Shown here: positions 1 to 64,000 of the stretch, piece by piece
How the letters are laid out: every line of letters begins with the position of its first letter
Numbering within the stretch: the stretch's first letter is position 1
DNA from: Escherichia coli
GTDB taxonomy: Bacteria; Pseudomonadota; Gammaproteobacteria; Enterobacterales; Enterobacteriaceae
Assembly: GCF_050320075.1 (NCBI RefSeq)
Contig: NZ_CP190018.1
Reading direction: 5' to 3' (one strand)
DNA length: 64,000 nucleotides
The notes under the pieces: model-generated
Seen by the model: only the letters and a program-made list of their open reading frames with translations
Told to the model about the DNA's origin: nothing
The model's database searches: none
Program-made: the position numbers and the translations under genes

Positions 1-114
1 GTCATAAAAATTCATTCCGGCGCTACTCAGAGCGGCGTAGTCCAAAGCATCAACCAGCGTTGGAAAATCGGCATAGCGCATAGGTAGGGAATGCGTAAAG
101 ATTTTATTAGACAT
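1..114 (-). CDS. First 38 codons of a gene that runs off the window edge. The N-terminus looks acyl-AMP ligase / AMP-dependent synthetase-like, but this is tentative.
   Basis: ATG on the minus strand at 114-112. The translation MSNKIFTHSLPMRYADFPTLVDALDYAALSSAGMNFYD stays open to position 1. The family guess rests only on this short peptide. Confidence 0.3.
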   Translation of the reverse strand, partial: MSNKIFTHSLPMRYADFPTLVDALDYAALSSAGMNFYD

Positions 115-485
115 ATACACCACGAAAAAATTGGATATCAAAAATAAAATGACAATAATGCGGTGGATTATATAGGCATAAAAGATAAATGAGATAGTAT
201 TTTCATCAGTGTGAAAATGAACATTGATTTAAATAATGAGTTTGAGTTTTTTTGTTTTTATTGTGAATGATATTTAATTTATGAATGTATTAAGAAGAAG
301 CCTTGTCCGGTCGCCTTAAATCGACAAAAGGCATTGTGGCGCTTCTGTGTAGTCTCTGACCTTATCGTAATCATTAATAAATACTATTTATTCGTCGTTT
401 GTATTCATTGGGTTGATTATTAAGGTGCCGTTCGTTGCTGTTGCAACCTGTTTGTCACCGTTAATTATTTGTTACCCACAGAACT

Positions 486-1628
486 ATGGAATGCGATCTG
501 CTGATGATTAAAATTGAAAAAGTAATTAATAAAAATGACCTTAAGGCATTTATCGCTTTTCCGTCATCACTTTATCCCGACGATCCAAACTGGATACCCC
601 CTTTATTCATTGAACGCAACGAGCATTTGTCTGCGAAAAATCCGGGGACGGACCATATCATCTGGCAGGCGTGGGTGGCAAAAAAAGCAGGGCAGATAGT
701 TGGGCGTATTACCGCGCAAATCGATACCTTGCACCGCGAGCGTTACGGCAAAGATACCGGTCATTTCGGCATGATTGACGCCATTGATGATCCGCAGGTT
801 TTTGCCGCGTTGTTTGGCGCAGCGGAAGCGTGGTTGAAGTCACAAGGTGCAAGTAAGATCAGCGGTCCTTTCAGCCTGAATATCAATCAGGAAAGCGGAT
901 TACTGATTGAAGGTTTCGATACACCACCCTGTGCGATGATGCCACACGGCAAACCGTGGTATGCCGCGCATATTGAACAATTGGGTTATCACAAAGGCAT
1001 TGATTTACTGGCGTGGTGGATGCAGCGAACCGATCTCACTTTCTCTCCGGCCCTAAAAAAACTGATGGATCAGGTGCGCAAAAAAGTGACCATTCGCTGC
1101 ATCAATCGCCAGCGGTTTGCCGAAGAGATGCAAATCCTGCGTGAGATTTTCAACTCTGGCTGGCAGCACAACTGGGGATTTGTGCCGTTTACCGAACATG
1201 AGTTCGCGACCATGGGCGATCAACTTAAATATCTGGTGCCGGACGATATGATCTACATCGCTGAGATTGATTCTGCACCCTGCGCGTTTATTGTCGGCTT
1301 GCCGAACATCAACGAGGCGATTGCCGATCTGAACGGATCGCTCTTTCCCTTCGGCTGGGCAAAATTGCTGTGGCGTTTGAAAGTCAGCGGTGTGCGAACT
1401 GCGCGAGTACCGCTGATGGGCGTGCGGGACGAGTATCAGTTCAGCCGCATCGGCCCGGTGATTGCGCTGTTATTGATTGAAGCCTTACGCGATCCGTTTG
1501 CCCGCCGGAAGATCGATGCGCTGGAGATGTCATGGATCCTCGAAACCAATACAGGCATGAATAACATGCTGGAACGCATTGGGGCGGAGCCGTACAAGCG
1601 TTACCGATTGTATGAAAAGCAGATTTGA
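486..1628 (+). CDS. yghO: YghO-like protein (GNAT-fold acetyltransferase-like).
   Basis: 380-aa ORF. I recognise the sequence (MIKIEKVINKNDLKAFIAFPSSLYPDDPNWIPPLF...) as E. coli YghO, next to glcC as in E. coli. The true start may be the internal Met at codon 7. Confidence 0.6.
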   Translation: MECDLLMIKIEKVINKNDLKAFIAFPSSLYPDDPNWIPPLFIERNEHLSAKNPGTDHIIWQAWVAKKAGQIVGRITAQIDTLHRERYGKDTGHFGMIDAIDDPQVFAALFGAAEAWLKSQGASKISGPFSLNINQESGLLIEGFDTPPCAMMPHGKPWYAAHIEQLGYHKGIDLLAWWMQRTDLTFSPALKKLMDQVRKKVTIRCINRQRFAEEMQILREIFNSGWQHNWGFVPFTEHEFATMGDQLKYLVPDDMIYIAEIDSAPCAFIVGLPNINEAIADLNGSLFPFGWAKLLWRLKVSGVRTARVPLMGVRDEYQFSRIGPVIALLLIEALRDPFARRKIDALEMSWILETNTGMNNMLERIGAEPYKRYRLYEKQI

Positions 1629-1634
1629 TGGCAG

Positions 1635-2399
1635 TCACCCCTGCTTCATCTCCAGCGGCACCGCCGAGCGAATCAAATGGTGGCCTTCCAGCTCGATATA
1701 GTGGAGATTCTTTTTCACGGTCCGCACATGATCGCATGCTGCGCGCTGGGCGACGTGCGGCAGCCGCTGCAACACCGCGTTGTAGATCCGCGCATGCTGG
1801 CGATCGATCTGCTTTTTTTGCTGTGGTCGATGGTAGAGATTATTTACGCTGGCAAACACTGAATTAAACATCAGATCGGTCAATGATTGCAGCGTAAACA
1901 CCAACACCTGATTGTGAGAAGCCTGACAAATGGCGAGATGGAAAGCGTGATCCAACTGCGCATGTTCGATCAGCGAAATCTCTTTGTTGTTCTCACTGGC
2001 GGCGAGCATTTTTTCATAACAGCGGGTTATCACAACAAAATCAGCCTGGGTTCCCAGCGTTGCCGCAAGCCTTGCCGATTCACCCTCCAGCAATGCGCGA
2101 ACGTCGAGCAGATCGTACAGCGTTCGCGGCTGCGTGCTGAACAGATGAATTAGCGGGCTGGTATCCTGCACCCGATTAAGCCGTGCGACACGAGAATCGC
2201 GACCCTGCGCCGTTTCAATAATCCCGCGCCCGCGCAGCACGGTCAGCCCTTCACGCAGTGCGGAGCGTGAGAAGCCGAGCTTTTCACACAGTCGACGTTC
2301 CGAGGGAAGCGGCTGACCGACCTTCAGTACGCCGTCGATAATTAACCGTTCGATACTCTCTGCAACCACTTCGCAAATAGGGCGACGTTCATCTTTCAT
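1635..2399 (-). CDS. glcC: GntR/FadR-family transcriptional activator of the glc operon.
   Basis: The ORF was trimmed to MKDERRPICEVVAESIERLIIDGVLKVGQPLPSERRLCEKLGFSRSALREGL. It has an N-terminal GntR wHTH and a FadR-type C-terminal domain, and is divergent from glcD. Confidence 0.9.
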   Translation of the reverse strand: MKDERRPICEVVAESIERLIIDGVLKVGQPLPSERRLCEKLGFSRSALREGLTVLRGRGIIETAQGRDSRVARLNRVQDTSPLIHLFSTQPRTLYDLLDVRALLEGESARLAATLGTQADFVVITRCYEKMLAASENNKEISLIEHAQLDHAFHLAICQASHNQVLVFTLQSLTDLMFNSVFASVNNLYHRPQQKKQIDRQHARIYNAVLQRLPHVAQRAACDHVRTVKKNLHYIELEGHHLIRSAVPLEMKQG

Positions 2400-2649
2400 T
2401 CCCGGACCTCGTGCACAGGTAGGACCAATTTTTCTGTTCTTGACTCGCAAAACACGCACATCACGTAAGTGATTATGTTACATCAATTTAACATTAAGTT
2501 AACCAAGACAAGGTCACAGAGCTGGAAAAAAAATGGTCTGACCGGTAGCTAAAGAGATAGACGAAAACGAAAAGCCCGCTTAATAACTGTTCACAGAAGC
2601 AGCGCGCAAAAATCAGCTGCCACACAACACAACAAAGCGAAGCCTACTC
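2400..2649. promoter_or_regulatory. Divergent glcC / glcD control region.
   Basis: 250-bp non-coding gap between divergently oriented glcC and glcD. No individual sites were mapped. Confidence 0.4.
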
Positions 2650-4149
2650 ATGAGCATCTTGTACGAAGAGCGTCTTGATGGCGCTTTACCCGATGTCGAC
2701 CGCACATCGGTACTGATGGCACTGCGTGAGCATGTCCCTGGACTGGAGATCCTGCATACCGATGAGGAGATCATTCCTTACGAGTGTGACGGGTTGAGCG
2801 CGTATCGCACGCGTCCATTACTGGTTGTTCTGCCTAAGCAAATGGAACAGGTGACAGCGATTCTGGCTGTTTGTCACCGCCTGCATGTACCGGTGGTGAC
2901 CCGTGGTGCAGGCACCGGGCTTTCTGGTGGCGCGCTGCCGCTGGAAAAAGGTGTGTTGTTGGTGATGGCGCGCTTTAAAGAGATCCTCGACATTAACCCC
3001 GTTGGTCGCCGCGCGCGCGCGCAGCCGGGCGTGCGTAACCTGGCGATCTCCCAGGCCGTTGCGCCGCATAATCTCTATTACGCGCCGGATCCTTCCTCAC
3101 AAATCGCCTGTTCAATTGGCGGCAATGTGGCGGAAAATGCCGGTGGCGTCCACTGCCTGAAATATGGTCTGACCGTACATAACCTGCTGAAAATTGAAGT
3201 GCAAACGCTGGACGGCGAGGCGCTGACGCTGGGATCGGACGCGCTGGATTCGCCTGGTTTTGACCTGCTGGCGCTGTTCACCGGATCGGAAGGTATGCTC
3301 GGCGTGACCACCGAAGTGACGGTAAAACTGCTGCCGAAGCCGCCCGTGGCGCGGGTTCTGTTAGCCAGCTTTGACTCGGTAGAAAAAGCCGGACTTGCGG
3401 TTGGTGACATCATCGCCAATGGCATTATCCCCGGCGGGCTGGAGATGATGGATAACCTGTCGATCCGCGCGGCGGAAGATTTTATTCATGCCGGTTATCC
3501 GGTCGACGCCGAAGCGATTTTGTTATGCGAGCTGGACGGCGTGGAGTCTGACGTACAGGAAGACTGCGAGCGGGTTAACGACATCTTGTTGAAAGCGGGC
3601 GCGACTGACGTCCGTCTGGCACAGGACGAAGCAGAGCGCGTACGTTTCTGGGCCGGTCGCAAAAATGCGTTCCCTGCGGTAGGACGAATCTCCCCGGATT
3701 ACTACTGCATGGATGGCACCATCCCGCGCCGCGCCCTGCCTGGCGTACTGGAAGGCATTGCCCGTTTATCGCAGCAATATGATTTACGCGTTGCCAACGT
3801 CTTTCATGCCGGAGACGGCAACATGCACCCGTTAATCCTTTTCGATGCCAACGAACCCGGTGAATTTGCCCGCGCGGAAGAGCTGGGCGGGAAGATCCTC
3901 GAACTCTGCGTTGAAGTTGGCGGCAGCATCAGTGGGGAACATGGCATCGGGCGCGAAAAAATCAATCAAATGTGCGCCCAGTTCAACAGCGATGAAATCA
4001 CGACCTTCCATGCGGTCAAGGCGGCGTTTGACCCCGATGGTTTGCTGAACCCTGGGAAAAACATTCCCACGCTACACCGCTGTGCTGAATTTGGTGCCAT
4101 GCATGTGCATCACGGTCATTTACCTTTCCCTGAACTGGAGCGTTTCTGA
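2650..4149 (+). CDS. glcD: Glycolate oxidase subunit GlcD (FAD-linked oxidase).
   Basis: 499-aa ORF with an FAD-binding PCMH-type region (VVTRGAGTGLSGGALP). It is first in the glcDEFGB order. Confidence 0.95.
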   Translation: MSILYEERLDGALPDVDRTSVLMALREHVPGLEILHTDEEIIPYECDGLSAYRTRPLLVVLPKQMEQVTAILAVCHRLHVPVVTRGAGTGLSGGALPLEKGVLLVMARFKEILDINPVGRRARAQPGVRNLAISQAVAPHNLYYAPDPSSQIACSIGGNVAENAGGVHCLKYGLTVHNLLKIEVQTLDGEALTLGSDALDSPGFDLLALFTGSEGMLGVTTEVTVKLLPKPPVARVLLASFDSVEKAGLAVGDIIANGIIPGGLEMMDNLSIRAAEDFIHAGYPVDAEAILLCELDGVESDVQEDCERVNDILLKAGATDVRLAQDEAERVRFWAGRKNAFPAVGRISPDYYCMDGTIPRRALPGVLEGIARLSQQYDLRVANVFHAGDGNMHPLILFDANEPGEFARAEELGGKILELCVEVGGSISGEHGIGREKINQMCAQFNSDEITTFHAVKAAFDPDGLLNPGKNIPTLHRCAEFGAMHVHHGHLPFPELERF

Positions 4150-5201
4150 TGCTACGCGAGTGTGATTACAGCCAGGCGCTGCTGGAGCAGGTGAATCAGG
4201 CGATTAGCGATAAAACGCCGCTGGTGATTCAGGGCAGCAATAGCAAAGCCTTTTTAGGTCGTCCTGTCACCGGGCAAACGCTGGATGTGCGTTGTCATCG
4301 CGGCATTGTTAATTACGACCCGACCGAGCTGGTGATAACCGCTCGTGCCGGAACGCCGCTGGTGGCGATTGAAGCGGCGCTGGAGAGCGCCGGGCAAATG
4401 CTCCCCTGCGAGCCGCCGCATTATGGTGAAGAAGCCACCTGGGGCGGGATGGTCGCCTGCGGGCTGGCGGGGCCGCGTCGCCCGTGGAGCGGTTCGGTCC
4501 GCGATTTTGTCCTCGGCACGCGCATCATTACCGGCACTGGAAAACATCTGCGTTTTGGTAGCGAAGTGATGAAAAACGTTGCCGGATACGATCTCTCACG
4601 GTTAATGGCCGGAAGCTACGGTTGTCTGGGTGTGCTCACTGAAATCTCGATGAAAGTGTTACCGCGACCACGCGCCACCCTGAGTCTGCGTCGGGAAATC
4701 AGCCTGCAAGAAGCCATGAATGAAATCGCCCAGTGGCAACTCCAGCCATTACCCATTAGTGGCTTATGTTACTTCGACAATGCGTTGTGGATCCGCCTTG
4801 AGGGCGGCGAAGGATCGGTAAAAGCAGCGCGTGAACTGCTGGGGGGCGAAGAGGTTGCGGGTCAGTTCTGGCAGCAATTGCGTGAACAACAACTGCCGTT
4901 CTTCTCGTTACCAGGTACCTTATGGCGCATTTCCTTACCCTGCGATGCGCCGATGATGGATTTACCCGGCGAGCAACTGATCGACTGGGGCGGGGCGTTA
5001 CGCTGGCTGAAATCGACAGCCGAGGACAATCAAATCCATCGCATCGCCCGCAACGCTGGCGGTCATGCGACCCGCTTTAGTGCCGGAGATGGTGGCTTTG
5101 CCCCGCTATCGGCTCCTTTATTCCGCTATCACCAGCAGCTTAAACAGCAGCTCGACCCTTGCGGCGTGTTTAATCCCGGTCGCATGTACGCGGAGCTTTA
5201 A
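4149..5201 (+). CDS. glcE: Glycolate oxidase subunit GlcE.
   Basis: 350-aa ORF. Its start overlaps the glcD stop (TGATG). It is an FAD-oxidase paralogue in the conserved position. Confidence 0.9.
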   Translation: MLRECDYSQALLEQVNQAISDKTPLVIQGSNSKAFLGRPVTGQTLDVRCHRGIVNYDPTELVITARAGTPLVAIEAALESAGQMLPCEPPHYGEEATWGGMVACGLAGPRRPWSGSVRDFVLGTRIITGTGKHLRFGSEVMKNVAGYDLSRLMAGSYGCLGVLTEISMKVLPRPRATLSLRREISLQEAMNEIAQWQLQPLPISGLCYFDNALWIRLEGGEGSVKAARELLGGEEVAGQFWQQLREQQLPFFSLPGTLWRISLPCDAPMMDLPGEQLIDWGGALRWLKSTAEDNQIHRIARNAGGHATRFSAGDGGFAPLSAPLFRYHQQLKQQLDPCGVFNPGRMYAEL

Positions 5202-5211
5202 GGAGCAGGCT

Positions 5212-6435
5212 ATGCAAACCCAATTAACCGAAGAGATGCGGCAGAACGCGCGGGCGCTGGAAGCCGACAGCATCCTGCGCGCCTGTGTTCACTGCGGATT
5301 TTGTACCGCAACCTGCCCAACCTATCAGCTCCTGGGCGATGAACTGGACGGGCCGCGCGGGCGCATCTATCTGATTAAACAGGTGCTGGAAGGTAACGAA
5401 GTCACGCTTAAAACACAGGAGCATCTCGATCGCTGTCTCACTTGCCGCAATTGTGAAACCACCTGTCCTTCTGGTGTGCGCTATCACAATTTGCTGGATA
5501 TCGGGCGTGATATTGTCGAGCAGAAAGTGAAACGCCCACTGCCGGAGCGAATGCTGCGCGAAGGATTGCGCCAGGTAGTGCCGCATCCGGCTGTCTTCCG
5601 TGCGCTGACGCAGGTAGGGCTGGTGCTGCGACCGTTTTTACCGGAACAGGTCAGAGCAAAACTGCCTGCTGAAACCGTAAAAGCTAAACCGCGTCCACCG
5701 CTGCGCCATAAGCGTCGGGTTTTAATGCTGGAAGGCTGCGCCCAGCCTACGCTTTCGCCCAACACCAACGCGGCAACTGCGCGAGTGCTGGATCGTCTGG
5801 GGATCAGCGTGACGCCAGCTAATGAAGCAGGCTGTTGTGGCGCGGTGGACTATCATCTTAATGCGCAAGAGAAAGGGCTGGCGCGGGCGCGCAATAATAT
5901 TGATGCCTGGTGGCCCGCGATTGAAGCAGGTGCCGAGGCTATTTTGCAGACTGCCAGCGGCTGCGGCGCGTTTGTCAAAGAGTATGGGCAGATGCTGAAA
6001 AACGATGCGTTGTATGCCGATAAAGCGCGTCAGGTCAGTGAGCTGGCGGTCGATTTAGTCGAACTTCTGCGCGAGGAACCGCTGGAAAAACTGGCAATTC
6101 GCGGCGATAAAAAACTGGCCTTCCACTGCCCGTGTACCCTGCAACATGCGCAAAAGCTGAACGGCGAAGTGGAAAAAGTGTTACTTCGTCTTGGATTTAC
6201 CTTAACGGACGTTCCCGACAGCCATCTGTGCTGCGGTTCAGCGGGAACATATGCGTTAACGCATCCCGATCTGGCGCGCCAGCTGCGGGATAACAAAATG
6301 AATGCGCTGGAAAGCGGCAAACCGGAAATGATCGTCACCGCCAACATTGGTTGCCAGACGCATCTGGCGAGCGCCGGTCGTACCTCTGTGCGTCACTGGA
6401 TTGAAATTGTAGAACAAGCCCTTGAAAAGGAATAA
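5212..6435 (+). CDS. glcF: Glycolate oxidase iron-sulfur subunit GlcF.
   Basis: Start chosen at ATG 5212 (MQTQLTEEMRQ), preceded by AGGAG. It has two 4Fe-4S motifs (CVHCGFCTATCP and CLTCRNCETTCP). The longer ORF-track start at 5065 overlaps glcE. Confidence 0.9.
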   Translation: MQTQLTEEMRQNARALEADSILRACVHCGFCTATCPTYQLLGDELDGPRGRIYLIKQVLEGNEVTLKTQEHLDRCLTCRNCETTCPSGVRYHNLLDIGRDIVEQKVKRPLPERMLREGLRQVVPHPAVFRALTQVGLVLRPFLPEQVRAKLPAETVKAKPRPPLRHKRRVLMLEGCAQPTLSPNTNAATARVLDRLGISVTPANEAGCCGAVDYHLNAQEKGLARARNNIDAWWPAIEAGAEAILQTASGCGAFVKEYGQMLKNDALYADKARQVSELAVDLVELLREEPLEKLAIRGDKKLAFHCPCTLQHAQKLNGEVEKVLLRLGFTLTDVPDSHLCCGSAGTYALTHPDLARQLRDNKMNALESGKPEMIVTANIGCQTHLASAGRTSVRHWIEIVEQALEKE

Positions 6436-6439
6436 CAAA

Positions 6440-6844
6440 ATGAAAACTAAAGTCATTCTTAGCCAGCAAATGGCGAGTGCAATTATTGCCGCAGGTCAGG
6501 AAGAGGCGCAGAAAAATAACTGGTCTGTTTCCATTGCTGTTGCCGATGACGGCGGTCATCTGCTGGCGTTAAGTCGCATGGACGATTGCGCGCCGATTGC
6601 GGCTTACATCTCCCAGGAGAAAGCGCGTACCGCCGCGCTGGGGCGTCGTGAAACTAAGGGCTATGAAGAGATGGTGAACAACGGACGTACCGCGTTCGTG
6701 ACTGCGCCGTTATTAACGTCGCTGGAAGGCGGCGTACCGGTTGTTGTTGATGGGCAAATTATTGGTGCCGTGGGCGTTTCTGGTTTAACCGGAGCACAGG
6801 ATGCGCAGGTCGCGAAAGCGGCAGCAGCGGTGTTGGCGAAATAA
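6440..6844 (+). CDS. glcG: GlcG (haem-degrading / DUF336-type protein).
   Basis: 134-aa product MKTKVILSQQMASAIIAAGQEEAQ..., lying between glcF and glcB. Confidence 0.85.
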   Translation: MKTKVILSQQMASAIIAAGQEEAQKNNWSVSIAVADDGGHLLALSRMDDCAPIAAYISQEKARTAALGRRETKGYEEMVNNGRTAFVTAPLLTSLEGGVPVVVDGQIIGAVGVSGLTGAQDAQVAKAAAAVLAK

Positions 6845-6865
6845 GCGAAAACGAGGAGAGAAACA

Positions 6866-9037
6866 ATGAGTCAAACCATAACCCAGGGCCGTTTACGCAT
6901 TGACGCCAATTTTAAACGTTTTGTGGATGAAGAAGTTTTGCCGGGAACAGGGTTGGACGCTGCGGCGTTCTGGCGCAATGTTGATGAGATCGTTCACGAT
7001 CTGGCACCAGAAAATCGTCAGTTGCTGGCAGAACGCGATCGCATTCAGGCGGCGCTTGATGAGTGGCATCGCAGCAATCCGGGGCCGGTTAAAGATAAAG
7101 CGGCCTATAAATCTTTCCTGCGTGAACTGGGCTACCTGGTGCCACAACCGGATCGCGTGACGGTGGAAACCACGGGCATTGACAGCGAAATCACCAGCCA
7201 GGCGGGGCCACAGCTGGTGGTTCCGGCAATGAACGCCCGCTACGCGCTGAACGCGGCGAACGCTCGCTGGGGCTCACTGTACGATGCGTTATACGGCAGC
7301 GACATCATCCCGCAGGAAGGGGCGATGGTCAGCGGCTACGATCCGCAGCGCGGTGAGCAGGTTATCGCCTGGGTTCGGCGTTTCCTCGATGAATCACTAC
7401 CGCTGGAAAACGGCAGCTATCAGGATGTGGTGGCGTTTAAGGTGGTTGATAAACAATTACGCATCCAGTTGAAAAATGGTAAAGAAACCACGTTACGCAC
7501 CCCGGCGCAGTTTGTCGGTTACCGTGGCAATGCCGCTGCGCCGTCCTGCATTTTGCTGAAAAATAACGGCCTGCATATTGAGCTGCAAATCGATGCCAAC
7601 GGGCGGATTGGCAAAGACGATCCGGCGCATATCAACGATGTTATCGTCGAAGCGGCCATCAGTACCATTCTCGACTGCGAAGATTCGGTCGCGGCGGTTG
7701 ATGCGGAAGATAAAATCCTGCTGTACCGCAACCTGCTGGGCCTGATGCAGGGGACTCTGCAAGAGAAAATGGAAAAAAACGGTCGGCAAATCGTGCGTAA
7801 ACTGAATGACGATCGTCATTACACCGCCGCCGATGGCTCTGAAATTTCTCTGCACGGACGCTCGCTGCTGTTTATCCGCAACGTGGGTCATTTGATGACC
7901 ATTCCTGTGATTTGGGACAGCGAAGGCAATGAAATCCCGGAAGGCATTCTTGATGGCGTCATGACTGGCGCGATTGCCCTCTATGATTTAAAAGTGCAGA
8001 AAAACTCGCGCACTGGCAGCGTCTATATTGTGAAACCGAAAATGCACGGTCCGCAGGAAGTGGCGTTCGCCAACAAACTGTTTACCCGCATTGAGACAAT
8101 GCTCGGTATGGCACCGAATACCCTGAAAATGGGCATTATGGATGAAGAACGTCGGACCTCGCTGAACTTGCGTAGCTGTATCGCTCAGGCGCGCAACCGC
8201 GTGGCGTTCATCAATACCGGTTTCCTCGACCGTACCGGCGATGAAATGCATTCGGTGATGGAAGCTGGCCCGATGCTGCGTAAAAATCAGATGAAATCGA
8301 CGCCTTGGATCAAAGCCTACGAGCGTAATAACGTGCTTTCCGGTCTGTTCTGTGGGCTGCGCGGTAAAGCGCAAATTGGTAAAGGCATGTGGGCAATGCC
8401 GGACCTGATGGCAGACATGTACAGCCAGAAGGGCGACCAACTGCGTGCCGGGGCAAACACAGCCTGGGTTCCGTCACCAACCGCTGCTACGCTCCATGCG
8501 CTGCACTACCACCAAACCAACGTACAGAGCGTGCAGGCCAACATTGCCCAGAGCGAGTTCAATGCTGAATTTGAACCGCTGCTGGACGATCTGCTGACTA
8601 TTCCGGTGGCTGAAAACGCTAACTGGTCGGTGGAAGAGATCCAACAAGAGCTGGATAACAACGTGCAGGGGATTCTGGGGTACGTGGTGCGTTGGGTGGA
8701 GCAGGGGATTGGTTGTTCAAAAGTGCCGGATATTCACAACGTGGCGCTGATGGAAGACCGCGCAACGCTGCGTATCTCCAGCCAGCATATCGCCAACTGG
8801 TTACGTCACGGTATTCTGACCAAAGAACAGGTGCAGGCGTCGCTGGAGAATATGGCGAAAGTGGTTGATCAGCAAAACGCTGGCGATCCGGCTTATCGTC
8901 CGATGGCGGGGAATTTCGCTAACTCGTGTGCTTTTAAAGCTGCCAGCGATTTAATCTTCCTCGGCGTGAAACAGCCAAACGGCTATACCGAACCGTTATT
9001 ACACGCCTGGCGTTTACGCGAAAAAGAAAGTCATTAA
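6866..9037 (+). CDS. glcB: Malate synthase G.
   Basis: 723-aa ORF with a GAGGAG RBS upstream. The sequence is recognised as E. coli GlcB. Confidence 0.95.
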
Positions 9038-9391
9038 TAGCGTCAAAAAAGCCCCGGCAAGTTTTATTGTCGGGGCTATGATAGTAACTGCGGTAGTACA
9101 TTTATCCCGGAAATAACCGGAGCGATTATCAGGGTTTAACAATATTAAATACCCGTAGCGCATTACTAGCGGGCCTAAAACAACAATATGGACATCTTAA
9201 CGATACTCTGCGCCTGCGTGTGCGGAACAGAAACCCTTACCCGATATACTTGTTATGCCAGAGGTAGCAATTGCGTTAGCAGCGTACTGTTGCTGTAAAG
9301 TATAACGCCTATATTTTACAGTTCAGTCCTCTTTTGCTTATTACAACCTTAAGTATATCAAGCATATAAAGATAATAAGAGACTGAACAAT

Positions 9392-11074
9392 ATGGTTACC
9401 TGGACCCAAATGTATATGCCGATGGGAGGACTGGGGCTATCCGCTCTGGTCGCCCTGATCCCGATAATATTCTTCTTCGTTGCACTCGCGGTATTACGTC
9501 TGAAAGGACATGTCGCTGGAGCAATAACCCTTATATTATCTATCCTGATTGCAATATTCGCCTTTAAAATGCCGATTGATATGGCATTTGCTGCTGCGGG
9601 CTATGGCTTTATTTATGGTTTATGGCCTATTGCGTGGATTATTGTCGCGGCGGTATTCTTGTATAAATTAACCGTTGCCAGCGGCCAGTTCGATATTATC
9701 CGCAGCTCGGTTATCTCCATCACCGACGATCAGCGTTTGCAGGTGTTACTGATTGGTTTCTCCTTTGGCGCGTTGCTGGAAGGGGCGGCTGGCTTTGGTG
9801 CGCCGGTGGCGATTACCGGTGCGCTGCTGGTGGGCCTGGGCTTCAAACCGTTATACGCGGCGGGGCTGTGTCTGATTGCCAACACTGCGCCGGTGGCGTT
9901 TGGTGCGTTGGGCGTGCCGATTCTGGTCGCCGGTCAGGTAACGGGAATCGATCCGTTCCACATTGGCGCAATGGCGGGACGTCAGTTACCGTTCCTGTCG
10001 GTTCTTGTGCCGTTCTGGCTGGTAGCAATGATGGACGGCTGGAAAGGGGTGAAAGAGACGTGGCCAGCGGCGCTGGTTGCTGGGGGAAGCTTCGCTGTCA
10101 CTCAGTTCTTTACCTCTAACTATATTGGTCCGGAACTGCCGGATATTACTTCGGCGCTGGTGAGTATCGTCTCACTCGCTTTATTCCTTAAAGTCTGGCG
10201 GCCGAAAAATACCGAAACGGCAATCAGCATGGGACAATCCGCAGGTGCGATGGTGGTGAATAAACCATCTTCTGGCGGTCCCGTGCCTTCAGAATATAGT
10301 CTGGGGCAAATCATTCGTGCGTGGTCACCGTTTTTAATCTTAACGGTGCTGGTCACCATCTGGACCATGAAGCCGTTTAAAGCGTTATTTGCTCCGGGCG
10401 GCGCGTTTTATTCACTGGTGATTAATTTCCAGATCCCTCATTTGCATCAACAAGTGTTGAAAGCGGCACCCATTGTCGCCCAACCAACGCCAATGGATGC
10501 GGTGTTTAAATTAGACCCTCTCTCGGCTGGCGGCACCGCTATTTTTATTGCGGCGATTATCTCTATCTTCATCCTCGGCGTGGGCATCAAGAAAGGGATT
10601 GGCGTCTTTGCCGAAACGCTAATTAGTCTGAAGTGGCCGATATTGTCGATTGGCATGGTGCTGGCGTTCGCCTTCGTCACCAACTATTCCGGTATGTCCA
10701 CCACGCTGGCGCTGGTACTGGCAGGTACAGGCGTGATGTTCCCGTTTTTCTCACCGTTTCTCGGCTGGCTGGGCGTATTCCTTACCGGCTCGGACACCTC
10801 CTCTAACGCCCTGTTTGGTTCACTGCAATCGACCACGGCGCAGCAAATCAACGTCTCTGACACTCTGCTGGTGGCAGCAAATACCAGCGGCGGCGTAACT
10901 GGCAAGATGATCTCCCCGCAATCTATCGCCGTGGCCTGCGCCGCGACGGGCATGGTGGGCCGAGAATCTGAACTGTTCCGCTACACCGTGAAGCACAGTC
11001 TGATTTTTGCCAGCGTTATCGGCATTATCACGCTGTTGCAGGCGTATGTGTTTACCGGGATGTTAGTTTCGTAA
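9392..11074 (+). CDS. glcA: Glycolate/lactate permease (LctP family).
   Basis: 560-aa polytopic membrane protein downstream of glcB. Confidence 0.9.
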
Positions 11075-11083
11075 GTCAATAAT

Positions 11084-11110
11084 GCCGGATGATCGTTAAT
11101 ATCATCCGGC
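11084..11110 (+). terminator. Hairpin after glcA.
   Basis: GCCGGATGAT-cgttaat-ATCATCCGGC forms a 10-bp stem starting 10 nt after the glcA stop. The U-tract is weak. Confidence 0.45.
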
Positions 11111-11559
11111 TACATTTACATTATTCTGTCTTATTAATTGAAAATTATTTCCCTCTTTATTATCCATGCAGCAATAATGTTTTGCGTTCAGATAACCTGC
11201 TAAATAATTAAGAACGTGAGAATATCTATTTTTTTATCACGCAAAACAAGTTTGTACTAATTATGTTCGCTTGATGAGCAAACACCGTGCTATCTGTTGC
11301 TTTTGCAATCGCAATCGTTAAAACTATCAACAACTTGGGATAGTTACATTGTGAATAATTGTTACTTTTTTGTTTGTTGAATCTTTTTATAAATACCCCG
11401 TCTGACATCGAATAGGGGTTATTCTTATAAATTTTACCTGCTTTGCTATCAATGATGCCGTTTTATTAAGAATGGAGGAAGTTATTAGAGAAGATAAAGC
11501 ATAAAACTATTTCTCCCAGTTACGAATTTTTTAACATTGTTTTGTCACTTGCGTTATTA

Positions 11560-14500
11560 ATGAATAAGAAATTTAAATATAAGAAATCGCTTTTAGCGGC
11601 TATTTTGAGCGCAACCCTGTTAGCCGGTTGTGATGGCGGTGGTTCCGGATCTTCCTCCGATACGCCGCCTGTAGATTCTGGAACAGGGTCTTTGCCGGAA
11701 GTGAAACCTGATCCAACACCAAACCCGGAGCCGACGCCTGAGCCAACGCCGGACCCAGAACCTACGCCGGAACCGACACCTGATCCTGAGCCAACACCAG
11801 AACCGGAGCCAGAACCTGTTCCTACGAAAACGGGTTATCTGACCCTGGGCGGAAGCCAGCGGATAACTGGTGCTACTTGTAATGGTGAATCCAGCGATGG
11901 CTTTACCTTTACGCCAGGCGACAAAGTCACCTGTGTGGCAGGGAACAACACGACAATTGCTACCTTCGACACCCAGTCAGAAGCTGCGCGTAGCCTGCGT
12001 GCGGTTGAAAAAGTGTCGTTTAGTCTTGAGGATGCGCAAGAACTGGTGGCTTCCGATGACAAGAAAAGCAATGCGGTTTCGCTGGTAACGTCCAGTAACA
12101 GCTGTCCGGCGAATACAGAACAGGTTTGCCTGACGTTCTCCTCTGTGATCGAGAGTAAACGTTTCGACTCACTGTATAAGCAAATCGATCTGGCACCGGA
12201 AGAGTTCAAAAAGCTGGTCAATGAAGAGGTGGAAAACAATGCTGCGACCGATAAAGCGCCATCCACTCATACCTCACCGGTTGTGCCTGTCACCACGCCG
12301 GGAACAAAACCGGATCTGAACGCTTCCTTCGTGTCGGCTAACGCGGAACAGTTTTATCAGTATCAACCTTCGGAAATCATTCTCTCCGAAGGCCGACTGG
12401 TCGATAGCCAGGGATATGGTGTTGCTGGCGTCAACTACTACACCAATTCAGGCCGTGGCGTGACAGGGGAAAATGGTGAATTTTCCTTTAGCTGGGGCGA
12501 AACCATCTCCTTTGGTATCGATACCTTTGAACTGGGCTCAGTGCGCGGCAATAAGTCGACCATTGCATTGACTGAACTGGGTGATGAAGTTCGCGGGGCG
12601 AATATTGATCAGCTTATTCATCGCTATTCGACGACCGGGCAAAATAATACCCGTGTTGTTCCGGACGATGTACGCAAGGTCTTTGCCGAATATCCCAACG
12701 TGATCAACGAGATTATCAATCTCTCGTTATCCAACGGTGCGACGCTGGATGAAGGTGAGCAAGTTGTTAATCTGCCAAACGAATTTATTGAGCAGTTTAA
12801 GACGGGTCAAGCCAAAGAGATCGATACCGCAATCTGTGCGAAAACTGGCGGTTGCAACCAGGCACGCTGGTTCTCGCTGACGACGCGCAATGTTAATGAC
12901 GGCCAGATTCAGGGCGTTATCAACAAGCTGTGGGGCGTGGATACAAGTTACAAATCTGTCAGCAAGTTCCATGTATTCCATGACTCCACCAACTTCTATG
13001 GCAGCACCGGTAATGCGCGCGGTCAGGCGGTGGTGAATATCTCTAACGCGGCCTTCCCGATTCTGATGGCGCGTAATGATAAAAACTACTGGCTGGCCTT
13101 CGGCGAGAAACGCGCCTGGGATAAAAACGAGCTGGCGTACATTACGGAAGCGCCTTCTCTTGTTGAGCCGGAAAACGTTACGCGCGATACCGCCACCTTT
13201 AACCTGCCGTTTATTTCGCTGGGGCAAGTCGGTGAGGGCAAACTGATGGTTATCGGTAACCCGCACTACAACAGCATTTTGCGTTGTCCGAACGGTTACA
13301 GCTGGAACGGGGGCGTTAATAAAGACGGGCAGTGTACGCTCAGCGGTGATTCAGATGACATGAAGCACTTCATGCAGAACGTACTGCGCTATCTGTCCGA
13401 CGATAAATGGACTCCGGACGCGAAAGCCAGCATGACCGTAGGCACCAACCTGGATACTGTCTATTTCAAACGTCATGGTCAGGTTACAGGAAATAGCGCT
13501 GAGTTCGGCTTTCATCCGGATTTTGCGGGTATCTCTGTTGAGCATTTAAGTAGCTATGGCGATCTCGACCCGCAGGAAATGCCGCTGCTGATCCTCAACG
13601 GCTTTGAGTATGTGACTCAGGTTGGTAACGATCCTTATGCAATCCCGCTGCGAGCAGATACCAGCAAACCGAAGCTGACTCAGCAGGATGTGACCGATCT
13701 GATCGCCTATCTGAACAAAGGTGGATCGGTGCTGATCATGGAAAACGTGATGAGCAATCTTAAGGAAGAGAGCGCGTCTGGCTTTGTACGTCTGCTTGAT
13801 GCCGCAGGTCTGTCGATGGCACTGAACAAGTCGGTAGTAAATAACGATCCGCAAGGGTATCCGAACCGCGTTCGTCAGCAGCGCGCAACGGGCATTTGGG
13901 TCTATGAACGTTATCCTGCCGTAGATGGTGCGCTGCCGTACACCATCGATAGTAAGACAGGGGAAGTTAAGTGGAAATATCAGGTAGAAAACAAACCTGA
14001 TGACAAACCGAAGCTGGAAGTTGCCAGCTGGCTGGAAGATGTAGATGGCAAACAGGAAACGCGTTATGCCTTTATTGATGAGGCCGATCATAAAACAGAG
14101 GATTCTCTGAAGGCTGCGAAGGCAAAAATCTTTGAGAAGTTTCCTGGATTAAAGGAGTGTAAGGACCCAACTTACCACTACGAGGTCAACTGTCTGGAAT
14201 ATCGTCCTGGCACGGGGGTTCCGGTTACTGGTGGCATGTATGTTCCACAGTATACGCAACTAAGCCTTAACGCCGACACGGCAAAAGCGATGGTGCAGGC
14301 TGCGGATTTAGGCACCAACATTCAGCGTCTGTATCAGCATGAGCTCTACTTCCGGACCAATGGTCGCAAAGGTGAGCGTCTGAGCAGCGTCGATCTGGAA
14401 CGTCTGTACCAGAACATGTCGGTCTGGCTGTGGAATAAAATTGAATATCGCTATGAAAACGACAAGGATGACGAGCTGGGCTTTAAAACGTTCACTGAGT

Positions 14501-16128
14501 TCCTGAATTGCTACGCCAACAATGCCTATAGCGAAGGCACGCAGTGTTCTGCAGATCTGAAAAAATCGCTTGTCGATAACAACATGATCTACGGTGACGG
14601 TAGCAGCAAAGCAGGCATGATGAACCCGAGCTATCCGCTCAACTATATGGAAAAACCGCTGACGCGCCTGATGCTGGGTCGTTCCTGGTGGGATCTGAAC
14701 ATCAAAGTTGATGTCGAGAAGTATCCGGGAGCGGTATCGGCAGAAGGTGAGAAGGTTACTGAAACCATCAGCCTGTACTCGAATCCGACCAAATGGTTTG
14801 CGGGTAACATGCAGTCTACTGGCCTGTGGGCTCCGGCTCAGAAAGAGGTCACCATTGAGTCTACTGCATCAGTTCCTGTGACTGTCACCGTGGCGCTGGC
14901 CGACGATCTGACCGGACGCGAGAAGCATGAAGTCGCGCTGAACCGTCCGCCAAAAGTGACGAAAACCTATGATCTGAAAGCCAATGATAAGGTGACCTTC
15001 AAGGTGCCTTACGGTGGTCTGATTTATATCAAGGGCAACAGCCCAAAGAATGAGTCAGCCGAATTCACCTTTACTGGTGTGGTAAAAGCGCCGTTCTATA
15101 AAGACGGCGAATGGAAAAACGCTCTGAACTCCCCTGCGCCGTTGGGTGAGCTGGAGTCAGATTCTTTCGTCTACACTGCACCGAAGAACAACCTGAACGC
15201 CAGCAATTACAAGGATAAGGGTGGCCTGAAACAATTCGCTAAAGATCTGGATACCTTTGCCAGCTCGATGAATGATTTCTACGGTCGTAATGATGAAGAC
15301 GGTAAGCACCGGATGTTTACCTATAAAAACTTGACGGGGCACAAGCATCGTTTCACCAACGATGTGCAGATCTCCATCGGTGATGCGCACTCTGGTTATC
15401 CGGTAATGAACAGCAGCTTCTCGACGAACAGCACCACGCTGCCGACGACGCCGCTGAACGACTGGCTGATCTGGCACGAAGTTGGTCACAACGCCGCCGA
15501 AACGCCGCTGACTGTTCCTGGCGCAACTGAAGTAGCGAACAACGTGCTGGCGCTGTACATGCAGGATCGCTATCTCGGCAAGATGAACCGTGTCGCTGAC
15601 GACATTACCGTCGCGCCGGAATATCTGGAGGAGAGCAACGGTCAGGCATGGGCGCGCGGCGGTGCGGGGGACCGTCTGCTGATGTACGCACAGCTGAAAG
15701 AGTGGGCAGAGAAAAACTTTGATATCAAGACGTGGTATCCAGATGGCAATCTGCCAGAGTTCTACAGCGAGCGTGAAGGGATGAAAGGCTGGAACCTGTT
15801 CCAGTTGATGCACCGTAAAGCGCGCGGCGATGAGGTTGGCAATAACAAGTTCGGCAGTAAGAACTACTGTGCTGAATCTAACGGTAACGCTGCCGACACG
15901 CTGATGCTGTGTGCCTCCTGGGTCGCCCAGACGGATCTTTCGGAGTTCTTTAAGAAATGGAATCCGGGCGCGAATGCTTACCAGTTGCCGGGAGCGACGG
16001 AGATGAGCTTCGAAGGCGGTGTGAGCCAGTCGGCTTACAACACGCTCGCGTCACTCGATCTGCCGAAACCGAAGCAAGGGCCGGAAACCATTAATAAGGT
16101 TACCGAATATTCGATGCCTGCTGAATAA
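11560..16128 (+). CDS. sslE: SslE/YghJ secreted lipoprotein, an M60-like zinc metalloprotease (mucinase).
   Basis: Start taken at MNKKFKYKKSLLAAILSATLLAGC (lipobox LLAGC). A Pro/Glu/Thr-rich PEPTPEPTPDPEPTP linker is encoded at 11695-11823. The HExxH motif WHEVGHNAAE lies near the C-terminus. The gene sits upstream of pppA-yghG-gspC-M. Confidence 0.9.
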   Translation: MNKKFKYKKSLLAAILSATLLAGCDGGGSGSSSDTPPVDSGTGSLPEVKPDPTPNPEPTPEPTPDPEPTPEPTPDPEPTPEPEPEPVPTKTGYLTLGGSQRITGATCNGESSDGFTFTPGDKVTCVAGNNTTIATFDTQSEAARSLRAVEKVSFSLEDAQELVASDDKKSNAVSLVTSSNSCPANTEQVCLTFSSVIESKRFDSLYKQIDLAPEEFKKLVNEEVENNAATDKAPSTHTSPVVPVTTPGTKPDLNASFVSANAEQFYQYQPSEIILSEGRLVDSQGYGVAGVNYYTNSGRGVTGENGEFSFSWGETISFGIDTFELGSVRGNKSTIALTELGDEVRGANIDQLIHRYSTTGQNNTRVVPDDVRKVFAEYPNVINEIINLSLSNGATLDEGEQVVNLPNEFIEQFKTGQAKEIDTAICAKTGGCNQARWFSLTTRNVNDGQIQGVINKLWGVDTSYKSVSKFHVFHDSTNFYGSTGNARGQAVVNISNAAFPILMARNDKNYWLAFGEKRAWDKNELAYITEAPSLVEPENVTRDTATFNLPFISLGQVGEGKLMVIGNPHYNSILRCPNGYSWNGGVNKDGQCTLSGDSDDMKHFMQNVLRYLSDDKWTPDAKASMTVGTNLDTVYFKRHGQVTGNSAEFGFHPDFAGISVEHLSSYGDLDPQEMPLLILNGFEYVTQVGNDPYAIPLRADTSKPKLTQQDVTDLIAYLNKGGSVLIMENVMSNLKEESASGFVRLLDAAGLSMALNKSVVNNDPQGYPNRVRQQRATGIWVYERYPAVDGALPYTIDSKTGEVKWKYQVENKPDDKPKLEVASWLEDVDGKQETRYAFIDEADHKTEDSLKAAKAKIFEKFPGLKECKDPTYHYEVNCLEYRPGTGVPVTGGMYVPQYTQLSLNADTAKAMVQAADLGTNIQRLYQHELYFRTNGRKGERLSSVDLERLYQNMSVWLWNKIEYRYENDKDDELGFKTFTEFLNCYANNAYSEGTQCSADLKKSLVDNNMIYGDGSSKAGMMNPSYPLNYMEKPLTRLMLGRSWWDLNIKVDVEKYPGAVSAEGEKVTETISLYSNPTKWFAGNMQSTGLWAPAQKEVTIESTASVPVTVTVALADDLTGREKHEVALNRPPKVTKTYDLKANDKVTFKVPYGGLIYIKGNSPKNESAEFTFTGVVKAPFYKDGEWKNALNSPAPLGELESDSFVYTAPKNNLNASNYKDKGGLKQFAKDLDTFASSMNDFYGRNDEDGKHRMFTYKNLTGHKHRFTNDVQISIGDAHSGYPVMNSSFSTNSTTLPTTPLNDWLIWHEVGHNAAETPLTVPGATEVANNVLALYMQDRYLGKMNRVADDITVAPEYLEESNGQAWARGGAGDRLLMYAQLKEWAEKNFDIKTWYPDGNLPEFYSEREGMKGWNLFQLMHRKARGDEVGNNKFGSKNYCAESNGNAADTLMLCASWVAQTDLSEFFKKWNPGANAYQLPGATEMSFEGGVSQSAYNTLASLDLPKPKQGPETINKVTEYSMPAE

Positions 16129-16245
16129 CCCGGATAAGGCGTTCGCGCCGCATCCGGCATGAAATAAGGCGCATCGGGTTGCGCCAGCTTATCGGGCCTG
16201 GAGGAAAGCCGTATGGCATACACCTGCAGGCCCGCATCCGGCAAG
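16129..16245. repeat. REP/BIME-type extragenic palindromes.
   Basis: CCGGATAAGGCGTTCGCGCCGCATCCGGCA plus a second GCCCGCATCCGGCAAG-type unit, directly after the sslE stop. Confidence 0.75.
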
Positions 16246-16267
16246 TTACAATAAATAACCTTTAACC

Positions 16268-17077
16268 ATGTTTTTTGATGTTTTTCAGCAATACCCCGCG
16301 GCGATGCCCGTCCTGGCTACCGTCGGAGGATTGATTATCGGCAGTTTTTTGAATGTGGTGATTTGGCGTTACCCCATCATGCTGCGCCAACAAATGGCGG
16401 AGTTTCACGGTGAAATGCCGAGTACGCAGTCAAAAATAAGCCTGGCGCTGCCACGCTCGCACTGTCCGCATTGCCAGCAGACTATCCGCGTTCGTGACAA
16501 TATTCCGCTGCTCTCCTGGTTGATGCTCAAAGGGCGCTGCCGTGATTGTCAGGCGAAAATCAGCAAGCGTTATCCGCTGGTCGAGTTATTGACAGCACTC
16601 GCTTTTTTGCTGGCGAGTCTGGTCTGGCCGGAAAGTGGATGGGCGCTGGCGGTGATGATATTATCCGCCTGGCTGATTGCTGCGAGCGTCATCGACCTCG
16701 ACAACCAATGGCTGCCCGATGTTTTTACTCAGGGCGTATTGTGGACCGGGCTGATTGCGGCATGGGCGCAACAGAGTCCGTTAACACTACAAGATGCAGT
16801 TACCGGCGTCCTGGTGGGGTTTATCACTTTTTACTCTCTGCGCTGGATAGCCGGAATAGTTCTGCGTAAAGAAGCATTAGGCATGGGCGATGTATTATTG
16901 TTCGCTGCGTTAGGTAGTTGGGTGGGGGCGTTATCACTGCCCAACGTTGCTTTAATCGCCTCATGCTGCGGCCTGATATATGCCGTTATTACAAAAAGAG
17001 GATCAACCACACTGCCTTTTGGACCGTGTTTAAGTCTGGGCGGTATAGCAACACTTTATCTACAGGCATTGTTTTAA
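16268..17077 (+). CDS. pppA: Prepilin peptidase (A24 family) for the T2SS pseudopilins.
   Basis: 269-aa membrane protein with the CPHC...CRDC zinc motif and conserved Asp-containing TM regions. Confidence 0.9.
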
Positions 17078-17142
17078 TGATAACCACGTCATTATCGAAG
17101 TGACATTTTTACTCTTATTAATAACCTTAGAGATTATTTACC

Positions 17143-17553
17143 ATGTCGATAAAACAAATGCCAGGGAGGGTATTAATATCGCTATTGTTGAGCGTTACAG
17201 GATTATTAAGTGGCTGTGCCAGTCATAATGAAAATGCCAGTTTACTGGCGAAAAAACAGGCGCAAAATATCAGCCAAAACCTGCCGATTAAATCTGCGGG
17301 ATATACCTTAGTGCTGGCGCAAAGTAGCGGCACGACGGTAAAAATGACCATTATCAGCGAAGCGGGTGCTCAGACCACGCAGACGCCTGATGCCTTTTTA
17401 ACCAGCTATCAACGACAAATGTGCGCTGACCCGACGGTGAAATTAATGATTACCGAGGGAATTAATTACAGCATAACGATTAATGATACACGTACAGGTA
17501 ACCAGTATCAGCGGAAACTGGATCGTACCACCTGTGGAATAGTCAAAGCATAA
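17143..17553 (+). CDS. yghG: Secretin pilotin lipoprotein (YghG / GspS-beta / AspS).
   Basis: 136 aa with the lipobox LLSGC. It lies between pppA and gspC. Confidence 0.8.
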   Translation: MSIKQMPGRVLISLLLSVTGLLSGCASHNENASLLAKKQAQNISQNLPIKSAGYTLVLAQSSGTTVKMTIISEAGAQTTQTPDAFLTSYQRQMCADPTVKLMITEGINYSITINDTRTGNQYQRKLDRTTCGIVKA

Positions 17554-17570
17554 CGTCGGGTAGATATAAA

Positions 17571-18530
17571 TTGGCGCGGGTTGTTTTTCGTGACGCACGA
17601 ATTTATCTCATTCAATGGCTGACAAAAATTCGTCACACTCTTAACCAGAGACAATCTCTTAATACAGACAAAGAGCATCTGCGAAAAATTGTACGCGCGA
17701 TGTTCTGGCTGATGCTGCTTATTATTTCTGCAAAAGTGGCGCATTCACTCTGGCGCTATTTCTCCTTTTCTGCGGAATATACGGCGGTTTCCCCATCGGC
17801 GAATAAACCGCCCCGTGCAGATGCAAAAACGTTCGATAAAAATGACGTGCAATTAATCAGCCAGCAAAACTGGTTTGGCAAATATCAGCCTGTCGCCGTG
17901 CCGGTAAAACAACCTGAACCTGCGCCTGTGGCAGAAACACGTCTTAATGTGGTGCTGCGCGGGATCGCCTTTGGTACCAGACCTGGCGCGGTTATTGAAG
18001 AAGGCGGCAAACAGCAGGTCTATTTGCAGGGGGAACGGCTTGGTTCTCACAACGCGGTGATTGAGGAAATCAACCGCGACCATGTGATGCTGCGCTATCA
18101 GGGAAAAATAGAGCGCCTGAGCCTGGCAGAAGAGGAGCGTTCCACCGTAGCCGTGACCAACAAAAAAGCCATCAGTGACGAAGCAAAGCAAGCTGTTGCT
18201 GAGCCTGCTGCCAGTGCGCCAGTTGAGATCCCGACTGCTGTGCGTCAGGCACTGGCGAAAGATCCGCAGAAAATTTTTAACTATATCCAGCTTACGCCTG
18301 TGCGTAAGGAGGGGATTGTCGGTTATGCAGTGAAGCCGGGGGCAGATCGTTCTCTGTTCGATGCCAGCGGTTTCAAGGAAGGCGATATCGCCATTGCGTT
18401 AAATCAGCAGGATTTCACTGATCCACGAGCAATGATTGCTCTGATGCGGCAGTTACCTTCAATGGATTCCATTCAACTTACGGTTTTACGCAAGGGTGCG
18501 CGCCACGACATTTCCATCGCGCTGCGCTAA
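17571..18530 (+). CDS. gspC: T2SS protein GspC (beta system).
   Basis: One TM segment (MFWLMLLIISAKVAHSLW) and a C-terminal PDZ-like region. The TTG start at 17571 is uncertain; an in-frame ATG at 17700 is an alternative. Confidence 0.75.
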   Translation: MARVVFRDARIYLIQWLTKIRHTLNQRQSLNTDKEHLRKIVRAMFWLMLLIISAKVAHSLWRYFSFSAEYTAVSPSANKPPRADAKTFDKNDVQLISQQNWFGKYQPVAVPVKQPEPAPVAETRLNVVLRGIAFGTRPGAVIEEGGKQQVYLQGERLGSHNAVIEEINRDHVMLRYQGKIERLSLAEEERSTVAVTNKKAISDEAKQAVAEPAASAPVEIPTAVRQALAKDPQKIFNYIQLTPVRKEGIVGYAVKPGADRSLFDASGFKEGDIAIALNQQDFTDPRAMIALMRQLPSMDSIQLTVLRKGARHDISIALR

Positions 18531-18559
18531 CCGCATTTAATCCAGGAGAATCATTCATC

Positions 18560-20620
18560 GTGTTTTGGCGTGATATTACGTTGTCGGTCTGGCGTAAGAA
18601 GACAACTGGCCTCAAAACAAAAAAGCGTTTACTGCCGCTGGTGCTGGCAGCGGCATTATGCAGTTCACCGGTCTGGGCGGAAGAAGCCACTTTCACCGCT
18701 AATTTTAAAGATACCGACCTGAAATCGTTCATCGAAACCGTCGGCGCTAACCTTAATAAAACCATCATTATGGGGCCGGGCGTACAGGGGAAAGTGAGTA
18801 TTCGTACCATGACTCCGCTCAATGAACGCCAGTATTACCAGCTATTCCTTAACCTGCTGGAAGCACAGGGGTATGCCGTCGTACCGATGGAAAACGACGT
18901 GCTGAAGGTGGTGAAATCCAGCGCCGCGAAAGTCGAGCCACTGCCGTTGGTCGGTGAAGGCAGCGACAACTACGCGGGCGATGAAATGGTCACCAAAGTA
19001 GTGCCGGTACGTAATGTGTCGGTCCGCGAACTGGCACCGATTTTGCGCCAGATGATCGACAGCGCAGGCTCAGGCAACGTTGTTAATTACGATCCCTCCA
19101 ACGTAATTATGCTCACCGGACGCGCCTCCGTCGTGGAGCGGTTGACAGAAGTGATCCAGCGCGTGGATCACGCGGGTAATCGCACTGAAGAGGTGATCCC
19201 GCTGGATAACGCCTCGGCTTCGGAAATCGCCCGCGTGCTGGAAAGCCTGACCAAAAACAGCGGCGAGAACCAGCCAGCAACGCTGAAATCTCAAATTGTC
19301 GCCGATGAACGCACCAACAGTGTGATTGTCAGTGGTGACCCCGCCACGCGGGACAAAATGCGCCGTCTGATCCGTCGCCTGGACTCAGAAATGGAGCGCA
19401 GCGGCAACAGCCAGGTTTTCTATCTCAAATACAGCAAAGCCGAAGATCTGGTCGATGTACTGAAGCAGGTCAGCGGCACGCTCACGGCGGCTAAAGAAGA
19501 GGCGGAAGGCACGGTCGGTAGCGGGCGTGAGGTTGTCTCCATCGCCGCCAGCAAACACAGTAATGCCCTGATTGTTACCGCGCCGCAGGACATCATGCAG
19601 TCGCTGCAAAGCGTGATTGAACAACTGGATATTCGCCGTGCTCAGGTGCATGTCGAGGCGTTGATCGTGGAAGTTGCTGAAGGCAGCAATATCAACTTCG
19701 GCGTGCAGTGGGCGTCGAAAGATGCCGGATTAATGCAGTTTGCTAACGGTACGCAGATCCCTATCGGTACGCTGGGCGCAGCGATTTCTCAGGCGAAACC
19801 GCAGAAAGGCTCGACGGTGATCAGTGAAAACGGCGCTACCACCATTAATCCGGATACCAACGGCGATCTCTCCACGCTCGCCCAGCTTCTTTCCGGCTTC
19901 AGTGGTACGGCGGTTGGCGTGGTGAAAGGCGACTGGATGGCACTGGTACAGGCGGTCAAAAACGACTCCAGCTCGAACGTGCTCTCCACGCCGAGCATCA
20001 CCACGCTGGACAACCAGGAAGCCTTCTTCATGGTGGGCCAGGACGTTCCGGTATTAACCGGCTCTACCGTTGGCTCCAATAACAGCAATCCTTTCAATAC
20101 AGTAGAAAGGAAAAAAGTCGGCATCATGCTGAAGGTCACGCCGCAGATTAACGAAGGTAACGCGGTACAGATGGTGATTGAGCAGGAAGTGTCGAAGGTG
20201 GAAGGACAGACCAGCCTCGATGTGGTGTTTGGCGAGCGCAAACTGAAGACTACCGTGCTGGCTAACGATGGTGAGTTGATTGTGCTTGGCGGTCTGATGG
20301 ACGACCAGGCGGGAGAAAGCGTGGCGAAAGTGCCGTTGTTGGGCGATATCCCGTTGATTGGCAACCTGTTTAAGTCCACGGCAGATAAAAAAGAAAAACG
20401 TAACCTGATGGTGTTTATCCGTCCGACCATTCTGCGTGACGGTATGGCGGCAGACGGCGTGTCGCAGCGCAAATATAACTATATGCGCGCCGAGCAGATC
20501 TATCGCGATGAGCAAGGCTTAAGCCTGATGCCGAACACTGCGCAGCCGGTACTACCAGCGCAAGACCAAGCCTTACCGCCGGAAGTTCGCGCGTTCCTTA
20601 ATGCCGGGAGAACGCGTTAA
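18560..20620 (+). CDS. gspD: T2SS secretin GspD.
   Basis: 686 aa with a GTG start and a signal peptide ending VWAEE. It has N0-N3 domains and a secretin core ([14 protein letters not shown]). Confidence 0.95.
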
Positions 20621-22113
20621 TGGTGCCTGTAGCACAGGAAACCTCCGCTAACACCGTGCGTCTGCCCTACAGTTTCAGCCGCCGGTTTAGCCTGGTGGCA
20701 TGGTGCGAAGCGTCGCTGGAGATCCTCCATGTTCATCCGTTGTCGCTCTCTGTTTTGCAGGAGCTGCAACGGGGGCTGAACGCGCCCTTTACGCTGCGGC
20801 AAATCGACGAAGCCGAATTTGAACAGCGGCTGAATGCGGTCTGGCAGCGGGACTCTTCCGAGGCTCGCCAACTGATGGAAGATCTCGGTTCTGCCGAGGA
20901 CTTTTTTACCCTCGCAGAAGAACTGCCGGAAACGGAAGATCTGCTGGAAAGTGACGACGATGCGCCGATCATCAAACTGATCAACGCCATGCTGGCAGAG
21001 GCGATTAAAGAAGGCGCTTCGGATATCCACATTGAGACGTTTGAAAAGAGTCTGGTGATCCGTTTTCGTGTTGACGGCACATTACATGAAATGTTGCGCC
21101 CCGGTCGTAAACTGGCCTCGCTGCTGGTCTCGCGTATCAAGGTGATGGCGCGACTGGATATCGCCGAAAAGCGCGTACCGCAGGATGGCCGTATTGCGCT
21201 GCTGCTGGGCGGTCGGGCGATTGACGTCCGTGTATCAACCATGCCTTCCGCCTGGGGGGAACGGGTGGTGCTGCGACTGCTGGACAAAAACCAGGCTCGC
21301 CTGACGCTGGAGCGTCTGGGTTTAAGTCTCGAACTGACTGCGCAGTTGCGCCAGCTGTTACACAAACCGCACGGCATTTTTCTGGTGACGGGGCCGACCG
21401 GTTCCGGCAAAAGCACCACGCTGTACGCTGGATTGCAGGAGCTGAACAACCACTCGCGTAACATTCTCACGGTTGAAGACCCTATCGAATACATGATTGA
21501 AGGGATCGGTCAGACGCAGGTTAACACCCGCGTCGGCATGACATTCGCCCGTGGCCTGCGCGCAATTTTGCGTCAGGACCCGGATGTGGTGATGGTCGGT
21601 GAAATCCGCGATACCGAAACCGCAGAAATCGCTGTTCAGGCTTCACTGACCGGACACCTGGTACTTTCCACGCTGCATACCAACACAGCGGTGGGGGCGA
21701 TCACGCGTTTGCAGGATATGGGCGTGGAGCCTTTCCTGCTCTCTTCCAGTCTGACGGGCGTGATGGCGCAGCGACTGGTCCGCACGCTGTGCTCCGACTG
21801 CCGTCAGGCCGCGCCTGCCACCGACGAAGAAAAACGTCTTATGGGGATCTCCGATACGCATGCCGTCACGCTGTACCATCCGCAGGGCTGCCCCGCCTGT
21901 AATCACAAAGGTTTTCGCGGACGTACTGCCATCCATGAACTGATTGTGGTGGACGCCACATTGCGTGATTTGATCCACCGTCAGGCCGGGGAACTGGAGC
22001 TGGAACGTTATGTCCGGCAACACTCTGCGGGTATCCGCAGCAACGGCATTGAGAAAGTGCTCGCCGGAGAAACCTCTCTCGATGAAGTTCTGCGGGTAAC
22101 CATGGAGGCGTAA
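20620..22113 (+). CDS. gspE: T2SS ATPase GspE.
   Basis: Walker [14 protein letters not shown] and the tetracysteine motif CxxC...CxxC. Its start overlaps the gspD stop. Confidence 0.95.
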
Positions 22114-23336
22114 TGGCACTGTTTTACTATCAGGCGCTGGAGCGTAATGGTCGCAAAACCAAAGGCATGATTGAGGCGGATTCCGCGCGTCATGCCCGTC
22201 AATTGTTACGCGGTAAAGACCTCATTCCCGTGCACATTGAAGCCCGGATGAATGCATCGGCAGGGGGATTGTTGCAGCGTCGGCGGCACGCACATCGTCG
22301 CGTGGCGGCGGCAGATCTGGCGCTGTTCACGCGCCAACTGGCAACGCTGGTGCAGGCAGCAATGCCGCTGGAAACCTGCTTACAGGCGGTCAGTGAGCAA
22401 AGTGAAAAACTGCATGTGAAAAGTTTGGGAATGGCGCTGCGCAGCCGGATTCAGGAAGGCTATACCCTGTCGGACAGCCTGCGCGAACATCCCCGCGTCT
22501 TTGACTCCCTGTTTTGTTCGATGGTCGCTGCCGGAGAAAAATCCGGACATCTCGACGTGGTGCTCAATCGCCTGGCGGATTACACCGAACAGCGGCAGCG
22601 TCTGAAATCACGCCTGCTGCAGGCCATGCTCTACCCGCTGGTACTGCTGGTGGTGGCAACGGGCGTGGTCACTATTTTGCTGACGGCAGTAGTGCCGAAA
22701 ATTATCGAACAGTTTGATCATCTCGGACACGCGCTGCCCGCCTCCACCCGAATGCTCATCGCCATGAGCGACGCGTTACAGGCCAGCGGCGTGTACTGGC
22801 TGGCGGGTTTGCTGGGGCTTCTGGTGCTGGGGCAACGGCTACTCAAAAATCCTGCGATGCGCCTGCGCTGGGATAAAACCTTGCTGCGTTTGCCCGTGAC
22901 GGGGCGTGTTGCGCGCGGACTGAATACGGCGTGTTTTTCCCGCACATTAAGCATCCTCACCGCCAGCAGTGTTCCGCTGCTGGAAGGCATTCAGACCGCC
23001 GCCGCCGTGTCGGCAAATCGTTATGTCGAGCAACAACTGCTGCTGGCGGCAGATCGCGTCCGCGAAGGAAGCAGCCTGCGCGCCGCGCTGGCGGAGTTGC
23101 GACTGTTCCCGCCGATGATGCTGTACATGATCGCCTCCGGCGAACAGAGCGGCGAGCTGGAAACCATGCTTGAGCAGGCCGCAGTCAACCAGGAACGGGA
23201 ATTTGATACCCAGGTGGGGCTGGCGTTAGGGCTGTTTGAGCCTGCTCTGGTGGTGATGATGGCGGGCGTGGTGCTGTTTATTGTCATCGCTATCCTCGAG
23301 CCGATGCTGCAACTGAACAATATGGTTGGAATGTAA
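22113..23336 (+). CDS. gspF: T2SS inner-membrane platform GspF.
   Basis: 407-aa polytopic protein. Its start overlaps the gspE stop. Confidence 0.95.
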   Translation: MALFYYQALERNGRKTKGMIEADSARHARQLLRGKDLIPVHIEARMNASAGGLLQRRRHAHRRVAAADLALFTRQLATLVQAAMPLETCLQAVSEQSEKLHVKSLGMALRSRIQEGYTLSDSLREHPRVFDSLFCSMVAAGEKSGHLDVVLNRLADYTEQRQRLKSRLLQAMLYPLVLLVVATGVVTILLTAVVPKIIEQFDHLGHALPASTRMLIAMSDALQASGVYWLAGLLGLLVLGQRLLKNPAMRLRWDKTLLRLPVTGRVARGLNTACFSRTLSILTASSVPLLEGIQTAAAVSANRYVEQQLLLAADRVREGSSLRAALAELRLFPPMMLYMIASGEQSGELETMLEQAAVNQEREFDTQVGLALGLFEPALVVMMAGVVLFIVIAILEPMLQLNNMVGM

Positions 23337-23352
23337 TTTACGGAGTTATCAC

Positions 23353-23808
23353 ATGAATTCGTTATCCCGCACACAAAAACCACGGGCAGGTTTTACCCTG
23401 CTGGAAGTGATGGTGGTGATTGTTATTCTTGGCGTCCTGGCAAGTCTGGTGGTGCCTAACCTGTTGGGCAATAAAGAGAAAGCGGATCGGCAAAAAGCCA
23501 TCAGCGATATCGTGGCGCTGGAGAACGCGCTGGATATGTACCGACTGGATAACGGGCGTTATCCGACCACAGAACAGGGGCTGGAGGCGTTGATCCAGCA
23601 ACCAGCCAATATGGCGGACTCCCGCAACTACCGTACTGGTGGATACATTAAACGACTGCCAAAAGATCCGTGGGGCAATGATTATCAGTATCTCAGCCCG
23701 GGTGAAAAAGGGCTGTTTGATGTTTATACCCTGGGGGCAGATGGTCAGGAAAACGGGGAAGGCGCTGGCGCAGATATCGGTAACTGGAATTTGCAGGAGT
23801 TTCAGTAA
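23353..23808 (+). CDS. gspG: Major pseudopilin GspG.
   Basis: Prepilin leader and cleavage motif ...RAGFTLLEVMVVIVILG. Start placed at ATG 23353. Confidence 0.9.
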   Translation: MNSLSRTQKPRAGFTLLEVMVVIVILGVLASLVVPNLLGNKEKADRQKAISDIVALENALDMYRLDNGRYPTTEQGLEALIQQPANMADSRNYRTGGYIKRLPKDPWGNDYQYLSPGEKGLFDVYTLGADGQENGEGAGADIGNWNLQEFQ

Positions 23809-23811
23809 TCA

Positions 23812-24375
23812 GTGCCTGAACGCGGATTCACTCTTCTGGAAATCATGCTGGTGATTTTCCTTATCGGCCTTGCCAGTGCGGGCGTGGTGCAGACTTTTGC
23901 GACCGATTCTGAACCGCCTGCGAAAAAAGCAGCGCAGGATTTTCTGACTCGCTTTGCGCAGTTTAAAGACAGGGCAGTGATCGAAGGGCAGACACTCGGT
24001 GTACTAATCGACCCGCCGGGATACCAGTTTATGCAGCGTCGTCAGGGGCAGTGGTTGCCCGTTTCTGCGACCCGGTTATCGGCACAGGTTACGGTGCCGA
24101 AACAGGTGCAGATGCTGTTACAACCCGGAAGTGATATCTGGCAGAAGGAATATGCGCTGGAGCTGCAGCGTCGTCGCCTGACGCTGCACGATATTGAACT
24201 GGAGCTGCAAAAAGAGGCGAAAAAGAAGACGCCGCAGATCCGTTTTTCGCCTTTTGAACCCGCCACGCCGTTTACGCTGCGCTTCTACTCGGCGGTGCAA
24301 AACGCATGTTGGGCGGTAAAACTGGCACACGATGGCGCGTTATCCCTCAATCAATGTGATGAGAGGATGCGATGA
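23812..24375 (+). CDS. gspH: Minor pseudopilin GspH.
   Basis: GFTLLEIMLVIFLIG prepilin motif, with a GTG start. Confidence 0.85.
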   Translation: MPERGFTLLEIMLVIFLIGLASAGVVQTFATDSEPPAKKAAQDFLTRFAQFKDRAVIEGQTLGVLIDPPGYQFMQRRQGQWLPVSATRLSAQVTVPKQVQMLLQPGSDIWQKEYALELQRRRLTLHDIELELQKEAKKKTPQIRFSPFEPATPFTLRFYSAVQNACWAVKLAHDGALSLNQCDERMR

Positions 24376-24743
24376 AGCGCGGATTTACCTTGCTGGAAGT
24401 GATGCTCGCGCTGGCGATTTTTGCGCTGGCTGCCACGGCGGTGTTACAGATTGCCAGCGGCGCGCTGAGTAATCAGCACGTTCTTGAGGAAAAAACGGTA
24501 GCGGGGTGGGTGGCTGAAAACCAGACCGCGCTGCTCTACCTGATGACCCGCGAGCAGCGGGCGGTCAGGCATCAGGGCGAGAGCGATATGGCAGGAAGCC
24601 GCTGGTACTGGCGAACCACACCGCTGAGTACAGGCAACGCGCTACTCCAGGCGGTGGATATTGAAGTCAGCCGTCACGAAGACTTTTCGTCGGTGATTCA
24701 GTCACGACGCGCCTGGTTTAGCGCCGTGGGAGGCCAACAGTGA
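24372..24743 (+). CDS. gspI: Minor pseudopilin GspI.
   Basis: GFTLLEVMLALAIF motif. Its start overlaps the gspH stop. Confidence 0.85.
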   Translation: MKRGFTLLEVMLALAIFALAATAVLQIASGALSNQHVLEEKTVAGWVAENQTALLYLMTREQRAVRHQGESDMAGSRWYWRTTPLSTGNALLQAVDIEVSRHEDFSSVIQSRRAWFSAVGGQQ

Positions 24744-25345
24744 GAAGGACTCGCGCTGGTTTCACGTTACTGGAAATGCTGGTGGCGATAGCCATTTTTG
24801 CCTCGCTGGCACTGATGGCGCAGCAGGTGACTAACGGCGTCACACGCGTGAATAGTGCCGTCGCCGATCACGATCAAAAACTAAACCTCATGCAGCAAAC
24901 GATGAGTTTTCTGACCCACGATCTGACACAAATGATGCCGCGTCCGGTAAGAGGCGATCAGGGCCAGCGTGAACCAGCGTTACTGGCTGGCGCTGGCGTG
25001 CTGGCGTCTGAGAGTGAAGGGATGCGCTTTGTGCGCGGCGGCGTGGTTAATCCGTTGATGCGTCTGCCGCGCAGTAATCTGCTCACCGTCGGTTACCGCA
25101 TTCATGACGGTTATCTCGAACGGTTAGCCTGGCCGCTGACCGACGCAGCAGGCAGCGTGAAGCCGACAATGCAAAAGTTGATTCCGGCGGATTCGCTTCG
25201 TTTGCAGTTCTATGATGGTATGCGCTGGCAGGAGAGCTGGTCGTCAGTACAGGCGATCCCCGTGGCGGTACGCATAACCCTGCATTCGCCGCAGTGGGGC
25301 GAAATTGAACGCATCTGGTTGTTACGCGGGCCGCAATTATCATGA
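24740..25345 (+). CDS. gspJ: Minor pseudopilin GspJ.
   Basis: GFTLLEMLVAIAIF motif. The GTG start overlaps the gspI stop. Confidence 0.85.
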   Translation: MRRTRAGFTLLEMLVAIAIFASLALMAQQVTNGVTRVNSAVADHDQKLNLMQQTMSFLTHDLTQMMPRPVRGDQGQREPALLAGAGVLASESEGMRFVRGGVVNPLMRLPRSNLLTVGYRIHDGYLERLAWPLTDAAGSVKPTMQKLIPADSLRLQFYDGMRWQESWSSVQAIPVAVRITLHSPQWGEIERIWLLRGPQLS

Positions 25346-26319
25346 TCACCTCACCACCAAAACGCGGAATGGCACTGGTCGTGGTGCTGGTATTGCTGGC
25401 GGTTATGATGCTGGTGACCATCACGCTTTCCGGGCGAATGCAGCAACAACTTGGGCGAACGCGCAGCCAGCAGGAGTACCAGCAGGCGCTGTGGTACAGC
25501 GCCAGTGCAGAAAGCCTGGCGTTGAGCGCACTCAGTCTGAGCCTGAAAAATGAAAAACGTGTGCATCTGGCACAGCCGTGGGCTTCTGGCCCTCGTTTTT
25601 TCCCACTGCCGCAGGGGCAAATCGCCGTCACTCTGCGTGACGCACAGGCCTGCTTTAACCTGAATGCCCTCGCTCAGCCGACGACGGCGTCGCGTCCTAT
25701 TGCGGTACAACAACTGATTGCCCTGATATCACGCCTCAATGTGCCTGCTTATCGGGCCGAACTGATAGCCGAAAGCCTGTGGGAGTTTATTGACGAAGAC
25801 CGCAGCGTGCAGACGCGTCTGGGCCGTGAAGACAGCGAGTATCTCGCCCGTTCGGTGCCGTTTTACGCTGCCAATCAACCGCTGGCTGATATCAGCGAGA
25901 TGCGCGTGGTGCAGGGAATGGACGCCGGACTTTATCAAAAACTGAAACCGCTGGTCTGTGCGCTGCCGATGACCCGCCAGCAAATCAACATCAATACCCT
26001 GGACGTCGCGCAAAGTGTGATTCTTGAGGCGCTGTTTGACCCGTGGTTAAGCCCTGTTCAGGCGCGGGCGTTATTACAACAACGTCCGGCGAAGGGCTGG
26101 GAAGATGTCGATCAGTTTCTTGCGCAGCCGCTACTTGCTGACGTCGATGAGCGTACTAAAAAACAGCTAAAAACCGTCCTGAGCGTGGACAGCAATTACT
26201 TCTGGCTGCGTTCAGATATCACCGTGAATGAGATTGAACTGACGATGAACTCGTTAATTGTCCGCATGGGCCCACAACACTTTTCGGTTCTCTGGCATCA
26301 GACAGGAGAAAGTGAGTGA
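25342..26319 (+). CDS. gspK: Minor pseudopilin GspK.
   Basis: 325 aa with an N-terminal hydrophobic segment. Position and size are typical of GspK. Confidence 0.85.
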   Translation: MITSPPKRGMALVVVLVLLAVMMLVTITLSGRMQQQLGRTRSQQEYQQALWYSASAESLALSALSLSLKNEKRVHLAQPWASGPRFFPLPQGQIAVTLRDAQACFNLNALAQPTTASRPIAVQQLIALISRLNVPAYRAELIAESLWEFIDEDRSVQTRLGREDSEYLARSVPFYAANQPLADISEMRVVQGMDAGLYQKLKPLVCALPMTRQQININTLDVAQSVILEALFDPWLSPVQARALLQQRPAKGWEDVDQFLAQPLLADVDERTKKQLKTVLSVDSNYFWLRSDITVNEIELTMNSLIVRMGPQHFSVLWHQTGESE

Positions 26320-27494
26320 GTTCCATGCTTGAGATTTTTATCCCGCTTTGCGCCTCCGATCCCATCCGTTGGCAGCACCGTACCACCGACGTGGAGCACG
26401 GCATCTGGTCTGACGTTGACAACGAACAGCTCCAGCAATGGCTGCAAACTGATGCGATTCGACTCTACATTCCCGGCGAATGGATCAGCGTCTGGCAGGT
26501 TGAACTGCCTGATATCCCCCGCAAGCAGATACCGACTATTCTGCCCGCCTTGCTGGAAGAAGAGCTGAACCAGGATATCGATGAACTGCATTTCGCCCCG
26601 TTGAAAATCGACCAGCAACTGGCAACCGTAGCAGTGATTCACCAACAGCATATGCGCAACATTGCGCAGTGGTTGCAGGCAAACGGCATCACCCGCGCTA
26701 CCGTCGCGCCGGACTGGATGTCCATTCCTTGTGGGTTTATGGCTGGCGATGCGCAACGGGTTATCTGCCGCATCGATGAATGCCGGGGATGGAGCGCCGG
26801 GCGGGCGCTGGCTCCGGTCATGTTCCGCGCACAGCTCAATGAGCAGGATTTACCGCTTTTACTAACCGTGGTCGGCATTGCACCGGAAGAACTGTCTGCA
26901 TGGGCTGGTGCAGACGCCGAACGCCTGACCGTTACGGCTCTGCCCGCCATTACCACTTATGGCGAACCGGAAGGGAACCTGCTAACAGGGCCGTGGCAGC
27001 CTCGGGTCAGCTACCGAAAACAGTGGGCGCGCTGGCGGGTGATGATTCTGCCGGTATTGCTGATTCTGGTTGCGCTGGCAGTGGAACGGGGCGTGACGTT
27101 ATGGAGCATCAGCGAACAGGTGGCGCAAAGCCGCACCCAGGCGGAAAAAAAGTTCTTAACACTGTTCCCGGAGCAGAAGCGGATTGTGAATTTGCGTTCC
27201 CAGGTGACGATGGCGCTGAAAAAATATCGCCCGCAGGCCGACGATACCCGGCTGCTCGCAGAATTGTCAGCGATCGCCAGTACCCTGAAAACGGCGTCAC
27301 TTTCCGACATCGAAATGCGTGGTTTCACCTTTGATCAAAAACGCCAGACTCTTCACCTCCAGCTGCGGGCCGCGAACTTTGCCAGCTTCGACAAACTGCG
27401 TAGCGCACTGGCAACCGATTATGTTGTGCAACAGGACGCATTACAGAAAGAGGGTGATGCGGTTTCCGGCGGCGTAACGTTGCGGAGGAAATAA
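26316..27494 (+). CDS. gspL: T2SS protein GspL.
   Basis: 392 aa with a single central TM segment (VMILPVLLILVALAV). The start is either GTG 26316 or ATG 26325. Confidence 0.85.
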   Translation: MSSMLEIFIPLCASDPIRWQHRTTDVEHGIWSDVDNEQLQQWLQTDAIRLYIPGEWISVWQVELPDIPRKQIPTILPALLEEELNQDIDELHFAPLKIDQQLATVAVIHQQHMRNIAQWLQANGITRATVAPDWMSIPCGFMAGDAQRVICRIDECRGWSAGRALAPVMFRAQLNEQDLPLLLTVVGIAPEELSAWAGADAERLTVTALPAITTYGEPEGNLLTGPWQPRVSYRKQWARWRVMILPVLLILVALAVERGVTLWSISEQVAQSRTQAEKKFLTLFPEQKRIVNLRSQVTMALKKYRPQADDTRLLAELSAIASTLKTASLSDIEMRGFTFDQKRQTLHLQLRAANFASFDKLRSALATDYVVQQDALQKEGDAVSGGVTLRRK

Positions 27495-27495
27495 C

Positions 27496-28032
27496 ATGTT
27501 ACGCGATAAATTTATTCACTATTTTCAGCAATGGCGTGAACGCCAGTTAAGCCGTGGCGAACACTGGCTGGCACAACACCTGGTGGGGCGTTCGCCGCGT
27601 GAAAAGGGCATGTTACTGGCAGCGGTGGTGTTCCTGTTTAGCGCCGGATATTACGTCCTCATCTGGCAGCCTTTGAGCGAACGGATAGAACAACAGGAGA
27701 CGATGTTGCAGCAGCTGGTGGCGATGAACACCCGACTGAAGAACGCCGCGCCGGATATTATTGCAGCGCGAAAATCTGCCACAACAACGCCTGCGCAGGT
27801 ATCGCGGGTCATCAGTGACAGTGCTTCCGCGCACTCGGTGGTCATCAAGCGGATAGCCGAGCGTGGGGAGAATATTCAAGTCTGGATAGATCCGGTGGTG
27901 TTTAATGACCTGCTGAACTGGTTAAAAGCACTGGATGAAAAATATGCGCTGCGGGTGACACAAATTGATGTCAGTGCTGCTGAGAAGACTGGGATGGTGA
28001 ATGTGCAGCGGCTGGAGTTTGGGCGGGGGTAG
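27496..28032 (+). CDS. gspM: T2SS protein GspM.
   Basis: 178 aa with an N-terminal TM segment. It is the last gene of the gsp operon. Confidence 0.85.
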   Translation: MLRDKFIHYFQQWRERQLSRGEHWLAQHLVGRSPREKGMLLAAVVFLFSAGYYVLIWQPLSERIEQQETMLQQLVAMNTRLKNAAPDIIAARKSATTTPAQVSRVISDSASAHSVVIKRIAERGENIQVWIDPVVFNDLLNWLKALDEKYALRVTQIDVSAAEKTGMVNVQRLEFGRG

Positions 28033-28298
28033 GTATTAAAAACTATAAACATTAGTGATATTAAACGTATTATCAAGATTCATTAGCTATTACTTTAACC
28101 TTGATATGTTCCTTATTATATTAAAGTCAGAGTAAGTTGCATATATAAATGAATTATGAACCTACTGAGTAAATTTTTATAGATGTGATTAATAAAGGAA
28201 TATCGATAACCGATTAATATTACAACAATTTGATGAGGCTTACATGTCAAAAAGAATCAACAAATAATTATATCAGAAAAAGTTATATTATCTTATTG

Positions 28299-28320
28299 AA
28301 GGCCTCTTTAAAGAGGCCTT
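28299..28320. terminator. Perfect 22-bp palindrome, a possible bidirectional hairpin.
   Basis: AAGGCCTCTTT/AAAGAGGCCTT, within the AT-rich spacer between gspM and the capsule locus. Confidence 0.35.
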
Positions 28321-28710
28321 GCGTGGGCGAAGCGTTCTATGTAACAGTACATGCAACTGGGGTAACTTTTCTTTAAAGGGTATTTTTTCGAACGTGTATT
28401 AGGAAAAGTATTTACATAGAGTGATATTCAGGTTGTAATAAGTTACCTTTGTTACAGTTACGTGGTGTGTGTTTTGTGGTGGATTGTTGGCCTCCTGATT
28501 ATCGTTGTTGTGTTTGTTATCTTAGTGGTCAGGTCTCGTATGCAGGATATGGATGATGATTATTGATAAAAATGTTATCATAAAATTTATAGAGGTATTA
28601 TATTGAATAAGTAAAATATAATGTTGTATTGAACTTTTTACTATTTTTATTGTAAAAAGACCCGCTTTAATTTTATGCATTTTTGAGAGTCTGACCAAAT
28701 AATGGTGTTT

Positions 28711-28908
28711 TCAATATTCCTCTAGCGTCATATTGTTCAGTGATTTATGCGGGTGTTCACAGTTGTATTCTAGCAACCATTTTCCCTTGATTCCCCACAC
28801 TTCATTCAGTATTCTGGGCAGATGAAAATTGAGTGTTTCTGTACGGGATGTCCGGTTAAAACACTCAATGAAAGCGTACTGCGTCAGCTTACTTGGTTGG
28901 ATAAACAT
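28711..28908 (-). pseudogene. Remnant of an IS3-family transposase (C-terminal end of the OrfB / rve integrase core).
   Basis: The translation ...PSKLTQYAFIECFNRTSRTETLNFHLPRILNEVWGIKGKWLLEYNCEHPHKSLNNMTLEEY matches the PGKPxxNxFIESFNGxxRxECLN...YNxxRPHSSL pattern. No upstream catalytic region or inverted repeats were seen. Confidence 0.65.
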
Positions 28909-28980
28909 GCAGTAAAACTGGAGTTTATCCAGTTACAAAAAAAATAATGCGCATTATTAATAACACGCATTAAATATAGA

Positions 28981-29034
28981 TTAATTCTTTAATTCTTTAA
29001 TTCTTTAATTCTTTAATTCTTTAATTCTTTAATT
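28981..29034. repeat. 8-bp microsatellite (TTAATTCT), about 6.5 copies.
   Basis: Read directly from the sequence. It spans the stop codon of the 388-aa ORF; on the minus strand it reads AAAGAATT repeated. Confidence 0.95.
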
Positions 29035-30179
29035 AATTCGCTATAACTTTTATAAATAATATCTAAAACCCTAATTAAATCATTTTTATACCTCAGGTTA
29101 TCAGGTTTTATAGAATATGCCTTTTTTAAGTATAGCTCAGAGGTTTTGTAGTCCTTAACTTTTTCAAAAATTAACCCTATATGATGGTATGCTGGAGCAT
29201 AATTTGGATCTTCGTTGATACAGCACTTATAATTATTGATGGCTTCATCAAATTTATTCACATGATTCAATGCTATTCCAAGTTCAAAATATGTATCGCG
29301 GTTTTTCGCTATTTTTACAGATCTTGTTAAAAACGGTAAGGCTGCTGCTGGTTTTTTTTGTCGAGTTAAAGCCATGCCATAATATAAATTATATAGTGGG
29401 TTTGTTATATTATTGTGTTTTACAGAATCAAGAACTTCAATGGCTTGGTCGTACTTTCTGTTTCTGATTAGTACATAGGCATTATAAATTTCATGTATGT
29501 TGTACTTTGAAAAATAATCTTTTCCTGAATATTCGCAATGAAATATCTTTGTTGCTTCGTTATCATTCTTTATCACAGTTTCAATAAATTTATCAATTTT
29601 AATAAAGTTCTCATGAATACTTTTTGTTACATTATGACCAGTGTTTTTTATTATTATGATGTGGATATTTTCTAATGTATATGGCAGTAACGATGCATTA
29701 TATAGATCGATTATGTCAAGCTCACCTGAAAATATATAAAACGTTGTGTCGGTGGCATTAGAAAACAAATTTGTTAAATCATGATATTTAACTTTAATGT
29801 CTTCGGGCATATGTAATTTACTTCGGCTAAAAGGGAGTTGTAAAACATATTCTGCCCCGAAACAAATTACATGTTTTGCTTTATTTTTAATTCCATATAA
29901 CGCTGCTCCCGTTCCTCCCATTGAACTACCAATATATATTGTATTTTTTTTCTTAGTAATGGATTTTATTGCGTCAACGCTATCTTCTAATGAAGAACCC
30001 ATACTTGGGATATTATGTTGATACCAATGATTTCTATCAATATTAATAAAGGTTTTCTTTCCCGGGAAGGAACTTAGTATTTTGTAAAGAGTGAATTTTC
30101 CTTTAGGTGTATTAAGTGCGGAAAAAATAACAAGGTGAGTATCAAATTCGTCATCTTTATGTAAAATGAAAGGGTTCAT
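29013..30179 (-). CDS. Capsule region-2 protein with an N-terminal alpha/beta-hydrolase-like domain and C-terminal TPR repeats. It is a candidate polysaccharide O-acyl (acetyl) transferase or esterase.
   Basis: 388 aa with the nucleophile-elbow motif GSSMG (aa 84-88). Downstream Asp/His candidates are SGELDIID and NTGHN. TPR-like repeats occupy about aa 240-370. The coding DNA is very AT-rich, and the gene is the last one downstream of kpsMT. Confidence 0.5.
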   Translation of the reverse strand: MNPFILHKDDEFDTHLVIFSALNTPKGKFTLYKILSSFPGKKTFINIDRNHWYQHNIPSMGSSLEDSVDAIKSITKKKNTIYIGSSMGGTGAALYGIKNKAKHVICFGAEYVLQLPFSRSKLHMPEDIKVKYHDLTNLFSNATDTTFYIFSGELDIIDLYNASLLPYTLENIHIIIIKNTGHNVTKSIHENFIKIDKFIETVIKNDNEATKIFHCEYSGKDYFSKYNIHEIYNAYVLIRNRKYDQAIEVLDSVKHNNITNPLYNLYYGMALTRQKKPAAALPFLTRSVKIAKNRDTYFELGIALNHVNKFDEAINNYKCCINEDPNYAPAYHHIGLIFEKVKDYKTSELYLKKAYSIKPDNLRYKNDLIRVLDIIYKSYSELIKELKN

Positions 30180-30183
30180 ACGA

Positions 30184-33100
30184 TTATCTCAAACAATCAT
30201 TTTTAATAATTAAAATTTCTTTATCCCAATTATGAGAATATTTTATTTTTTGGTTTTTTTCCCCATTAGGTCCTTTAAGTGCATCATTTTTATTGAGGCT
30301 AAAACCGAGCACGTCATCATTTGCTAATTTTCCGTTAATTTCTTTTATCCAAGATAAAACTTGAACTCCTCCGCTTGGCGGTGATGATATTTTTTTACAT
30401 AACGACTGGTAAATATCAAATGGAATACAGGTAGTAGGAATATTTGACTTATAAAAATCGTAGAAAAAGTCAAATGCTGAAGGAGAACGGTCTATATGAT
30501 TAGTACCCGTTATTATAACAGCTTTTAAGCCAGCTAAAGACTTTCTAGAGACTTCTTCAAATGAAGGTGATTTTACCCAAATGTCAGTTTTTACTCCTAT
30601 ATCAGCTCTTCGGTTAAGGCTCGTATCGTAGCTATTAAATCTAATTACGATATTGCACTTATTTATCTCTTTTCCCTTTTTAATCCCTCTTTGGTTTGGT
30701 GAATTACCTATGATTTTAATATTATCTTTGTTTTTCTTTAATAAAGAAACTATGATATCTTTGCTATTTTCCACAAAATTATAACACCGAGCCAGTTCTC
30801 TGATATATTCACCTTCATCGAAGTCTAAAGATGAAATATAATTTTCGTCATTACTAATGATATTGGCCAATCGAAGATATTGTTTCTTTCTGAAAATGGA
30901 AGGTGATTTTGCTATACACTTTTTAGCGAGAATTATAGCATCTTGATAATTTCCACTTTCGGCAAGTATTGATGATAAATCAAATTGTTGATCTATCGTA
31001 AGATTCGCTGTGATGGGTGACTTAGCAAATTTTACCATCTCTTTGTTTATGCCAAAATAAATCCATTTTGTTCTGTAATATAGATAGGAAAGAGTTGGCG
31101 TGTATTTTTCTATTGGTTTTACTCGCTTATAAGCATTATCTAATTCGCTTCCAAATTTTCGCTTTGCTATGAGCGGGCGAATGGTGTCAGAAAAAAGCCA
31201 ATTATTAAAGTTTTTATTTAACCTTAATATTATTTCATTTTTTTTATTTTTTTTCAAGAGCATGTCTTGAGCGAATTTTTTTGGGGATTTAATCAATTTT
31301 AATATTTTTTTATTAGGTATATGGGGTGGAGTTGTTTTTATATAATTCATTGGTGGTTGTTGTTCTTGAGAAGGAAGTTGCTTTTTTCGTTGTGTTGGTG
31401 GATTCATAATAGCTTCAATTAAAGGGTATAGAGATATTTCAAAACCATCCCAATGCCCCTTGTCATATATATCAGATACTGGGAGTTGGCGTATTTTTAA
31501 ATATTCTAAGAAAATATCTCTTCGTTTTTTGGGGATATGTATGTTAGATAACCAGCGTTCTTTTATATTTCCGTCATGGCATTCAACAACTATTCCTTTA
31601 TTTTGAAAAATGCCATAACCTAATGAATATATATTAACTGGGTATTGCATTGCTTCTATTATAACAGTTGAGTTAACGGCGATTAATGCTAACGAATCAC
31701 TTAAACTATTTGATAATTTTTCTTCGTTATCAAAGCTTATATTATCTAATTTTTCAATTGAATAGTTGTTTTTATCCCGAGGATGCTTTCTTATTACAAT
31801 ATGAATATCTTTAGGAAGTGAGGTGCGTATATGATAAATTAGTTCCTGATGACTGAGTTGAAGTGGATATGATTCTTTATCTAAAGTAGTATCTCCGGGT
31901 AGTTGCAGTGCAAGAATCACTTTTTTACTATAAGAAGTTAGAATCGTTTCATTATTGTCAATTGTATAATTATGCGTTAGTTCTTCTAGTGATTTAAATC
32001 GGATACTACTTTTATAGTTTGCGCCCATATAATCAAAATATATATTTCCATTTTGTGGTAACCATCCTAATTCAGAATAAACAGTGGGTATAGAGCGAAG
32101 CGAATAAAGTTCATCTAAAGCATTATTAAAAAATTTAGTGTTGCCATTAAATATAAATAGCATATTCGGATTAGATGCTAGAAAGTCTTCAGAAAGTTTC
32201 CTCAAATTAAATCGCCAATCATAAAATGTATAGTTTTTGGGAGATATTGGGAATTTTCTCGAGAATTTGGTATTGTAATTTAACTCTTTTCTGGAAACGA
32301 AATGATAGTTATTTATTACTGAGCTTAAAAGCCCGCCCCACATCTCTTGTGAGTGTTCATTCATCATAGACAGACCAAATACATCTAGTTTATTATCTAG
32401 ATAATTAGATGCGGCATTTTTGTATGCTAACTTTATTGAGGTATCTGATGCAGTATAAAGATTGTTCTTTATATTCTTGCTTATACATAGGGAATTATTG
32501 CCATTAATTATATTAATTATATTTGAGATATATTTCCTATTGTTTTCAAGTATAAATTCTTCAACGATTTTTCGGTTAGGCGGTAACTGTGATAGCTTGT
32601 CAATTACAGCTGCACTAAAAGTTATTAAATCTTGATAGTGTATTAACGTTAAAAGCTCTGCTGGGTAACATTCTGAAAACCCCCCTACGTCCCAAGCCAC
32701 AACATGACATGAACAACTAATCGCTTCAGCCGCTACTAAACTAAAACTTTCAAATCGACTAGGGATTATACATACTTTTGATTTTTTCAATAGTTCTAAT
32801 TTTGTTTCATTATCAACCCACCCTAAAAATTCAACATTACATTTAGAATTGATAAGATTAACATAATCTTTTTCGGTAATGTTAATGCCAATAATCTTAA
32901 TGTTTATATTATTTGGAAAGTGAGATATTAATTTTGAAAGATAATCGCTTCCTTTTACTAAATCAAGCCGTCCTACAAAAATAACATCAATATCTTTGCA
33001 AGTAACTTCTTGATACATAAAAGGTATAGGGTTGGGAAAAATAGCTACATTGGGTAAAGAAAAACCGTATGCTTGGTAGTTTTTTAGACTTGGTGATGAA

Positions 33101-33453
33101 ATATAATCAGCCTTTATTGCAGAGTCTAACTCTCGCTGATAACGATTCAAGTTAATGGTTACTTTATTTAATTCTTGTAATAACTTAGAAGGGGCATGCA
33201 GTCGTACATGTCGTTTGAATTTTGTATGTGTTTCATTATGATAAAGCCCCCACGCATCTGGAAGTTCGACAATATCATTTTCTGTGGCTATACTGTTTAT
33301 CTTATCTTCTAATTGTTTAGGGGATAATCTTTCGTCATTCCTAATAATCTGTGCATCAATGCCATTTTCTAATAGTAGATGATATGCACTCGCCACATAG
33401 TTCGAAATTCCATTGTTTTTATGTGAAAAAGGACTTACGAAGTAATATGTCAT
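30184..33453 (-). CDS. Large multidomain capsule glycosyltransferase/polymerase candidate. It combines a GT4-like (GT-B) domain, a KpsC/KpsS-like (Capsule_synth, beta-Kdo-transferase-type) domain, a TPR-like linker and a sialyltransferase-like C-terminal domain.
   Basis: 1089 aa. An E-x7-E motif (RFESFSLVAAEA) lies at aa 232-243. VIRKHPRD at aa 553-560 parallels the HP motifs of KpsS (VIKHHPMD) and KpsC ([14 protein letters not shown]) encoded in this window. KIIGNSPNQRGIKKGKEINKCNIVIRFN at aa 913-940 resembles sialyl motif L, PPSGGVQVLSWIKEINGKLANDDVLGFS at aa 1025-1052 resembles motif S, and HNWDKE at aa 1074-1079 fits H-x4-E. Confidence 0.6.
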   Translation of the reverse strand: MTYYFVSPFSHKNNGISNYVASAYHLLLENGIDAQIIRNDERLSPKQLEDKINSIATENDIVELPDAWGLYHNETHTKFKRHVRLHAPSKLLQELNKVTINLNRYQRELDSAIKADYISSPSLKNYQAYGFSLPNVAIFPNPIPFMYQEVTCKDIDVIFVGRLDLVKGSDYLSKLISHFPNNINIKIIGINITEKDYVNLINSKCNVEFLGWVDNETKLELLKKSKVCIIPSRFESFSLVAAEAISCSCHVVAWDVGGFSECYPAELLTLIHYQDLITFSAAVIDKLSQLPPNRKIVEEFILENNRKYISNIINIINGNNSLCISKNIKNNLYTASDTSIKLAYKNAASNYLDNKLDVFGLSMMNEHSQEMWGGLLSSVINNYHFVSRKELNYNTKFSRKFPISPKNYTFYDWRFNLRKLSEDFLASNPNMLFIFNGNTKFFNNALDELYSLRSIPTVYSELGWLPQNGNIYFDYMGANYKSSIRFKSLEELTHNYTIDNNETILTSYSKKVILALQLPGDTTLDKESYPLQLSHQELIYHIRTSLPKDIHIVIRKHPRDKNNYSIEKLDNISFDNEEKLSNSLSDSLALIAVNSTVIIEAMQYPVNIYSLGYGIFQNKGIVVECHDGNIKERWLSNIHIPKKRRDIFLEYLKIRQLPVSDIYDKGHWDGFEISLYPLIEAIMNPPTQRKKQLPSQEQQPPMNYIKTTPPHIPNKKILKLIKSPKKFAQDMLLKKNKKNEIILRLNKNFNNWLFSDTIRPLIAKRKFGSELDNAYKRVKPIEKYTPTLSYLYYRTKWIYFGINKEMVKFAKSPITANLTIDQQFDLSSILAESGNYQDAIILAKKCIAKSPSIFRKKQYLRLANIISNDENYISSLDFDEGEYIRELARCYNFVENSKDIIVSLLKKNKDNIKIIGNSPNQRGIKKGKEINKCNIVIRFNSYDTSLNRRADIGVKTDIWVKSPSFEEVSRKSLAGLKAVIITGTNHIDRSPSAFDFFYDFYKSNIPTTCIPFDIYQSLCKKISSPPSGGVQVLSWIKEINGKLANDDVLGFSLNKNDALKGPNGEKNQKIKYSHNWDKEILIIKNDCLR

Positions 33454-33528
33454 TGATGATATCCTCGATTATGTAAAATAAAGTTAAGATAATTAAATGT
33501 TAGCTAAAGGTAAGCTCTATTAAAAGAG

Positions 33529-34206
33529 TTAAACTATGGTATTAATGCTTTCATCAAAAATGTAATTTTCGATCGCATGCTTTACATCTTTATAAACTGT
33601 TATGTGATTGTCTCTACCGATATAGATTGCAATATCACAATATGATTTTAATAAATTCATACTATGGGAAACCATTAAGAAACTTGATTTTTCATGCTTT
33701 TTATTAAAGAGTGATAAACATTTCTCCTTAAATCTGGCATCTCCTACAGCCATAACTTCATCAACAAGATAATAATCAAAATCAAATGCCATGCTGAGTC
33801 CAAATCCTAACCGAGAACGCATGCCAGAAGAATATGTTTTTATTGGCATGTCAAAGTATTTCCCCAGTTCGGAAAATTCCTCTACAAATGAAACCTTATC
33901 TTGCAGCTCATCTTTTTTAGCATAAAGTCTTGCAACAAATTTAACATTTTCACGCCCTGTCAGACTGCCTTGAAAACCACCAGCTAAACCTACTGGCCAT
34001 GAAATGGTTTGATCAGTAAGTATTCTCCCCTTATCTGGTCGATCTATACCACCTATCATTCGAAGCAATGTTGATTTACCTGCACCATTGCGTCCAACTA
34101 AAGCAACACTTTTTCCTGTGGGTAATTCAATATTTAAATCTTTAAAAACATAATGTCTTCCTTTAGGTGTACGATATGATTTGGTGAGATTCTCAATACG
34201 TATCAT
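33529..34206 (-). CDS. kpsT: Capsule ABC transporter ATPase KpsT.
   Basis: Start placed at MIRIENLTKSY. Walker A is GRNGAGKSTLL. The ATG overlaps the kpsM stop (ATGA). Confidence 0.9.
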   Translation of the reverse strand: MIRIENLTKSYRTPKGRHYVFKDLNIELPTGKSVALVGRNGAGKSTLLRMIGGIDRPDKGRILTDQTISWPVGLAGGFQGSLTGRENVKFVARLYAKKDELQDKVSFVEEFSELGKYFDMPIKTYSSGMRSRLGFGLSMAFDFDYYLVDEVMAVGDARFKEKCLSLFNKKHEKSSFLMVSHSMNLLKSYCDIAIYIGRDNHITVYKDVKHAIENYIFDESINTIV

Positions 34207-34982
34207 GAGGTTAACATAGCCTCCTCTTTGAAACGGTAAAGGCAAAGTCCTACGAAAAACACTACTAAAGAAAAAAATGCAAGATAATTAATACTAACAC
34301 CTTCACTTATATATCCCGGTACAACAGATTGGCGACTTAACTCCACAACATGTACTAAAGGATTCCATAATAAATATCCCCAGTATATTTTAGGGATAGA
34401 ATGGAGAGGAAACATTACGCAAGATATGAAATAAAGAGGTTTAATCATTATGGGCAAAAATTTTTCCGTTTCTGGGAAAGTTTTACCTAACACCATGAAA
34501 ATTAAACCTATACCAAGAGAAAATATAATAAGTAATCCCCAAGTTGCAGCGAGTATAATGATGTTTAAAAATGAAAATTCTTCTCCAAGTAGACCTACAA
34601 TTGACATGAGGATTATGTAAACACCACTATATATTAATGCTTCAAGAAGGGTTCGTGAAATTATGGTGTCAATAGGCTTTATAGGCCTGTAATTAAATAA
34701 GCCCTGATTAGAGTTTATTGCTCCAATAGAGCGGACAGCAATATTACTAAAAAGAAAATAAGGGATAAGTCCGTTTAGAAGAAACACTGGGAACGATATA
34801 TCTGGCATAGTTCTATGCATAATATATCCAAATATACCAATCAAGATTATCAAATGTGCTGTTGGCTCAAGGAGTGCCCATAAATACCCCAGACGATATT
34901 TACCAAAACGAGTCTTAATTTCACGAAGAAATAAAGCTTTTACTGCTGCTATTTGAACTTCAAAACCACTTCTTCTAGCCAT
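34203..34982 (-). CDS. kpsM: Capsule ABC transporter permease KpsM.
   Basis: Start placed at MARRSGFEVQIAAVKALFLREIKTRFG; it is an ABC-2 type permease. The longer ORF-track start (35066) would run through the JUMPstart element. Confidence 0.9.
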   Translation of the reverse strand: MARRSGFEVQIAAVKALFLREIKTRFGKYRLGYLWALLEPTAHLIILIGIFGYIMHRTMPDISFPVFLLNGLIPYFLFSNIAVRSIGAINSNQGLFNYRPIKPIDTIISRTLLEALIYSGVYIILMSIVGLLGEEFSFLNIIILAATWGLLIIFSLGIGLIFMVLGKTFPETEKFLPIMIKPLYFISCVMFPLHSIPKIYWGYLLWNPLVHVVELSRQSVVPGYISEGVSINYLAFFSLVVFFVGLCLYRFKEEAMLTS

Positions 34983-35010
34983 TTGAGATATAACCTTAAT
35001 ATATTTTGGT

Positions 35011-35043
35011 ACGCTACCGCCCTTGGCTCTAGCTACCAGCATG
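35011..35043 (-). promoter_or_regulatory. JUMPstart element containing the ops site (RfaH loading site).
   Basis: The minus strand reads CATGCTGGTAGCTAGAGCCAAGGGCGGTAGCGT. The ops core GGCGGTAGCGT is at 35021-35011 and ends 28 nt upstream of the kpsM ATG. Confidence 0.85.
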
Positions 35044-35391
35044 CTCGGGCGTACCATATGAGACAAACCAGAATGGACAGATAAATATTTCGTCTGGTAT
35101 TAGTTTGTCTTTTCTTTACGAAAATACTTATAGATTGGACAATGAAAAATTTGGTTTAAGGCAGTCCAACCTATGTAATGTTATTGAAACATCCTGCTAA
35201 TAATCTTAAATTTAATGTTTCATTAAGTTCTATCAATTTAAACACATTGATTTGCGAATTCTATCATTTAGACTTACAGATAACTCCAGTGTTTAATATG
35301 TAAACATGCCTCATAAATTGCAAGGTAGATTGCAGGTTGCTAATCTTTTGTTACTTATATAAAATCTGTTTTGTTTATTTTATATCAAATT

Positions 35392-36624
35392 TTATTTATT
35401 GTTCAATGCAGAATTGATTTCTAATGTAATAGTGTCGCAGTGTAACTGTGACTCCCCATAATAAACCCCATTAACCTGTGTCTTAACCAATAAATACCCC
35501 CGAAACTTCTTAAACAGTTTCATATCTGGTTTAAAATCAGCCTGCCAGAACTGGTGCAAATGCCCTTGATACGTTAAGCCTTTGATGTCGTACAGGGCAT
35601 TGCCCATCACTTTGAGTGGTTTGTTATGAATCAGCGCAGAGATCCCCGCCGTACTGTTAATTGTTACCACCGCTTTTGCATGGCGTAATAGTTCCGGCAT
35701 CGGGAGATCGTGCACATAAATGACTCGCTCCCCTAAGCCATATTCCTTACTTAGCCGCTTAATTAATGGTCGATAGAGTCTGTGACCACGATCCATCGGA
35801 TGATGTTTGATCACCAAATAACTCTCTTTCGGCGCTTTACGCGAAAATGAGTACATGACTTCATTAATATAGTCACGCACATCGTTATAATTGCTGTGGT
35901 TACGAATTTGGCTATCGTTATATACCTGCAAAACGGCAAGATAATAACGTTGATCCAGGTCATTCATTAACCTCGGCAATACCTTACGCTGTGTTACCTT
36001 GTAAAGTTGCTTGCGCCAGTATGCACGAACCCAGCAACGAGCCTCATACCAGGGGGAAAACGATTTGTGGTGGCGGTAGCGAGGAAACTCACGACGGTAA
36101 TGCCAGCCCATCAGGTAATACCACATTGCATGGCCAATACGTTTCATCGTTGAAGGTTTTAAATTCTCAACGTGCGGCGCAGGCATATCTGGCAACTTAC
36201 GATAAAAATCCGGGTCGCGCGGTAGCGATGAATATGCGTTCACTCCGCCTTCTTCAACGGTTATAAATTGCGGGCGTAAATATCCTTCTTCAAATGCCAG
36301 AAAGCGGATCCCTTTCGACTTTGCCCAGCGTTTTGCTTCTTTGTGCAATGGGCGGCAGTCACCAAAGCAGAGGATGGTATCAAAGTCATATTGCCGATGG
36401 AGATCCCGTAACCATTCGGGGAACTCTTTCGGCGTTTGGTAGTAAGCCAGGTATTGTCGATGGCGGCAGTAAAAACGATCCCCACCGTTGAATACAACGT
36501 TCACAGCGTTACGGCCTAATGACTCTAACCATTCGGCGACGTTATTGAAAAAAGGTCCCATCGGCCCCTGCAATAGCAGATATTTTTTACCGGATAATAA
36601 AACGGTTAGTGCATTACCTTGCAT
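35392..36624 (-). CDS. kpsS: KpsS (beta-Kdo transferase for the capsule lipid-linker).
   Basis: 410 aa with the motif VIKHHPMDRG. It follows kpsC. Confidence 0.9.
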   Translation of the reverse strand: MQGNALTVLLSGKKYLLLQGPMGPFFNNVAEWLESLGRNAVNVVFNGGDRFYCRHRQYLAYYQTPKEFPEWLRDLHRQYDFDTILCFGDCRPLHKEAKRWAKSKGIRFLAFEEGYLRPQFITVEEGGVNAYSSLPRDPDFYRKLPDMPAPHVENLKPSTMKRIGHAMWYYLMGWHYRREFPRYRHHKSFSPWYEARCWVRAYWRKQLYKVTQRKVLPRLMNDLDQRYYLAVLQVYNDSQIRNHSNYNDVRDYINEVMYSFSRKAPKESYLVIKHHPMDRGHRLYRPLIKRLSKEYGLGERVIYVHDLPMPELLRHAKAVVTINSTAGISALIHNKPLKVMGNALYDIKGLTYQGHLHQFWQADFKPDMKLFKKFRGYLLVKTQVNGVYYGESQLHCDTITLEINSALNNK

Positions 36625-36658
36625 AAATAATTTGCGTAATAGTCAACTATGAAATTGT

Positions 36659-38686
36659 TTAGCCAAATCTGACCTTGCAGAACATAATTAATTTGCGGTA
36701 ATAGCGTATGACTCGTCCCGCTTTTTTTCGGGTAATAAACATCGGCTTGCGCGGCGTCTGGATCAAATATTCCGCCGCCTCTTCAACCGTAATAGGTTGT
36801 AGCCGTATTGGGTGGATATAGGTTGGATAAACAATCAACGCCTGATAGATCAAGTCTGCTATCGTTAATCTGCGCTCGCGGCGCGGGCAGTGATGTTCAT
36901 CAACGGTTAAACCCCAACCGGCATAGAAGGGCAGGCCGTAACAATGAACTTGCTTGCCATGTAATAACGCTTCAAACCCGGACAATGATGTCATGGTGTG
37001 CACTTCATCTGCGCGCTGAATGCATTGAATAATATCTGCGTCCAGTGCCTGATAATCAGCGAGTTCAGCAATTAGTTCTGCCGGAATATCGCCCTTGCGA
37101 TTCCCCACCAGTACATCCGGGTGCGGTTTATAAACAATGTAGGCGTGCGGATTACGCTCGCGTACTGTGCGTAATAACTCAAGGTTGCTCTTAATCGAGA
37201 CAGTGCCTGTTTTAATAGAGGCATCGTCCTCTATCTGACCCGGCACCAGGATAACTTTTTTATCTTTGGCTTCGGCTGGTAGAGAGAAATCGGCTCCCAG
37301 GTTGTACTTACTCAGTTTGCTTTCAACCAGTCGCTGGCGTAATTTTTCAGCTCGCATCTGCTGCGCCAGCGTTAACTGGCTGTGATTAAGCAGGACTTCC
37401 AGGTCGCTGGGGCGCGTGGCGTCATAGTAGATCCCGCGTTTATCCAGTACCAACGATAGCGGCGGCAGCAGGTCAGAGCCAAGTCCGGATGAACGCAGAA
37501 AACCATCTTCCATTCGCCATAACGGCAGTGATTTTTGTTGCGCTTCGGCTAGCCATTGCTGTTCTCCCTTTACACCCCATACCACGCAAGCCGTCGCCGC
37601 AGTACAGCGGCGTGAATAACTCAGTCTGTTTGTTGCGGTACGCAAGAAAGGTTTCAGGATTGCCGACTTCCACAGCGTTAAGCCTGGCGACCATAAATAG
37701 CCATTACGCTGTTGCTGATGGTTGCGCTGTAATTGCAGCCATTGCAGTACGGTAAACAGATCGCTTGCGGCCCCCGTGAGCGGGTCGATATAGCGACAGT
37801 AACGCAGGTATGCAGCGGCAAAAAGTTCTTCCAGCGTGGCAGAACCGCGTCGGGCAGATAACAAAGCGGACTGCGGATGGCGATCGTCGGTTAAGCCCCA
37901 GCCTGCATACCAGGGCTGGCCGAAACATGTTACTGGTTTTCCTGCCAGCAAGGCTTCAAAGCCGTATTGGGATGTCACGACGTAAACCCGGGAAACGTGT
38001 CGCAACAGCGACTGCGGGCTGACATTCTCGGCAATCAAACGTACTCGTTGCGTGGCGCGCAGATCAGCGAAATAACCTGTTTTCTTTCCTTCCAGGACAT
38101 CCGGATGCACCTTCACCCAAATTTCGGCTTGAGGATTTTCCGCCATCGCGGCTTCCAGCATGGCAGCAAACTCATGCGGGCCAGCATTGCCATACGTCAC
38201 TGACATATCATTAAATGTCTGATCGACAACCAGAACGATGTCTGAACGTTCTGATTCATCCGCCACAAACGCAGGTGCCAGGTTATATTTCGACAAATCC
38301 CCGGTCACGATGGTGTGCATCGCTTCTCTGGCCTGGCTTATCAGAGCTGTATTTCCGGCTTTATCCTGTACCAGTTTCTCCAGTGCTGAAGGCTTGCTGG
38401 CATCGTAGTAAATGCCACAATCATCCACCACCAGAGAAAGCGGCGGCTCGCCATTGACGCCAAGATCCAGCGAACGCACAAATCCATCTTCCAGACGAAT
38501 GACGGGTTTTCCCGCTGCTTTGGCGATGGCGACTGGTTTCGCCGCGCTGGGACGATGTCCCCACACGGCGATAGCATCAACTTCTTGCGGAACAGGGCGC
38601 AGCAGAGAAAGTTTCTGGCACGGTTGCGCCAGAAATTTCTCCAGATGCGGAATACGCCAGATACCGGACGAGAAAATGCCAATCAT
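36659..38686 (-). CDS. kpsC: KpsC (tandem beta-Kdo transferase domains).
   Basis: 675 aa with a duplicated domain carrying VKVHPDV and YKPHPDV motifs. Its start overlaps the kpsU stop. Confidence 0.9.
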
Positions 38687-39423
38687 GCGTTTTCAGCCAG
38701 TTCCTGTGCCATCAGGGCGCGCACTTTTTCCAGGCATGCTGGGGTGTCGACGCCCGGACCGGTTGCGGCAACCTCAAATGTGCGGATGTTGATCCCCGCG
38801 CTCATCAACCGCAGCTGCTCCAGTGATTCTGCCTGCTCCTGCATGGACTCCGGTAACTGGCTGTAGTTTTGCAGCACATCGCGACGATAAGCGTAAATAC
38901 CAACGTGTTTCAGGTAGCGCGCTTTTTCAGCATTACGCGGATACGGAATAGGCGAACGGCTGAAATAAAGCGCATCCTGGCGGGTATTTACCACCACTTT
39001 TACCGTGCTTGGCTCGGTCGCTTCTTCGGCAGAAATCGCGTGGCATAGCGTTGCCACTGGCAACGCGGGGTCATCACGCATTCCTTGTAACAGCGTTTCT
39101 ACATCCCGCGGGCGAATCATTGGTTCGTCGCCCTGCAGGTTAATGTAGATATCTGCCTCGACTTTATGCATCACCTCGACCAGCCGATCGGTGCCGGATT
39201 CATGATCGTTGCGCGTCATGATGGCTTTCCCGCCAAATGCCTGCACGGCCTGTTCAACACGCGGATCGTCTGTTGCCACCCAAACTTCCGCAACGCCCGC
39301 CACCTGTAACGCACGCTCGTAAACATGCTGGATCATCGGTTTACCAACAATATCGAGCAGTGGCTTACCCGGCAGACGCGATGAGCCATAACGAGCCGGG
39401 ATGACAATAACAGCTTTGCTCAT
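38683..39423 (-). CDS. kpsU: CMP-Kdo synthetase KpsU.
   Basis: 246 aa beginning [22 protein letters not shown]; a KdsB paralogue. Confidence 0.9.
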
Positions 39424-39432
39424 TTCAACTCC

Positions 39433-41112
39433 TTACAAAGACAGAATCACTTTTGCACCCACCGCCAGCTGATAGAGGATGGTGGAAATACCACGGGTAA
39501 CTTCAATATTTTTCGATTCATATTTCGGTAGAACCATAATTTCATCGCCCGGCTTGAGTGAATCCACGTCTTCTGCGTTGACGGCTGCACCGTTCTGACG
39601 AATGACGATAATTCTGGCGTTACCCGATTTCTGCGTCAGGCCACCACATTTCTCGATGTAATCCTCGGTGGTCATACCCTTCTGCCAGCTCACCGCGTTC
39701 GGGAACAGCACTTCGCCATGAACCATAACCAGCGATGTTTTCTCCGGAATATTGATGACGTCGCCATCTTCAAGCAGAACAGAATCAATATTGGATTCGT
39801 TGAGGATCACTTCACCTTTCGGAACCACGGTGCGTGCTTTCGCCACAAAGCGGCTGATCAGTTGTGCTTCCTGCATTCGCAGGCTGGCTTCTTCTTTGGT
39901 GGATGACTGGGCAGAAAGTGAGGCTTCCTCCAGTTTTTGCAGCGAGAGATTCAGCATCTCTTTCTGACGCTGAGCTACTGATGAGCGATAAAGCTGAACC
40001 GCGTTCATCTGCGACATGCTGTTCGGGCGGACTTTTTCCAGAACCGCACGCATAGTGGAACCATAAGGCAGTACCATGGCATGTTCACCGGAGTGCGCGC
40101 CTTCAACCCGCACCTGAATGGTGCCGGCATAGCGGTCAGTGCTCACGATTAAGGTATCGCCATTTTGCAACATACGGCCTGGTGCAGAACTGATCGGATA
40201 GTATTCGCTGCGTTTTTGCAGCCCCTGTTTACGCATAATCGTAATGTGAGTCGCGCCAGGCTTAGGGCGCGCCCAGCTCAACGCTTCCGTTACGGGAATG
40301 CTGCTTTCGCGGAACTCAAAGTCGTAGCTGTTAAAGACATCGCCCTGAACGCTGAAAGTATGCTGACGCGGCCCGACGATGATGGTGTCACCATCGGCGA
40401 ACTGCGAAAGCCCCAGTTTGCCGTTCAGCAGGAAGTCGTACAGGTTGACGTTGGAGCGCACGCGGTTACCGCGCTTGACCACAATATCAACGTAACTTCC
40501 GCGCTCTGGATCAACGCCGCCAGCCTTGATCAGATAATTGAGTAACGAATCAGACGTCACACCGCCATACAGACCAGGATTACGCACAAATCCGGTCACG
40601 TACACTTTTACTGGCTGCGCCTGTAATAAGGAGGCGTAGACGTTGACGTTGGACTGGTACACTTCCTTCACTTTTGATGTAACCAGAGTGTTCAACTGAC
40701 TATTGCTAACCCCGGCAACTTTCACCGGACCAACGTTTGGCAGAAAAATATTACCTTTGGGATCAATCTGTAATGCACCATCAAAGGTGAACGCACCCCA
40801 CAAGCGAACCTGAATGCTATCACCCGGATTCAGAATATAGTCAGGGTTGAATCCTACCGTCGCACCGCTATCCGCGCTGGTGCCGTTGAAAAGTTGAGCA
40901 CCAAACATACGGCTCATTACCACCGGCGGTGCGGGTGGTGGAGTATTGTCGAAGCCGCTCATGTTTTGCGTATCCGACTGTTGCCCGTTCAGAATACCGG
41001 TAAGCGGCGCGGCTCCTGTCAGGTTTGGGTCAGCGTTAATATCAATGGCCGCGCTGGCCTGCGCCGCGTGACAGGCGGCAATCAGTAAAATTGATTTAAA
41101 TAATTTCATCAC
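39433..41112 (-). CDS. kpsD: KpsD capsule export protein (OPX family).
   Basis: 559 aa with the signal peptide MMKLFKSILLIAACHAAQASA. Confidence 0.9.
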   Translation of the reverse strand: MMKLFKSILLIAACHAAQASAAIDINADPNLTGAAPLTGILNGQQSDTQNMSGFDNTPPPAPPVVMSRMFGAQLFNGTSADSGATVGFNPDYILNPGDSIQVRLWGAFTFDGALQIDPKGNIFLPNVGPVKVAGVSNSQLNTLVTSKVKEVYQSNVNVYASLLQAQPVKVYVTGFVRNPGLYGGVTSDSLLNYLIKAGGVDPERGSYVDIVVKRGNRVRSNVNLYDFLLNGKLGLSQFADGDTIIVGPRQHTFSVQGDVFNSYDFEFRESSIPVTEALSWARPKPGATHITIMRKQGLQKRSEYYPISSAPGRMLQNGDTLIVSTDRYAGTIQVRVEGAHSGEHAMVLPYGSTMRAVLEKVRPNSMSQMNAVQLYRSSVAQRQKEMLNLSLQKLEEASLSAQSSTKEEASLRMQEAQLISRFVAKARTVVPKGEVILNESNIDSVLLEDGDVINIPEKTSLVMVHGEVLFPNAVSWQKGMTTEDYIEKCGGLTQKSGNARIIVIRQNGAAVNAEDVDSLKPGDEIMVLPKYESKNIEVTRGISTILYQLAVGAKVILSL

Positions 41113-41132
41113 AAACTCATTCAGCGACAGCG

Positions 41133-42281
41133 TTAGTCTCGGTGATCTTCAATAACAGCCAGCAACAGTTTCAGGGTGCCGAACAGCAGGCAGCACACCA
41201 GTAACCAGCAGGCGATCAAATAAGGGATATTTGGAAAAGACGATTCCTGCGGCAACTGTGGCGAACTGATCACTGACAGCACCTTGAGCTTACGAGCCGC
41301 TTCTACACGGGTCTTTTCAATGGAGGTCAGGGTCAGTTTGTACAGCTCGGTGTTGAACTCTACTTTTGATTTGATTTCTTCAAAATCCACCGCCATACGG
41401 TTTAGCTTGTCACCCTGCGGCGCTGTGATTTTGCTTTTTTCTTCGTCAATTTGTGCCTGCAATGACTGAATCGCATTACGCGCACTCACAACTTGCGGGG
41501 CGTCCTCACGCAGATACGTCAGCAAGTTCCGCAGGTCCGCTTCCATCTGGATCTTCTGGCCCATCAGCGTATTCACTAACGTGCTCGCCGCCTGTGCCTG
41601 TGCCTGTGGATCCAGAACGTTGTTGTTGTCCTGATAAGAGAGCAATTCCGCTTTGCTGGCGTCCAGACGCTGGCGTGCCTTTTCCATCTCCGTTTCTGCA
41701 AAGGCAAGCTGGTCACGCGCGATGCGATGTGACATCTCATTGATAAAGCGCTCTGACTCTTTCAGCACGGTCTGGTTAAACTTAAGCGCAAACTCCGGGC
41801 TAAAACCCTGCGTCTGAATATTCAGTAATCCGGTTTTATCGTCATACGAGACGTTGATACGGTCCTTGTAGTACTTCAGGAAGCCTTCTGCGGTTTCATC
41901 CTTGCTAAGATGATTAAGAAAATCGAGCCCGCTGTGGCTAAACGCTTCACGAAAATTTAGTTGCTTATCCAGCGCCGCCAGCATATCCGGCGAGTTGATG
42001 TACTCTTTCAGATACAACGCATCTTCTGCGGAACTGGGGTTAGAGGCACCCAGAAGCAGACCAAAATTCAGGCTGCCGCTGTTTAAATCATCCGAGCGTT
42101 TAATGGCGACTTTCGACTCGCTCATATAGCGAGGCTGGCTGAAGATAGCCAGATAGATCAGCAGCACCGCCATCGGTGCCAGAATGATGATTTTCGCCAG
42201 GTGTTTTTGGATATCTGCCAGTGAGATGGCAGACAGACGAGCACGCATCCAGGATACGGCAGACTTCACTTTTATCAACAT
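41133..42281 (-). CDS. kpsE: KpsE inner-membrane polysaccharide co-polymerase/adaptor (PCP-3).
   Basis: 382 aa with N- and C-terminal hydrophobic segments and a coiled-coil centre. Confidence 0.9.
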   Translation of the reverse strand: MLIKVKSAVSWMRARLSAISLADIQKHLAKIIILAPMAVLLIYLAIFSQPRYMSESKVAIKRSDDLNSGSLNFGLLLGASNPSSAEDALYLKEYINSPDMLAALDKQLNFREAFSHSGLDFLNHLSKDETAEGFLKYYKDRINVSYDDKTGLLNIQTQGFSPEFALKFNQTVLKESERFINEMSHRIARDQLAFAETEMEKARQRLDASKAELLSYQDNNNVLDPQAQAQAASTLVNTLMGQKIQMEADLRNLLTYLREDAPQVVSARNAIQSLQAQIDEEKSKITAPQGDKLNRMAVDFEEIKSKVEFNTELYKLTLTSIEKTRVEAARKLKVLSVISSPQLPQESSFPNIPYLIACWLLVCCLLFGTLKLLLAVIEDHRD

Positions 42282-42352
42282 GTAACGATTATCAAAGTTT
42301 CAGTGGGGCGCAAACTCAATGAGAGACTAACCTCTCGCACCCCGTTGCTTAA

Positions 42353-51362: not shown

Positions 51363-51457
51363 GCAAGTATGAATGCGAGACGCTGGCAACTGAGAATGCG
51401 AAGCTGAAGACAGCACTCCCTCAACTGTTCGGGAAAGCTGAAGGAGCGACAAAATGA
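51359..51457 (+). CDS. 32-aa ORF bridging two ATGA overlaps.
   Basis: MSKYECETLATENAKLKTALPQLFGKAEGATK, supported only by the coupling geometry. Confidence 0.25.
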   Translation: MSKYECETLATENAKLKTALPQLFGKAEGATK

Positions 51458-51675
51458 GCAAGCCAACCGACGAAGAAATAGTTCGGGTGTTGGAAGAACA
51501 CGGGCGCTGTATGACTTACGTCGTGACCAACTGGCTTAGGGATAAATATCGCACACTCAAAACGGCATACGTTTTGCGTCGTCTAAAGAAACTGGAGTTC
51601 GACGGGAAAGTAAAGCGTGTTACCAGTTCTTATATAAGACAAATTTGCTGGGAGGCAACCAGTGAGCAAGATTGA
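51454..51675 (+). CDS. Small winged-helix-like DNA-binding protein.
   Basis: 73 aa; EIVRVLEEHGRCMTYVVTNWLRDKYRTLKTAYVLRRLKKLEFDGKVKR has a wHTH-like pattern. Confidence 0.45.
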   Translation: MSKPTDEEIVRVLEEHGRCMTYVVTNWLRDKYRTLKTAYVLRRLKKLEFDGKVKRVTSSYIRQICWEATSEQD

Positions 51676-52261
51676 CTATCAGGCACTGCGTGATGTGGCA
51701 GTGAAAGCCGGTGAAGATAAGTGGCAGGCTAAAAAAATAAACGGTGATTTTTTCGTTATTCGTCAAGGTAGTTATACAAGACAGCATGGCTACACATCGT
51801 ATCAACCCATTGCGGAGATTGATTGTAAGCCAGTCCGGGATTTTGTTGCCAGGGCTAATCCGGCTACCGTGCTGGCTCTGCTGGATGAACTGGAAGCAGC
51901 AAAACAGCATATCGCCGAGTTGGAGTCTCGCATCGTCACCGCTGCCGCCGCTGACGTACTGGCTGAGCGCCAGCGTCAGGTCACCGTAGAGGGCTGGACA
52001 CCTGAACGTGATGATGAATACACCGATGGGGAACTTCCGAGGGCCGCGAGCTGTTATGCGCTAATGGCATGGCGCGAGGAGTGTCTGAGCGATGGTGAGT
52101 ATACCGCCAGCCAGAAAGCCATTCCGTATTACTGGCCATGGGATCCGGCATGGTGGAAACCCATCGACCCGCGGTGTGACCTGGTAAAAGCTGGCGCGTT
52201 AATTCTGGCAGAAATCGAACGCATCGACCGTGCCGCTGGCATTCGCACCAAAGGAGAGTGA
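51662..52261 (+). CDS. Phage Ead/Ea22-like protein with a DUF550-like C-terminal domain.
   Basis: ANPATVLALLDELEAAKQHIAELE is the Ea22-family hallmark. The C-terminal VTVEGWTPERDDEYTDGELPRAA...YWPWDPAWWKP resembles DUF550. GTG start. Confidence 0.6.
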   Translation: MSKIDYQALRDVAVKAGEDKWQAKKINGDFFVIRQGSYTRQHGYTSYQPIAEIDCKPVRDFVARANPATVLALLDELEAAKQHIAELESRIVTAAAADVLAERQRQVTVEGWTPERDDEYTDGELPRAASCYALMAWREECLSDGEYTASQKAIPYYWPWDPAWWKPIDPRCDLVKAGALILAEIERIDRAAGIRTKGE

Positions 52262-52262
52262 T

Positions 52263-52778
52263 ATGGCGTTAACACACCGCGAACTCTGTCAGATTGCGTA
52301 CAAGTTCCTTAAGCGCAACGGGTTCAAGGTTTGTTTTCATGACCGCTTTATAGCTGTAACCAGTACCGGAGAACAACCAGATGCTATGGGATTCAGAAAT
52401 TCAGCATCATGCCTGATAGAGGCGAAGTGTTCTCGTGCTGACTTGTTGGCAGACAGAAAAAAGCGTTTTCGTAAAAATCCGTCTCTTGGAATGGGCGACT
52501 GGCGATTCTTTATTAGTGAGCCGGGAATTATTTCAGTTGAGGATTTACCACCTGGCTGGGGATTACTTCACGTTGTTAACGGAAGAGTACGGAAAGTACA
52601 TGGGTGGCCCAGGGGTAATTGCTGTTGGGGTAATCCTGACGATAAGCCATTTACTGGAAATAAGCAGGTTGAATGCGATTACATGTTATCTGCATTAAGG
52701 CGAATGGAGTTGAGAGGGCACCTTAATGAAATATATGACGGTGTAATTGTTAATAAGAAAGAAGGAAACGCGGCATGA
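52263..52778 (+). CDS. PD-(D/E)XK-type nuclease-like protein (MmcB-like).
   Basis: EQPDAMGF...CLIEAKCSRADLLAD fits a D...E-x-K motif. 171 aa. Confidence 0.45.
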   Translation: MALTHRELCQIAYKFLKRNGFKVCFHDRFIAVTSTGEQPDAMGFRNSASCLIEAKCSRADLLADRKKRFRKNPSLGMGDWRFFISEPGIISVEDLPPGWGLLHVVNGRVRKVHGWPRGNCCWGNPDDKPFTGNKQVECDYMLSALRRMELRGHLNEIYDGVIVNKKEGNAA

Positions 52779-53188
52779 TCACTATTACCAAAGAGCGACT
52801 GCTGACAATCAAGCAGTGGCGCGAAACATACGGACCGGGTAGCAACGTTGTACTGCCAGCAGAAGAAGCGGAAGAACTGGCACGGATTGCACTGGCATCG
52901 CTGGAAGCGGAACCGGTGGCGTGGATGTGTGATGACGAAGATGGTCGTGAATATAACGGTCATAACGAGTTTTCTTATGGAAGACGCGGGATTCCCCTTT
53001 ACGCCGTCCCGCCAGCGCCGAATGGATTGGTTAAAGCCGTGGCTTTCTATGAGCAGGTTAAACGTGAAAATCCGCCAGTTGAAACGGGAGCATGGAAAGA
53101 TGCCGTTGACTGGGTGCTTAAACAAGCTTGTCAGTCTGTAAACACTGGCATCAATGAAAGAAGAACAATTGAAGAAAATGACGATTGA
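52775..53188 (+). CDS. Hypothetical phage-type protein.
   Basis: 137 aa, with ATGA coupling to the upstream gene. Confidence 0.5.
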   Translation: MITITKERLLTIKQWRETYGPGSNVVLPAEEAEELARIALASLEAEPVAWMCDDEDGREYNGHNEFSYGRRGIPLYAVPPAPNGLVKAVAFYEQVKRENPPVETGAWKDAVDWVLKQACQSVNTGINERRTIEENDD

Positions 53189-53240
53189 GCTGGAAGCTGC
53201 AAAAAAGCGCATTGCTGAACTGGAGGAGCGTCGGTCATGA
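53154..53240 (+). CDS. 28-aa Ea22-motif mini-ORF, possibly a fragment.
   Basis: MKEEQLKKMTIELEAAKKRIAELEERRS. Its stop overlaps the next ATG. Confidence 0.25.
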   Translation: MKEEQLKKMTIELEAAKKRIAELEERRS

Positions 53241-53452
53241 GAAAAATCAGTGGAATGTTGAACCTGGAGAAGGCCAGGATGCAGTTGCATGTTTTGTTAT
53301 CAGGACCGGTTCCTGCAATCACTCCGATGGCGCATGCCGTGGCAATAAAAGTTGTGCTTGATGCTCTGGATGCGAGTGAGCGGAGGGTGGCAGAACTGGA
53401 ACAGGCCTGCGCTGCCGCTGGCATTCGTATCAAAGGGGAACAAGTGAAATGA
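53237..53452 (+). CDS. Hypothetical phage-type protein.
   Basis: 71 aa ending AAGIRIKGEQVK, similar to the ...AAGIRTKGE end of the 199-aa Ea22-like protein. Confidence 0.45.
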   Translation: MRKISGMLNLEKARMQLHVLLSGPVPAITPMAHAVAIKVVLDALDASERRVAELEQACAAAGIRIKGEQVK

Positions 53453-53670
53453 AACTGAAGATGCAGGCAATGGACGGCCCGGTGATTATAGAAAGTAGTG
53501 ATGTGACACAGTTTTACCCTGACCATGAAAGTGGCGGGGAACTCACAGCTGTTGAGTACCTTGCTGACGGGGGAAGAATCACCGCGAGGGTGAGGCACTC
53601 TTTTTATCAGGTTGCTGCGGCACTTGCCGGGGCATGGCGTGCGGATGATGCGTCAAAAAGCGGTGGGTGA
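53449..53670 (+). CDS. Hypothetical small protein.
   Basis: 73 aa with ATGA coupling. Confidence 0.45.
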   Translation: MKLKMQAMDGPVIIESSDVTQFYPDHESGGELTAVEYLADGGRITARVRHSFYQVAAALAGAWRADDASKSGG

Positions 53671-53930
53671 GGACTGTGCCGGAATGAGTGTCTGTTCCGA
53701 AGCTGCTGAGCCGCGACATAAATTTTTTATGTTGCGGTGAAGCAGCCGACAAACGAAGAGCGTCAGCGTATCAACAGTTAAGGAAAATATCTTCTGAAGC
53801 CGGACGCGACAGTCAGTCCGGTGGTGCTCGTGTGGTGAAGTGTTTAGCCTGCATCTTTGACAGGGTTCAGTTATAAGCATTTCGGAAACCGTTCCCCGGC
53901 GCAGTCTGCCGGGATTTAAGGAGTTTATTT

Positions 53931-55196
53931 ATGGCGCTACCTGCAGAAAGCCTTATTGCGCATACGCTCAGAAAAATGAAGGCCAGCATGGCAGAGAAAG
54001 CCAGTCGTGAGGACGGGAGGATACGCAGTGGGCTGTTGTTTACCGGCAATGTTCACGATTCGTATCCCCGCAGGCTGTTGCTGGATACGCGCCTTTCTCC
54101 CCTGGATAAAACTGCGTGGATGATGATTCGTCTGCATGCCCTGAATAATGAGGGCGCAGTCTTTCCGACGTACGATGAACTGCAGTTACAACTGGCATCT
54201 CCCGGCTGCGGGAAGGCGTCCCGTGAAACAGTGAGCCGTGTGCTGACAATGCTGCGGCTTACGGGCTGGCTGAGTCTGTGTAAGCGGGTCAGGGATGAAA
54301 AAGGGCGGGTCCGGGGGAATATTTACGCCCTGCATGATGAGCCACTGACCTGCTGTGATGCAGAAAAGTTTGACCCACGATACCTGGATATGGTTCTGGA
54401 TACTGTGAGCAGGAGCCGGAACAAGACAATCCGGCACACAGCCAGTGAAGTGCTCAGCGATATCAAAAATGAGCCCGGTATGCGGCATTACCACAGCCAT
54501 ATCACTCTGTTTGAATCGCGTATGGGGGCTGCACAGACGCCGGTTCAGCTGGCGGCGCGTCAGCGGGTGAACCCGATGGTGAATGAAAACACAGGCAGAG
54601 AGAGTGGTTCGGATTCCGTACATACCCCTGCACCTGTCGTGCAGGTAAACGAACTCAGTGATCCATTAATCGAACTCAGTGAAAAACAGGAAATGAGCCC
54701 ACTCAGTTCGGATTCCGTACCACCTGGAAAATCAGCAACTTATCACTCAGTTCGGAAAACGAACAATTACGTACGTAATATCACACACAGTGTGATTAAA
54801 AATACGTACGTATTGCCTGAGTCGGTGAAATCGCAAATCAGCGCAGAAGACACGGACATGCTGACAAAACAACTGCAGGCATTGCCGGAAGAACTGGCAG
54901 GTAGTGTGCTGAGCAGCCTGTCACAGATGCTCAGCAAAAACACGCTCCAGAATCCGGTTGGCTGGATGCTGGCTGTGATGAAACGTGCGCGTGAGGGGCG
55001 TTTTAATACGCCGGATATGTCCGTGCATGAATCCCGGTCGCCAGCCCGTGCACCATATCAGCCAGTGTACAACCGTGATGAACGTGAACGTCGTCGCGGG
55101 AAAGTGGCGTCACCTGAAACGGTGAGCAACATTGTCGCAGAATTCCGGGCCAGCCTGAAACGTGCAAATGCTGCCCGTCTGGCGGCGCGTGTTTGA
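53931..55196 (+). CDS. Winged-helix Rep-like island protein. From memory of NCBI naming it may be the 'STY4528 family pathogenicity island replication protein'.
   Basis: 421 aa. LSPLDKTAWMMIRLHALNNEGAVFPTYDELQLQLASPGCGKASRETVSRVLTMLRLTGWLSL has a wHTH pattern. The stop codon abuts the 36-bp repeat array. Confidence 0.6.
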   Translation: MALPAESLIAHTLRKMKASMAEKASREDGRIRSGLLFTGNVHDSYPRRLLLDTRLSPLDKTAWMMIRLHALNNEGAVFPTYDELQLQLASPGCGKASRETVSRVLTMLRLTGWLSLCKRVRDEKGRVRGNIYALHDEPLTCCDAEKFDPRYLDMVLDTVSRSRNKTIRHTASEVLSDIKNEPGMRHYHSHITLFESRMGAAQTPVQLAARQRVNPMVNENTGRESGSDSVHTPAPVVQVNELSDPLIELSEKQEMSPLSSDSVPPGKSATYHSVRKTNNYVRNITHSVIKNTYVLPESVKSQISAEDTDMLTKQLQALPEELAGSVLSSLSQMLSKNTLQNPVGWMLAVMKRAREGRFNTPDMSVHESRSPARAPYQPVYNRDERERRRGKVASPETVSNIVAEFRASLKRANAARLAARV

Positions 55197-55197
55197 T

Positions 55198-56130
55198 GTT
55201 AAAAATCACACGGTGTTGCCAGTGGCAACAGCGATTAAAAAATGTACGGTGTTGCCAGTGGCAACAGTGGTTAAAAAATGTGCGGTGTTGCCAGTGGCAA
55301 CAGTGGTTAAAAAATGTGCGGTGTTGCCAGTGGCAACAGTGGTTAAAAAGTGTACGGTGTTGCCAGTGGCAACAGTGGTTAAAAAATATCCGGTGTTGCC
55401 AGTGGCAACAGTGGTTAAAAAATATCCGGTGTTGCCAGTGGCAACAGTGATTAAAAATCGCGCGGTGTTGCCAGAGGCAACAGTGGTTAAAAAGTGTGCG
55501 GTGTTGCCAGTGGCAACAGTGGTTAAAAAGTGTACGGTGTTGCCAGTGGCAACAGTGGTTAAAAAATGTGCGGTGTTGCCAGTGGCAACAGTGGTTAAAA
55601 AGTGTGCGGTGTTGCCAGTGGCAACAGTGGTTAAAAAATGTGCGGTGTTGCCAGAGGCAACAGTGGTTAAAAAGTGTACGGTGTTGCCAGTGGCAACAGT
55701 GGTTAAGAAATATACGGTGTTGCCAGTGGCAACAGTGGTTAAAAAGTGTGCGGTGTTGCCAGTGGCAACAGTGGTTAAAAAGTGTACGGTGTTGCCAGTG
55801 GCAACAGTGGTTAAAAAATGTGCGGTGTTGCCAGTGGCAACAGTGGTTAAAAAGCGTGCGGTGTTGCCAGTGGCAACGGTGGTTAAAAAATGTGCGGTGT
55901 TGCCAGTGGCAACAGTGGTTAAAAAGTGTACGGTGTTGCCAGTGGCAACAGTGGTTAAGAAATATACGGTGTTGCCAGTGGCAACAGTGATTAAAAATTG
56001 CGCGGTGTTGCCAGAGGCAACAGTGGTTAAAAAGTGTGCGGTGTTGCCAGTGGCAATAGTGATTAAAAATTGTACGGTGTTGGCAGTGCCAACAGTGATT
56101 AAAAATTGTACTGAGTTGGCACTGCCAACA
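55198..56130. repeat. Array of 26 tandem 36-bp repeats, each with a 7-bp inverted repeat core. It is a candidate centromere (sopC-like) or iteron origin.
   Basis: Unit GGTGTTGCCAGTGGCAACAGTGGTTAAAAARTGTRC with an exact 36-bp register starting at 55212. The core is TGTTGCCA-G-TGGCAACA. See findings. Confidence 0.95.
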
Positions 56131-56234
56131 TGACGTAATTTCAGTCATTCCTTTTTTTATTTTTGATTGTCAGATCTCCGTCTGCAGGCTGACTATTTCA
56201 GCCCGATATCCTTTTCTTTTGCCGGAGATATAAC

Positions 56235-56960
56235 ATGTCTGAAGAACAAATGAAGGAACCCGCATCCCGTCGTGTAGGTGCGCTTACTTCACCAGTGAAT
56301 ATCGAGTTGCACTCCCGTTATGCAATCATGCTGTGGGAAGGGAGACGAGGCACGAAAAGTAAAAGTGCTGAAGATCGCAGGGCAGCGAAAATAATGAGTA
56401 TGCCGGAAGCTATTAAGATGACTGGCGGCCTCTACAGAGATTCTCTTGCTGATAATCCCTATGCGGATGAAACGATGTGGAAAGTTGAAAATGCGATTGT
56501 TGAGGCAACCGATAAAATTAATGCTGAAGTTCGTGTACTTGAAGGGATCCTCAGAAATATTCCGTCAGTGATCACTGTCCGGGATGCTCTTTCTCGTTCT
56601 CCTGTCGATATTGGGGTTTTCAGCCGCTCTCCTCTGGGCTACCGCTGTGTATGGCTTCTTGTCGGGTATGATCAGCTTGCATTAAAAACGTTTCAGGCAG
56701 CACATCTGGGGCTTATTTCACGAAACAGGCGTGATGAGTTGTTGTCTTCTGGTGCGCATCTTATCCGCAAAATTTACGGTATTCTGCAGGGGTATCGCAC
56801 TATGGCGGTAACTCGGGATGATATTGAGAATAAAACAGAAAAGGCAGAGAAAGCTATTGCCCGTTATGGTATGCCTCATGATGATATTCTATCCGGTAAG
56901 CTCAGATCTTCATTTTCTCCGCCCCTGAACCGTAAGTCCCGTGATGCATCCCGGCAATGA
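56235..56960 (+). CDS. Conserved-looking ICE protein of unknown function.
   Basis: 241-aa ORF between the repeat array and topB. It is followed by a GAGGAG RBS for topB. Confidence 0.6.
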   Translation: MSEEQMKEPASRRVGALTSPVNIELHSRYAIMLWEGRRGTKSKSAEDRRAAKIMSMPEAIKMTGGLYRDSLADNPYADETMWKVENAIVEATDKINAEVRVLEGILRNIPSVITVRDALSRSPVDIGVFSRSPLGYRCVWLLVGYDQLALKTFQAAHLGLISRNRRDELLSSGAHLIRKIYGILQGYRTMAVTRDDIENKTEKAEKAIARYGMPHDDILSGKLRSSFSPPLNRKSRDASRQ

Positions 56961-56976
56961 CAGGTGAGGAGAATTC

Positions 56977-58995
56977 ATGCGTCTCTTTTTGTGTGAGAAA
57001 CCTTCACAGGCCGGTGATATAGCCAGAGTACTTGGGGCTGCCAGACGTGTTGATGGTGCGATTGAAGGTAAGGACTTTGTTGTGACCTGGGCCTTTGGTC
57101 ACTTGCTGGAGCAGGCGCCACCGGAGGCGTATGGTGAGCAGTTTGGCAGTCCCTGGAAAATTGACGTTTTGCCGGTCTTTCCTGAACAGTGGCAGATGGT
57201 GGTGAAGGATAATGTCGGGAAGCAGTTTAATGTGATCAGCCGCCTTCTCCGTAAGGCTGATGAAGTGGTGATTGCCACTGACGCCGATCGTGAAGGCGAA
57301 ATTATCGCAAGGGAACTGCTGGATTATTGTGGTTATACCGGCGTTGTGCGCCGTCTCTGGCTGTCCGCACTGGATGAGAGCAGTATCAGGGAGGCGCTGG
57401 GCAGGATACTGCCCGGAGAGGAGACCGAGAAGTTATATGAAGCCGGTAAGGGACGCAGCCGGGCTGACTGGCTGACGGGGATCAACCTGACGCGTCTGTA
57501 TACCCTGAAAGCCAGGGAGTGTGGTGTGTCCGGCGTCCTCTCTGTTGGCAGGGTGCAGACGCCCACGCTTGCGATGGTGGTCAGACGGGATGCAGAAATC
57601 AAAAATTTTATTCCGGTACCTTACTGGCAACTGTATCTCTGGCTGGAGAAGGACAATGTGCGTTTTCGTACCTCCTGGATTGCGGCAGCGCAGTACTGCG
57701 ATACTGAAAAACGGTGTGTGAATGTGCAGGCGGCAACAGCCGTCCTGTCACAGTGTCGTCAGGCCGGTGTTGCTGTTGTCAGGGATGTCAGCAGCAGACG
57801 GGAGAAAAAGCAGCCTCCGCTGTGTTTTTCGCTCGGAACGCTGCAGGAGGTCTGTTCGCGCAAATTTGGCCTCGGCGCGCAGGCCGTTCTTGATATAGCC
57901 CAGTCGCTGTACGAAAAGCATAAGGCGACAACATATCCGCGTACAGATTGCGGTTATCTGCCTGTGTCGATGTACAAAGAAGTGCCTGACGTACTGGCAG
58001 CGCTGGAAAAAACCGATCCGGATATTGCCCCGGAGCTGGCAAAACTCAGTCCTGATATTGTGTCGGGGATCTGGAACGACAGGAAGATCACCGCGCATCA
58101 TGCGATAATCCCCACCCGTCAGCCGTTTAATATTGGGGCGCTGAGTGATAATGAGCTTAAGGTGTACCGGTTAATTCGTCAGCATTATCTGGCTCAGTTT
58201 TTACCCGTTCAGGAGCTGGATGTCACAGAGGCCACTTTTCTTGTTGCGGGGCAGTTGTTTGGAACGCGGGGGCGAGTGGAGGTTGTCAGGGGATGGCGTG
58301 CGCTTTTTGTGTCAGATTCGGCGGGAGAGGAAGAGGATGTTGCAGACGATGAGCAGGCGATGCCCCTTCCCGTACTGGCAAAAGGCGATGAATGTCGTCC
58401 TGCTGAAGCTGAACTCAAAGAGATGCAGACCACGCCACCGCGTCATTATACGGAAGGCACGCTGATTGCGGCGATGAAAAACGCTGCGGGGATGGTGAGT
58501 GATCCGGCACTGAAAAAAGTGTTACGCGAAAATGCGGGGCTGGGCACTGAAGCGACCCGCGCAGAAATACTGGAAACGTTGTTCACCCGCAAATATATCG
58601 AGAAGCAGGGTAAGCATATCCGTGCCACGCAACTGGGGGCGGAGCTGATAGCGGGATTGCCGGAGGCGCTGACCAGTCCGGGGACAACGGCGCTGTGGGA
58701 ACAGGCTCTGGATGATATTGCACAGGGTAAACTGTCACTGTCGTCATTTATGGAAAAGCAGAAACAGTGGCTTAACCACCTGGTGGCCGGTGCAAGGCAG
58801 CAGCAACTGCAGATCACGGCACCGGTTACGCCGGCATGCCCTCTTTGTGGGAGCAGAATGCGGAAAGTGAAGATGAAAAGCGGGAAAGGGGAATTCTGGA
58901 GCTGCCAGCGTTATCCGGAGTGTAAGGGAGTGATTTCAGAGCAGAAACCGACATCCGGGAAACGGGGCGGCAGAAAAATTAAAAAGCATGGATGA
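56977..58995 (+). CDS. topB: DNA topoisomerase III (type IA).
   Basis: Toprim motifs MRLFLCEKPSQ and TDADREGE. The active-site region is TTYPRTDCGYL. A C-terminal zinc ribbon reads CPLCGSRM...FWSCQRYPECKG. Confidence 0.9.
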   Translation: MRLFLCEKPSQAGDIARVLGAARRVDGAIEGKDFVVTWAFGHLLEQAPPEAYGEQFGSPWKIDVLPVFPEQWQMVVKDNVGKQFNVISRLLRKADEVVIATDADREGEIIARELLDYCGYTGVVRRLWLSALDESSIREALGRILPGEETEKLYEAGKGRSRADWLTGINLTRLYTLKARECGVSGVLSVGRVQTPTLAMVVRRDAEIKNFIPVPYWQLYLWLEKDNVRFRTSWIAAAQYCDTEKRCVNVQAATAVLSQCRQAGVAVVRDVSSRREKKQPPLCFSLGTLQEVCSRKFGLGAQAVLDIAQSLYEKHKATTYPRTDCGYLPVSMYKEVPDVLAALEKTDPDIAPELAKLSPDIVSGIWNDRKITAHHAIIPTRQPFNIGALSDNELKVYRLIRQHYLAQFLPVQELDVTEATFLVAGQLFGTRGRVEVVRGWRALFVSDSAGEEEDVADDEQAMPLPVLAKGDECRPAEAELKEMQTTPPRHYTEGTLIAAMKNAAGMVSDPALKKVLRENAGLGTEATRAEILETLFTRKYIEKQGKHIRATQLGAELIAGLPEALTSPGTTALWEQALDDIAQGKLSLSSFMEKQKQWLNHLVAGARQQQLQITAPVTPACPLCGSRMRKVKMKSGKGEFWSCQRYPECKGVISEQKPTSGKRGGRKIKKHG

Positions 58996-59015
58996 TGATT
59001 ACATGCTTTTTTTTA
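58982..59015 (+). terminator. Rho-independent terminator of topB.
   Basis: AAAAGCATG-gatgatgatta-CATGCTTTT followed by a T-run. It overlaps the topB stop. Confidence 0.7.
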
Positions 59016-59218
59016 TTTGTTAAAGTACATACGCTTTGATGTATACCCCCGTTATCAGCGGGAAACAGAGTGGCGATTAAACAACGGCGTTGCTCTGTTT
59101 CTGATACAGCAACGACCACTGCGTCCGGTTGTGTTGCAAGGCGCACGAACTCCGTGAAAACCGCGTCGGGAGTGATCCCCGGAGAAAAGTGAGATAACCT
59201 CAGGGCTGGTAACCCGTG

Positions 59219-59248
59219 ACGGCGCTGAATTTTCAGCGCCGTTTTTTA
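59219..59248 (+). terminator. Strong rho-independent terminator inside the topB-ssb intergenic region.
   Basis: ACGGCGCTGA-attt-TCAGCGCCGT followed by TTTTTTA. Confidence 0.75.
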
Positions 59249-59314
59249 TTGGTGTTTTCTGCTTGACTTTATTTATGGCTGTTTTAAAAATGAGCATGCT
59301 AAATAGCTGCTTTG

Positions 59315-59472
59315 CAGCCAACCAATCTCCCGGTGGTCTGAGAGGGAGGCTTACGCGACCACACTGTCATCTTCGGATGACCAGCCAATGTTCCAGCAGT
59401 CTGAGAGGAGCGCCTTCGGGTGACTGCCAGCCAATGTTTCAGCGATCTGAGAGAAACGCCTTCGGGTGATTG
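59315..59472 (+). ncRNA. Three tandem pseudoknot units, a STAXI-like structured RNA or ssDNA motif.
   Basis: The units start at 59315, 59381 and 59427. Each has two interleaved stems with compensatory changes between units (details in findings). The context, between topoisomerase and SSB genes, fits the published STAXI description. Confidence 0.6.
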
Positions 59473-59685
59473 CAATATCCTCGTAGCCTGAAAGGGGATG
59501 CCTTTATGGCGGTACATCCGTTTAGCCTCTGGGAACGGATATCACCACTGGTGATTGAGGTACGTTTAACTGCACAGACAGCCGGAAATTCAGCTGATTC
59601 CGGCATCCCCGACGGGAACTATCACTCCCGTCAGGGCTGGTGATGTTCTCCGTCATATCTTTTTTTACTCCATGGAGAAATCATC

Positions 59686-60150
59686 ATGTCTGCAACTAAC
59701 TCTACTTCTGCAAAAACTGAATACTTCAACCTGACCATGAAAGGTCTTGGGTATCTCAGCAATGTTCGTCAGGTTAACCATCAGAACGGTTCGTTCCTCA
59801 GCTGCGTGATTAACGCACTGAGTGGACCAACGGACAATCCGTCCTATACGCGTTTTGATGTCACGGTTGCCGGTAAAGAGGCGACCACCCTGATCTCCCG
59901 CTGCCAGAAAGCAGTGGATGAGGACCGCAAGGTACTGCTTGGTTTTACGTTAAGCAACCTTGCCACCGACATTTTCACCCTGAACAAGGGGGAGCATGCC
60001 GGTGAGCAACGCGTCAGCCTGAAAGCCCGCCTGATCAAGGTGGACTGGATAAAAATAGGCCAGGAGCAGGTCTATAAGGCTGAAAAAGCGGAGTCCCAGC
60101 CACCGAGCCATGGCACCACAAAACGTGAATACGCAGAAGACTCCTTCTGA
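59686..60150 (+). CDS. OB-fold/SSB-like island protein, DUF3577-like. From memory it may be the 'STY4534 family ICE replication protein'.
   Basis: 154 aa with a GGAGA RBS. The family name is recalled, not verified. Confidence 0.5.
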   Translation: MSATNSTSAKTEYFNLTMKGLGYLSNVRQVNHQNGSFLSCVINALSGPTDNPSYTRFDVTVAGKEATTLISRCQKAVDEDRKVLLGFTLSNLATDIFTLNKGEHAGEQRVSLKARLIKVDWIKIGQEQVYKAEKAESQPPSHGTTKREYAEDSF

Positions 60151-60169
60151 TCGCGTATTTTTCTCACTG

Positions 60170-60225
60170 CCTCCCTGATAAAGAAAACAGACCACCATCA
60201 GGGAGGTCTGTTTTCTTATTGTTTT
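60170..60225 (+). terminator. Hairpin terminator.
   Basis: CCTCCCTGAT...ATCAGGGAGG is a 10-bp stem followed by TCTGTTTTCTTATTGTTTTT. Confidence 0.6.
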
Positions 60226-60249
60226 TACTGAACTTTAAGGAAACAAATT

Positions 60250-60453
60250 ATGACTTCTACAAACGGTATTCTCGCAGCTGCGGCAGGTTATACATTACCT
60301 CTGGAAATACTCAAAAGTGGGCGCGGATATTATATTGGCACTCAGTGTTCTGAAGGACCGGTATCCCGTGAATCAGAAGAGTATTTCAAAAAATATGAGC
60401 AGGCTGAGCGGACGCTGAAAAATGGCACCTGGACACAACGTCATGCCTGGTAA
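60250..60453 (+). CDS. Small hypothetical protein.
   Basis: 67 aa with an AAGGAAA RBS, immediately upstream of ssb. Confidence 0.5.
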   Translation: MTSTNGILAAAAGYTLPLEILKSGRGYYIGTQCSEGPVSRESEEYFKKYEQAERTLKNGTWTQRHAW

Positions 60454-60465
60454 TGAGGAGGTGCT

Positions 60466-61023
60466 ATGGCTTCACGCGGCGTAAACAAAGTTATCCTGAT
60501 AGGACATCTGGGGCAGGATCCGGATATCCGGTATTTCCCCAATGGCGGTGGCGCTGTGGCGAATCTGTCACTGGCGACCAGCGACACCTGGCGGGATAAA
60601 CAGAGCGGTGAAATGAAGGAAGTTACTGAATGGCACCGCGTTGTTCTCTATGGAAAACTGGCTGAAGTTGCCGGCGAGTACCTGCATAAGGGGTCGCAGG
60701 TGTATATAGAAGGCCAGCTTAAAACCCGTAAATGGTTTGACCAGCAGAATGGTGTGGACCGTTATTCAACTGAGGTTGTTGTGGGCGTGAATGGTGTCAT
60801 GCAGATGCTGGGTTCATCGCGTCAGCAGGGCGCTTCCGGTAATGGTGCTTCAGCACTGGCACAAGGGGGCCAGGGACATCCGCCGAAGACGACCGGACAG
60901 ACTGGTCGTGCCACCCGGACGACGTCAACGGGTAATGGTGCTCCACCAATGGACTTTGACGATGATATCCCCTTTATGGGGCTCGGGTATGGCATGGAAC
61001 GACGAATTATTCATGCCATGTAA
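60466..61023 (+). CDS. ssb: Single-stranded DNA-binding protein with a 15-aa extension beyond the canonical DDDIPF tip.
   Basis: [19 protein letters not shown]...[32 protein letters not shown] is an OB fold, followed by a Gly/Gln-rich linker. The protein ends [11 protein letters not shown] and then [15 protein letters not shown]. Confidence 0.9.
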
Positions 61024-61033
61024 TATTAACCAC

Positions 61034-61056
61034 GGGGCGTTACGCCCCACTTTTTT
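61034..61056 (+). terminator. Rho-independent terminator after ssb.
   Basis: GGGGCG-tta-CGCCCC followed by ACTTTTTT. Confidence 0.7.
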
Positions 61057-61069
61057 ATCCGGAGGTTCC

Positions 61070-62038
61070 GTGAGTGAAAAAGTTAACAAAATCACTATGA
61101 TTCATGACGGGGCGTTCAAGAAGACGCTTGAAGATCCCGCCGCAGTAAGGGACTTTCTTGAACAGGTCTTGACACACGATCAGATATCCCGCTGTAATCT
61201 TGATACAATAGAAGTTGAAAAGAATTCGTTCGTGACGGAAAGTTTGCGTCAGCATGCCTGTGATGTTTTGATCAGCATGAAGACAAACGACGGCAGGGAC
61301 GGATACATTTATACCTTAATCGAGCACCAGAGTTCGCCGGATAAATTCATCCCGCTGCGTATGATGCGATATATCCTGGCTGTAATGGAGCAACATGTTG
61401 AAAAGCATAAGTGTGCACCTGTGGTGATCCCCGTGTTGTTTTATCATGGTGCAATGCGGCCATATCCGTATCCGCTGAACTGGGTGGATTGTCTGGATGA
61501 CCCGGAGTACGGACGGGAGATTTATGGCGAGTCAAAGTCATTCAGTCTGGTGGATGTCAGTACGCTTGATGATGATGAAATTGAGCAGTATCGCCGGATG
61601 GCGGCGCTGATGTACACCATGAAGTCCGGAACTCAGGGTGATTTGATTGAGCTGATTGGTAAATCGATCACACTGACGGATAAGTATGGCAGTAGCATTC
61701 ACCTGAATACGGTGCTTACTTATCTGATGGAACTTTACCAGATGGATGTTGCTGAACTTTTTGAAGCAATATCCACACACTATCCCAGCCATAAGGGGGT
61801 GATTATGACGATAGCGGAACAACTGGAAGAGAAAGGTCGGGTTGAAGGTCTGGAGAAAGGCCTTGAGAAAGGCCTTGAGAAAGGCCGTGCTGAAGGCCGT
61901 GCTGAAGAGCGTCAAAAAGCGCTTGCAGAAACTTATGCATCTGTCCGTCGCATGAGCGATATGGGGATGTCAACGGAAGTTATTAAGCAGGCACTTCATC
62001 TTTCTGATGAACAGATTCAGGAAGCGCTTAATAATTAA
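61070..62038 (+). CDS. Rpn-family (YhgA-like, PD-(D/E)XK) recombination-promoting nuclease.
   Basis: GTG 61070 lies 5 nt after GGAGG (ATG 61098 is an alternative start). HDGAFKKTLEDPAAVRDFL...ACDVLISMKTNDG...YTLIEHQSSPD is the YhgA-like core. The C-terminus has GLEKG/GRAEG repeats. Confidence 0.75.
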   Translation: MSEKVNKITMIHDGAFKKTLEDPAAVRDFLEQVLTHDQISRCNLDTIEVEKNSFVTESLRQHACDVLISMKTNDGRDGYIYTLIEHQSSPDKFIPLRMMRYILAVMEQHVEKHKCAPVVIPVLFYHGAMRPYPYPLNWVDCLDDPEYGREIYGESKSFSLVDVSTLDDDEIEQYRRMAALMYTMKSGTQGDLIELIGKSITLTDKYGSSIHLNTVLTYLMELYQMDVAELFEAISTHYPSHKGVIMTIAEQLEEKGRVEGLEKGLEKGLEKGRAEGRAEERQKALAETYASVRRMSDMGMSTEVIKQALHLSDEQIQEALNN

Positions 62039-62516
62039 CCTCGCATCGTAATGATGTGGCAGAGCGCGACTGATGCGTCAGAACGTGTGATGCCCTGTGA
62101 ACACAGCGCCTGCCATTGTGCAGGCGTTTTTTTATCAATCAGTCTGGTAAATTGTGATGGAACTTTACCAGATGGATTTTGCTGAACTTTCTGAAGCAAT
62201 ATTCACACACTATCCCAGCCACAAGGGGGTGATTATGACGATAGCGGAACAACTGGAAGAGAAAGGCCTTGAGAAAGGCCGTGCAGAAGAGCGTCAAAAA
62301 GCGCTTGCAGAAACCTATGCATCTGTCCGTCGCATGAGTGATATGGGGATGTCAACAGAAGTTATTAAGCAAGCTCTTCAGCTTTCTGATGAACAGATTC
62401 AGGAAGCGCTTAATAATTAACCTCACATCGTAATGATGTGGCAGAGCGCGACTGATGCGTCAGAATGCGTGATGCCCTGTGAACACAGCGCCTGCCATTG
62501 TGCAGGCGTTTTTTTT
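61725..62516 (+). repeat. Tandem direct duplication of the rpn 3' end plus its terminator.
   Basis: 61725-62133 is repeated at 62155-62516 with scattered substitutions and a roughly 48-nt deletion in the GLEKG/GRAEG repeat region. The two copies are separated by a 21-bp spacer. Confidence 0.9.
62157..62420 (+). CDS. Free-standing copy of the Rpn C-terminal domain (87 aa).
   Basis: MELYQMDFAELSEAIFTHYPSHKGVIMTIAEQLEEKG...SDEQIQEALNN is near-identical to the last roughly 100 aa of the upstream Rpn. It has its own terminator copy (CGCCTGC...GCAGGCG followed by a T-run). Confidence 0.5.
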   Translation: MELYQMDFAELSEAIFTHYPSHKGVIMTIAEQLEEKGLEKGRAEERQKALAETYASVRRMSDMGMSTEVIKQALQLSDEQIQEALNN

Positions 62517-62610
62517 GTCAACCGGAAATCAGTTGTTCATTGAGCCTTCCCTCACTTCTTCTGCAAATTGACCTCTGACTTTATCACTTCACTGCAGAGG
62601 TAATTCCCTG

Positions 62611-63189
62611 ATGAAAATATCCCTTCTTTTTTCCGCGCTGTCTGCCTGTGTGTTGCTGGCGGGGTGCCAGAGTCCGCAAAAACTGCAGCAGAGGGCGGCC
62701 GCCGTCCCGGTACCGTCGGTGACAGTCAGCAACAATGTCCGTCCGGCAAATCCGGATGTGTACGCCGGTGCGGCGACACCGGAGGTGGTGCGTTATGACC
62801 GCTATCTGCTGGTTAACACGGCACCGGATACGGTACAGCGTGACCCGCTTTCCCAGGTGATTGACATCCGCATTCCGGCATCACTGAAGCCGACGGTGGC
62901 GGATGCGATGCGTTATGCCCTGAAACAGTCCGGCTACACACTCTGCGCCACGGGGCCTGCCAACGGCGTGCTCTACCGTCAGCCGTTACCGGCCGTGCAG
63001 TACCAGACCGGGCCGGTCAGACTGCGGAGCGCGCTGCAGATGATGGCGGGGCCGGCATGGCAGCTTGAGGTGGATGATGTGCAGCGCGTGGTCTGTCACA
63101 GTCTGCGTGAGGGTTATCAGTTACCGGCACGCCAGCTGGCGCCGGTACCGGCGGTGGTGAAGGTATCCGGTGCGGAGCAGAAAAAATGA
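62611..63189 (+). CDS. pilL: PilL-like lipoprotein, the first gene of the ICE type IV pilus / transfer region.
   Basis: Lipobox VLLAGCQS. Its size and its position after ssb match PilL of SPI-7/PFGI-1-class elements. Confidence 0.65.
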   Translation: MKISLLFSALSACVLLAGCQSPQKLQQRAAAVPVPSVTVSNNVRPANPDVYAGAATPEVVRYDRYLLVNTAPDTVQRDPLSQVIDIRIPASLKPTVADAMRYALKQSGYTLCATGPANGVLYRQPLPAVQYQTGPVRLRSALQMMAGPAWQLEVDDVQRVVCHSLREGYQLPARQLAPVPAVVKVSGAEQKK

Positions 63190-63965
63190 GTGAAAAGCAA
63201 CAGGAGATATCAGCCGCTGCAGGTGGTTCAGGTGGCACCACACCGTCAGGAAGGGTGAAACGGCGTCCCTCTCCCGGTCTGTTCGCAGGGCTGGTGACGG
63301 TGGTGATGATGGCGGTCGCGGTTGCCGGTCTGGCTCGTTATACGGGAGAGCAGGACAGGCGAATGACTGCGCTGGCGGTGCAGATGAAGGCGTATTCTGA
63401 TGCGCTCGCCTTGTCCGGAACGGAACTGGTACCACTGAGGGAGAGGCTGGCTGAGACCGAAAAACAGCTGAAGAGTGTGGCGGAACGTATTTCTCAGCTG
63501 GAAAAGCGTCCTGCACTGACGGAGGAAGAGCATGCGCGTACGGGAGAGATGGCCGCCAGCCTGGCATCACTGCAGACCTCACTGGCGCAACAGGGAGAAA
63601 CGCTTCGCACGTATGAGCAGCGACTGGAGAAGGTGGAGAAGACTTCAGTCACCCCGGTATCACCGTCATCTGCGAAAGGCGCGGGCGGGACGATGAAGGG
63701 CACAGCGGCGGTTGCGCCACAGAAGAAACGAATGTCTGCCGGCGTGCCGGTGGTCAGTCGTACCGCGCCGTTTGTTCTGACCGGGACAGAGCAGCGGGGA
63801 GGCCGTACGTATGCGGCAGTGGCCCCCCGTGGATTCAGCAGTCTTGCTGATGTGACGTTACTGGGTGAAGGGGAGAGCACGACAGGCTGGGTGCTTGAGC
63901 GTGCAGGACGTGGCGAGGCCACGTTCCGGGTGAATGGTCGTCAGGTCCGGGTCATGGTGGAGTGA
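63186..63965 (+). CDS. Membrane-anchored coiled-coil protein of the transfer region.
   Basis: 259 aa with ATGA overlap onto pilL. It has a TM segment (GLFAGLVTVVMMAVAVAGLA) and a coiled-coil centre. Confidence 0.55.
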   Translation: MSEKQQEISAAAGGSGGTTPSGRVKRRPSPGLFAGLVTVVMMAVAVAGLARYTGEQDRRMTALAVQMKAYSDALALSGTELVPLRERLAETEKQLKSVAERISQLEKRPALTEEEHARTGEMAASLASLQTSLAQQGETLRTYEQRLEKVEKTSVTPVSPSSAKGAGGTMKGTAAVAPQKKRMSAGVPVVSRTAPFVLTGTEQRGGRTYAAVAPRGFSSLADVTLLGEGESTTGWVLERAGRGEATFRVNGRQVRVMVE

Positions 63966-63969
63966 GAAA

Positions 63970-64000
63970 ATGAAGCTGAAAAGTCTGTCACTGGCGCTCA
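63970..64000 (+). CDS. Start of the next transfer-region gene (partial; signal-peptide-like MKLKSLSLAL).
   Basis: ATG 63970 lies 5 nt after the upstream stop, and the gene is truncated by the window edge. Confidence 0.35.
   Translation, partial: MKLKSLSLAL

Follow-up and report, generated by a model that had tools for sequence, protein, structure and literature searches.

A three-module protein is the probable capsule polymerase of the Escherichia coli K111 locus and carries a GT29-like domain that may transfer Kdo

We analyzed a 64,000-nucleotide stretch of an Escherichia coli genome (contig NZ_CP190018.1 of assembly GCF_050320075.1; hereafter the window) and propose that a 1089-amino-acid ORF within it probably encodes the only polymerase of a group 2A capsule exported through an ABC transporter, K111, with three active modules that build a Kdo-rich heteropolymer. 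The locus itself is not new: it is K111 of the kTYPr catalogue (Miravet-Verde et al., Nat Microbiol 2026; PMC13171606). The 388-amino-acid protein encoded next to the polymerase is identical by MD5 to K111_10 of that catalogue, and K111_9 has the same length (1089 amino acids) and domain positions (GT1 at 153–261, GT29 at 914–965) as the polymerase of the window. The MD5 of the window polymerase differs from that of K111_9, and it is therefore an allele. The catalogue places K111 in group 2A (G2A) with GCF_003146455 as its reference (PMC13171606); the entry is an in-silico annotation only, and the main text does not mention K111 (PMC13171606). Thus, the K type that a first-pass annotation of this DNA had been unable to assign is supplied by the catalogue, which reports neither a glycan structure nor any enzymology for the locus, so that the domain-based reading of the polymerase is not superseded.

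The reading frame was as first described, 1089 codons intact on the minus strand in both the ORF list and the translation. At ~30% G+C, ~8% of random codons would be stops, as estimated from base composition, and an open frame of this length is therefore far beyond chance. The protein falls into five parts, namely a GT4 domain, a domain with a beta-Kdo-transferase fold, a linker, a TPR-like domain and a GT29-like domain (Table 1), and each domain call of the first-pass annotation was confirmed independently, including the TPR-like helical element ahead of module 3. The motifs behind those calls were all found (VIRKHPRD at 553–560, IIGNSPN at 914–920, INKCNIVIRFN at 930–940, PPSGG at 1025–1029, DDVLGFS at 1046–1052 and HNWDKE at 1074–1079), with a single correction of one residue for FESFSLVAAEA, which lies at 234–244 rather than 233–243. 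The key residues of each motif were invariant across 14 orthologues (41–57% identity). The linker, with 19 Lys and 9 Pro within the 96 residues analyzed (690–785), was gapped and variable in the orthologue alignment and had low pLDDT where the module-2 model ends.

Table 1. Features of the K111 locus in the window (positions counted from its first nucleotide).
Feature	Coordinates	Strand	Evidence or remark
ops element GGCGGTAG, exact match	35014–35021	(-)	32 nt upstream of kpsM start; RfaH/JUMPstart-type site
kpsM	34203–34982	(-)	Pfam ABC2_membrane; NCBIfam KpsM, 175 bits
kpsT	33529–34206	(-)	Pfam ABC_tran; RefSeq coordinates
Whole ORF, capsule polymerase candidate	30184–33453, including stop codon	(-)	ATG start; 1089 aa; K111_9 allele
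Module 1, candidate GT4 GT-B retaining hexosyl/HexNAc transferase, aa 1–330	32464–33453	(-)	Pfam; E235-x7-E243
Module 2, retaining beta-Kdo-transferase-like (GT99/GT107 superfamily), aa 355–690	31384–32391	(-)	E461, Q517-x3-D521, H557-P558, V593-NST
Linker, Lys/Pro-rich, aa 691–784	31102–31383	(-)	Composition; alignment
TPR-like helical domain, aa 785–907	30733–31101	(-)	
Module 3, compact GT29 sialyltransferase-like, aa 908–1089	30187–30732	(-)	GNSP, RFN, PPSGG, GFS, H-x4-E
Partner gene, 388-aa alpha/beta-hydrolase + TPR protein	29013–30179	(-)	Identical to K111_10
Terminator-like hairpin, 12-bp stem then T8	28945–28972	(-)	Directly after the 388-aa gene

Module 1 belongs to GT4, as originally called. 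It matched Pfam Glycos_transf_1 (PF00534; E 1.5e-17, 64.1 bits against a cut-off of 26.4) and Glyco_trans_1_4 (PF13692; E 2.3e-16, 60.8 bits), it had sequence matches in the PDB to GT4 enzymes such as PimA, and the dbCAN table of kTYPr places GT4 at 157–263. The two glutamates of the E-x7-E signature were invariant in the 14 orthologues, as were residues 3–19. The best NCBIfam matches were weak and mixed, and the donor sugar is not predictable from them.

The likeness of module 2 to KpsC and KpsS, also claimed at the outset, was upheld at the level of fold. Using an AlphaFold model (pLDDT 87) as the query, Foldseek returned the retaining beta-Kdo-transferase WbbB (GT99) at ranks 1–11 (E 9e-11 to 3e-9, TM 0.46–0.52), followed by KpsC (GT107; E 7e-6 to 3e-5, TM 0.45–0.48), with identities of only 13–17% to WbbB and 10–15% to KpsC. 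Pfam Capsule_synth scored 20.0 bits, exactly at its cut-off, and matched 10 of the 14 orthologues (best E 2e-8). By hhalign, module 2 matched the KpsS of this window (E 1.8e-5, 78% probability) and had no significant match to KpsC; a search of PDB sequences with the module-2 profile found nothing, and dbCAN, in the kTYPr table, gave no GT99 or GT107 family for the middle domain.

Retaining Kdo transferases are defined by a QXXXD motif, which supplies the Kdo-binding Gln and the Asp nucleophile, a CMP-binding HP motif and a Glu base (PMC9587256; PMC12887879). Module 2 and the KpsS of the window have E-x-G-aromatic, QxxxD, HP and (V/I)NST in common, in this order. Q517-LPG-D521 of module 2 was invariant in the 14 orthologues; in the alignment to the KpsC of the window it falls on QIEDD, and QVYND of KpsS follows the same pattern. 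The equally invariant H557-P558 aligned with H275-P276 of KpsS. E461 (in SELGW) was also invariant and in line with the EDGF/EEGY motif of KpsC and KpsS; judging from the motif pattern and the overall fold, it is likely the general base and may hold the position of E158 in WbbB or E102 in KrkA. Module 2 resembles WbbB, KpsC/KpsS and KrkA (GT140) in having a modified GT-B fold with QXXXD, HP and a conserved Glu, and, like KrkA, it is a putative Kdo-adding module within a multi-domain polymerase of the capsule variable part, although KrkA is partnered by a ribofuranosyltransferase-phosphatase and module 2 by GT4 and GT29 domains. Because its nearest ~30 relatives are didomain proteins of 730–870 amino acids consisting of GT4 and module 2, the TPR-GT29 part looks like a third activity added onto a two-sugar polymerase core.

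Module 3 was correctly recognized as GT29-like. It shows the GT-A-variant sialyltransferase fold and scored 26.8 bits against Pfam PF00777 (Glyco_transf_29; cut-off 23), which matched all 14 orthologues (best E 1e-8) and was covered from model position 53 to 268 of 272 by one relative, P0050. The RefSeq name of the polymerase is likewise 'glycosyltransferase family 29 protein'. With a module-3 profile, E-values ran from 2e-9 to 2e-5 for the matches to ST8SiaIII, ST6Gal1, ST3Gal-I and ST6GalNAc2; sialylmotif L was aligned to ST8SiaIII (E 2e-9) and to three further groups of GT29 structures. The GN.P and RFN of motif L (GNSP at 916–919, RFN at 938–940) were invariant, as were PPSGG together with GFS (1050–1052) and H1074-NWDK-E1079, the candidate sialylmotifs S (S/T-x-G...GF) and VS (H-x4-E), patterns that also occur in standalone bacterial GT29 proteins. 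The alignments to solved GT29 enzymes end after motif L, and the motif pattern suggests that H1074 corresponds to their catalytic His. GT42 (Cst-I/Cst-II), whose motifs had also been likened to those of this domain, was not the closest match of module 3 by fold or by profile.

In several respects module 3 departs from the GT29 sialyltransferases. It has ~180 amino acids compared with their ~270, and sialylmotif III (H/Y-Y-Y/F/W), present as HYY or HYF in the standalone bacterial homologues, is a gap in the K111 clade; a module this small and lacking a recognizable sialylmotif III could be impaired or serve another role. Unlike those enzymes and the plant protein RCKT1/MGP2, it shares its polypeptide with two further glycosyltransferases within cytoplasmic capsule machinery, and its presumed donor is CMP-Kdo rather than the CMP-sialic acid of the sialyltransferases.

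The genes around the polymerase are those of a group 2 kps locus, with kpsFEDUCS and kpsMT identified by Pfam, NCBIfam and RefSeq. The serotype-specific part consists of two AT-rich genes (G+C 0.29–0.31), as first noted, in which Pfam detected no sugar-nucleotide synthesis domains, and kpsU and kpsF are, again as claimed, the only CMP-sugar genes of the cluster by Pfam and RefSeq annotation. One point of layout needs correcting: the two specific genes are not placed between regions 1 and 3. Along the minus strand, kpsFEDUCS comes first, followed by kpsMT, the polymerase and the 388-amino-acid gene, all on one strand and not convergent with region 1; some 2A clusters in the kTYPr catalogue are not flanked by kpsM (PMC13171606). 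The ABC exporter genes lie directly upstream of the polymerase in the same direction of transcription. The ops element upstream of kpsM and the terminator-like hairpin after the partner gene together suggest one transcription unit; we take the ops element to act here as it does at group 2 region 3 promoters.

In each of the four genera examined, the partner gene lies next to the polymerase gene. Its product has an alpha/beta-hydrolase domain at 53–199 (InterPro, kTYPr table), to which Pfam hydrolase matches were weak, and a C-terminal TPR domain matched by Pfam, and its G84-S-S86-M-G-G, D155/D158 and H182 were invariant across five homologues. The GSSMGG elbow with Asp and His parallels the GGS179MGG and Ser-Asp-His of K15 ORF5, CsaC and CssE, and the C-terminal TPR domain sets it apart from K15 ORF5 and the Neisseria meningitidis proteins CsaC and CssE. 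By these residues, it is a probable capsule O-acetyltransferase.

Full-length orthologues of the polymerase (41–57% identity) occur in Leclercia and Pseudomonas. Three orthologous loci, one from Leclercia and two of the Pseudomonas type, encode a CMP-Kdo pathway of their own, with KpsF, KdsA and KdsB (the latter fused to a KdsC-like phosphatase in the Pseudomonas loci) together with KpsC, KpsS, KpsM, KpsT and KpsD. No nonulosonic-acid (neu/leg/pse) genes were found in this locus or in these three, and no UDP-sugar genes in the three. This synteny lends further weight to the first-pass proposal of CMP-Kdo as the donor.

In the scheme that we infer, the polymerase would be co-transcribed with kpsMT and the acetyltransferase gene that follows it, under an RfaH/ops-dependent promoter, and its modules would act on the beta-Kdo-lipid primer made by KpsS and KpsC. 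The retaining GT4 module would draw on a housekeeping UDP-sugar to attach a hexose or HexNAc in alpha linkage. Module 2, of the GT99/GT107 type, would add beta-Kdo from CMP-beta-Kdo by double displacement, with Asp521 as the nucleophile, His557 of the HP motif protonating the CMP leaving group and Glu461 the likely general base. Module 3, inverting as a GT29-type enzyme, would use the same donor to add a second, alpha-linked Kdo, with His1074 as its likely catalytic base. The product would most simply have repeats of Hex(NAc)-Kdo-Kdo, or else a backbone of Hex(NAc)-Kdo that bears Kdo as a branch; the Ser-Asp-His alpha/beta-hydrolase + TPR protein would O-acetylate this polymer and KpsMT-KpsED would export it. 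The more specific proposition, that the GT29-like domain is an inverting alpha-Kdo transferase, such that one polypeptide lays down both Kdo anomers from CMP-beta-Kdo, and that module 2 perhaps represents a new CAZy family, we advance tentatively, as something short of an even bet.

Three other readings of the polypeptide were weighed. Two modules might polymerize, GT4 and one Kdo transferase making a disaccharide repeat, while the third acts once per chain, either priming on the KpsC/KpsS beta-Kdo linker or capping as the GT99 domain of WbbB caps O-antigen with a terminal beta-Kdo. The sequence data fit this arrangement and the three-active-module polymerase alike. WbbB, the closest structural match of module 2, is itself a chain-terminating beta-Kdo transferase, and the GT4 + module-2 didomain proteins occur alone and look like complete polymerases. 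To our knowledge, the enzyme for the transition from Kdo linker to serotype-specific polymer is unassigned for most K types. On the other side, we know of no need for a chain terminator in group 2 capsules. Moreover, an ancestral GT4 + module-2 pair would make GT29 the once-per-chain module, yet the GT29 and GT107 of K6 appear to make a Kdo homopolymer. We regard the once-per-chain reading as unlikely.

It is improbable, in our estimation, that one of the Kdo-transferase-like modules is dead and acts as a scaffold or carbohydrate-binding domain, the capsule then being just a polymer of Hex(NAc)-Kdo disaccharides. In favor of this reading, capsule polymerases often contain TPR and non-catalytic domains, module 2 has diverged strongly, and the GT29 domain is truncated relative to the eukaryotic enzymes and lacks sialylmotif III. 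However, E461, Q517, D521, H557 and P558 of module 2 and N917, R938, N940, S1027, H1074 and E1079 of module 3 are invariant at 41–57% identity, which points to selection on active sites, and H-x4-E and GN.P...RFN are common to standalone GT29 proteins. It seems very improbable that module 3 transfers an acid of the sialic, legionaminic or pseudaminic type whose biosynthetic genes lie elsewhere in the genome, even though every biochemically characterized GT29 enzyme is a sialyltransferase and RefSeq names the protein for that family: neither this locus nor the three orthologous loci contain genes for nonulosonic-acid synthesis or activation, and the orthologous loci hold Kdo-pathway genes instead. 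As far as we know, E. coli has no nonulosonic-acid pathways unless its K or O locus supplies them.

The hypothesis that GT29 domains transfer Kdo was put forward before, for K6 in 2026: Kdo transfer was proposed for the K6 GT29-GT107 protein and linked to a Kdo homopolymer seen by MALDI-MS (PMC13171606). By catalogue annotation, K6_8, and K126_9 with K126_10, share with our polymerase the order of beta-Kdo-transferase module, TPR and GT29. In K126 the GT4 is a separate protein, assigned by dbCAN to the subfamily found in K111_9 (GT4_e1638), whereas K111 has its GT4 within the one polypeptide. K6 and K126 have as their Kdo-transferase module a close homologue of KpsC_2/GT107 (CDD E 1e-125 to 1e-130), in contrast to the threshold Pfam score of the K111 module, and both loci carry galE, which K111 lacks.

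Outside capsules, the presence of Kdo on plant RG-II depends genetically on the GT29 protein RCKT1, and biochemical Kdo transfer has not been reported for a GT29 enzyme of any organism. The K15 paper noted that the enzymes for the alpha-Kdo linkages of the K6, K15 and K16 capsules had not been identified, and according to the kTYPr paper an inverting Kdo transferase would be required for K16 and K74 (PMC13171606). [quoted passage not shown] The polymerase offers a tractable test case: next to a retaining Kdo transferase module it holds a putative inverting one, and D521, H557 and H1074 are clear targets for point mutation; soluble bacterial orthologues in Leclercia and Pseudomonas add to its tractability. 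The K111 glycan is also relevant to capsule typing and to phage and vaccine work: a polymerase at least 99% identical is encoded by 22 of 5426 complete E. coli genomes, and the sources of K111 include human, dog and chicken isolates as well as a pleural-effusion strain named ST648.

The polymerase gene is intact, and a 1089-codon open frame is far beyond chance in DNA as AT-rich as this stretch, in which G+C is 29–31% (50–58% in the flanks). RefSeq models a 1070-amino-acid protein that starts at codon 20 (GTG), the difference being 33397–33453 on the minus strand. Because residues 3–19 are invariant in 14 orthologues, translation is likely to begin at the upstream ATG (33453), and the protein modeled by RefSeq is probably too short. 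The motifs quoted in the first-pass annotation were all found where it had placed them, except that the E-x7-E peptide, although present, occupies residues 234–244 rather than 233–243. The key residues of each motif are invariant in all 14 full-length orthologues (41–57% identity). That annotation's observation was confirmed, and as far as folds, motifs and context go, its interpretation has support.

The K type, which had been left unassigned, can be named from the kTYPr catalogue (Nat Microbiol 2026, PMC13171606). The protein encoded next to the polymerase gene has the same MD5 as K111_10, and the catalogued polymerase, K111_9, also has 1089 amino acids with the same domain coordinates; because its MD5 differs from that of our polymerase, the latter is an allele of K111_9. 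K111 is a group 2A type annotated in silico only and has no mention in the main text (PMC13171606). The protein is thus a candidate capsule polymerase that had already been catalogued, which leaves little novelty in its discovery. The identity tables of kTYPr Fig. 2 have no K111 entries and thus pointed to no catalogued neighbor whose specific genes are similar. Identity with K15 was ruled out: K15 has seven region-2 ORFs and a truncated kpsC, and its GT4, Maf/CstII-like and hydrolase genes are separate.

Module 3 (residues 908–1089) had been read as sialyltransferase-like, and profile and structure searches agreed on a GT29-type fold. It scored 26.8 against the Pfam GT29 threshold of 23, with all 14 orthologues also above threshold, and a broader profile matched all four solved GT29 groups over sialylmotif L (E 2e-9 to 2e-5). 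The top eight Foldseek matches of its predicted structure (pLDDT 86) were GT29 enzymes, which ruled out GT42 as the nearest family. Searched against 5.8 billion proteins, the module-3 profile matched only GT29-annotated proteins, all of them standalone; K6_8 and K126_10, from the K6 and K126 loci, were absent from these matches. The module is compact (about 180 residues), and its invariant GN.P, RFN, S-x-G, GF and H1074-x4-E1079 are common to standalone bacterial GT29 proteins; sialylmotif III, which is HYY in those proteins, is missing from the K111 clade. Immediately upstream, the TPR-like element that had been proposed is a confident helical repeat matching TPR proteins (residues 785–907), preceded by a poorly conserved, Lys/Pro-rich linker (residues 691–784).

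Module 2 (residues 355–690) barely reached Pfam Capsule_synth (20.0 bits), a family matched by 10 of the 14 orthologues (best E 2e-8). Its profile had no meaningful match among PDB sequences, the kTYPr dbCAN table gives K111_9 no GT99 or GT107 assignment, and an hhalign comparison with the KpsC encoded in the window was not significant, so that structure prediction was needed; the module is very divergent. Foldseek ranks 1–11 for its AlphaFold model (pLDDT 87, pTM 0.87) were the GT99 β-Kdo transferase WbbB (E 9e-11 to 3e-9); the GT107 domain of KpsC came next (E 7e-6 to 3e-5), and its TM-scores were similar. The superfamily of retaining Kdo transferases is marked by QXXXD (the Kdo-binding Gln and the Asp nucleophile), a CMP-binding HP and a Glu base (PMC9587256, PMC12887879), and in module 2 Q517-LPG-D521, H557-P558 and E461 are all invariant. 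KpsS, whose gene lies 2 kb away, has its counterparts in the same order (E113, Q233xxxD237, H275-P276).

Module 1 (residues 1–330) matched GT4 as proposed (Pfam E 1.5e-17), has an invariant E235-x7-E243, and found PimA-type enzymes among PDB sequences; judged by sequence, it is a retaining GT4 glycosyltransferase. NCBIfam matches to TuaC, PglJ, BshA and MshA (28–37 bits) were too weak and mixed to assign its donor sugar.

An exhaustive HMM search for relatives of module 2 yielded 1268 representative clusters at E ≤ 1e-3. Among the ~30 nearest, most were didomain proteins of 730–870 amino acids that combine a GT4 domain with module 2, the commonest kind of relative in the set P0051–P0073. Variants carried in addition TPR-GT29, a HAD domain (P0057, 1602 amino acids) or an N-terminal KpsC-like domain (P0064, 1121 amino acids). 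Because didomain proteins predominate among the nearest relatives, this pair looks like the core of a two-sugar polymerase, sufficient by itself, to which TPR-GT29 was added in the K111 clade, and proteins built on it would constitute a family of modular, putative Hex-Kdo polymerases. K126 has a GT4 of the same dbCAN subfamily as K111_9 beside a separate GT107-TPR-GT29 protein; K111_9 can therefore be read as the same arrangement in fused and more divergent form.

As had been noted, the E. coli locus offers no CMP-sugar pathway beyond KpsF and KpsU. Orthologous loci encode KpsF, KdsA and KdsB, a dedicated CMP-Kdo pathway; in Pseudomonas, KdsB forms one protein with a KdsC-like phosphatase (428 amino acids; 14214–15500 in locus L004). 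In the Pseudomonas-type loci L004 (18133–19173) and L006, a gene for an APH-like kinase also lies between kpsF and kpsC. Neither nonulosonic-acid genes nor UDP-sugar genes were found in the orthologous loci examined (Leclercia and two Pseudomonas-type). Because these loci pair a CMP-Kdo pathway with a lack of nonulosonic-acid genes, CMP-Kdo is the favored donor for both CMP-dependent modules, locus context being the strongest, if indirect, evidence. The K6 locus provides a precedent: it encodes a GT29-GT107 protein, MALDI-MS showed a Kdo homopolymer from its strain, and the kTYPr authors argue that GT29 and GT107 both transfer ulosonic acids (PMC13171606). KrkA (GT140) was the first Kdo transferase of a capsule variable region to be characterized, in January 2026 (PMC12887879). 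Support for a putative plant GT29 Kdo transferase is genetic.

In the mechanism we propose, the GT4 module would add an α-hexose or HexNAc, module 2 would add β-Kdo by double displacement through Asp521, and module 3 would act as an inverting enzyme of the GT29 type and add α-Kdo. The same domain composition could be read in other ways. Module 3 may take another CMP-sugar, a reading to be set against the gene content of the orthologous loci; one Kdo module may act a single time on each chain, to prime or to cap it; or one of the modules may be non-catalytic, although the motif residues are invariant in each. What remains of interest is an already published and testable hypothesis, that a bacterial GT29 domain makes α-Kdo linkages beside a retaining β-Kdo transferase.

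Features of the capsule locus and its flanks
Feature	Coordinates	Strand	Remark
kpsF	42353–43372	-	region 1; then kpsE, kpsD, kpsU, kpsC
kpsS	35392–36624	-	last gene of region 1
ops element GGCGGTAG, exact	35014–35021	-	32 nt upstream of kpsM
kpsM	34203–34982	-	
kpsT	33529–34206	-	
Polymerase gene, 1089 aa	30184–33453	-	after kpsMT
Partner gene, 388 aa	29013–30179	-	after polymerase gene
Terminator-like hairpin, 12-bp stem then T8	28945–28972	-	directly after partner gene
Integrase-core (rve_3) remnant, 65 aa	28711–28908	-	AT-rich gap between capsule locus and gspM/yghD
gsp type II secretion operon, complete gspC–M	within 11542–28032	+	past the terminator
ParA/AAA_31-type ATPase gene	44671–45549	+	past kpsF

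The canonical group 2 layout is convergent, whereas here region 1, region 3 and region 2 follow one another on a single strand, with kpsMT and the specific genes after kpsS. With the ops element upstream of kpsM and the hairpin after the partner gene, the four AT-rich genes look like one RfaH-dependent transcription unit by analogy with established group 2 biology, and the hairpin probably marks the end of this kpsMT–polymerase–acetyltransferase transcript. A promoter scan was uninformative, finding fewer sites than in shuffled sequence. KpsM and KpsT are divergent (KpsM scores 175 bits against an NCBIfam cut-off of 300), kpsMT (33529–34982, minus strand) is AT-rich, and identity to the Leclercia locus proteins is similar for KpsT (50%), KpsM (38%) and the polymerase (55%), as would be expected if kpsMT had been imported along with the two specific genes. 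The rve_3 remnant resembles a scar left when an insertion or rearrangement brought the capsule block to this site. The ParA-type ATPase gene and the IS110 and DUF4942 fragments annotated by RefSeq past kpsF are what is left of the genomic island bearing kps. A tRNA scan of the window found no tRNA gene, placing the pheV anchor outside it. The segment that holds the gsp operon (11542–28032, plus strand) also encodes an SslE/YghJ-like M60 metallopeptidase (1528 amino acids, DUF4092 and Peptidase_M60) and a prepilin peptidase.

In the partner protein the nucleophile elbow GSSMGG (Ser86), D155/D158 and H182 are invariant, and a C-terminal TPR domain follows; this is the signature given in the K15 paper for α/β-hydrolase capsule O-acetyltransferases, and the partner would O-acetylate the polymer. 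The partner and polymerase genes are also neighbors in Leclercia and two Pseudomonas-type loci. In Leclercia CP031101 the partner gene is split by an IS transposase (L003 13289–15689), a natural knock-out that could show the partner's effect on the capsule, whereas a second Leclercia-type contig has it intact (L002 13289–14464). Pseudomonas-type loci have two paralogous α/β-hydrolase-TPR genes (8803–9984 and 15614–16810 in L004), the second only in L004 and L005.

Follow-up and report, generated by a model that had tools for sequence, protein, structure and literature searches.

The ICE family that includes SPI-7, PAPI-1/pKLC102, ICEclc, SGI-4 and ICEHin1056 carries virulence, metal-resistance and antibiotic-resistance genes across the Proteobacteria. 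Tandem repeats in pKLC102, PFGI-1 and ICEHin1056 are annotated as a putative oriV in the older literature. Those of pKLC102 reportedly comprise 16 units of 57 bp, and those of PFGI-1 comprise four units of 46 bp with a 21-bp inverted repeat, AGTGTTGTGGGCCACACCACT. Two plasmid systems provide further points of reference. The sopC site of F, located directly after sopB, is made up of 12 units of 43 bp, one of which is sufficient, the extra units being dispensable. KorB of RK2 is a CTP-dependent clamp of the ParB family that functions both as a partition protein and as a long-range regulator of transcription, and it binds 13-bp palindromes.

In ICEclc, BisD is a ParB-like CTP clamp and co-activator that binds odd palindromes lying a short distance downstream of the orf96323 homologue (Antar et al. 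2025, PMC12409273). Clamp loading, spreading from the site and stimulation of CTP hydrolysis have been shown for this protein, which slides over ~50 kb, activates promoters together with BisC and is mainly a sliding transcription co-activator (PMC12409273). BisC of ICEclc carries DUF2857, and two genes, orf95213 and inrR, follow orf96323.

A tandem array in an Escherichia coli ICE

The window, a stretch of 64,000 nucleotides of E. coli DNA, contains an ICE of the SPI-7/pKLC102/ICEclc family at tRNA-Ser. Between its STY4528 'replication protein' gene and a gene of the PFL_4669/AcaB family lies an array of short direct repeats (Table 1). Tandem Repeats Finder (TRF) reports a single array at 55211–56130 (period 36, 25.6 copies, 91% matches, 0% indels, score 1462), and cutting the sequence in 36-nt steps gives 26 head-to-tail units, all in register. 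Each consists of a 17-bp dyad, TGTTGCCA-G-TGGCAACA, and a TTAAAAA spacer, and the exact 17-mer TGTTGCCAGTGGCAACA is present in 19 of them. With up to three mismatches allowed, this 17-mer has 53 matches on the two strands, compared with 0.21 expected; all fall within the array except for those at a single site (39049–39065), which is matched on either strand and belongs to kdsB, a gene outside the ICE. The palindrome-bearing array reported by the first-pass annotation is therefore real, and its structured variation is borne out as well. Units 8, 13 and 23 (starting at 55464, 55644 and 56004) all carry CCAGAGG, units 19 and 24 end in CAACG and CAATA, respectively, and the last two, units 25 (56076) and 26 (56112), read TGTTGGCAGTGCCAACA and GAGTTGGCACTGCCAACA, a reciprocal change in both arms from GCC/GGC to GGC/GCC. 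A single array therefore mixes dyad types, and the protein must accept variants unless some of the units stay unbound. The claim that the array begins 2 nt after a stop codon holds for a partial, spacer-like lead-in, but the first full unit starts 16 nt after the end of the STY4528 open reading frame.

The array is unique in the ICE by pattern search. Further copies of the dyad were absent from the next 20 kb of the element, and a search of the rest of the ICE sequence in the window for an ICEclc-like bisS, as a second class of palindrome, found none. The GC content is 0.43–0.48, and the array is followed by a short T-rich stretch alone.

Table 1. Features at the left end of the ICE and around the repeat array
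Feature	Coordinates	Strand	Basis and remarks
tRNA-Ser	44528..44605	-	Left ICE junction; as annotated by RefSeq at the identical E. coli locus
ParA-family ATPase	44671..45549	+	Left ICE end, adjoins tRNA-Ser; possible motor partner; annotation and family scans
ParB-family protein, 549 aa (TIGR03764, BisD-like)	47986..49635	+	NCBIfam, 383 bits; candidate reader of the dyads
Codon 184 of the ParB-like gene	48535..48537	+	First residue of the recognition helix (AF2 model)
Codons 209-216 of the ParB-like gene (SGLG-R211-PQV-N215)	48610..48633	+	Family table; comparison with strain 181.1
DUF2857 protein, weak FlhD similarity	50356..50934	+	Pfam PF11198, 5e-66; BisC-like partner of the ParB-like protein
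STY4528-family 'pathogenicity island replication protein', 421 aa	53931..55196	+	NF040582, 390 bits
Cis element within the rep gene	54591..54815	.	Half-sites GTTCGGATTCCG / CGAACTCAGTGA / CACTCAGTTCGGA and 45-bp inverted repeat TACGTACGTAATATCACACACAGTGTGATTAAAAATACGTACGTA
Spacer-like partial lead-in TGTTAAAAATCACAC	55197..55211	.	Fills the gap from the rep stop codon to the first full unit; sequence inspection
Array, 26 x 36-bp units	55212..56130	.	24 GCC/GGC-type dyads, last 2 GGC/GCC-type, A-tract spacers; TRF, unit listing, pattern search, family comparison
Candidate role of the array: tandem binding and loading sites of the BisD-like ParB protein	55212..56130		
PFL_4669/AcaB-family gene	56235..56960	+	Directly downstream of the array; TIGR03761, 238 bits; Pfam PF08900

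The ParA gene and the 549-aa ParB-like gene are located where the first-pass annotation had placed them. The order ParA ... ParB-like, DUF2786, DUF2857, STY4528 is found in the window and in ~70 loci, and it is the arrangement of the BisDC type, in which parA is followed by the ParB-like gene, the DUF2857 gene (BisC) and an orf96323-type gene. Gene order and motifs connect this element to ICEclc, a member of the same ICE superfamily: in both, the parA ... parB-like, DUF2857/bisC and orf96323/STY4528 homologues are followed by the sites, the ParB N-domain has GxxR and ENxxR motifs, and odd-length palindromes lie downstream of the orf96323 homologue. The two differ in that ICEclc has two dispersed 23-bp sites (inrR, ssb) whose bisS sequence, GAGCTATCCCCnGGGGATAGCTC, is unrelated, whereas the array here repeats a 17-bp dyad 26 times in tandem at a 36-bp period, with A-tract spacers. 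Moreover, binding, sliding and activation have been shown for ICEclc, whereas the element in the window is known from comparison.

The layout of the sites is nearer to that of F, with direct repeats of ~40 bp that each hold a 16–17-bp inverted repeat suited to a ParB-family helix-turn-helix dimer, and with a Walker-type ParA on the same element. Whereas the 12 units of sopC adjoin sopB, however, the array lies 5.6 kb away from the parB-like gene, behind another gene, and the protein, unlike SopB, has an extra activator-type C-terminal domain and a BisC partner. The likeness to RK2 is weak and consists of a clamp with palindromic sites; the OB sites are 12 single ones dispersed at promoters rather than a tandem array, and KorB represses whereas BisD activates. 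The array is best read as sopC-like in its architecture and BisD-bisS-like in its protein, and by analogy with F it may have a partition role of the sopC (centromere) type.

Dyads in related islands

Dyads of the form TG(T/C)TG-SS-NNN-SS-CA(A/G)CA, with an A-tract, are found directly after the STY4528 gene in most of the 76 non-redundant islands in which this gap is readable. The 80 islands compared usually carry one to four copies at the equivalent position, mostly spaced at 36 bp, with spacings of 97, 106, 109, 119, 158 and 250 bp also occurring. Pseudomonad relatives have the sites too, as does PFGI-1 as published. Array copy number is evolutionarily labile, ranging from 1 to 26 across islands and from 13 to 26 even among near-identical E. 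coli islands. Comparison of homologous islands thus upholds conservation of the position and symmetry of the dyad but not of the number of units. Such variability fits what is seen for F, where one unit is enough. The conserved A-tract of the spacer is a feature that a model of ParB loading leaves unexplained.

A RefSeq open reading frame for a hypothetical protein of ~150–320 aa covers the array. With a repeat period divisible by 3, open frames that cross the array on either strand and a coding sequence annotated by PGAP, the region has what would be expected of a real repeat protein. However, any stop-free 36-bp unit yields such frames automatically, the frame chosen by PGAP differs between strains, and neither the irregular spacings of the relatives, which are not multiples of 3, nor a copy number that falls to 1 is what a coding repeat would give. 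Family searches produced low-complexity noise alone. The array is non-coding, the chance that the open reading frame is genuine being negligible, and the RefSeq entry is flagged as spurious.

The sequence of the dyad differs between islands, with more than 15 symmetric variants, but its symmetry is retained. In 92 units defined by their period, 90.9% of cells are paired compared with 75.8% after shuffling, double changes number 91 as against 26, and 5 of the 8 dyad pairs co-vary. Reciprocal changes of the two arms had been taken in the first-pass annotation as a sign of selection for a dimer-binding site. The direction of that argument is right, but template switching at quasi-palindromes could give the same pattern without selection, and the weight therefore rests on co-variation with protein.

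Joint change of the arms, seen even among the units of one array, would also be explained if the dyads acted as stem-loops, either in RNA or in the single-stranded DNA as which the ICE moves (for priming or as a single-strand promoter), with base pairing maintaining the symmetry. But the symmetry often reaches the centre, giving 8-bp arms around one base that a hairpin could not use; G-T wobble states are rare; and an Rfam search gave no match. The mutational route to reciprocal changes applies here as well, and a signal that acted purely as a hairpin would not be expected to show dyad bases so strongly tied to specific residues of the ParB-like protein, as described below. We regard a hairpin element as quite improbable.

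Co-variation of the dyad with the ParB-like protein

In the ParB-like protein, a long disordered linker connects an N-terminal ParB domain to a C-terminal domain that is conserved. The N-domain motifs GGNTR (residues 92–96) and ENEVR (135–139) are invariant in 18 homologues, so that the GxxR and ENxxR motifs of the CTP pocket are present as judged from sequence. Similarity to characterized proteins is otherwise faint: Pfam ParBc did not match, a search of PDB sequences with the N-domain gave no meaningful match, and KorB (8QA8) was the sole solved structure matched in a profile search, weakly and over the N-domain (E 0.23). AF2 models of this and the Rep-like protein have pLDDT values of 53–55, and use of the former was limited to local secondary structure in the better-scored 140–200 region. 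In that model of low overall confidence, helices 168–177 and 184–206 form a helix-turn-helix, and its Foldseek links to ParB/Noc are weak (E 0.1–0.2).

An unbiased association scan covered every alignment column of four proteins: BisD, BisC, Rep and PFL_4669. The best predictor of dyad position 3 was residue 184 of the ParB-like protein (accuracy 0.90; corrected mutual information 0.64, the next being 0.31). Asn or Asp at this position goes with TGCTG...CAGCA dyads and other residues with TGTTG...CAACA, and the tree contains at least seven independent co-transitions. A second correspondence concerns dyad position 6, where Arg at residue 211 with a residue other than Arg at 215 accompanies C, and G is found when residue 211 is small and residue 215 is Arg; Arg215 occurs in 16 of 17 G-type islands but in only 3 of ~36 others. 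There are exceptions. L051 combines a SASH-type helix with a GTGCCC-type array, and L017, L035 and L071 violate the rule for residue 184 or 215, although L017 shows one unit before the contig ends. For dyad positions 7 and 8, the scan gave a clade-level, non-specific signal alone.

A near-isogenic pair separates the candidate partners further. E. coli 181.1 has a GGC/GCC-type array where the window has the GCC/GGC type. Its PFL_4669 protein is identical to that of the window (same accession), its Rep is 98% identical with an unchanged winged helix, and its BisD is 97% identical. The BisD differences include L209M, R211S, N215R and S216A in a short patch of bisD: 12 of the 51 nucleotide differences in the gene are concentrated in codons 209–218. 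A flipped array alongside the same PFL_4669 and the same Rep winged helix links the dyad to this patch.

The same comparison bears on the downstream gene, which might regulate its own promoter through the array, with the repeats serving as operators of a PFL_4669/AcaB-family protein. The array ends ~100 bp upstream of that gene, its type moves with the gene in L006/L011 recombinants, and the units resemble weak sigma-70 promoters (TTGCCA-N16-AAAAAT). Yet a 100% identical PFL_4669 protein accompanies arrays of both the GCC and the GGC type, no column of it comes anywhere near BisD residue 184 in association score, and in other islands the sites lie within bisD. An operator array is consequently very improbable, even more so than a hairpin.

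Co-variation in many independent lineages and in the near-isogenic pair instead suggests that the helix-turn-helix region of the ParB-family protein on the same element dictates which sites are bound. This is in line with the sopC-like alternative of the first-pass annotation, which had left the choice of binding protein undecided. Residue 184 probably reads an outer base pair and the 211/215 arginine pair the inner G/C pairs. The geometry agrees with that of ParB/Noc, in which an outer base is read by residue 173 and position 6 by residue 201. We therefore favor, with a probability of about 0.7, a reading of the array as tandem parS/bisS-like sites, each dyad being recognized by a dimer of the BisD-like ParB protein of the ICE.

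By homology with ICEclc BisD, chromosomal ParB and RK2 KorB, binding of a dimer at each of the 26 non-coding dyads would lead to CTP-dependent closure of a clamp. The clamps would then depart from the sites, slide rightward into the core operons of the ICE and, with the BisC-like DUF2857 partner, turn on the transfer genes. Acting with the ICE ParA, this complex may also serve to position the element, or to partition it, while it is excised and replicating, and the many tandem sites would provide a loading zone of high capacity. If this is true, the sequence and size of the array are part of the logic that controls transfer and maintenance, and the older oriV annotations need revision. The residue-to-base code also gives testable predictions, such as an exchange of GCC for GGC preference by R211S/N215R, and it would naturally explain why heterologous BisDC at times fails to activate related ICEs.

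The Rep-like protein and an element within its gene

The first-pass annotation had also considered an origin of the iteron type. On this reading, the adjacent winged-helix STY4528 protein would bind the repeats and thereby initiate or regulate replication once the ICE is excised. The array begins right behind the gene for this protein, recalling the direct repeats that lie beside initiator-like winged-helix genes in P1 oriR/incA, F oriS and R6K. The same module encodes a DnaB-type helicase, SSB, topoisomerase III and an 'STY4534 replication protein', and a protein-level search found family members deposited as circular 'plasmids' of 70–130 kb, some without a typed replicon, whereas megablast of plasmid DNA with the region gave no match. 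The repeats labeled oriV in pKLC102, PFGI-1 and ICEHin1056 are positional and sequence homologues, located directly upstream of the PFL_4669 gene and with a dyad core of the GTGTTG...CAACAC type, although unit length and copy number differ. In the PFGI-1 and ICEHin1056 papers, the label is a sequence-based prediction, and where those repeats were interpreted as an origin, the comparison made here would assign them to the ParB-like protein.

The units themselves differ from iterons in being 36-bp repeats with dyads rather than 17–22-bp asymmetric sequences, and a cluster of DnaA boxes was not found: 53600–56400 contains no TTATCCACA-like site with up to one mismatch, the nearest being at 56761, inside a gene. 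The protein has an N-terminal winged helix-turn-helix, a disordered linker and a helical C terminus (AF2 topology, low confidence), and its single family match is to NF040582, from which the NCBI name 'replication protein' derives, with a sub-threshold match to a Crp-type helix-turn-helix. Pfam Rep families did not match it, and a PDB sequence search revealed no relative. Its recognition helix, KASRETVSRVLLMLRITGWLS, is nearly invariant in the 80 islands, whereas the dyads vary. In L006 and L011, for example, the dyads differ although the Rep N-domains share 99.4% identity and are set apart by a single substitution that lies outside the helix-turn-helix, and the array type of these recombinants goes with the downstream gene. 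The flip between the window and 181.1 likewise took place over an unchanged Rep winged helix. In L048, L050 and L016, the sites are away from rep, and in Pantoea and Dryocola islands they are inside or beside the parB-like gene itself, the array of some Pantoea islands lying within it. The claim of iterons bound by the adjacent protein is thus not supported, and an origin at the array is unlikely, though less so than the hairpin and operator alternatives. The STY4528 protein is encoded next to the array but does not appear to be the partner that sets its specificity. As for other proteins of the family, TprA/NdpA2 of PAPI-1 were ruled out as binders, TprA being a ribbon-helix-helix protein that acts at other promoters.

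A better candidate site for so conserved a Rep-like protein lies within the rep gene. It forms part of a wider, tentative synthesis that we consider possible but on balance doubtful. In it, the 'oriV' tandem repeats of the pKLC102/SPI-7/PAPI-1 branch of ICEs would be loading arrays for BisD-type ParB clamps rather than origins, with residue 184 reading position 3 and the Arg211/Arg215 swap reading position 6. The code would be traded between co-circulating islands as a gene patch of ~30 bp, with amplification of minority units already in the array, giving rise to incompatibility or 'immunity' groups of near-identical ICEs. The true replication element would be a synonymously constrained cluster of dyads in the rep-like gene.

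Conservation at synonymous sites is 0.79–0.97 over rep codons 221–290 (54591–54800), compared with 0.55–0.66 elsewhere, and the cis element listed in Table 1 is a candidate either for the site of the conserved Rep-like protein or for the true origin. Embedded as it is in the linker-coding region of rep, this second set of repeats has an analogue in the lambda ori within gene O. The internal motif is shared with PFGI-1 and ICEclc, and an internal dyad of the GTTCGGAtTCCGAAC type is present in the rep-like gene of both ICEclc and the window; ICEclc BisD does not bind its own copy.

The array and its setting in the element

The window matches the chromosome of E. coli YZLc1-3 at 100% identity, and related DNA is found in 109 of 5,426 complete E. 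coli genomes, chromosomal in every case. The array lies within an integrating conjugative element (ICE) at tRNA-Ser. The left end of this element encodes, in order, ParA, a hypothetical protein, a SPI-7-type DnaB, the ParB-family protein, DUF2786 and DUF2857 proteins, small accessory proteins and the STY4528-family 'replication protein' (the Rep-like protein); the array follows, and then genes for the PFL_4669-family protein, topoisomerase III, STY4534 and SSB, and the pil and tra genes.

Tandem Repeats Finder, unit cutting from 55212 and a search with the 17-mer dyad bear out the first-pass description of the array, which is the sole strong tandem array in the window. There are 26 in-register units, 19 of which carry the exact 17-mer TGTTGCCAGTGGCAACA. 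CCAGAGG occurs in units 8, 13 and 23, units 19 and 24 have one single-arm change apiece, and the reciprocal GGC/GCC form appears in units 25 and 26. The A-tract spacer is conserved. The claim that the array begins 2 nt past the STY4528 stop codon holds for a partial spacer, the first full unit beginning 16 nt past it. At three or fewer mismatches the 17-mer gave 53 matches on both strands of the window (0.21 expected), with a single off-array site, within kdsB of the capsule locus and outside the island, which is probably a chance match. No further copy was found across the island's next 20 kb. A weak sigma-70-like pattern recurs along the array (9 matches against 2.0 expected), its −35-like hexamer falling within the dyad, and dyad binding could gate transcription toward the PFL_4669 gene.

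RefSeq annotates a protein across the array, and on that basis the repeats would belong to a real repeat-protein gene. There is next to no chance of this: the CDS placed over homologous arrays differ in frame and length by strain (157, 217 and 231 aa), site spacings in relatives (97, 106, 109, 119, 158 and 250 bp) are not multiples of three, copies vary from 1 to 26, and the open reading frame has no family match except low-complexity noise. WP_217330805.1 is almost certainly a spurious gene call. A search of the array against Rfam matched 0 families.

Features of the array and its surroundings (positions in the window unless a related locus is named)
Feature	Position	Strand	Description
8-bp tandem repeat, outside the ICE	28981-29034		perfect, TTAATTCT x 6.8
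kdsB dyad, non-ICE	39049-39065		perfect dyad CGTTGCCAGTGGCAACG; 2 mismatches to the array dyad
ParA gene	44671..45549	+	
ParB-like (BisD-like, bisD) gene	47986..49635	+	549 aa; TIGR03764, 383 bits
DUF2857 (BisC-like, bisC) gene	50356..50934	+	PF11198, 5e-66; faint FlhD similarity
Inverted repeat	53702-53746		21-nt arms around an A/T run (GCTGCTGAGCCGCGACATAAATTTTTTATGTTGCGGTGAAGCAGC), ~190 bp upstream of the STY4528 start; terminator-/operator-like
Rep-like (STY4528) gene	53931..55196	+	421 aa; NF040582, 390 bits
Second element, within the STY4528 gene	54591-54815		GTTCGGATTCCG-type half-sites and a 45-bp inverted repeat; clustered short dyads GTTCGGATTCCGTAC x2, CGAACTCAGTGA x2, CACTCAGTTCGGA x2
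RefSeq/PGAP 'hypothetical protein' CDS WP_217330805.1	55162-56133	+	spans the array
Array	55211-56130		period 36, 25.6 copies, 91% matches, 0 indels
Sigma-70-like pattern	55216-55891	+	TTGCCA-N16-AAAAAT in 9/26 units
PFL_4669 gene	56235..56960	+	TIGR03761 and Pfam AcaB
46-bp unit, tandem	59381-59473		CCAGCCAATGTTCCAGCAATCTGAGAGAAACGCCTTCGGGTGACTG x2, between topoisomerase III and STY4534 'ICE replication protein' genes
Array of E. coli 181.1	L088 11755-12225		13 units
Pantoea array	L048 and L050, 2531-2657		4 x 36 bp
Dryocola single sites	L016, 1415 and 3889		

Sites in related islands

Repeats at this position have been described before. In PFGI-1 of P. fluorescens, a putative oriV lies directly upstream of PFL_4669, with the palindrome CTGAGTTCGGAATCCGAACTCAGT present four times in the first half and, in the second, four direct repeats of 46 bp that each contain the inverted repeat AGTGTTGTGGGCCACACCACT. 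Comparable iteron-like oriVs have been ascribed to ICEHin1056, pKLC102, SPI-7 and PAPI-1, these labels being predictions from sequence. The array is therefore, by position and sequence, a homologue of a known feature.

A scan of one genome per species found STY4528 homologues at 80 loci, with 45-62% identity to the query. In most, dyads of the same build begin no more than ~100 bp past the STY4528 stop: TG(T/C)TG, two variable G/C-rich positions, a 1-3-nt center and the mirror image, followed by an A-tract. The commonest spacing is 36 bp, and others include its multiples 72, about 108 and 252. A typical island has 1-4 sites and the next largest array in the scan 13; arrays of 13, 18 and 18.6 units occur in close E. 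coli relatives, and none seen exceeds the 26 of the window. Directly after its STY4528 gene, a pKLC102-type plasmid of Stutzerimonas carries two GGTGTTGCGGCCCGCAACACC dyads, 56 bp apart. Two Pantoea loci have no array after rep; theirs, of four units with the same dyad, is embedded in the stretch of the parB-like gene that encodes the linker. A Dryocola locus has single sites in the parB-like gene and between bisC and rep. It is therefore the ParB-like module, and not rep, that the sites stay with.

Accessory DNA seems to have inserted repeatedly in the array region, dyads flanking 2.7-3.3-kb insertions between the STY4528 and PFL_4669 genes at seven loci (L037, at 5248 and 7990; L028, L033, L047, L058, L076 and L078). 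Relatives within the ICE family have also been deposited as circular 'plasmids' of 70-130 kb, several without a typed replicon; among them are pSGI4 (L082, NZ_CP061046), with an 11-unit 36-bp array of mixed TGTTGGC...GCCAGCA dyads, pZDHY95-VIM-2 (L083), pPant4 (L084) and ~30 other PLSDB records. One island, in an assembly labeled as the Gram-positive Vagococcus sp. (L002, NZ_JBQPOM010000022), has an STY4528 match score equal to that of a Salmonella enterica locus (L003), and this assembly is likely contaminated or mislabeled.

Symmetry was assessed in 92 units picked by their period alone and not filtered for palindromy. Arm positions paired in 90.9% of cases against 75.8% after shuffling, two-arm changes filled 91 cells against 26, and five of the eight dyad pairs co-varied; slid controls collapsed. 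Template switching at quasi-palindromes can by itself yield reciprocal arm changes, and for this reason the case was rested on co-variation with protein. A hairpin in single-stranded DNA or RNA would likewise account for the reciprocal changes, but it leaves unexplained both the extension of symmetry to the dyad center and the residue-to-base code described below, and we regard it as very unlikely.

Co-variation of the dyad with the ParB-like protein

Most loci contain the ParB-like, DUF2857, STY4528 and PFL_4669 genes within the retrieved DNA, so that co-variation could be tested directly. The helix-turn-helix of the Rep-like protein (YDELQLQLASPGKGKASRETVSRVLLMLRITGWLS) is near-invariant over all 80 loci, over which the dyads vary (TGTTGCC, TGTTGGC, TGCTGCC, TGTTGCG, TGTGCCC and TGATTAG). 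L006 and L011 differ in their dyads but share Rep N-domains of 99.4% identity, the one substitution falling outside the helix-turn-helix. Judged by these alignments, the Rep-like protein does not track the dyad. An origin of replication bound by Rep at iterons, the function implied by the oriV labels, fails this test, and no DnaA box (up to 1 mismatch) lies in 53600-56400; it is an unlikely explanation of the array.

Across 56 non-redundant loci, the T or C state at dyad position 3 was compared with every alignment column of the four proteins. The clear best predictor was residue 184 of the ParB-like protein, Asn or Asp corresponding to C, with an accuracy of 0.90 and a bias-corrected normalized mutual information of 0.64 (runner-up 0.31). 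In the AF2 model the helix-turn-helix comprises helices 168-177 and 184-206 (local pLDDT 69-85), residue 184 opening the recognition helix, and at least seven independent co-switches of residue and dyad are found on the N-domain tree. Dyad position 6 follows the subsequent loop and helix start (207-218, SGLG-x211-PQ[VI]-x215): C corresponds to Arg211 without Arg215, and G to a small residue 211 with Arg215, which is present in 16 of 17 G-type loci against 3 of ~36 others. The geometry matches that of chromosomal ParB/Noc, where the outer base is read by residue 173 and position 6 by residue 201, 28 residues on. One rule is broken at each of L017, L035 and L071, L017 having a single unit visible before the contig end. 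L051 shares a GTGCCC-type array and nearly the same Rep with L041 (Xenorhabdus), their ParB-like recognition helices reading SASH and SRSY, respectively. Array and helix in L051 match those of different lineages; either recombination has left it with a protein that does not fit its site, or the proposed code is incomplete here.

The cleanest test of recognition by the ParB-like protein is the comparison with E. coli 181.1 (L088, NZ_CP059907), whose island is almost the same as that of the window. The Rep-like proteins are 98% identical, with the winged helix unchanged, and the ParB-like proteins 97%, the sole differences in residues 200-230 being L209M, R211S, N215R and S216A. The window has 24 GCC-type units and then two terminal GGC-type units; the array of 181.1 is mostly of the GGC/GCC type (ten TGTTGGCAGTGCCAACA), with two GCC-type units near its end. 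Twelve of the 51 nucleotide differences between the ParB-like genes are concentrated in codons 209-218, which points to a short exchanged patch, and the minority units in each array could seed switching of specificity. The PFL_4669 protein accession is shared by the two islands; the reading of the array as an operator for PFL_4669 is contradicted by this identity of the proteins beside different arrays, and is highly improbable.

As sequence comparisons, these results show that a symmetric non-coding array is conserved and that it co-evolves with the helix-turn-helix region of the ICE ParB-like protein. Where the first-pass annotation had offered a centromere or an iteron origin, the sopC-like reading is favored by residue-dyad co-variation, and the Rep-iteron reading falls with the near-invariance of the Rep-like helix. 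We read the array, from sequence, as a parS/bisS-class site in tandem-array form. As far as the searchable literature shows, the assignment of such repeats to a BisD-type protein, the simple code proposed and the evidence for apparent specificity swaps between near-identical E. coli islands are new.

Proposed mode of action and a second element in the rep-like gene

The GxxR and ENxxR motifs of the ParB CTP pocket are invariant in the ParB-like protein; its nearest solved relative by sequence profile is KorB and its best fold matches are ParB-parS and Noc, all weak. If the protein behaves like BisD, ParB and KorB, a dimer would load at each dyad, close into a CTP clamp and slide off. With 26 sites heading the rightward core operons, the loading rate would be high, and clamps would meet BisC, the type of partner we infer for this protein, at the transfer promoters; the same complex, with the ICE ParA, could position or partition the excised element. 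In ICEclc, BisD hydrolyzes CTP, spreads ~50 kb along the element and, with the DUF2857 protein BisC, activates the transfer promoters; it binds two odd palindromes (bisS) in genes just downstream of orf96323 and does not bind a GTTCGGAtTCCGAAC-type dyad within orf96323 (PMC12409273, 2025). That paper makes no mention of pKLC102-type repeats.

The second element, within the STY4528 gene, codes for a linker that AF2 predicts to be disordered. Synonymous positions show unusual conservation, with a major-codon share of 0.79-0.97 in codons 221-290 (54591-54800) and 0.55-0.66 elsewhere in the gene. Compared with the array, this element is the better candidate for an origin or for the DNA target that the invariant Rep-like helix would recognize. 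The ori of phage lambda sits inside gene O, a layout that this element may recall. The motif of the second element recurs in PFGI-1 and in orf96323 of ICEclc, where it is not bound by BisD (PMC12409273).

Follow-up and report, generated by a model that had tools for sequence, protein, structure and literature searches.

At the operator of phage T4 gene 32, one 5′ pseudoknot leads into an unstructured AU-rich tract and serves as the nucleation point from which an ssDNA-binding protein regulates its own translation; HK022 put and Bacillus EAR are processive antiterminator RNAs; ToxI-type type III antitoxins consist of tandem pseudoknot-forming repeats that follow a promoter and precede a small gene; and CsrB and RsmZ are protein sponges with a repeated-unit architecture. 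A second motif found on the mobile elements considered here, EFASI (RF02957), has a different structure from the array described below. The closest described system is STAXI (RF01728; Weinberg et al. 2010, PMC2864571), with which our locus shares the tandem units, the UUCG inner loops, the enterobacterial host and the topoisomerase III and ssb neighbours, and whose recombinase and anti-restriction neighbours recur at two other arrays of the same integrative and conjugative element (ICE).

We analysed a stretch of 64,000 nucleotides of Escherichia coli DNA (the window), which is 100% identical to E. coli ECCNB12-2, and find that the Rfam STAXI model matches positions 59365-59518 on the + strand with a score of 139.2 bits (E 4.7e-30), more than three times the gathering score of 40.5. 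The alignment is complete (model positions 1-153 of 153), and a second scan reproduces the result. All of the family features, i.e., tandem pseudoknots, covariation, UUCG loops, an enterobacterial host and topB and ssb as neighbours, are present. The locus is thus clearly a copy of the known STAXI RNA motif in its type context and, as such, already known; a preliminary description of this DNA had proposed STAXI and named the Rfam model as the check, and that check bears the identification out. The only other Rfam family above threshold in the window is the unrelated C0719 sRNA, and the Rfam scan finds no EFASI in the window; EFASI is not part of this locus but is found ≈500 nt beyond the second STAXI array of the ICE and beyond the plasmid copies. 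Nothing essential differs from STAXI as described: an extra 5′ unit (unit A) and a hairpin (H0) lie upstream of the model here, and a terminal unit (unit E) lies downstream of it, as in essentially all arrays examined. Three features go beyond the published STAXI descriptions that we found and beyond the Rfam model, namely a promoter at a fixed upstream distance, unit E, and a switch that sequesters the ribosome-binding site (RBS) of the downstream gene; the distribution of arrays over three operons within one ICE is likewise absent from those descriptions.

Table 1 Features of the STAXI locus, with positions in the window and the sequence or evidence for each
Feature	Position	Strand	Sequence, partner or evidence
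topB (DNA topoisomerase III), upstream neighbour	56977..58995	+	annotation of 100%-identical record NZ_CP033635
Intrinsic terminator closing topB transcription unit	59218..59243	+	11-bp GC-rich stem, then T-run
Sigma70-type promoter (candidate)	59263..59291	+	TTGACT 59263-68, 17-nt spacer, AAAAAT 59286-91
Hairpin H0	59306..59318	+	GCUGC-UUU-GCAGC; from sequence
Unit A	59322..59362	+	CCAAU linker, UGAGA loop, inner GCUUACGC; descriptor
Unit A stem a	59327-31 / 59344-48	+	CTCCC / GGGAG
Unit A stem b	59333-38 / 59357-62	+	(G)TGGTC / GACCA(C)
Hairpin H1	59366..59381	+	GUCAUC-UUCG-GAUGAC; first element of Rfam STAXI model
Unit B	59385..59427	+	UGAGA loop, inner GCC-UUCG-GGU; Rfam match, descriptor, homologue alignment
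Unit B stem a	59390-94 / 59407-11	+	(G)TTCC / GGAG(C)
Unit B stem b	59396-401 / 59422-27	+	(G)CAGTC / GACTG(C)
Unit C	59431..59473	+	UGAGA loop, inner GCC-UUCG-GGU; Rfam match, descriptor, homologue alignment
Unit C stem a	59436-40 / 59453-57	+	(G)TTTC / GAAA(C)
Unit C stem b	59442-47 / 59468-73	+	(G)CGATC / GATTG(C), one G·U
Unit D	59478..59515	+	third unit of Rfam model; relaxed descriptor
Unit D stem a	59478-82 / 59494-98	+	UCCUC / GGGGA, loop UGAAA
Unit D stem b	59483-88 / 59511-15	+	GUAGCC / GGUAC, one bulged G
Unit D inner hairpin	59500-10	+	
Unit E (terminal)	59516..59562	+	outside Rfam model; descriptor (strict and relaxed)
Unit E stem a	59516-22 / 59534-40	+	
Unit E stem b	59524-29 / 59557-62	+	AGCCUC / GAGGUA
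Unit E inner hairpin	59542-54	+	
Hairpin P1	59581..59604	+	GCCGGAA...UUCCGGC
Hairpin P2 (switch strands 1 and 2)	59608..59636	+	CCCGACGGGA ... UCCCGUC-A-GGG; stem nearly sequence-invariant
Predicted alternative helix P3	59611..59654	+	strand 1 59611-25 with anti-RBS strand 59640-54
Predicted RBS-sequestering helix	59638..59688	+	anti-RBS 59638-53 with Shine-Dalgarno, spacer and first base of AUG (59672-86)
DUF3577 / STY4534-family "ICE replication protein" gene, operon gene 1	59686..60150	+	Pfam PF12101, E 1.4e-58; NCBIfam NF040584
ssb, same operon	60466..61023	+	Pfam SSB PF00436, E 3.4e-35; annotation

The array comprises five pseudoknot units in the order a-b-a′-b′ (units A-E, 59322-59562) and two hairpins, H0 and H1; the Rfam match spans H1 and units B, C and D, with unit A upstream and unit E downstream of it. 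A structural descriptor that leaves the stem sequences free recovers unit A at 59327-62, unit B at 59390-427 and unit C at 59436-73. The preliminary description had listed three tandem units, and units A, B and C hold up, with every a, b, a′ and b′ segment at the position listed there, TGAGA between b and a′ in each of the three, and one G·U pair in stem b of unit C; the count does not, since units D and E are also present, and each stem had been given one pair short (5 bp for stem a, 6 bp for stem b). Every unit also holds an inner hairpin, identical in units B and C, and the window carries the UUCG loop in these two units and in H1. Conservation past the Rfam model is seen in an alignment of the window with seven other STAXI copies (A1), in which the plasmid NZ_CP059920 has GUCGC-UUCG-GCGAC at the position of H0; H1 covaries among homologues as well, e.g., GUUGUC-UUCG-GACAAC. 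Unit E is the closing unit of nearly every array found. Located in 86 distinct arrays without any pairing requirement, its stem a is 98.8% paired, compared with 62.6% in a slid control, and its variants include UCUGC/GCAGA, UCCGU/ACGGA, CCUGU/ACAGG, AUCGU/ACGAU and GUUGU/ACAAC.

The fold is under selection, and on the + strand. A search of species-representative genomes with a degenerate core pattern that leaves both stems free returns 112 stretches, almost all from Enterobacterales and often several per contig, from which 83 distinct homologous units of identical length give a gap-free alignment (A2). We find that 98.5% of its 1162 cells are paired, compared with 84.0% after shuffling (0/500 shuffles reach the observed value) and 33-49% with the partners slid, that both sides change at 9 of the 14 pairs, and that compensatory changes occupy 205 cells where 62 are expected. 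Each stem passes on its own (0/500 shuffles for both, 83 units): stem a, which makes the pseudoknot, is 99.0% paired with four of its five pairs changed on both sides, its closing G-C becoming A-U in Photorhabdus, and stem b is 97.4% paired with 5/6 pairs changed on both sides. The compensatory covariation noticed earlier among three units therefore extends to both stems across the family. Helix sequences differ freely from copy to copy; what is conserved is single-stranded, namely the CCAAU linkers and UGNGA loops. In the same 83 units G·U cells outnumber A·C cells by 138 to 7 (60 to 7 when the closing G·U of the inner hairpin, conserved in 78 of the 83, is left aside), and this excess identifies the + strand as the folding strand; taken with the UUCG inner loops, present in 77/83 units, it assigns to the + strand of the window features of RNA, in agreement with the argument made for RNA by Weinberg et al. 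(PMC2864571). Nested minimum free energies (MFE) of the array give z-scores against shuffles of -0.1 for the + strand and -1.0 for the - strand as RNA, values that are uninformative on strand or molecule because pseudoknots are not modelled.

The array follows a compact regulatory region, in the local order topB, terminator, promoter, STAXI, DUF3577 gene, 67-codon ORF and ssb. Equivalent terminators lie just upstream of the promoter at many homologous arrays. The TTGACT hexamer that had been called promoter-like is part of a real promoter match, with a 17-nt spacer to its -10 partner and a position conserved in homologues, and transcription would start near 59298 as judged from the sequence. 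Of 80 arrays, 42 have a sigma70-type promoter, typically TTGACA-N17-[G/A]AAAAT, that ends 30-39 nt upstream of the first unit, whereas such a site occurs anywhere in only 13.6% of 225-nt windows drawn at random from these loci; its fixed upstream distance argues that the transcript made from it begins with STAXI. In Pectobacterium atrosepticum, strand-specific RNA-seq detects all three annotated STAXI copies, one directly after topB, which that study labels a topB 3′UTR/sRNA (PMC4710047), and STAXI is also present in the transcriptome of APEC (PMC11599210). The conserved promoter and these published data strengthen the earlier, tentative suggestion that the array is a leader, driven by this promoter, of the genes that follow.

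Between unit E and the start codon of DUF3577 lie 124 nt that form a second conserved element, with an architecture maintained across 24 distinct homologues. In each of the 19 homologous leaders tested, the MFE structure consists of P1, P2 (CCCGACGGGA...UCCCGUC-N-GGG) and an 11-15-bp RBS helix. P1 is found in 19/19 although its sequence differs (GUCAGAA/UUCUGAC, GUCUGCA/UGCAGAC), and its formal pair count is uninformative because MAFFT misaligned it; P2 is 93-97% paired in the MAFFT and covariance-model alignments. A competing helix, P3, joins the 5′ arm and loop of P2 to the anti-RBS strand; it excludes both P2 and the RBS helix and so would free the RBS. Releasing the Shine-Dalgarno sequence by constraint costs 4-14 kcal/mol, and the constrained fold then usually uses P3, the core of which is ≈98% paired in the MAFFT alignment, with columns 52-53 covarying with both partners. 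MAFFT also misaligned distal P3; for P1 and distal P3, per-sequence folding, a covariance-model alignment and duplex energies were used instead. Built from P2 and the RBS helix, the covariance model R1 finds 59 confident copies, 48 of them distinct, some of which sit at the second or third gene of the same locus or precede an uncharacterised family of 112-152 aa and other genes. Among the 48, both sides change at 10/12 pairs of the RBS helix, and 91.7% of cells are paired, in an alignment fitted to the model, compared with 85.3% when shuffled (0/500) and 41-63% when slid. The duplex of strands 1 and 3, which R1 does not favour, has a mean energy of -15.9 kcal/mol and a mean z of -4.5 against shuffles, with 90% of copies below -2, and the duplex of strands 3 and 4 a mean of -14.6 kcal/mol. 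On these models the region is a predicted bistable three-strand switch with OFF as its default. The switch matches no Rfam family even at E up to 10; a 2017 survey by Weinberg may list a motif upstream of DUF3577 genes.

The region is a SPI-7/PAPI-1-type ICE integrated beside tRNA-Phe, and annotation and Pfam confirm that the array lies, as had been described, between topB and ssb of a conjugative element; TopB is also encoded upstream of six other arrays. This one ICE holds three co-oriented STAXI arrays, each at the head of a different operon: DUF3577-ssb, a recombinase, where the array is followed by EFASI and then by an Integrase_1 gene, and a cluster containing ardA. Across the family, downstream genes are co-oriented and belong to few families, i.e., DUF3577, Integrase_1 recombinase, the 112-152 aa family and ArdC. 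DUF3577 is the commonest gene immediately 3′ of STAXI (27 arrays, 25-150 nt away), followed by the Integrase_1/Phage_int_SAM_2 recombinase (18 arrays, 300-725 nt away) and the 112-152 aa family (11 arrays). The arrays ahead of the recombinase lead into a different region of ≈500 nt that ends in EFASI and has no switch, and the function of STAXI therefore cannot depend on the switch. A collection of phages yields no STAXI match.

We favour, with slightly better than even confidence, the reading that STAXI is a cis-acting 5′ leader RNA domain of some kind. It would be transcribed from its own sigma70-type promoter as the 5′-terminal domain of a ≈390-nt untranslated leader of DUF3577-ssb and act in cis as an operon-level module, while the first gene of the transcript would be kept translationally silent by the separate downstream switch (P2 and the anti-RBS:RBS helix versus P3). 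Free helices combined with invariant CCAAU and UGNGA segments, repeated three to five times, are expected of a multivalent recognition platform, and the position of the array ahead of a long RNA that is untranslated by default suggests protection from Rho or RNase, or recruitment of a factor that flips the switch; the five compact pseudoknots may thus serve as a platform, a protective element or both. STAXI may bind a factor, or alter transcription or RNA stability, and may communicate with the switch. Direct base-pairing between the two was considered as a route and set aside: in the window, the inner hairpin of unit E and the anti-RBS strand share CUGGUGAU, but this is not conserved at other loci.

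Two known leaders offer parallels. Like the T4 gene 32 operator, STAXI places pseudoknots at the extreme 5′ end of an mRNA for ssDNA-handling proteins, and this comparison of layout suggests a way in which translation could be coupled to ssDNA load; here, however, five pseudoknots precede a structured three-strand switch, and STAXI also precedes recombinase and anti-restriction genes. Like put and EAR, it is a structured RNA that comes right after a promoter at the head of long mobile-element operons, and an antiterminator would make sense where default-silent genes leave the operon exposed to Rho, although STAXI has no similarity in sequence or structure to either RNA and the analogy is a functional one.

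That STAXI is instead an independent trans-acting sRNA, e.g., a sponge that titrates a protein through its repeated CCAAU and UGAGA segments with gene adjacency incidental, seems to us unlikely. Rfam classes STAXI in this way, a repeated-unit architecture is typical of protein sponges, and the RNA is abundant enough to be found in STEC vesicles by RT-qPCR (PMC12370729). Copies with no nearby downstream gene, in the tellurite/urease island of O157:H7 and on 3-5 kb plasmids with little other content, fit a trans-acting RNA or a decayed remnant. On the other hand, we find no terminator after unit E in the window or in a 3-kb plasmid, 56 of ≈75 arrays are followed by a co-oriented gene of a recognised family, and in the window conserved sequence runs unbroken from unit E into the RBS switch. 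A CsrA-type GGA sponge in particular is unlikely, as GGA is missing from about half of the units and lies within stem a′ where it is present. A decoy or antitoxin-like RNA of type III, directed against an endoribonuclease toxin encoded downstream or by the recipient (anti-defence), is highly improbable. STAXI does share with ToxI a toxIN-like layout in which tandem pseudoknot repeats stand between a promoter and a small gene, and it is associated with anti-restriction genes. Yet ToxI/ToxN loci have near-identical repeats, a terminator and an endoribonuclease gene, and here the units are non-identical, with differing stems and only the loops conserved, no terminator separates repeats from gene, and the gene that follows is DUF3577, equipped with its own elaborate translational switch; the downstream genes of other arrays are diverse, and Pfam identifies no ToxN/AbiQ-type protein among them.

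A function as folded ssDNA was raised by Weinberg et al. (PMC2864571) and again in the preliminary description; candidate roles would be a single-strand origin or priming signal, or a site for the associated tyrosine recombinase, in ICE transfer or rolling-circle replication. We regard such a function as quite improbable. The neighbouring genes handle ssDNA, arrays flank a recombinase gene on both sides in several elements, and folding of the array with DNA parameters gives z-scores of -2.0 (+ strand) and -2.75 (- strand), which, as nested folds, are as uninformative on the molecule as the RNA values. On a 3.1-kb Rep_1 rolling-circle plasmid, for which a single-strand origin is obligatory, STAXI and EFASI occupy roughly a quarter of the sequence, and 213 nt match the window with 100% identity. 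STAXI lies, however, on the strand opposite rep in this plasmid, and a nick on the strand that is sense for rep would displace ssDNA bearing not STAXI but its complement; a search of the rolling-circle plasmid NZ_CP059920 finds no canonical CTTGATA nick site, the only candidate being CTTAAGGGATAA at 576 (+). The 138:7 ratio of G·U to A·C, together with the conserved G·U, shows that it is the sense strand of the neighbouring genes that folds, the promoter at a fixed upstream distance is of the dsDNA type, C(UUCG)G loops stabilise RNA and not DNA (PMC2864571), and STAXI RNA has been detected experimentally (PMC4710047). Together, these observations disfavour a role as ssDNA.

An extension of the cis-acting leader reading, which we offer tentatively and think rather unlikely to hold in full, is a two-tier RNA control of ICE and plasmid "establishment" genes, with STAXI acting at the level of the operon and the CCCGACGGGA-hairpin switches at the level of the gene. 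The establishment genes would be DUF3577-ssb, the tyrosine recombinase and anti-restriction genes, and the switches would keep each RBS buried. The array could shield the silent transcript from Rho or RNase, allowing it to be finished and to last, and it could also, or instead, recruit a factor that flips the switch, e.g., an ssDNA-binding protein titrated away by ICE ssDNA. If this were true, the establishment genes would be translated in step with DNA transfer or replication, and the timing with which conjugative islands express their ssDNA-handling, recombination and anti-restriction genes would be set by RNA. STAXI has been described since 2010, and the locus is not a new kind of element, but comparison across copies leads to specific experiments on function: the promoter, unit E, the three operons and the RBS switch make the function of STAXI experimentally approachable, if not explained.

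DUF3577 had been taken, with SSB, for an ssDNA-binding protein, which the comparison of the two families does not support, as their profiles have no detectable similarity (hhalign probability 0.7%); we find no sequence relatives of DUF3577 in the PDB, and a single-sequence AlphaFold model has a pLDDT of 40 and is unusable. A hammerhead-like CUGANGA core was considered, and by inspection the conserved CUGAGAG/CUGUGAG does not fit it. The annotated 45-aa ORF at 59506-59643, considered as a leader peptide, is probably not a gene: it lies wholly within conserved RNA structure, and the homologues in alignment A1 carry indels that break its frame.

The three-strand RBS-sequestering switch, whose strands 1 and 2 make up hairpin P2 of the leader between STAXI unit E and the DUF3577 start, is present in 48 distinct copies, with DUF3577 and other genes downstream, and successive genes within one locus are sometimes each preceded by a copy of their own. 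Comparison of the switch with Rfam families gives no match at E-values up to 10. The RefSeq-annotated 45-aa ORF in this leader is probably no real gene, because it lies wholly inside STAXI units D and E and hairpins P1 and P2, and because homologues contain frame-breaking indels. The 11-mer TCAGGGCTGGT occurs twice in this region, just before the topB terminator (59201-59211) and in the 3' flank of P2 (59632-59642), a recurrence that may be due to chance.

Features of the window and of homologous STAXI loci (L-numbers)
Feature	Location	Strand	Description
Three-strand RBS-sequestering switch	window 59607-59691	+	near-invariant hairpin CCCGACGGGA...UCCCGUC-N-GGG
Further switch copies	L007 4738-4807 and 5207-5283; L067 (n=3); L044 (n=2); others besides		
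Hypothetical protein, 45 aa	window 59506-59643	+	RefSeq annotation
Two additional STAXI arrays and EFASI	L120 (NZ_CP033635) 8002-8161, 8640-8762, 10738-10909		co-oriented
STAXI and EFASI region	L004 (NZ_CP059920, 3140 bp) 2261-3110	-	
STAXI and EFASI region	L003 (pGF60-E) 4371-5168		
STAXI core	L002, E. coli O157:H7, 7989-8183		
36-bp repeat array	window 55211-56130		25.6 units, 91% matches; palindrome GTTGCCAGTGGCAAC in each unit
C0719 sRNA (Rfam RF00117)	window 9092-9313	-	full-length, 298 bits
JUMPstart-like element	window 35010-35046	-	capsule (kps) region; 32.8 bits, slightly below gathering score 35
Rpn-family recombination-promoting nuclease gene	window 61070-62038	+	
Truncated duplicate of its C-terminal part	window 62154-62420	+	downstream of that gene

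The same ICE carries two additional STAXI arrays and EFASI, a separate Rfam RNA motif, 24-27 kb past the window STAXI copy; one of these arrays is followed downstream by EFASI and then an Integrase_1 recombinase gene, and the other heads a cluster with ardA and a DUF1281 gene. The ~560-700 nt from STAXI unit E to the Integrase_1 gene are conserved (L022, L024, L026, L033, L054, L058, L076, L118 and others), look non-coding, and hold a long hairpin, GCGUCACUUG...CAAGUGACGC, with EFASI as the final element. STAXI, this interval and EFASI may be parts of a single large structured leader RNA of ~800 nt. On two very small plasmids, STAXI is accompanied by a conserved non-coding stretch of ~500 nt and by EFASI, and there is no recombinase; one of the two is a Rep_1 rolling-circle replicon whose STAXI is 100% identical to window 59318-59530, and on L004 a promoter-like TTGAAA-16-AAAAAT lies directly upstream of EFASI.

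Among 5426 complete E. coli genomes, ~580, O157:H7 included, have a STAXI core with 96% identity. This core sits within the tellurite/urease island, in a stretch that has decayed and is surrounded by IS elements, and its neighbourhood contains no ssb, topB or recombinase.

Elsewhere in the window, the C0719 sRNA identifies the left part as E. coli core chromosome. The 36-bp repeats, possibly an array of iterons or of centromere-like type, immediately follow an ICE replication-protein gene of the STY4528 family, and spurious repetitive ORFs arise on both of their strands.

Follow-up and report, generated by a model that had tools for sequence, protein, structure and literature searches.

An ICE-borne rpn nuclease gene of Escherichia coli followed by a tandem duplicate of its C-terminal module

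Gene content and setting of the rpn locus

The window analysed here is a stretch of 64,000 nucleotides from Escherichia coli (contig NZ_CP190018.1), and all coordinates refer to it. Towards its end lies a full-length rpn gene, whose product is termed RpnL, followed on the same strand by a second, stand-alone copy of its C-terminal module, termed rpnSs. The full-length gene and its neighbours are as follows.

60466-61023, + strand: ssb of the integrative conjugative element (ICE), upstream neighbour (domain searches, annotation)
61070-62038, + strand: rpn (RpnL), GTG start, 322 aa, with an N-terminal PD-(D/E)XK YhgA-like nuclease domain and a variable C-terminal domain
62611-63189, + strand: pilL2 of a PFGI-1/SPI-7-class ICE, downstream neighbour (TIGR03748, 130 bits against a cut-off of 64; annotation)

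The product of rpn matches the Pfam family Transposase_31 (PF04754) over residues 12-204 (E 7.5e-61; 205.7 bits against a cut-off of 21) and exceeds the curated cut-off of the Rpn family model TIGR01784 (124.4 bits against 52.1). Its domains thus predict that the gene is an Rpn (YhgA-like) nuclease, the identity proposed in a first-pass annotation. PGAP annotates rpn at identical coordinates in strains EC17CM2 and CH4804. When the product was aligned with the ICE alleles and with K-12 RpnE, to which it is only 40% identical, D65, E85, H86 and Q87 (the IEHQ motif) were invariant; we take these to be the catalytic residues of the Rpn family. A phmmer search of the full-length protein against PDB sequences gave no match, and PADLOC found no match to an Rpn model at the locus.

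Judged from its neighbours, the locus is cargo between ssb and pilL2 of an ICE of the SPI-7/PFGI-1 type. Matching genomes carry further genes of this class, encoding ParA, SPI-7-type DnaB, STY4528/STY4534 family proteins, topoisomerase III, TraD and TIGR037xx ICE proteins. The window is colinear with strain EC17CM2 only from position 44486 on, and a search of a plasmid collection returned no match to the locus.

The duplicated unit and its small proteins

The 3' part of rpn, together with its flank, is present twice, and each copy ends in a terminator-like structure.

61725-62133, + strand: copy 1 of the duplicated unit, comprising an 80-nt leader, Shine-Dalgarno sequence (SD), RpnS coding region, 3' UTR and terminator (repeat search and alignment)
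62155-62516, + strand: copy 2 of the unit (repeat search and alignment)
62134-62154, + strand: inter-copy junction, 21 nt outside the repeat, containing TGGTAAATT (62145-62153), a candidate extended -10 element
61829-61903, + strand: 12-nt (4-aa) repeat tract of copy 1, 75 nt
62259-62285, + strand: 12-nt repeat tract of copy 2, 27 nt, four repeats fewer than in copy 1
62105-62135, + strand: terminator-like hairpin and T-run after rpn (hairpin 62105-62128, 9-pair stem with 6 G-C pairs; fold computed)
62487-62518, + strand: terminator-like hairpin and T-run after rpnSs (hairpin 62487-62510; fold computed)

Repeat search and alignment recovered the tandem duplication at the boundaries given in the first-pass annotation, with about 95% identity between the copies and a 48-nt contraction of the 12-nt repeat tract. 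Two families of direct repeats, each in register, make up the duplication: 61725-61877 with 62155-62307 at a spacing of 430, and 61877-62133 with 62259-62515 at a spacing of 382. The second is 257 nt long at 95% identity, which is far beyond chance. Pairwise alignment of the copies shows a single 48-nt gap, within the repeat tract, and scattered substitutions, among them the V->F, F->S, S->F and H->Q replacements already read from the sequence. The copies differ by about 4-5%, and around ten position-specific differences between them are fixed and common to several strains. The copies have thus diverged in place, in line with the earlier proposal of divergence after duplication, and the duplication is older than the divergence of these strains. 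The tract of copy 1 varies in length among the strains inspected (75, 63 and 39 nt). Outside the repeats, the domain encoded by copy 2 is 98% identical to that of copy 1; over the 44 codons that follow the tract, six synonymous changes and one non-synonymous change separate the RpnSs coding part from copy 1, as read from the alignments. This synonymous bias may be inherited, if the copies derive from different full-length alleles.

Within each copy, a start codon preceded by an SD sequence predicts a small protein.

61793-61807, + strand: SD AAGGGGG (61793-61799) and predicted internal start ATG (61805-61807) of the in-gene RpnS, in frame with rpn (sequence)
61805-62038, + strand: in-gene RpnS, predicted 77 aa (MTIAEQLEEKGRVEG...EALNN), start by homology
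62223-62237, + strand: SD AAGGGGG (62223-62229) and ATG (62235-62237) of rpnSs, 5-nt spacing (sequence)
62235-62420, + strand: rpnSs, predicted 61-aa stand-alone RpnS paralogue (MTIAEQLEEKGLEKGRAEERQ...EALNN), by homology

The first-pass annotation had recognised the duplicate as the C-terminal (RpnS) module with a terminator of its own, which the alignment and the hairpin with its T-run bear out, and had taken its product to be an 87-aa protein starting at 62157. The corresponding ORF (62157-62420) is present in the ORF list, and PGAP calls it an 'RpnC/YadD family protein' (WP_001696688.1). The matching in-frame ATG in the full-length gene does exist, at 61727-61729 rather than at 61728 as had been stated. 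Nevertheless, the product of rpnSs is likely to be 61 aa long, from the ATG at 62235. The internal starts of both copies are homologous to the K-12 rpnE/ypaA start AAAGGAGAGATTAATG, which gives MTIAE; K-12 RpnE and YpaA, all ICE alleles and 11 other loci have kept this MTIAE start together with its SD. In strain NCTC9112, the leader upstream of the rpnSs start is out of frame while a 66-aa ORF remains intact. Furthermore, in RpnS proteins a stretch of 8-20 residues separates the initiating Met from the first of the 4-aa repeats (Zhong et al. 2023, PMC10400941); here the repeats begin about 9-12 residues after the Met of the 61-aa form, within that range, and at about residue 35 of the 87-aa form, outside it. 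Because the conserved start, the repeat spacing and the frameshifted leader all point to 62235, the longer product is not favoured.

Residue 1 of the RpnA-S crystal chain 7th0_A also aligns with the predicted initiating Met of RpnS and RpnSs, and an RpnS/RpnSs profile matches this chain over almost its full length (E 6.1e-7). The small ORF matches the C-terminal end of TIGR01784 (E 1.6e-7). An AF2 model of the 61-aa RpnSs is helical (mean pLDDT 82.6); Foldseek found nothing significant for it in the PDB, with 7th0, the RpnAS three-helix bundle, at rank 4 (E 3.8; TM 0.61 normalised to the target). In some species, RpnS genes that stand apart carry the DUF4351 annotation (PMC10400941), but RpnSs differs from such stand-alone proteins in that Pfam DUF4351 (PF14261) gave no match at E<=10 to its 61-aa form, to the 77-aa and 122-aa forms or to K-12 YpaA. 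As YpaA also lacks this match, DUF4351 is not defining for RpnSs.

The two copies end in an identical terminator-like hairpin and T-run, and a strong terminator precedes the duplicate by 20 nt. Lying behind the rpn terminator, rpnSs needs either a promoter in the junction or read-through. Possibly, TGGTAAATT acts as an extended -10 promoter element; the motif CTGGTAAAT is common to this junction, to the junction of a diverged ICE lineage and to rpn itself at about 61655. A sigma-70 consensus scan found no promoter between the rpn terminator and rpnSs, its only hit being TGAACA-16-AATAAT near the end of each copy. Rfam matches over 60900-62700 were solely sub-threshold and overlapped the terminators.

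Distribution and published counterparts

Of 5426 complete genomes, 52 have this ICE-borne rpn; among these 52 E. coli genomes, 49 carry two copies of the module and three a fused single copy. The first-pass annotation had suggested looking into independent assemblies and related islands, and both comparisons were made. The junction of the window occurs in 31 genomes: the match is 100% in 29 complete E. coli genomes, and in the other two identity is 98.5-99%. Another 18 genomes with a diverged allele show two match places each, and the three of these that were inspected all have a downstream copy of their own. Tandem repeats can be mis-assembled, but 29 complete genomes, which differ in laboratory, host and country, share an identical junction and the copies carry fixed differences, leaving an assembly artefact with a negligible probability; it was ruled out on these grounds.

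The alleles that retain the duplicate differ by 13% in their N-terminal domains. In every copy inspected, the SD, the ORF and the terminator are intact, whereas the upstream leader has been hit by a deletion or frameshift. In E19035 and GF60, a leader of the copy 1 type is joined to a tail and tract of the copy 2 type; the duplication has collapsed by unequal recombination in a few strains. Its boundaries vary between lineages and loci. Among other species, a contig search with an alignment-based query found a downstream copy at 11 of 79 Rpn loci, while the same type of search with a single-protein query yielded no confirmed relatives.

Downstream rpnSs genes are known from K-12, namely ypaA (rpnESs) after rpnE and rpnCSs after rpnC, and the RpnESs protein has been detected in that strain (PMC10400941). 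The loss of rpnSs by fusion has also been described, and the Discussion of the same paper raises Rpn-promoted recombination as the origin of such copies (PMC10400941). The novelty that the first-pass annotation saw in a separate copy does not hold, and the arrangement, though real, is largely an ordinary, ICE-borne case of the published rpnSs scheme. As here, both K-12 systems have a full-length Rpn gene with a tandem copy of the RpnS module behind it on the same strand, 4-aa repeat tracts that are unequal between the copies, and a form of loss in which the N-terminal domain becomes fused to the downstream copy; rpnE-ypaA additionally shares the SD and ATG with the MTIAE start context. In rpnE-ypaA, the duplicate begins precisely at the SD, 12 nt past the rpnE stop, and no terminator separates the copies. 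The unit described here, in contrast, is about 410 nt long, has an 80-nt leader ahead of the SD and extends through the 3' UTR and terminator, and it resides on an ICE rather than on the core chromosome. The antiphage toxin-antitoxin systems RpnAL/RpnAS and RpnP2LS share with this locus the PD-(D/E)XK YhgA-like nuclease domain, the internal start for a small C-terminal protein (here predicted) and the hypervariable 4-aa repeat helix. The likeness to RpnAL/RpnAS extends to the profile homology of RpnS and RpnSs with the RpnA-S structure.

Repeat mismatch and the possible role of RpnSs

The tract of RpnSs is 11 aa long and that of RpnL 27 aa, a difference of four 4-aa repeats. Across seven ICE genotypes, the tracts of the full-length and stand-alone proteins measure 27/11, 23/11, 15/19, 15/15, 7/11, 7/11 and 19/11 aa. 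Repeat number differs between the full-length gene and the downstream copy in six of these seven genotypes, in K-12 (where RpnE and YpaA differ by one repeat) and at all 11 loci of other Enterobacterales; VTB97420v is the one genotype with identical tracts in both copies. For RpnC, a mismatch of one repeat abolished the action of RpnS on RpnL (PMC10400941), a rule demonstrated with one added repeat only and one that may not hold for the family at this locus. Sequence comparison finds RpnSs without the matching repeats that blocking of RpnL would require; going by the published specificity rule, it is not expected to neutralise its neighbour RpnL. This speaks against the simple restraint of the neighbouring toxin that had been envisaged for it.

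The interpretation we favour, with a probability of roughly 0.6, is that of an ICE-borne rpnL/rpnS 'gene-within-a-gene' nuclease locus of the toxin-antitoxin type, to which rpnSs adds a duplicated RpnS copy of different specificity. The identity and origin of rpn-rpnSs are very probable: rpnSs would have arisen by tandem duplication of the last 410 nt or so of rpn, carrying along the leader, SD, internal start, C-terminal domain, 3' UTR and terminator. Its product would be a 61-aa helical protein homologous to RpnAS, RpnES and YpaA that dimerises through the long repeat-bearing helix, and it may be transcribed from a junction promoter, with TGGTAAATT as the candidate extended -10 element, or by read-through. 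With a tract four units shorter, RpnSs would pair poorly with RpnL, whose cognate antitoxin would be the 77-aa in-gene RpnS from the ATG at 61805. Most likely, rpnSs is a retained and expressed RpnS paralogue of different specificity, and it may also serve as a recombination partner able to replace the C-terminal allele of the full-length gene. Any specific role assigned to the small protein is tentative.

According to the reading first put forward, RpnSs would simply give the resident RpnL an additional, separately expressed supply of antitoxin. RpnS proteins do block RpnL, the K-12 RpnESs protein is made (PMC10400941), the domain is the same and 98% identical outside the repeats, and VTB97420v has equal tracts in both copies; yet tracts are unequal in the remaining six ICE genotypes, in K-12 and at 11 of 11 other loci, a single-repeat mismatch sufficed to abolish RpnCS action on RpnCL (PMC10400941), and the in-gene RpnS already supplies a matched antitoxin, which makes this reading unlikely. 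If the repeat-matching rule fails for the family at this locus, RpnSs could be a plain extra antitoxin. It is also rather unlikely that the duplicate is a neutral by-product of recombination at a hypervariable repeat locus, perhaps promoted by Rpn, repeatedly made and collapsed and with no protein function. Fusion collapse in three genomes, boundaries that vary among lineages and loci and the lack of a promoter in the sigma-70 consensus scan are in keeping with such an origin, as is the suggestion that RpnL may initiate such events (PMC10400941). Against it, the duplicate is retained in 49 of 52 genomes across alleles with a 13% difference in the N-terminal domain, it has kept its SD, ORF and terminator while the leader decayed through deletion or frameshift, and with a copy divergence of about 4-5% it has outlived strain divergence despite forming a direct repeat prone to recombination.

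RpnSs might instead neutralise non-resident Rpn alleles with a matching tract, such as those of competing or incoming ICEs, and so confer cross-immunity rather than self-regulation. In its favour, the stand-alone copy is as a rule mismatched with the resident gene, copy 2 carries the same 11-aa tract, EKGLEKGRAEE, in both ICE lineages, and repeat variation prevents inhibition in trans (commentary PMC10400984). This proposal is purely inferential, however, and none of the full-length genes inspected has an 11-aa tract (their tracts measure 7, 15, 19, 23, 27 and 35 aa), so that we regard it as very unlikely. A broader proposition, which is itself doubtful, holds that the near-universal mismatch is selected and the stand-alone copy deliberately non-cognate, either as a stored cassette of alternative specificity that recombination swaps into the toxin gene or as an antitoxin against foreign Rpn alleles.

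The locus adds an ICE-borne case to the published rpnL/rpnS/rpnSs scheme, and it shows that diverged ICE alleles have stably kept this arrangement. What is new is of limited scope: where the small protein probably starts and how long it is, a natural series of the states sketched by Zhong et al., leading from two copies to fusion, and a near-constant repeat mismatch, which makes the role of RpnSs proteins directly testable. If the mismatch were indeed selected, rpn-rpnSs would serve to switch specificity or to confer cross-immunity, and would not be a toxin that has an antitoxin to spare.

The rpn-rpnSs locus and its published precedent

By its matches to Pfam Transposase_31 (E 7.5e-61, residues 12-204) and TIGR01784 'Rpn family' (124 bits, cut-off 52), the product of the rpn ORF is clearly an Rpn/YhgA-like protein, in line with the first-pass annotation, which had named it an Rpn nuclease. 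The tandem duplication of the 3' part of the gene, also proposed there (copy 1, 61725-62133; copy 2, 62155-62516), was recovered by repeat search and by pairwise alignment, with a terminator in each copy. Substitutions between the copies are scattered, the amino-acid differences listed earlier are present, and the single 48-nt gap falls within the tract of 12-nt (4-aa) repeats, confirming the reported contraction in copy 2.

Features of the rpn-rpnSs locus, with the basis of each call
61070-62038, + strand: rpn ORF, GTG start, 322 aa
61725-61877 and 62155-62307: direct-repeat family 1, in register (repeat search)
61877-62133 and 62259-62515: direct-repeat family 2, in register, 257 nt, 95% (repeat search)
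61793-61799, + strand: Shine-Dalgarno (SD) of in-gene RpnS, with ATG 61805 (homology to K-12 start)
62105-62128 and 62487-62510: hairpin and T-run, the same in both copies, at the 3' end of each (terminator scan, folds)
62145-62153: extended -10-like element TGGTAAATT in the junction between the copies (read from sequence)
62157-62420, + strand: 87-aa ORF (ORF list)
62223-62229, + strand: SD of rpnSs, the stand-alone downstream copy, with ATG 62235 (homology to K-12 start)

Twenty-eight complete E. coli chromosomes carry the 2.9-kb region that includes the locus at 99.4% identity or more; a search of plasmids with it gave no match. A 151-nt junction probe matched at 100% identity in 29 genomes and at 98.5-99% in 2 more, ruling out an assembly artefact. 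Judged by family matches to its neighbours (ssb upstream, pilL2 (TIGR03748) downstream) and by the surrounding genes in matching genomes, which encode ParA, SPI-7-type DnaB, STY4528/STY4534 family proteins and topoisomerase III, with TraD and the TIGR037xx set of integrative conjugative elements (ICEs) also nearby, rpn-rpnSs is cargo of an SPI-7/PFGI-1-class ICE.

When 38000-44485 and 44486-64000 were compared with the EC17CM2 ICE, the window was colinear only from 44486 onward, with the kps capsule export region (kpsF/E/D, kdsB) just upstream, as in strain YZLc1-3; by this alignment, the ICE end abuts the capsule locus in the window's strain. RefSeq annotates a 78-nt tRNA-Ser at the EC17CM2 ICE boundary (4381-4458 of record L004, window ~44528-44605); ARAGORN detected none, either in the window or over this part of L004, and Rfam at gathering score returned nothing at window ~44528-44605. 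An ICE ORF contains an array of 36-nt tandem repeats (window 55198-56133); its EC17CM2 counterpart (L004 15042-15734) is a 'hypothetical protein', and the window is ~250 nt longer there.

Zhong et al. (PNAS 2023; PMC10400941) reported that the gene downstream of rpnE, ypaA, represents a second copy (rpnESs) whose protein was detected, that some strains carry rpnCSs downstream of rpnC, and that rpnSs copies arose independently, each from its own upstream gene. A direct check of K-12 showed rpnE-ypaA to be a tandem duplication that begins at the SD, with 72 nt at 97% and a further 102 nt at 84%, and the ICE locus resembles it in having a tandem duplicate of the RpnS module downstream of the full-length gene. 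The 'different genetic solution' suggested by the first-pass annotation is therefore the known rpnSs arrangement. Its suggestion of a footprint of Rpn-promoted recombination had likewise been raised in the Discussion of PMC10400941, which speculates that RpnL (full-length Rpn) initiates the recombination producing rpnSs copies. The locus is an ICE-borne example of the known rpnL/rpnS/rpnSs kind; the first-pass interpretation is right in kind but not new. The small ORF is already annotated by PGAP, under the newer name 'RpnC/YadD family protein' (WP_001696688.1) and in older annotations as 'hypothetical protein' or 'transposase'.

Start, size and expression of the small protein

The small protein had been described as 87 aa, starting at 62157 opposite an internal ATG of rpn. 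The ORF and the internal ATG both exist, but the latter lies at 61727-61729 and not 61728, and 62157 is probably the wrong start, the MTIAE ATG at 62235 being favoured. K-12 RpnES and YpaA both start MTIAERL, preceded by AAAGGAGAGATTA, and both ICE copies have the homologous AAGGGGGTGATT-ATG leading into MTIAEQL. A profile of RpnS/RpnSs sequences matches 7th0_A, a crystal chain of RpnA-S, at E 6.1e-7; residue 1 of the chain aligns at profile position 22, the MTIAE Met. The 4-aa repeats begin 8-20 residues after the RpnS Met (PMC10400941); here they begin ~9-12 residues past the MTIAE Met, inside that range, and only at about residue 35 from the 87-aa start. In NCTC9112, the part of copy 2 that lies 5' of MTIAE does not share the frame of copy 1, and PGAP calls a 66-aa ORF from MTIAE. 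An MTIA[EQ] start heads 11/11 downstream copies from other species. Because of these agreements, we assign 61 aa (62235-62420) to the predicted rpnSs product and 77 aa (61805-62038) to the predicted in-gene RpnS. The AF2 model of the 61-aa form has helices H3-9, H17-36, H41-48 and H52-60 (mean pLDDT 82.6); Foldseek found no significant match for it in the PDB, with RpnA-S at rank 4 (E 3.8).

The rpnSs copy begins 20 nt past a strong terminator, and a sigma-70 consensus scan found no site upstream of it. The core of the junction element, CTGGTAAAT, is also present at the junction of a diverged lineage and inside rpn at ~61655, and all K-12 rpn genes have an internal promoter (PMC10400941). By its sequence, the junction motif is a candidate promoter element for rpnSs. 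Each RpnS coding copy closes with a promoter-like TGAACA-16-AATAAT (62008-62035, 62390-62417), followed by a structured ~90-nt 3' UTR ending in the terminator (z -2.3 and -2.5), and each copy could yield a short 3'-UTR RNA. Conservation of this UTR does not extend to the diverged ICE lineage, and Rfam gave only sub-threshold matches.

Distribution and history of the duplication

An rpn N-terminal-domain probe is present in 52/5426 complete genomes. The duplication was checked across them, as had been proposed: 31 have the window-type junction, three are single-copy (E19035, GF43, GF60), and in 18/18 genomes with a diverged allele the leader (the part of the duplicated unit 5' of the SD) occurs in two places. 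The diverged allele has an N-terminal domain ~87% identical and a C-terminal domain of another type (...RSRLVLMMRQKGKSLEEIKDFL...), and each of the three such genomes examined has its own downstream copy of matching type, with ORFs of 122 aa (2013C-3033, 2015C-3121) and 66 aa (NCTC9112).

E19035 and GF60, the two single-copy genomes examined, combine a copy-1-type leader with a copy-2-type tract, tail and 3' UTR, and the E19035 C-terminus is copy 2 of strain CM2; this mosaic is what unequal recombination gives as its 'fusion' outcome. About 10 sites separate copy 1 from copy 2 consistently across window-type and CM2-type ICEs, a pattern that places the duplication before their split. The duplicated unit of the diverged lineage begins ~80 nt further 5' than that of the window lineage, which retains only CTGGTAAAT of the extra stretch, followed by an apparent ~75-nt deletion. 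This suggests one old duplication with subsequent leader erosion, independent events in the two ICE lineages being a possible alternative. Between copy 1 and the coding part of RpnSs there are 6 synonymous changes and 1 non-synonymous change outside the tract; the 26 leader codons show 1 synonymous and 3 non-synonymous changes. The synonymous bias is weak evidence of selection, because two of the leader changes match the states of the full-length gene in the diverged lineage.

In the second ICE lineage (comparison loci L006/L007, 3498-3866; L008, 3701-3901), the post-repeat C-terminal domain is of an unrelated type (RSRLVLMMRQ...NGALNQD), and the 80-nt leader is ~97% identical, against 87% for the N-terminal domain. 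The pattern points towards domain swapping, or towards concerted evolution of the two copies. PGAP names the small ORFs there 'transposase' or 'DUF433 domain-containing protein'. In YZLc1-3 (NZ_CP123240.1), the match to the rpn N-terminal probe begins only at nt 134, with two places in the record, a possible interruption of the nuclease gene; its junction and rpnSs agree 100% with the window.

The 61-aa sequence, used as a protein query, retrieved 33 short proteins (34-106 aa, tracts of 7 to 35 aa), mostly called 'transposase'; they came from E. coli, and the sources named included Salmonella and Enterobacter. In 11 (14%) of the 79 usable Rpn loci of other species (one genome per species, 37-48% identical to the ICE Rpn), the C-terminal domain is present again on the same strand, no more than 1.5 kb downstream. 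Independent rpn-rpnSs pairs occur in Photorhabdus (L052, L076, L083) and other Enterobacterales (L025, L033, L039, L045, L059/L063), with stop-to-copy distances of 66-390 nt, widely variable boundaries and tract differences as large as six repeats.

Repeat-number mismatch and the role of RpnSs

Tract length in the full-length gene / downstream copy
Window: 27 / 11 aa
AR_0089: 23 / 11 aa
CM2: 15 / 19 aa
VTB97420v: 15 / 15 aa
2013C-3033 and 2015C-3121: 7 / 11 aa
NCTC9112: 19 / 11 aa

The K-12 RpnE and YpaA tracts are one repeat apart, and the full-length and downstream tracts are mismatched at 11/11 other-species loci. RpnCS with one extra repeat no longer acts on RpnCL, and matching restores the action (PMC10400941); according to a commentary, repeat mismatch prevents complex formation (PMC10400984). 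If this rule holds here, the rpnSs product would not be the antitoxin of the adjacent RpnL, and in-gene RpnS would serve instead. The simple 'restraint' of the adjacent Rpn by the copy, as first envisaged, is then probably wrong, given the 27 / 11 aa of the window. The mismatch could be mere drift of two hypervariable tracts; even if it arose in this way, it speaks against strong selection for pairing between RpnSs and the resident RpnL. The tract mismatch is the one point at which these observations go beyond the main text of PMC10400941.
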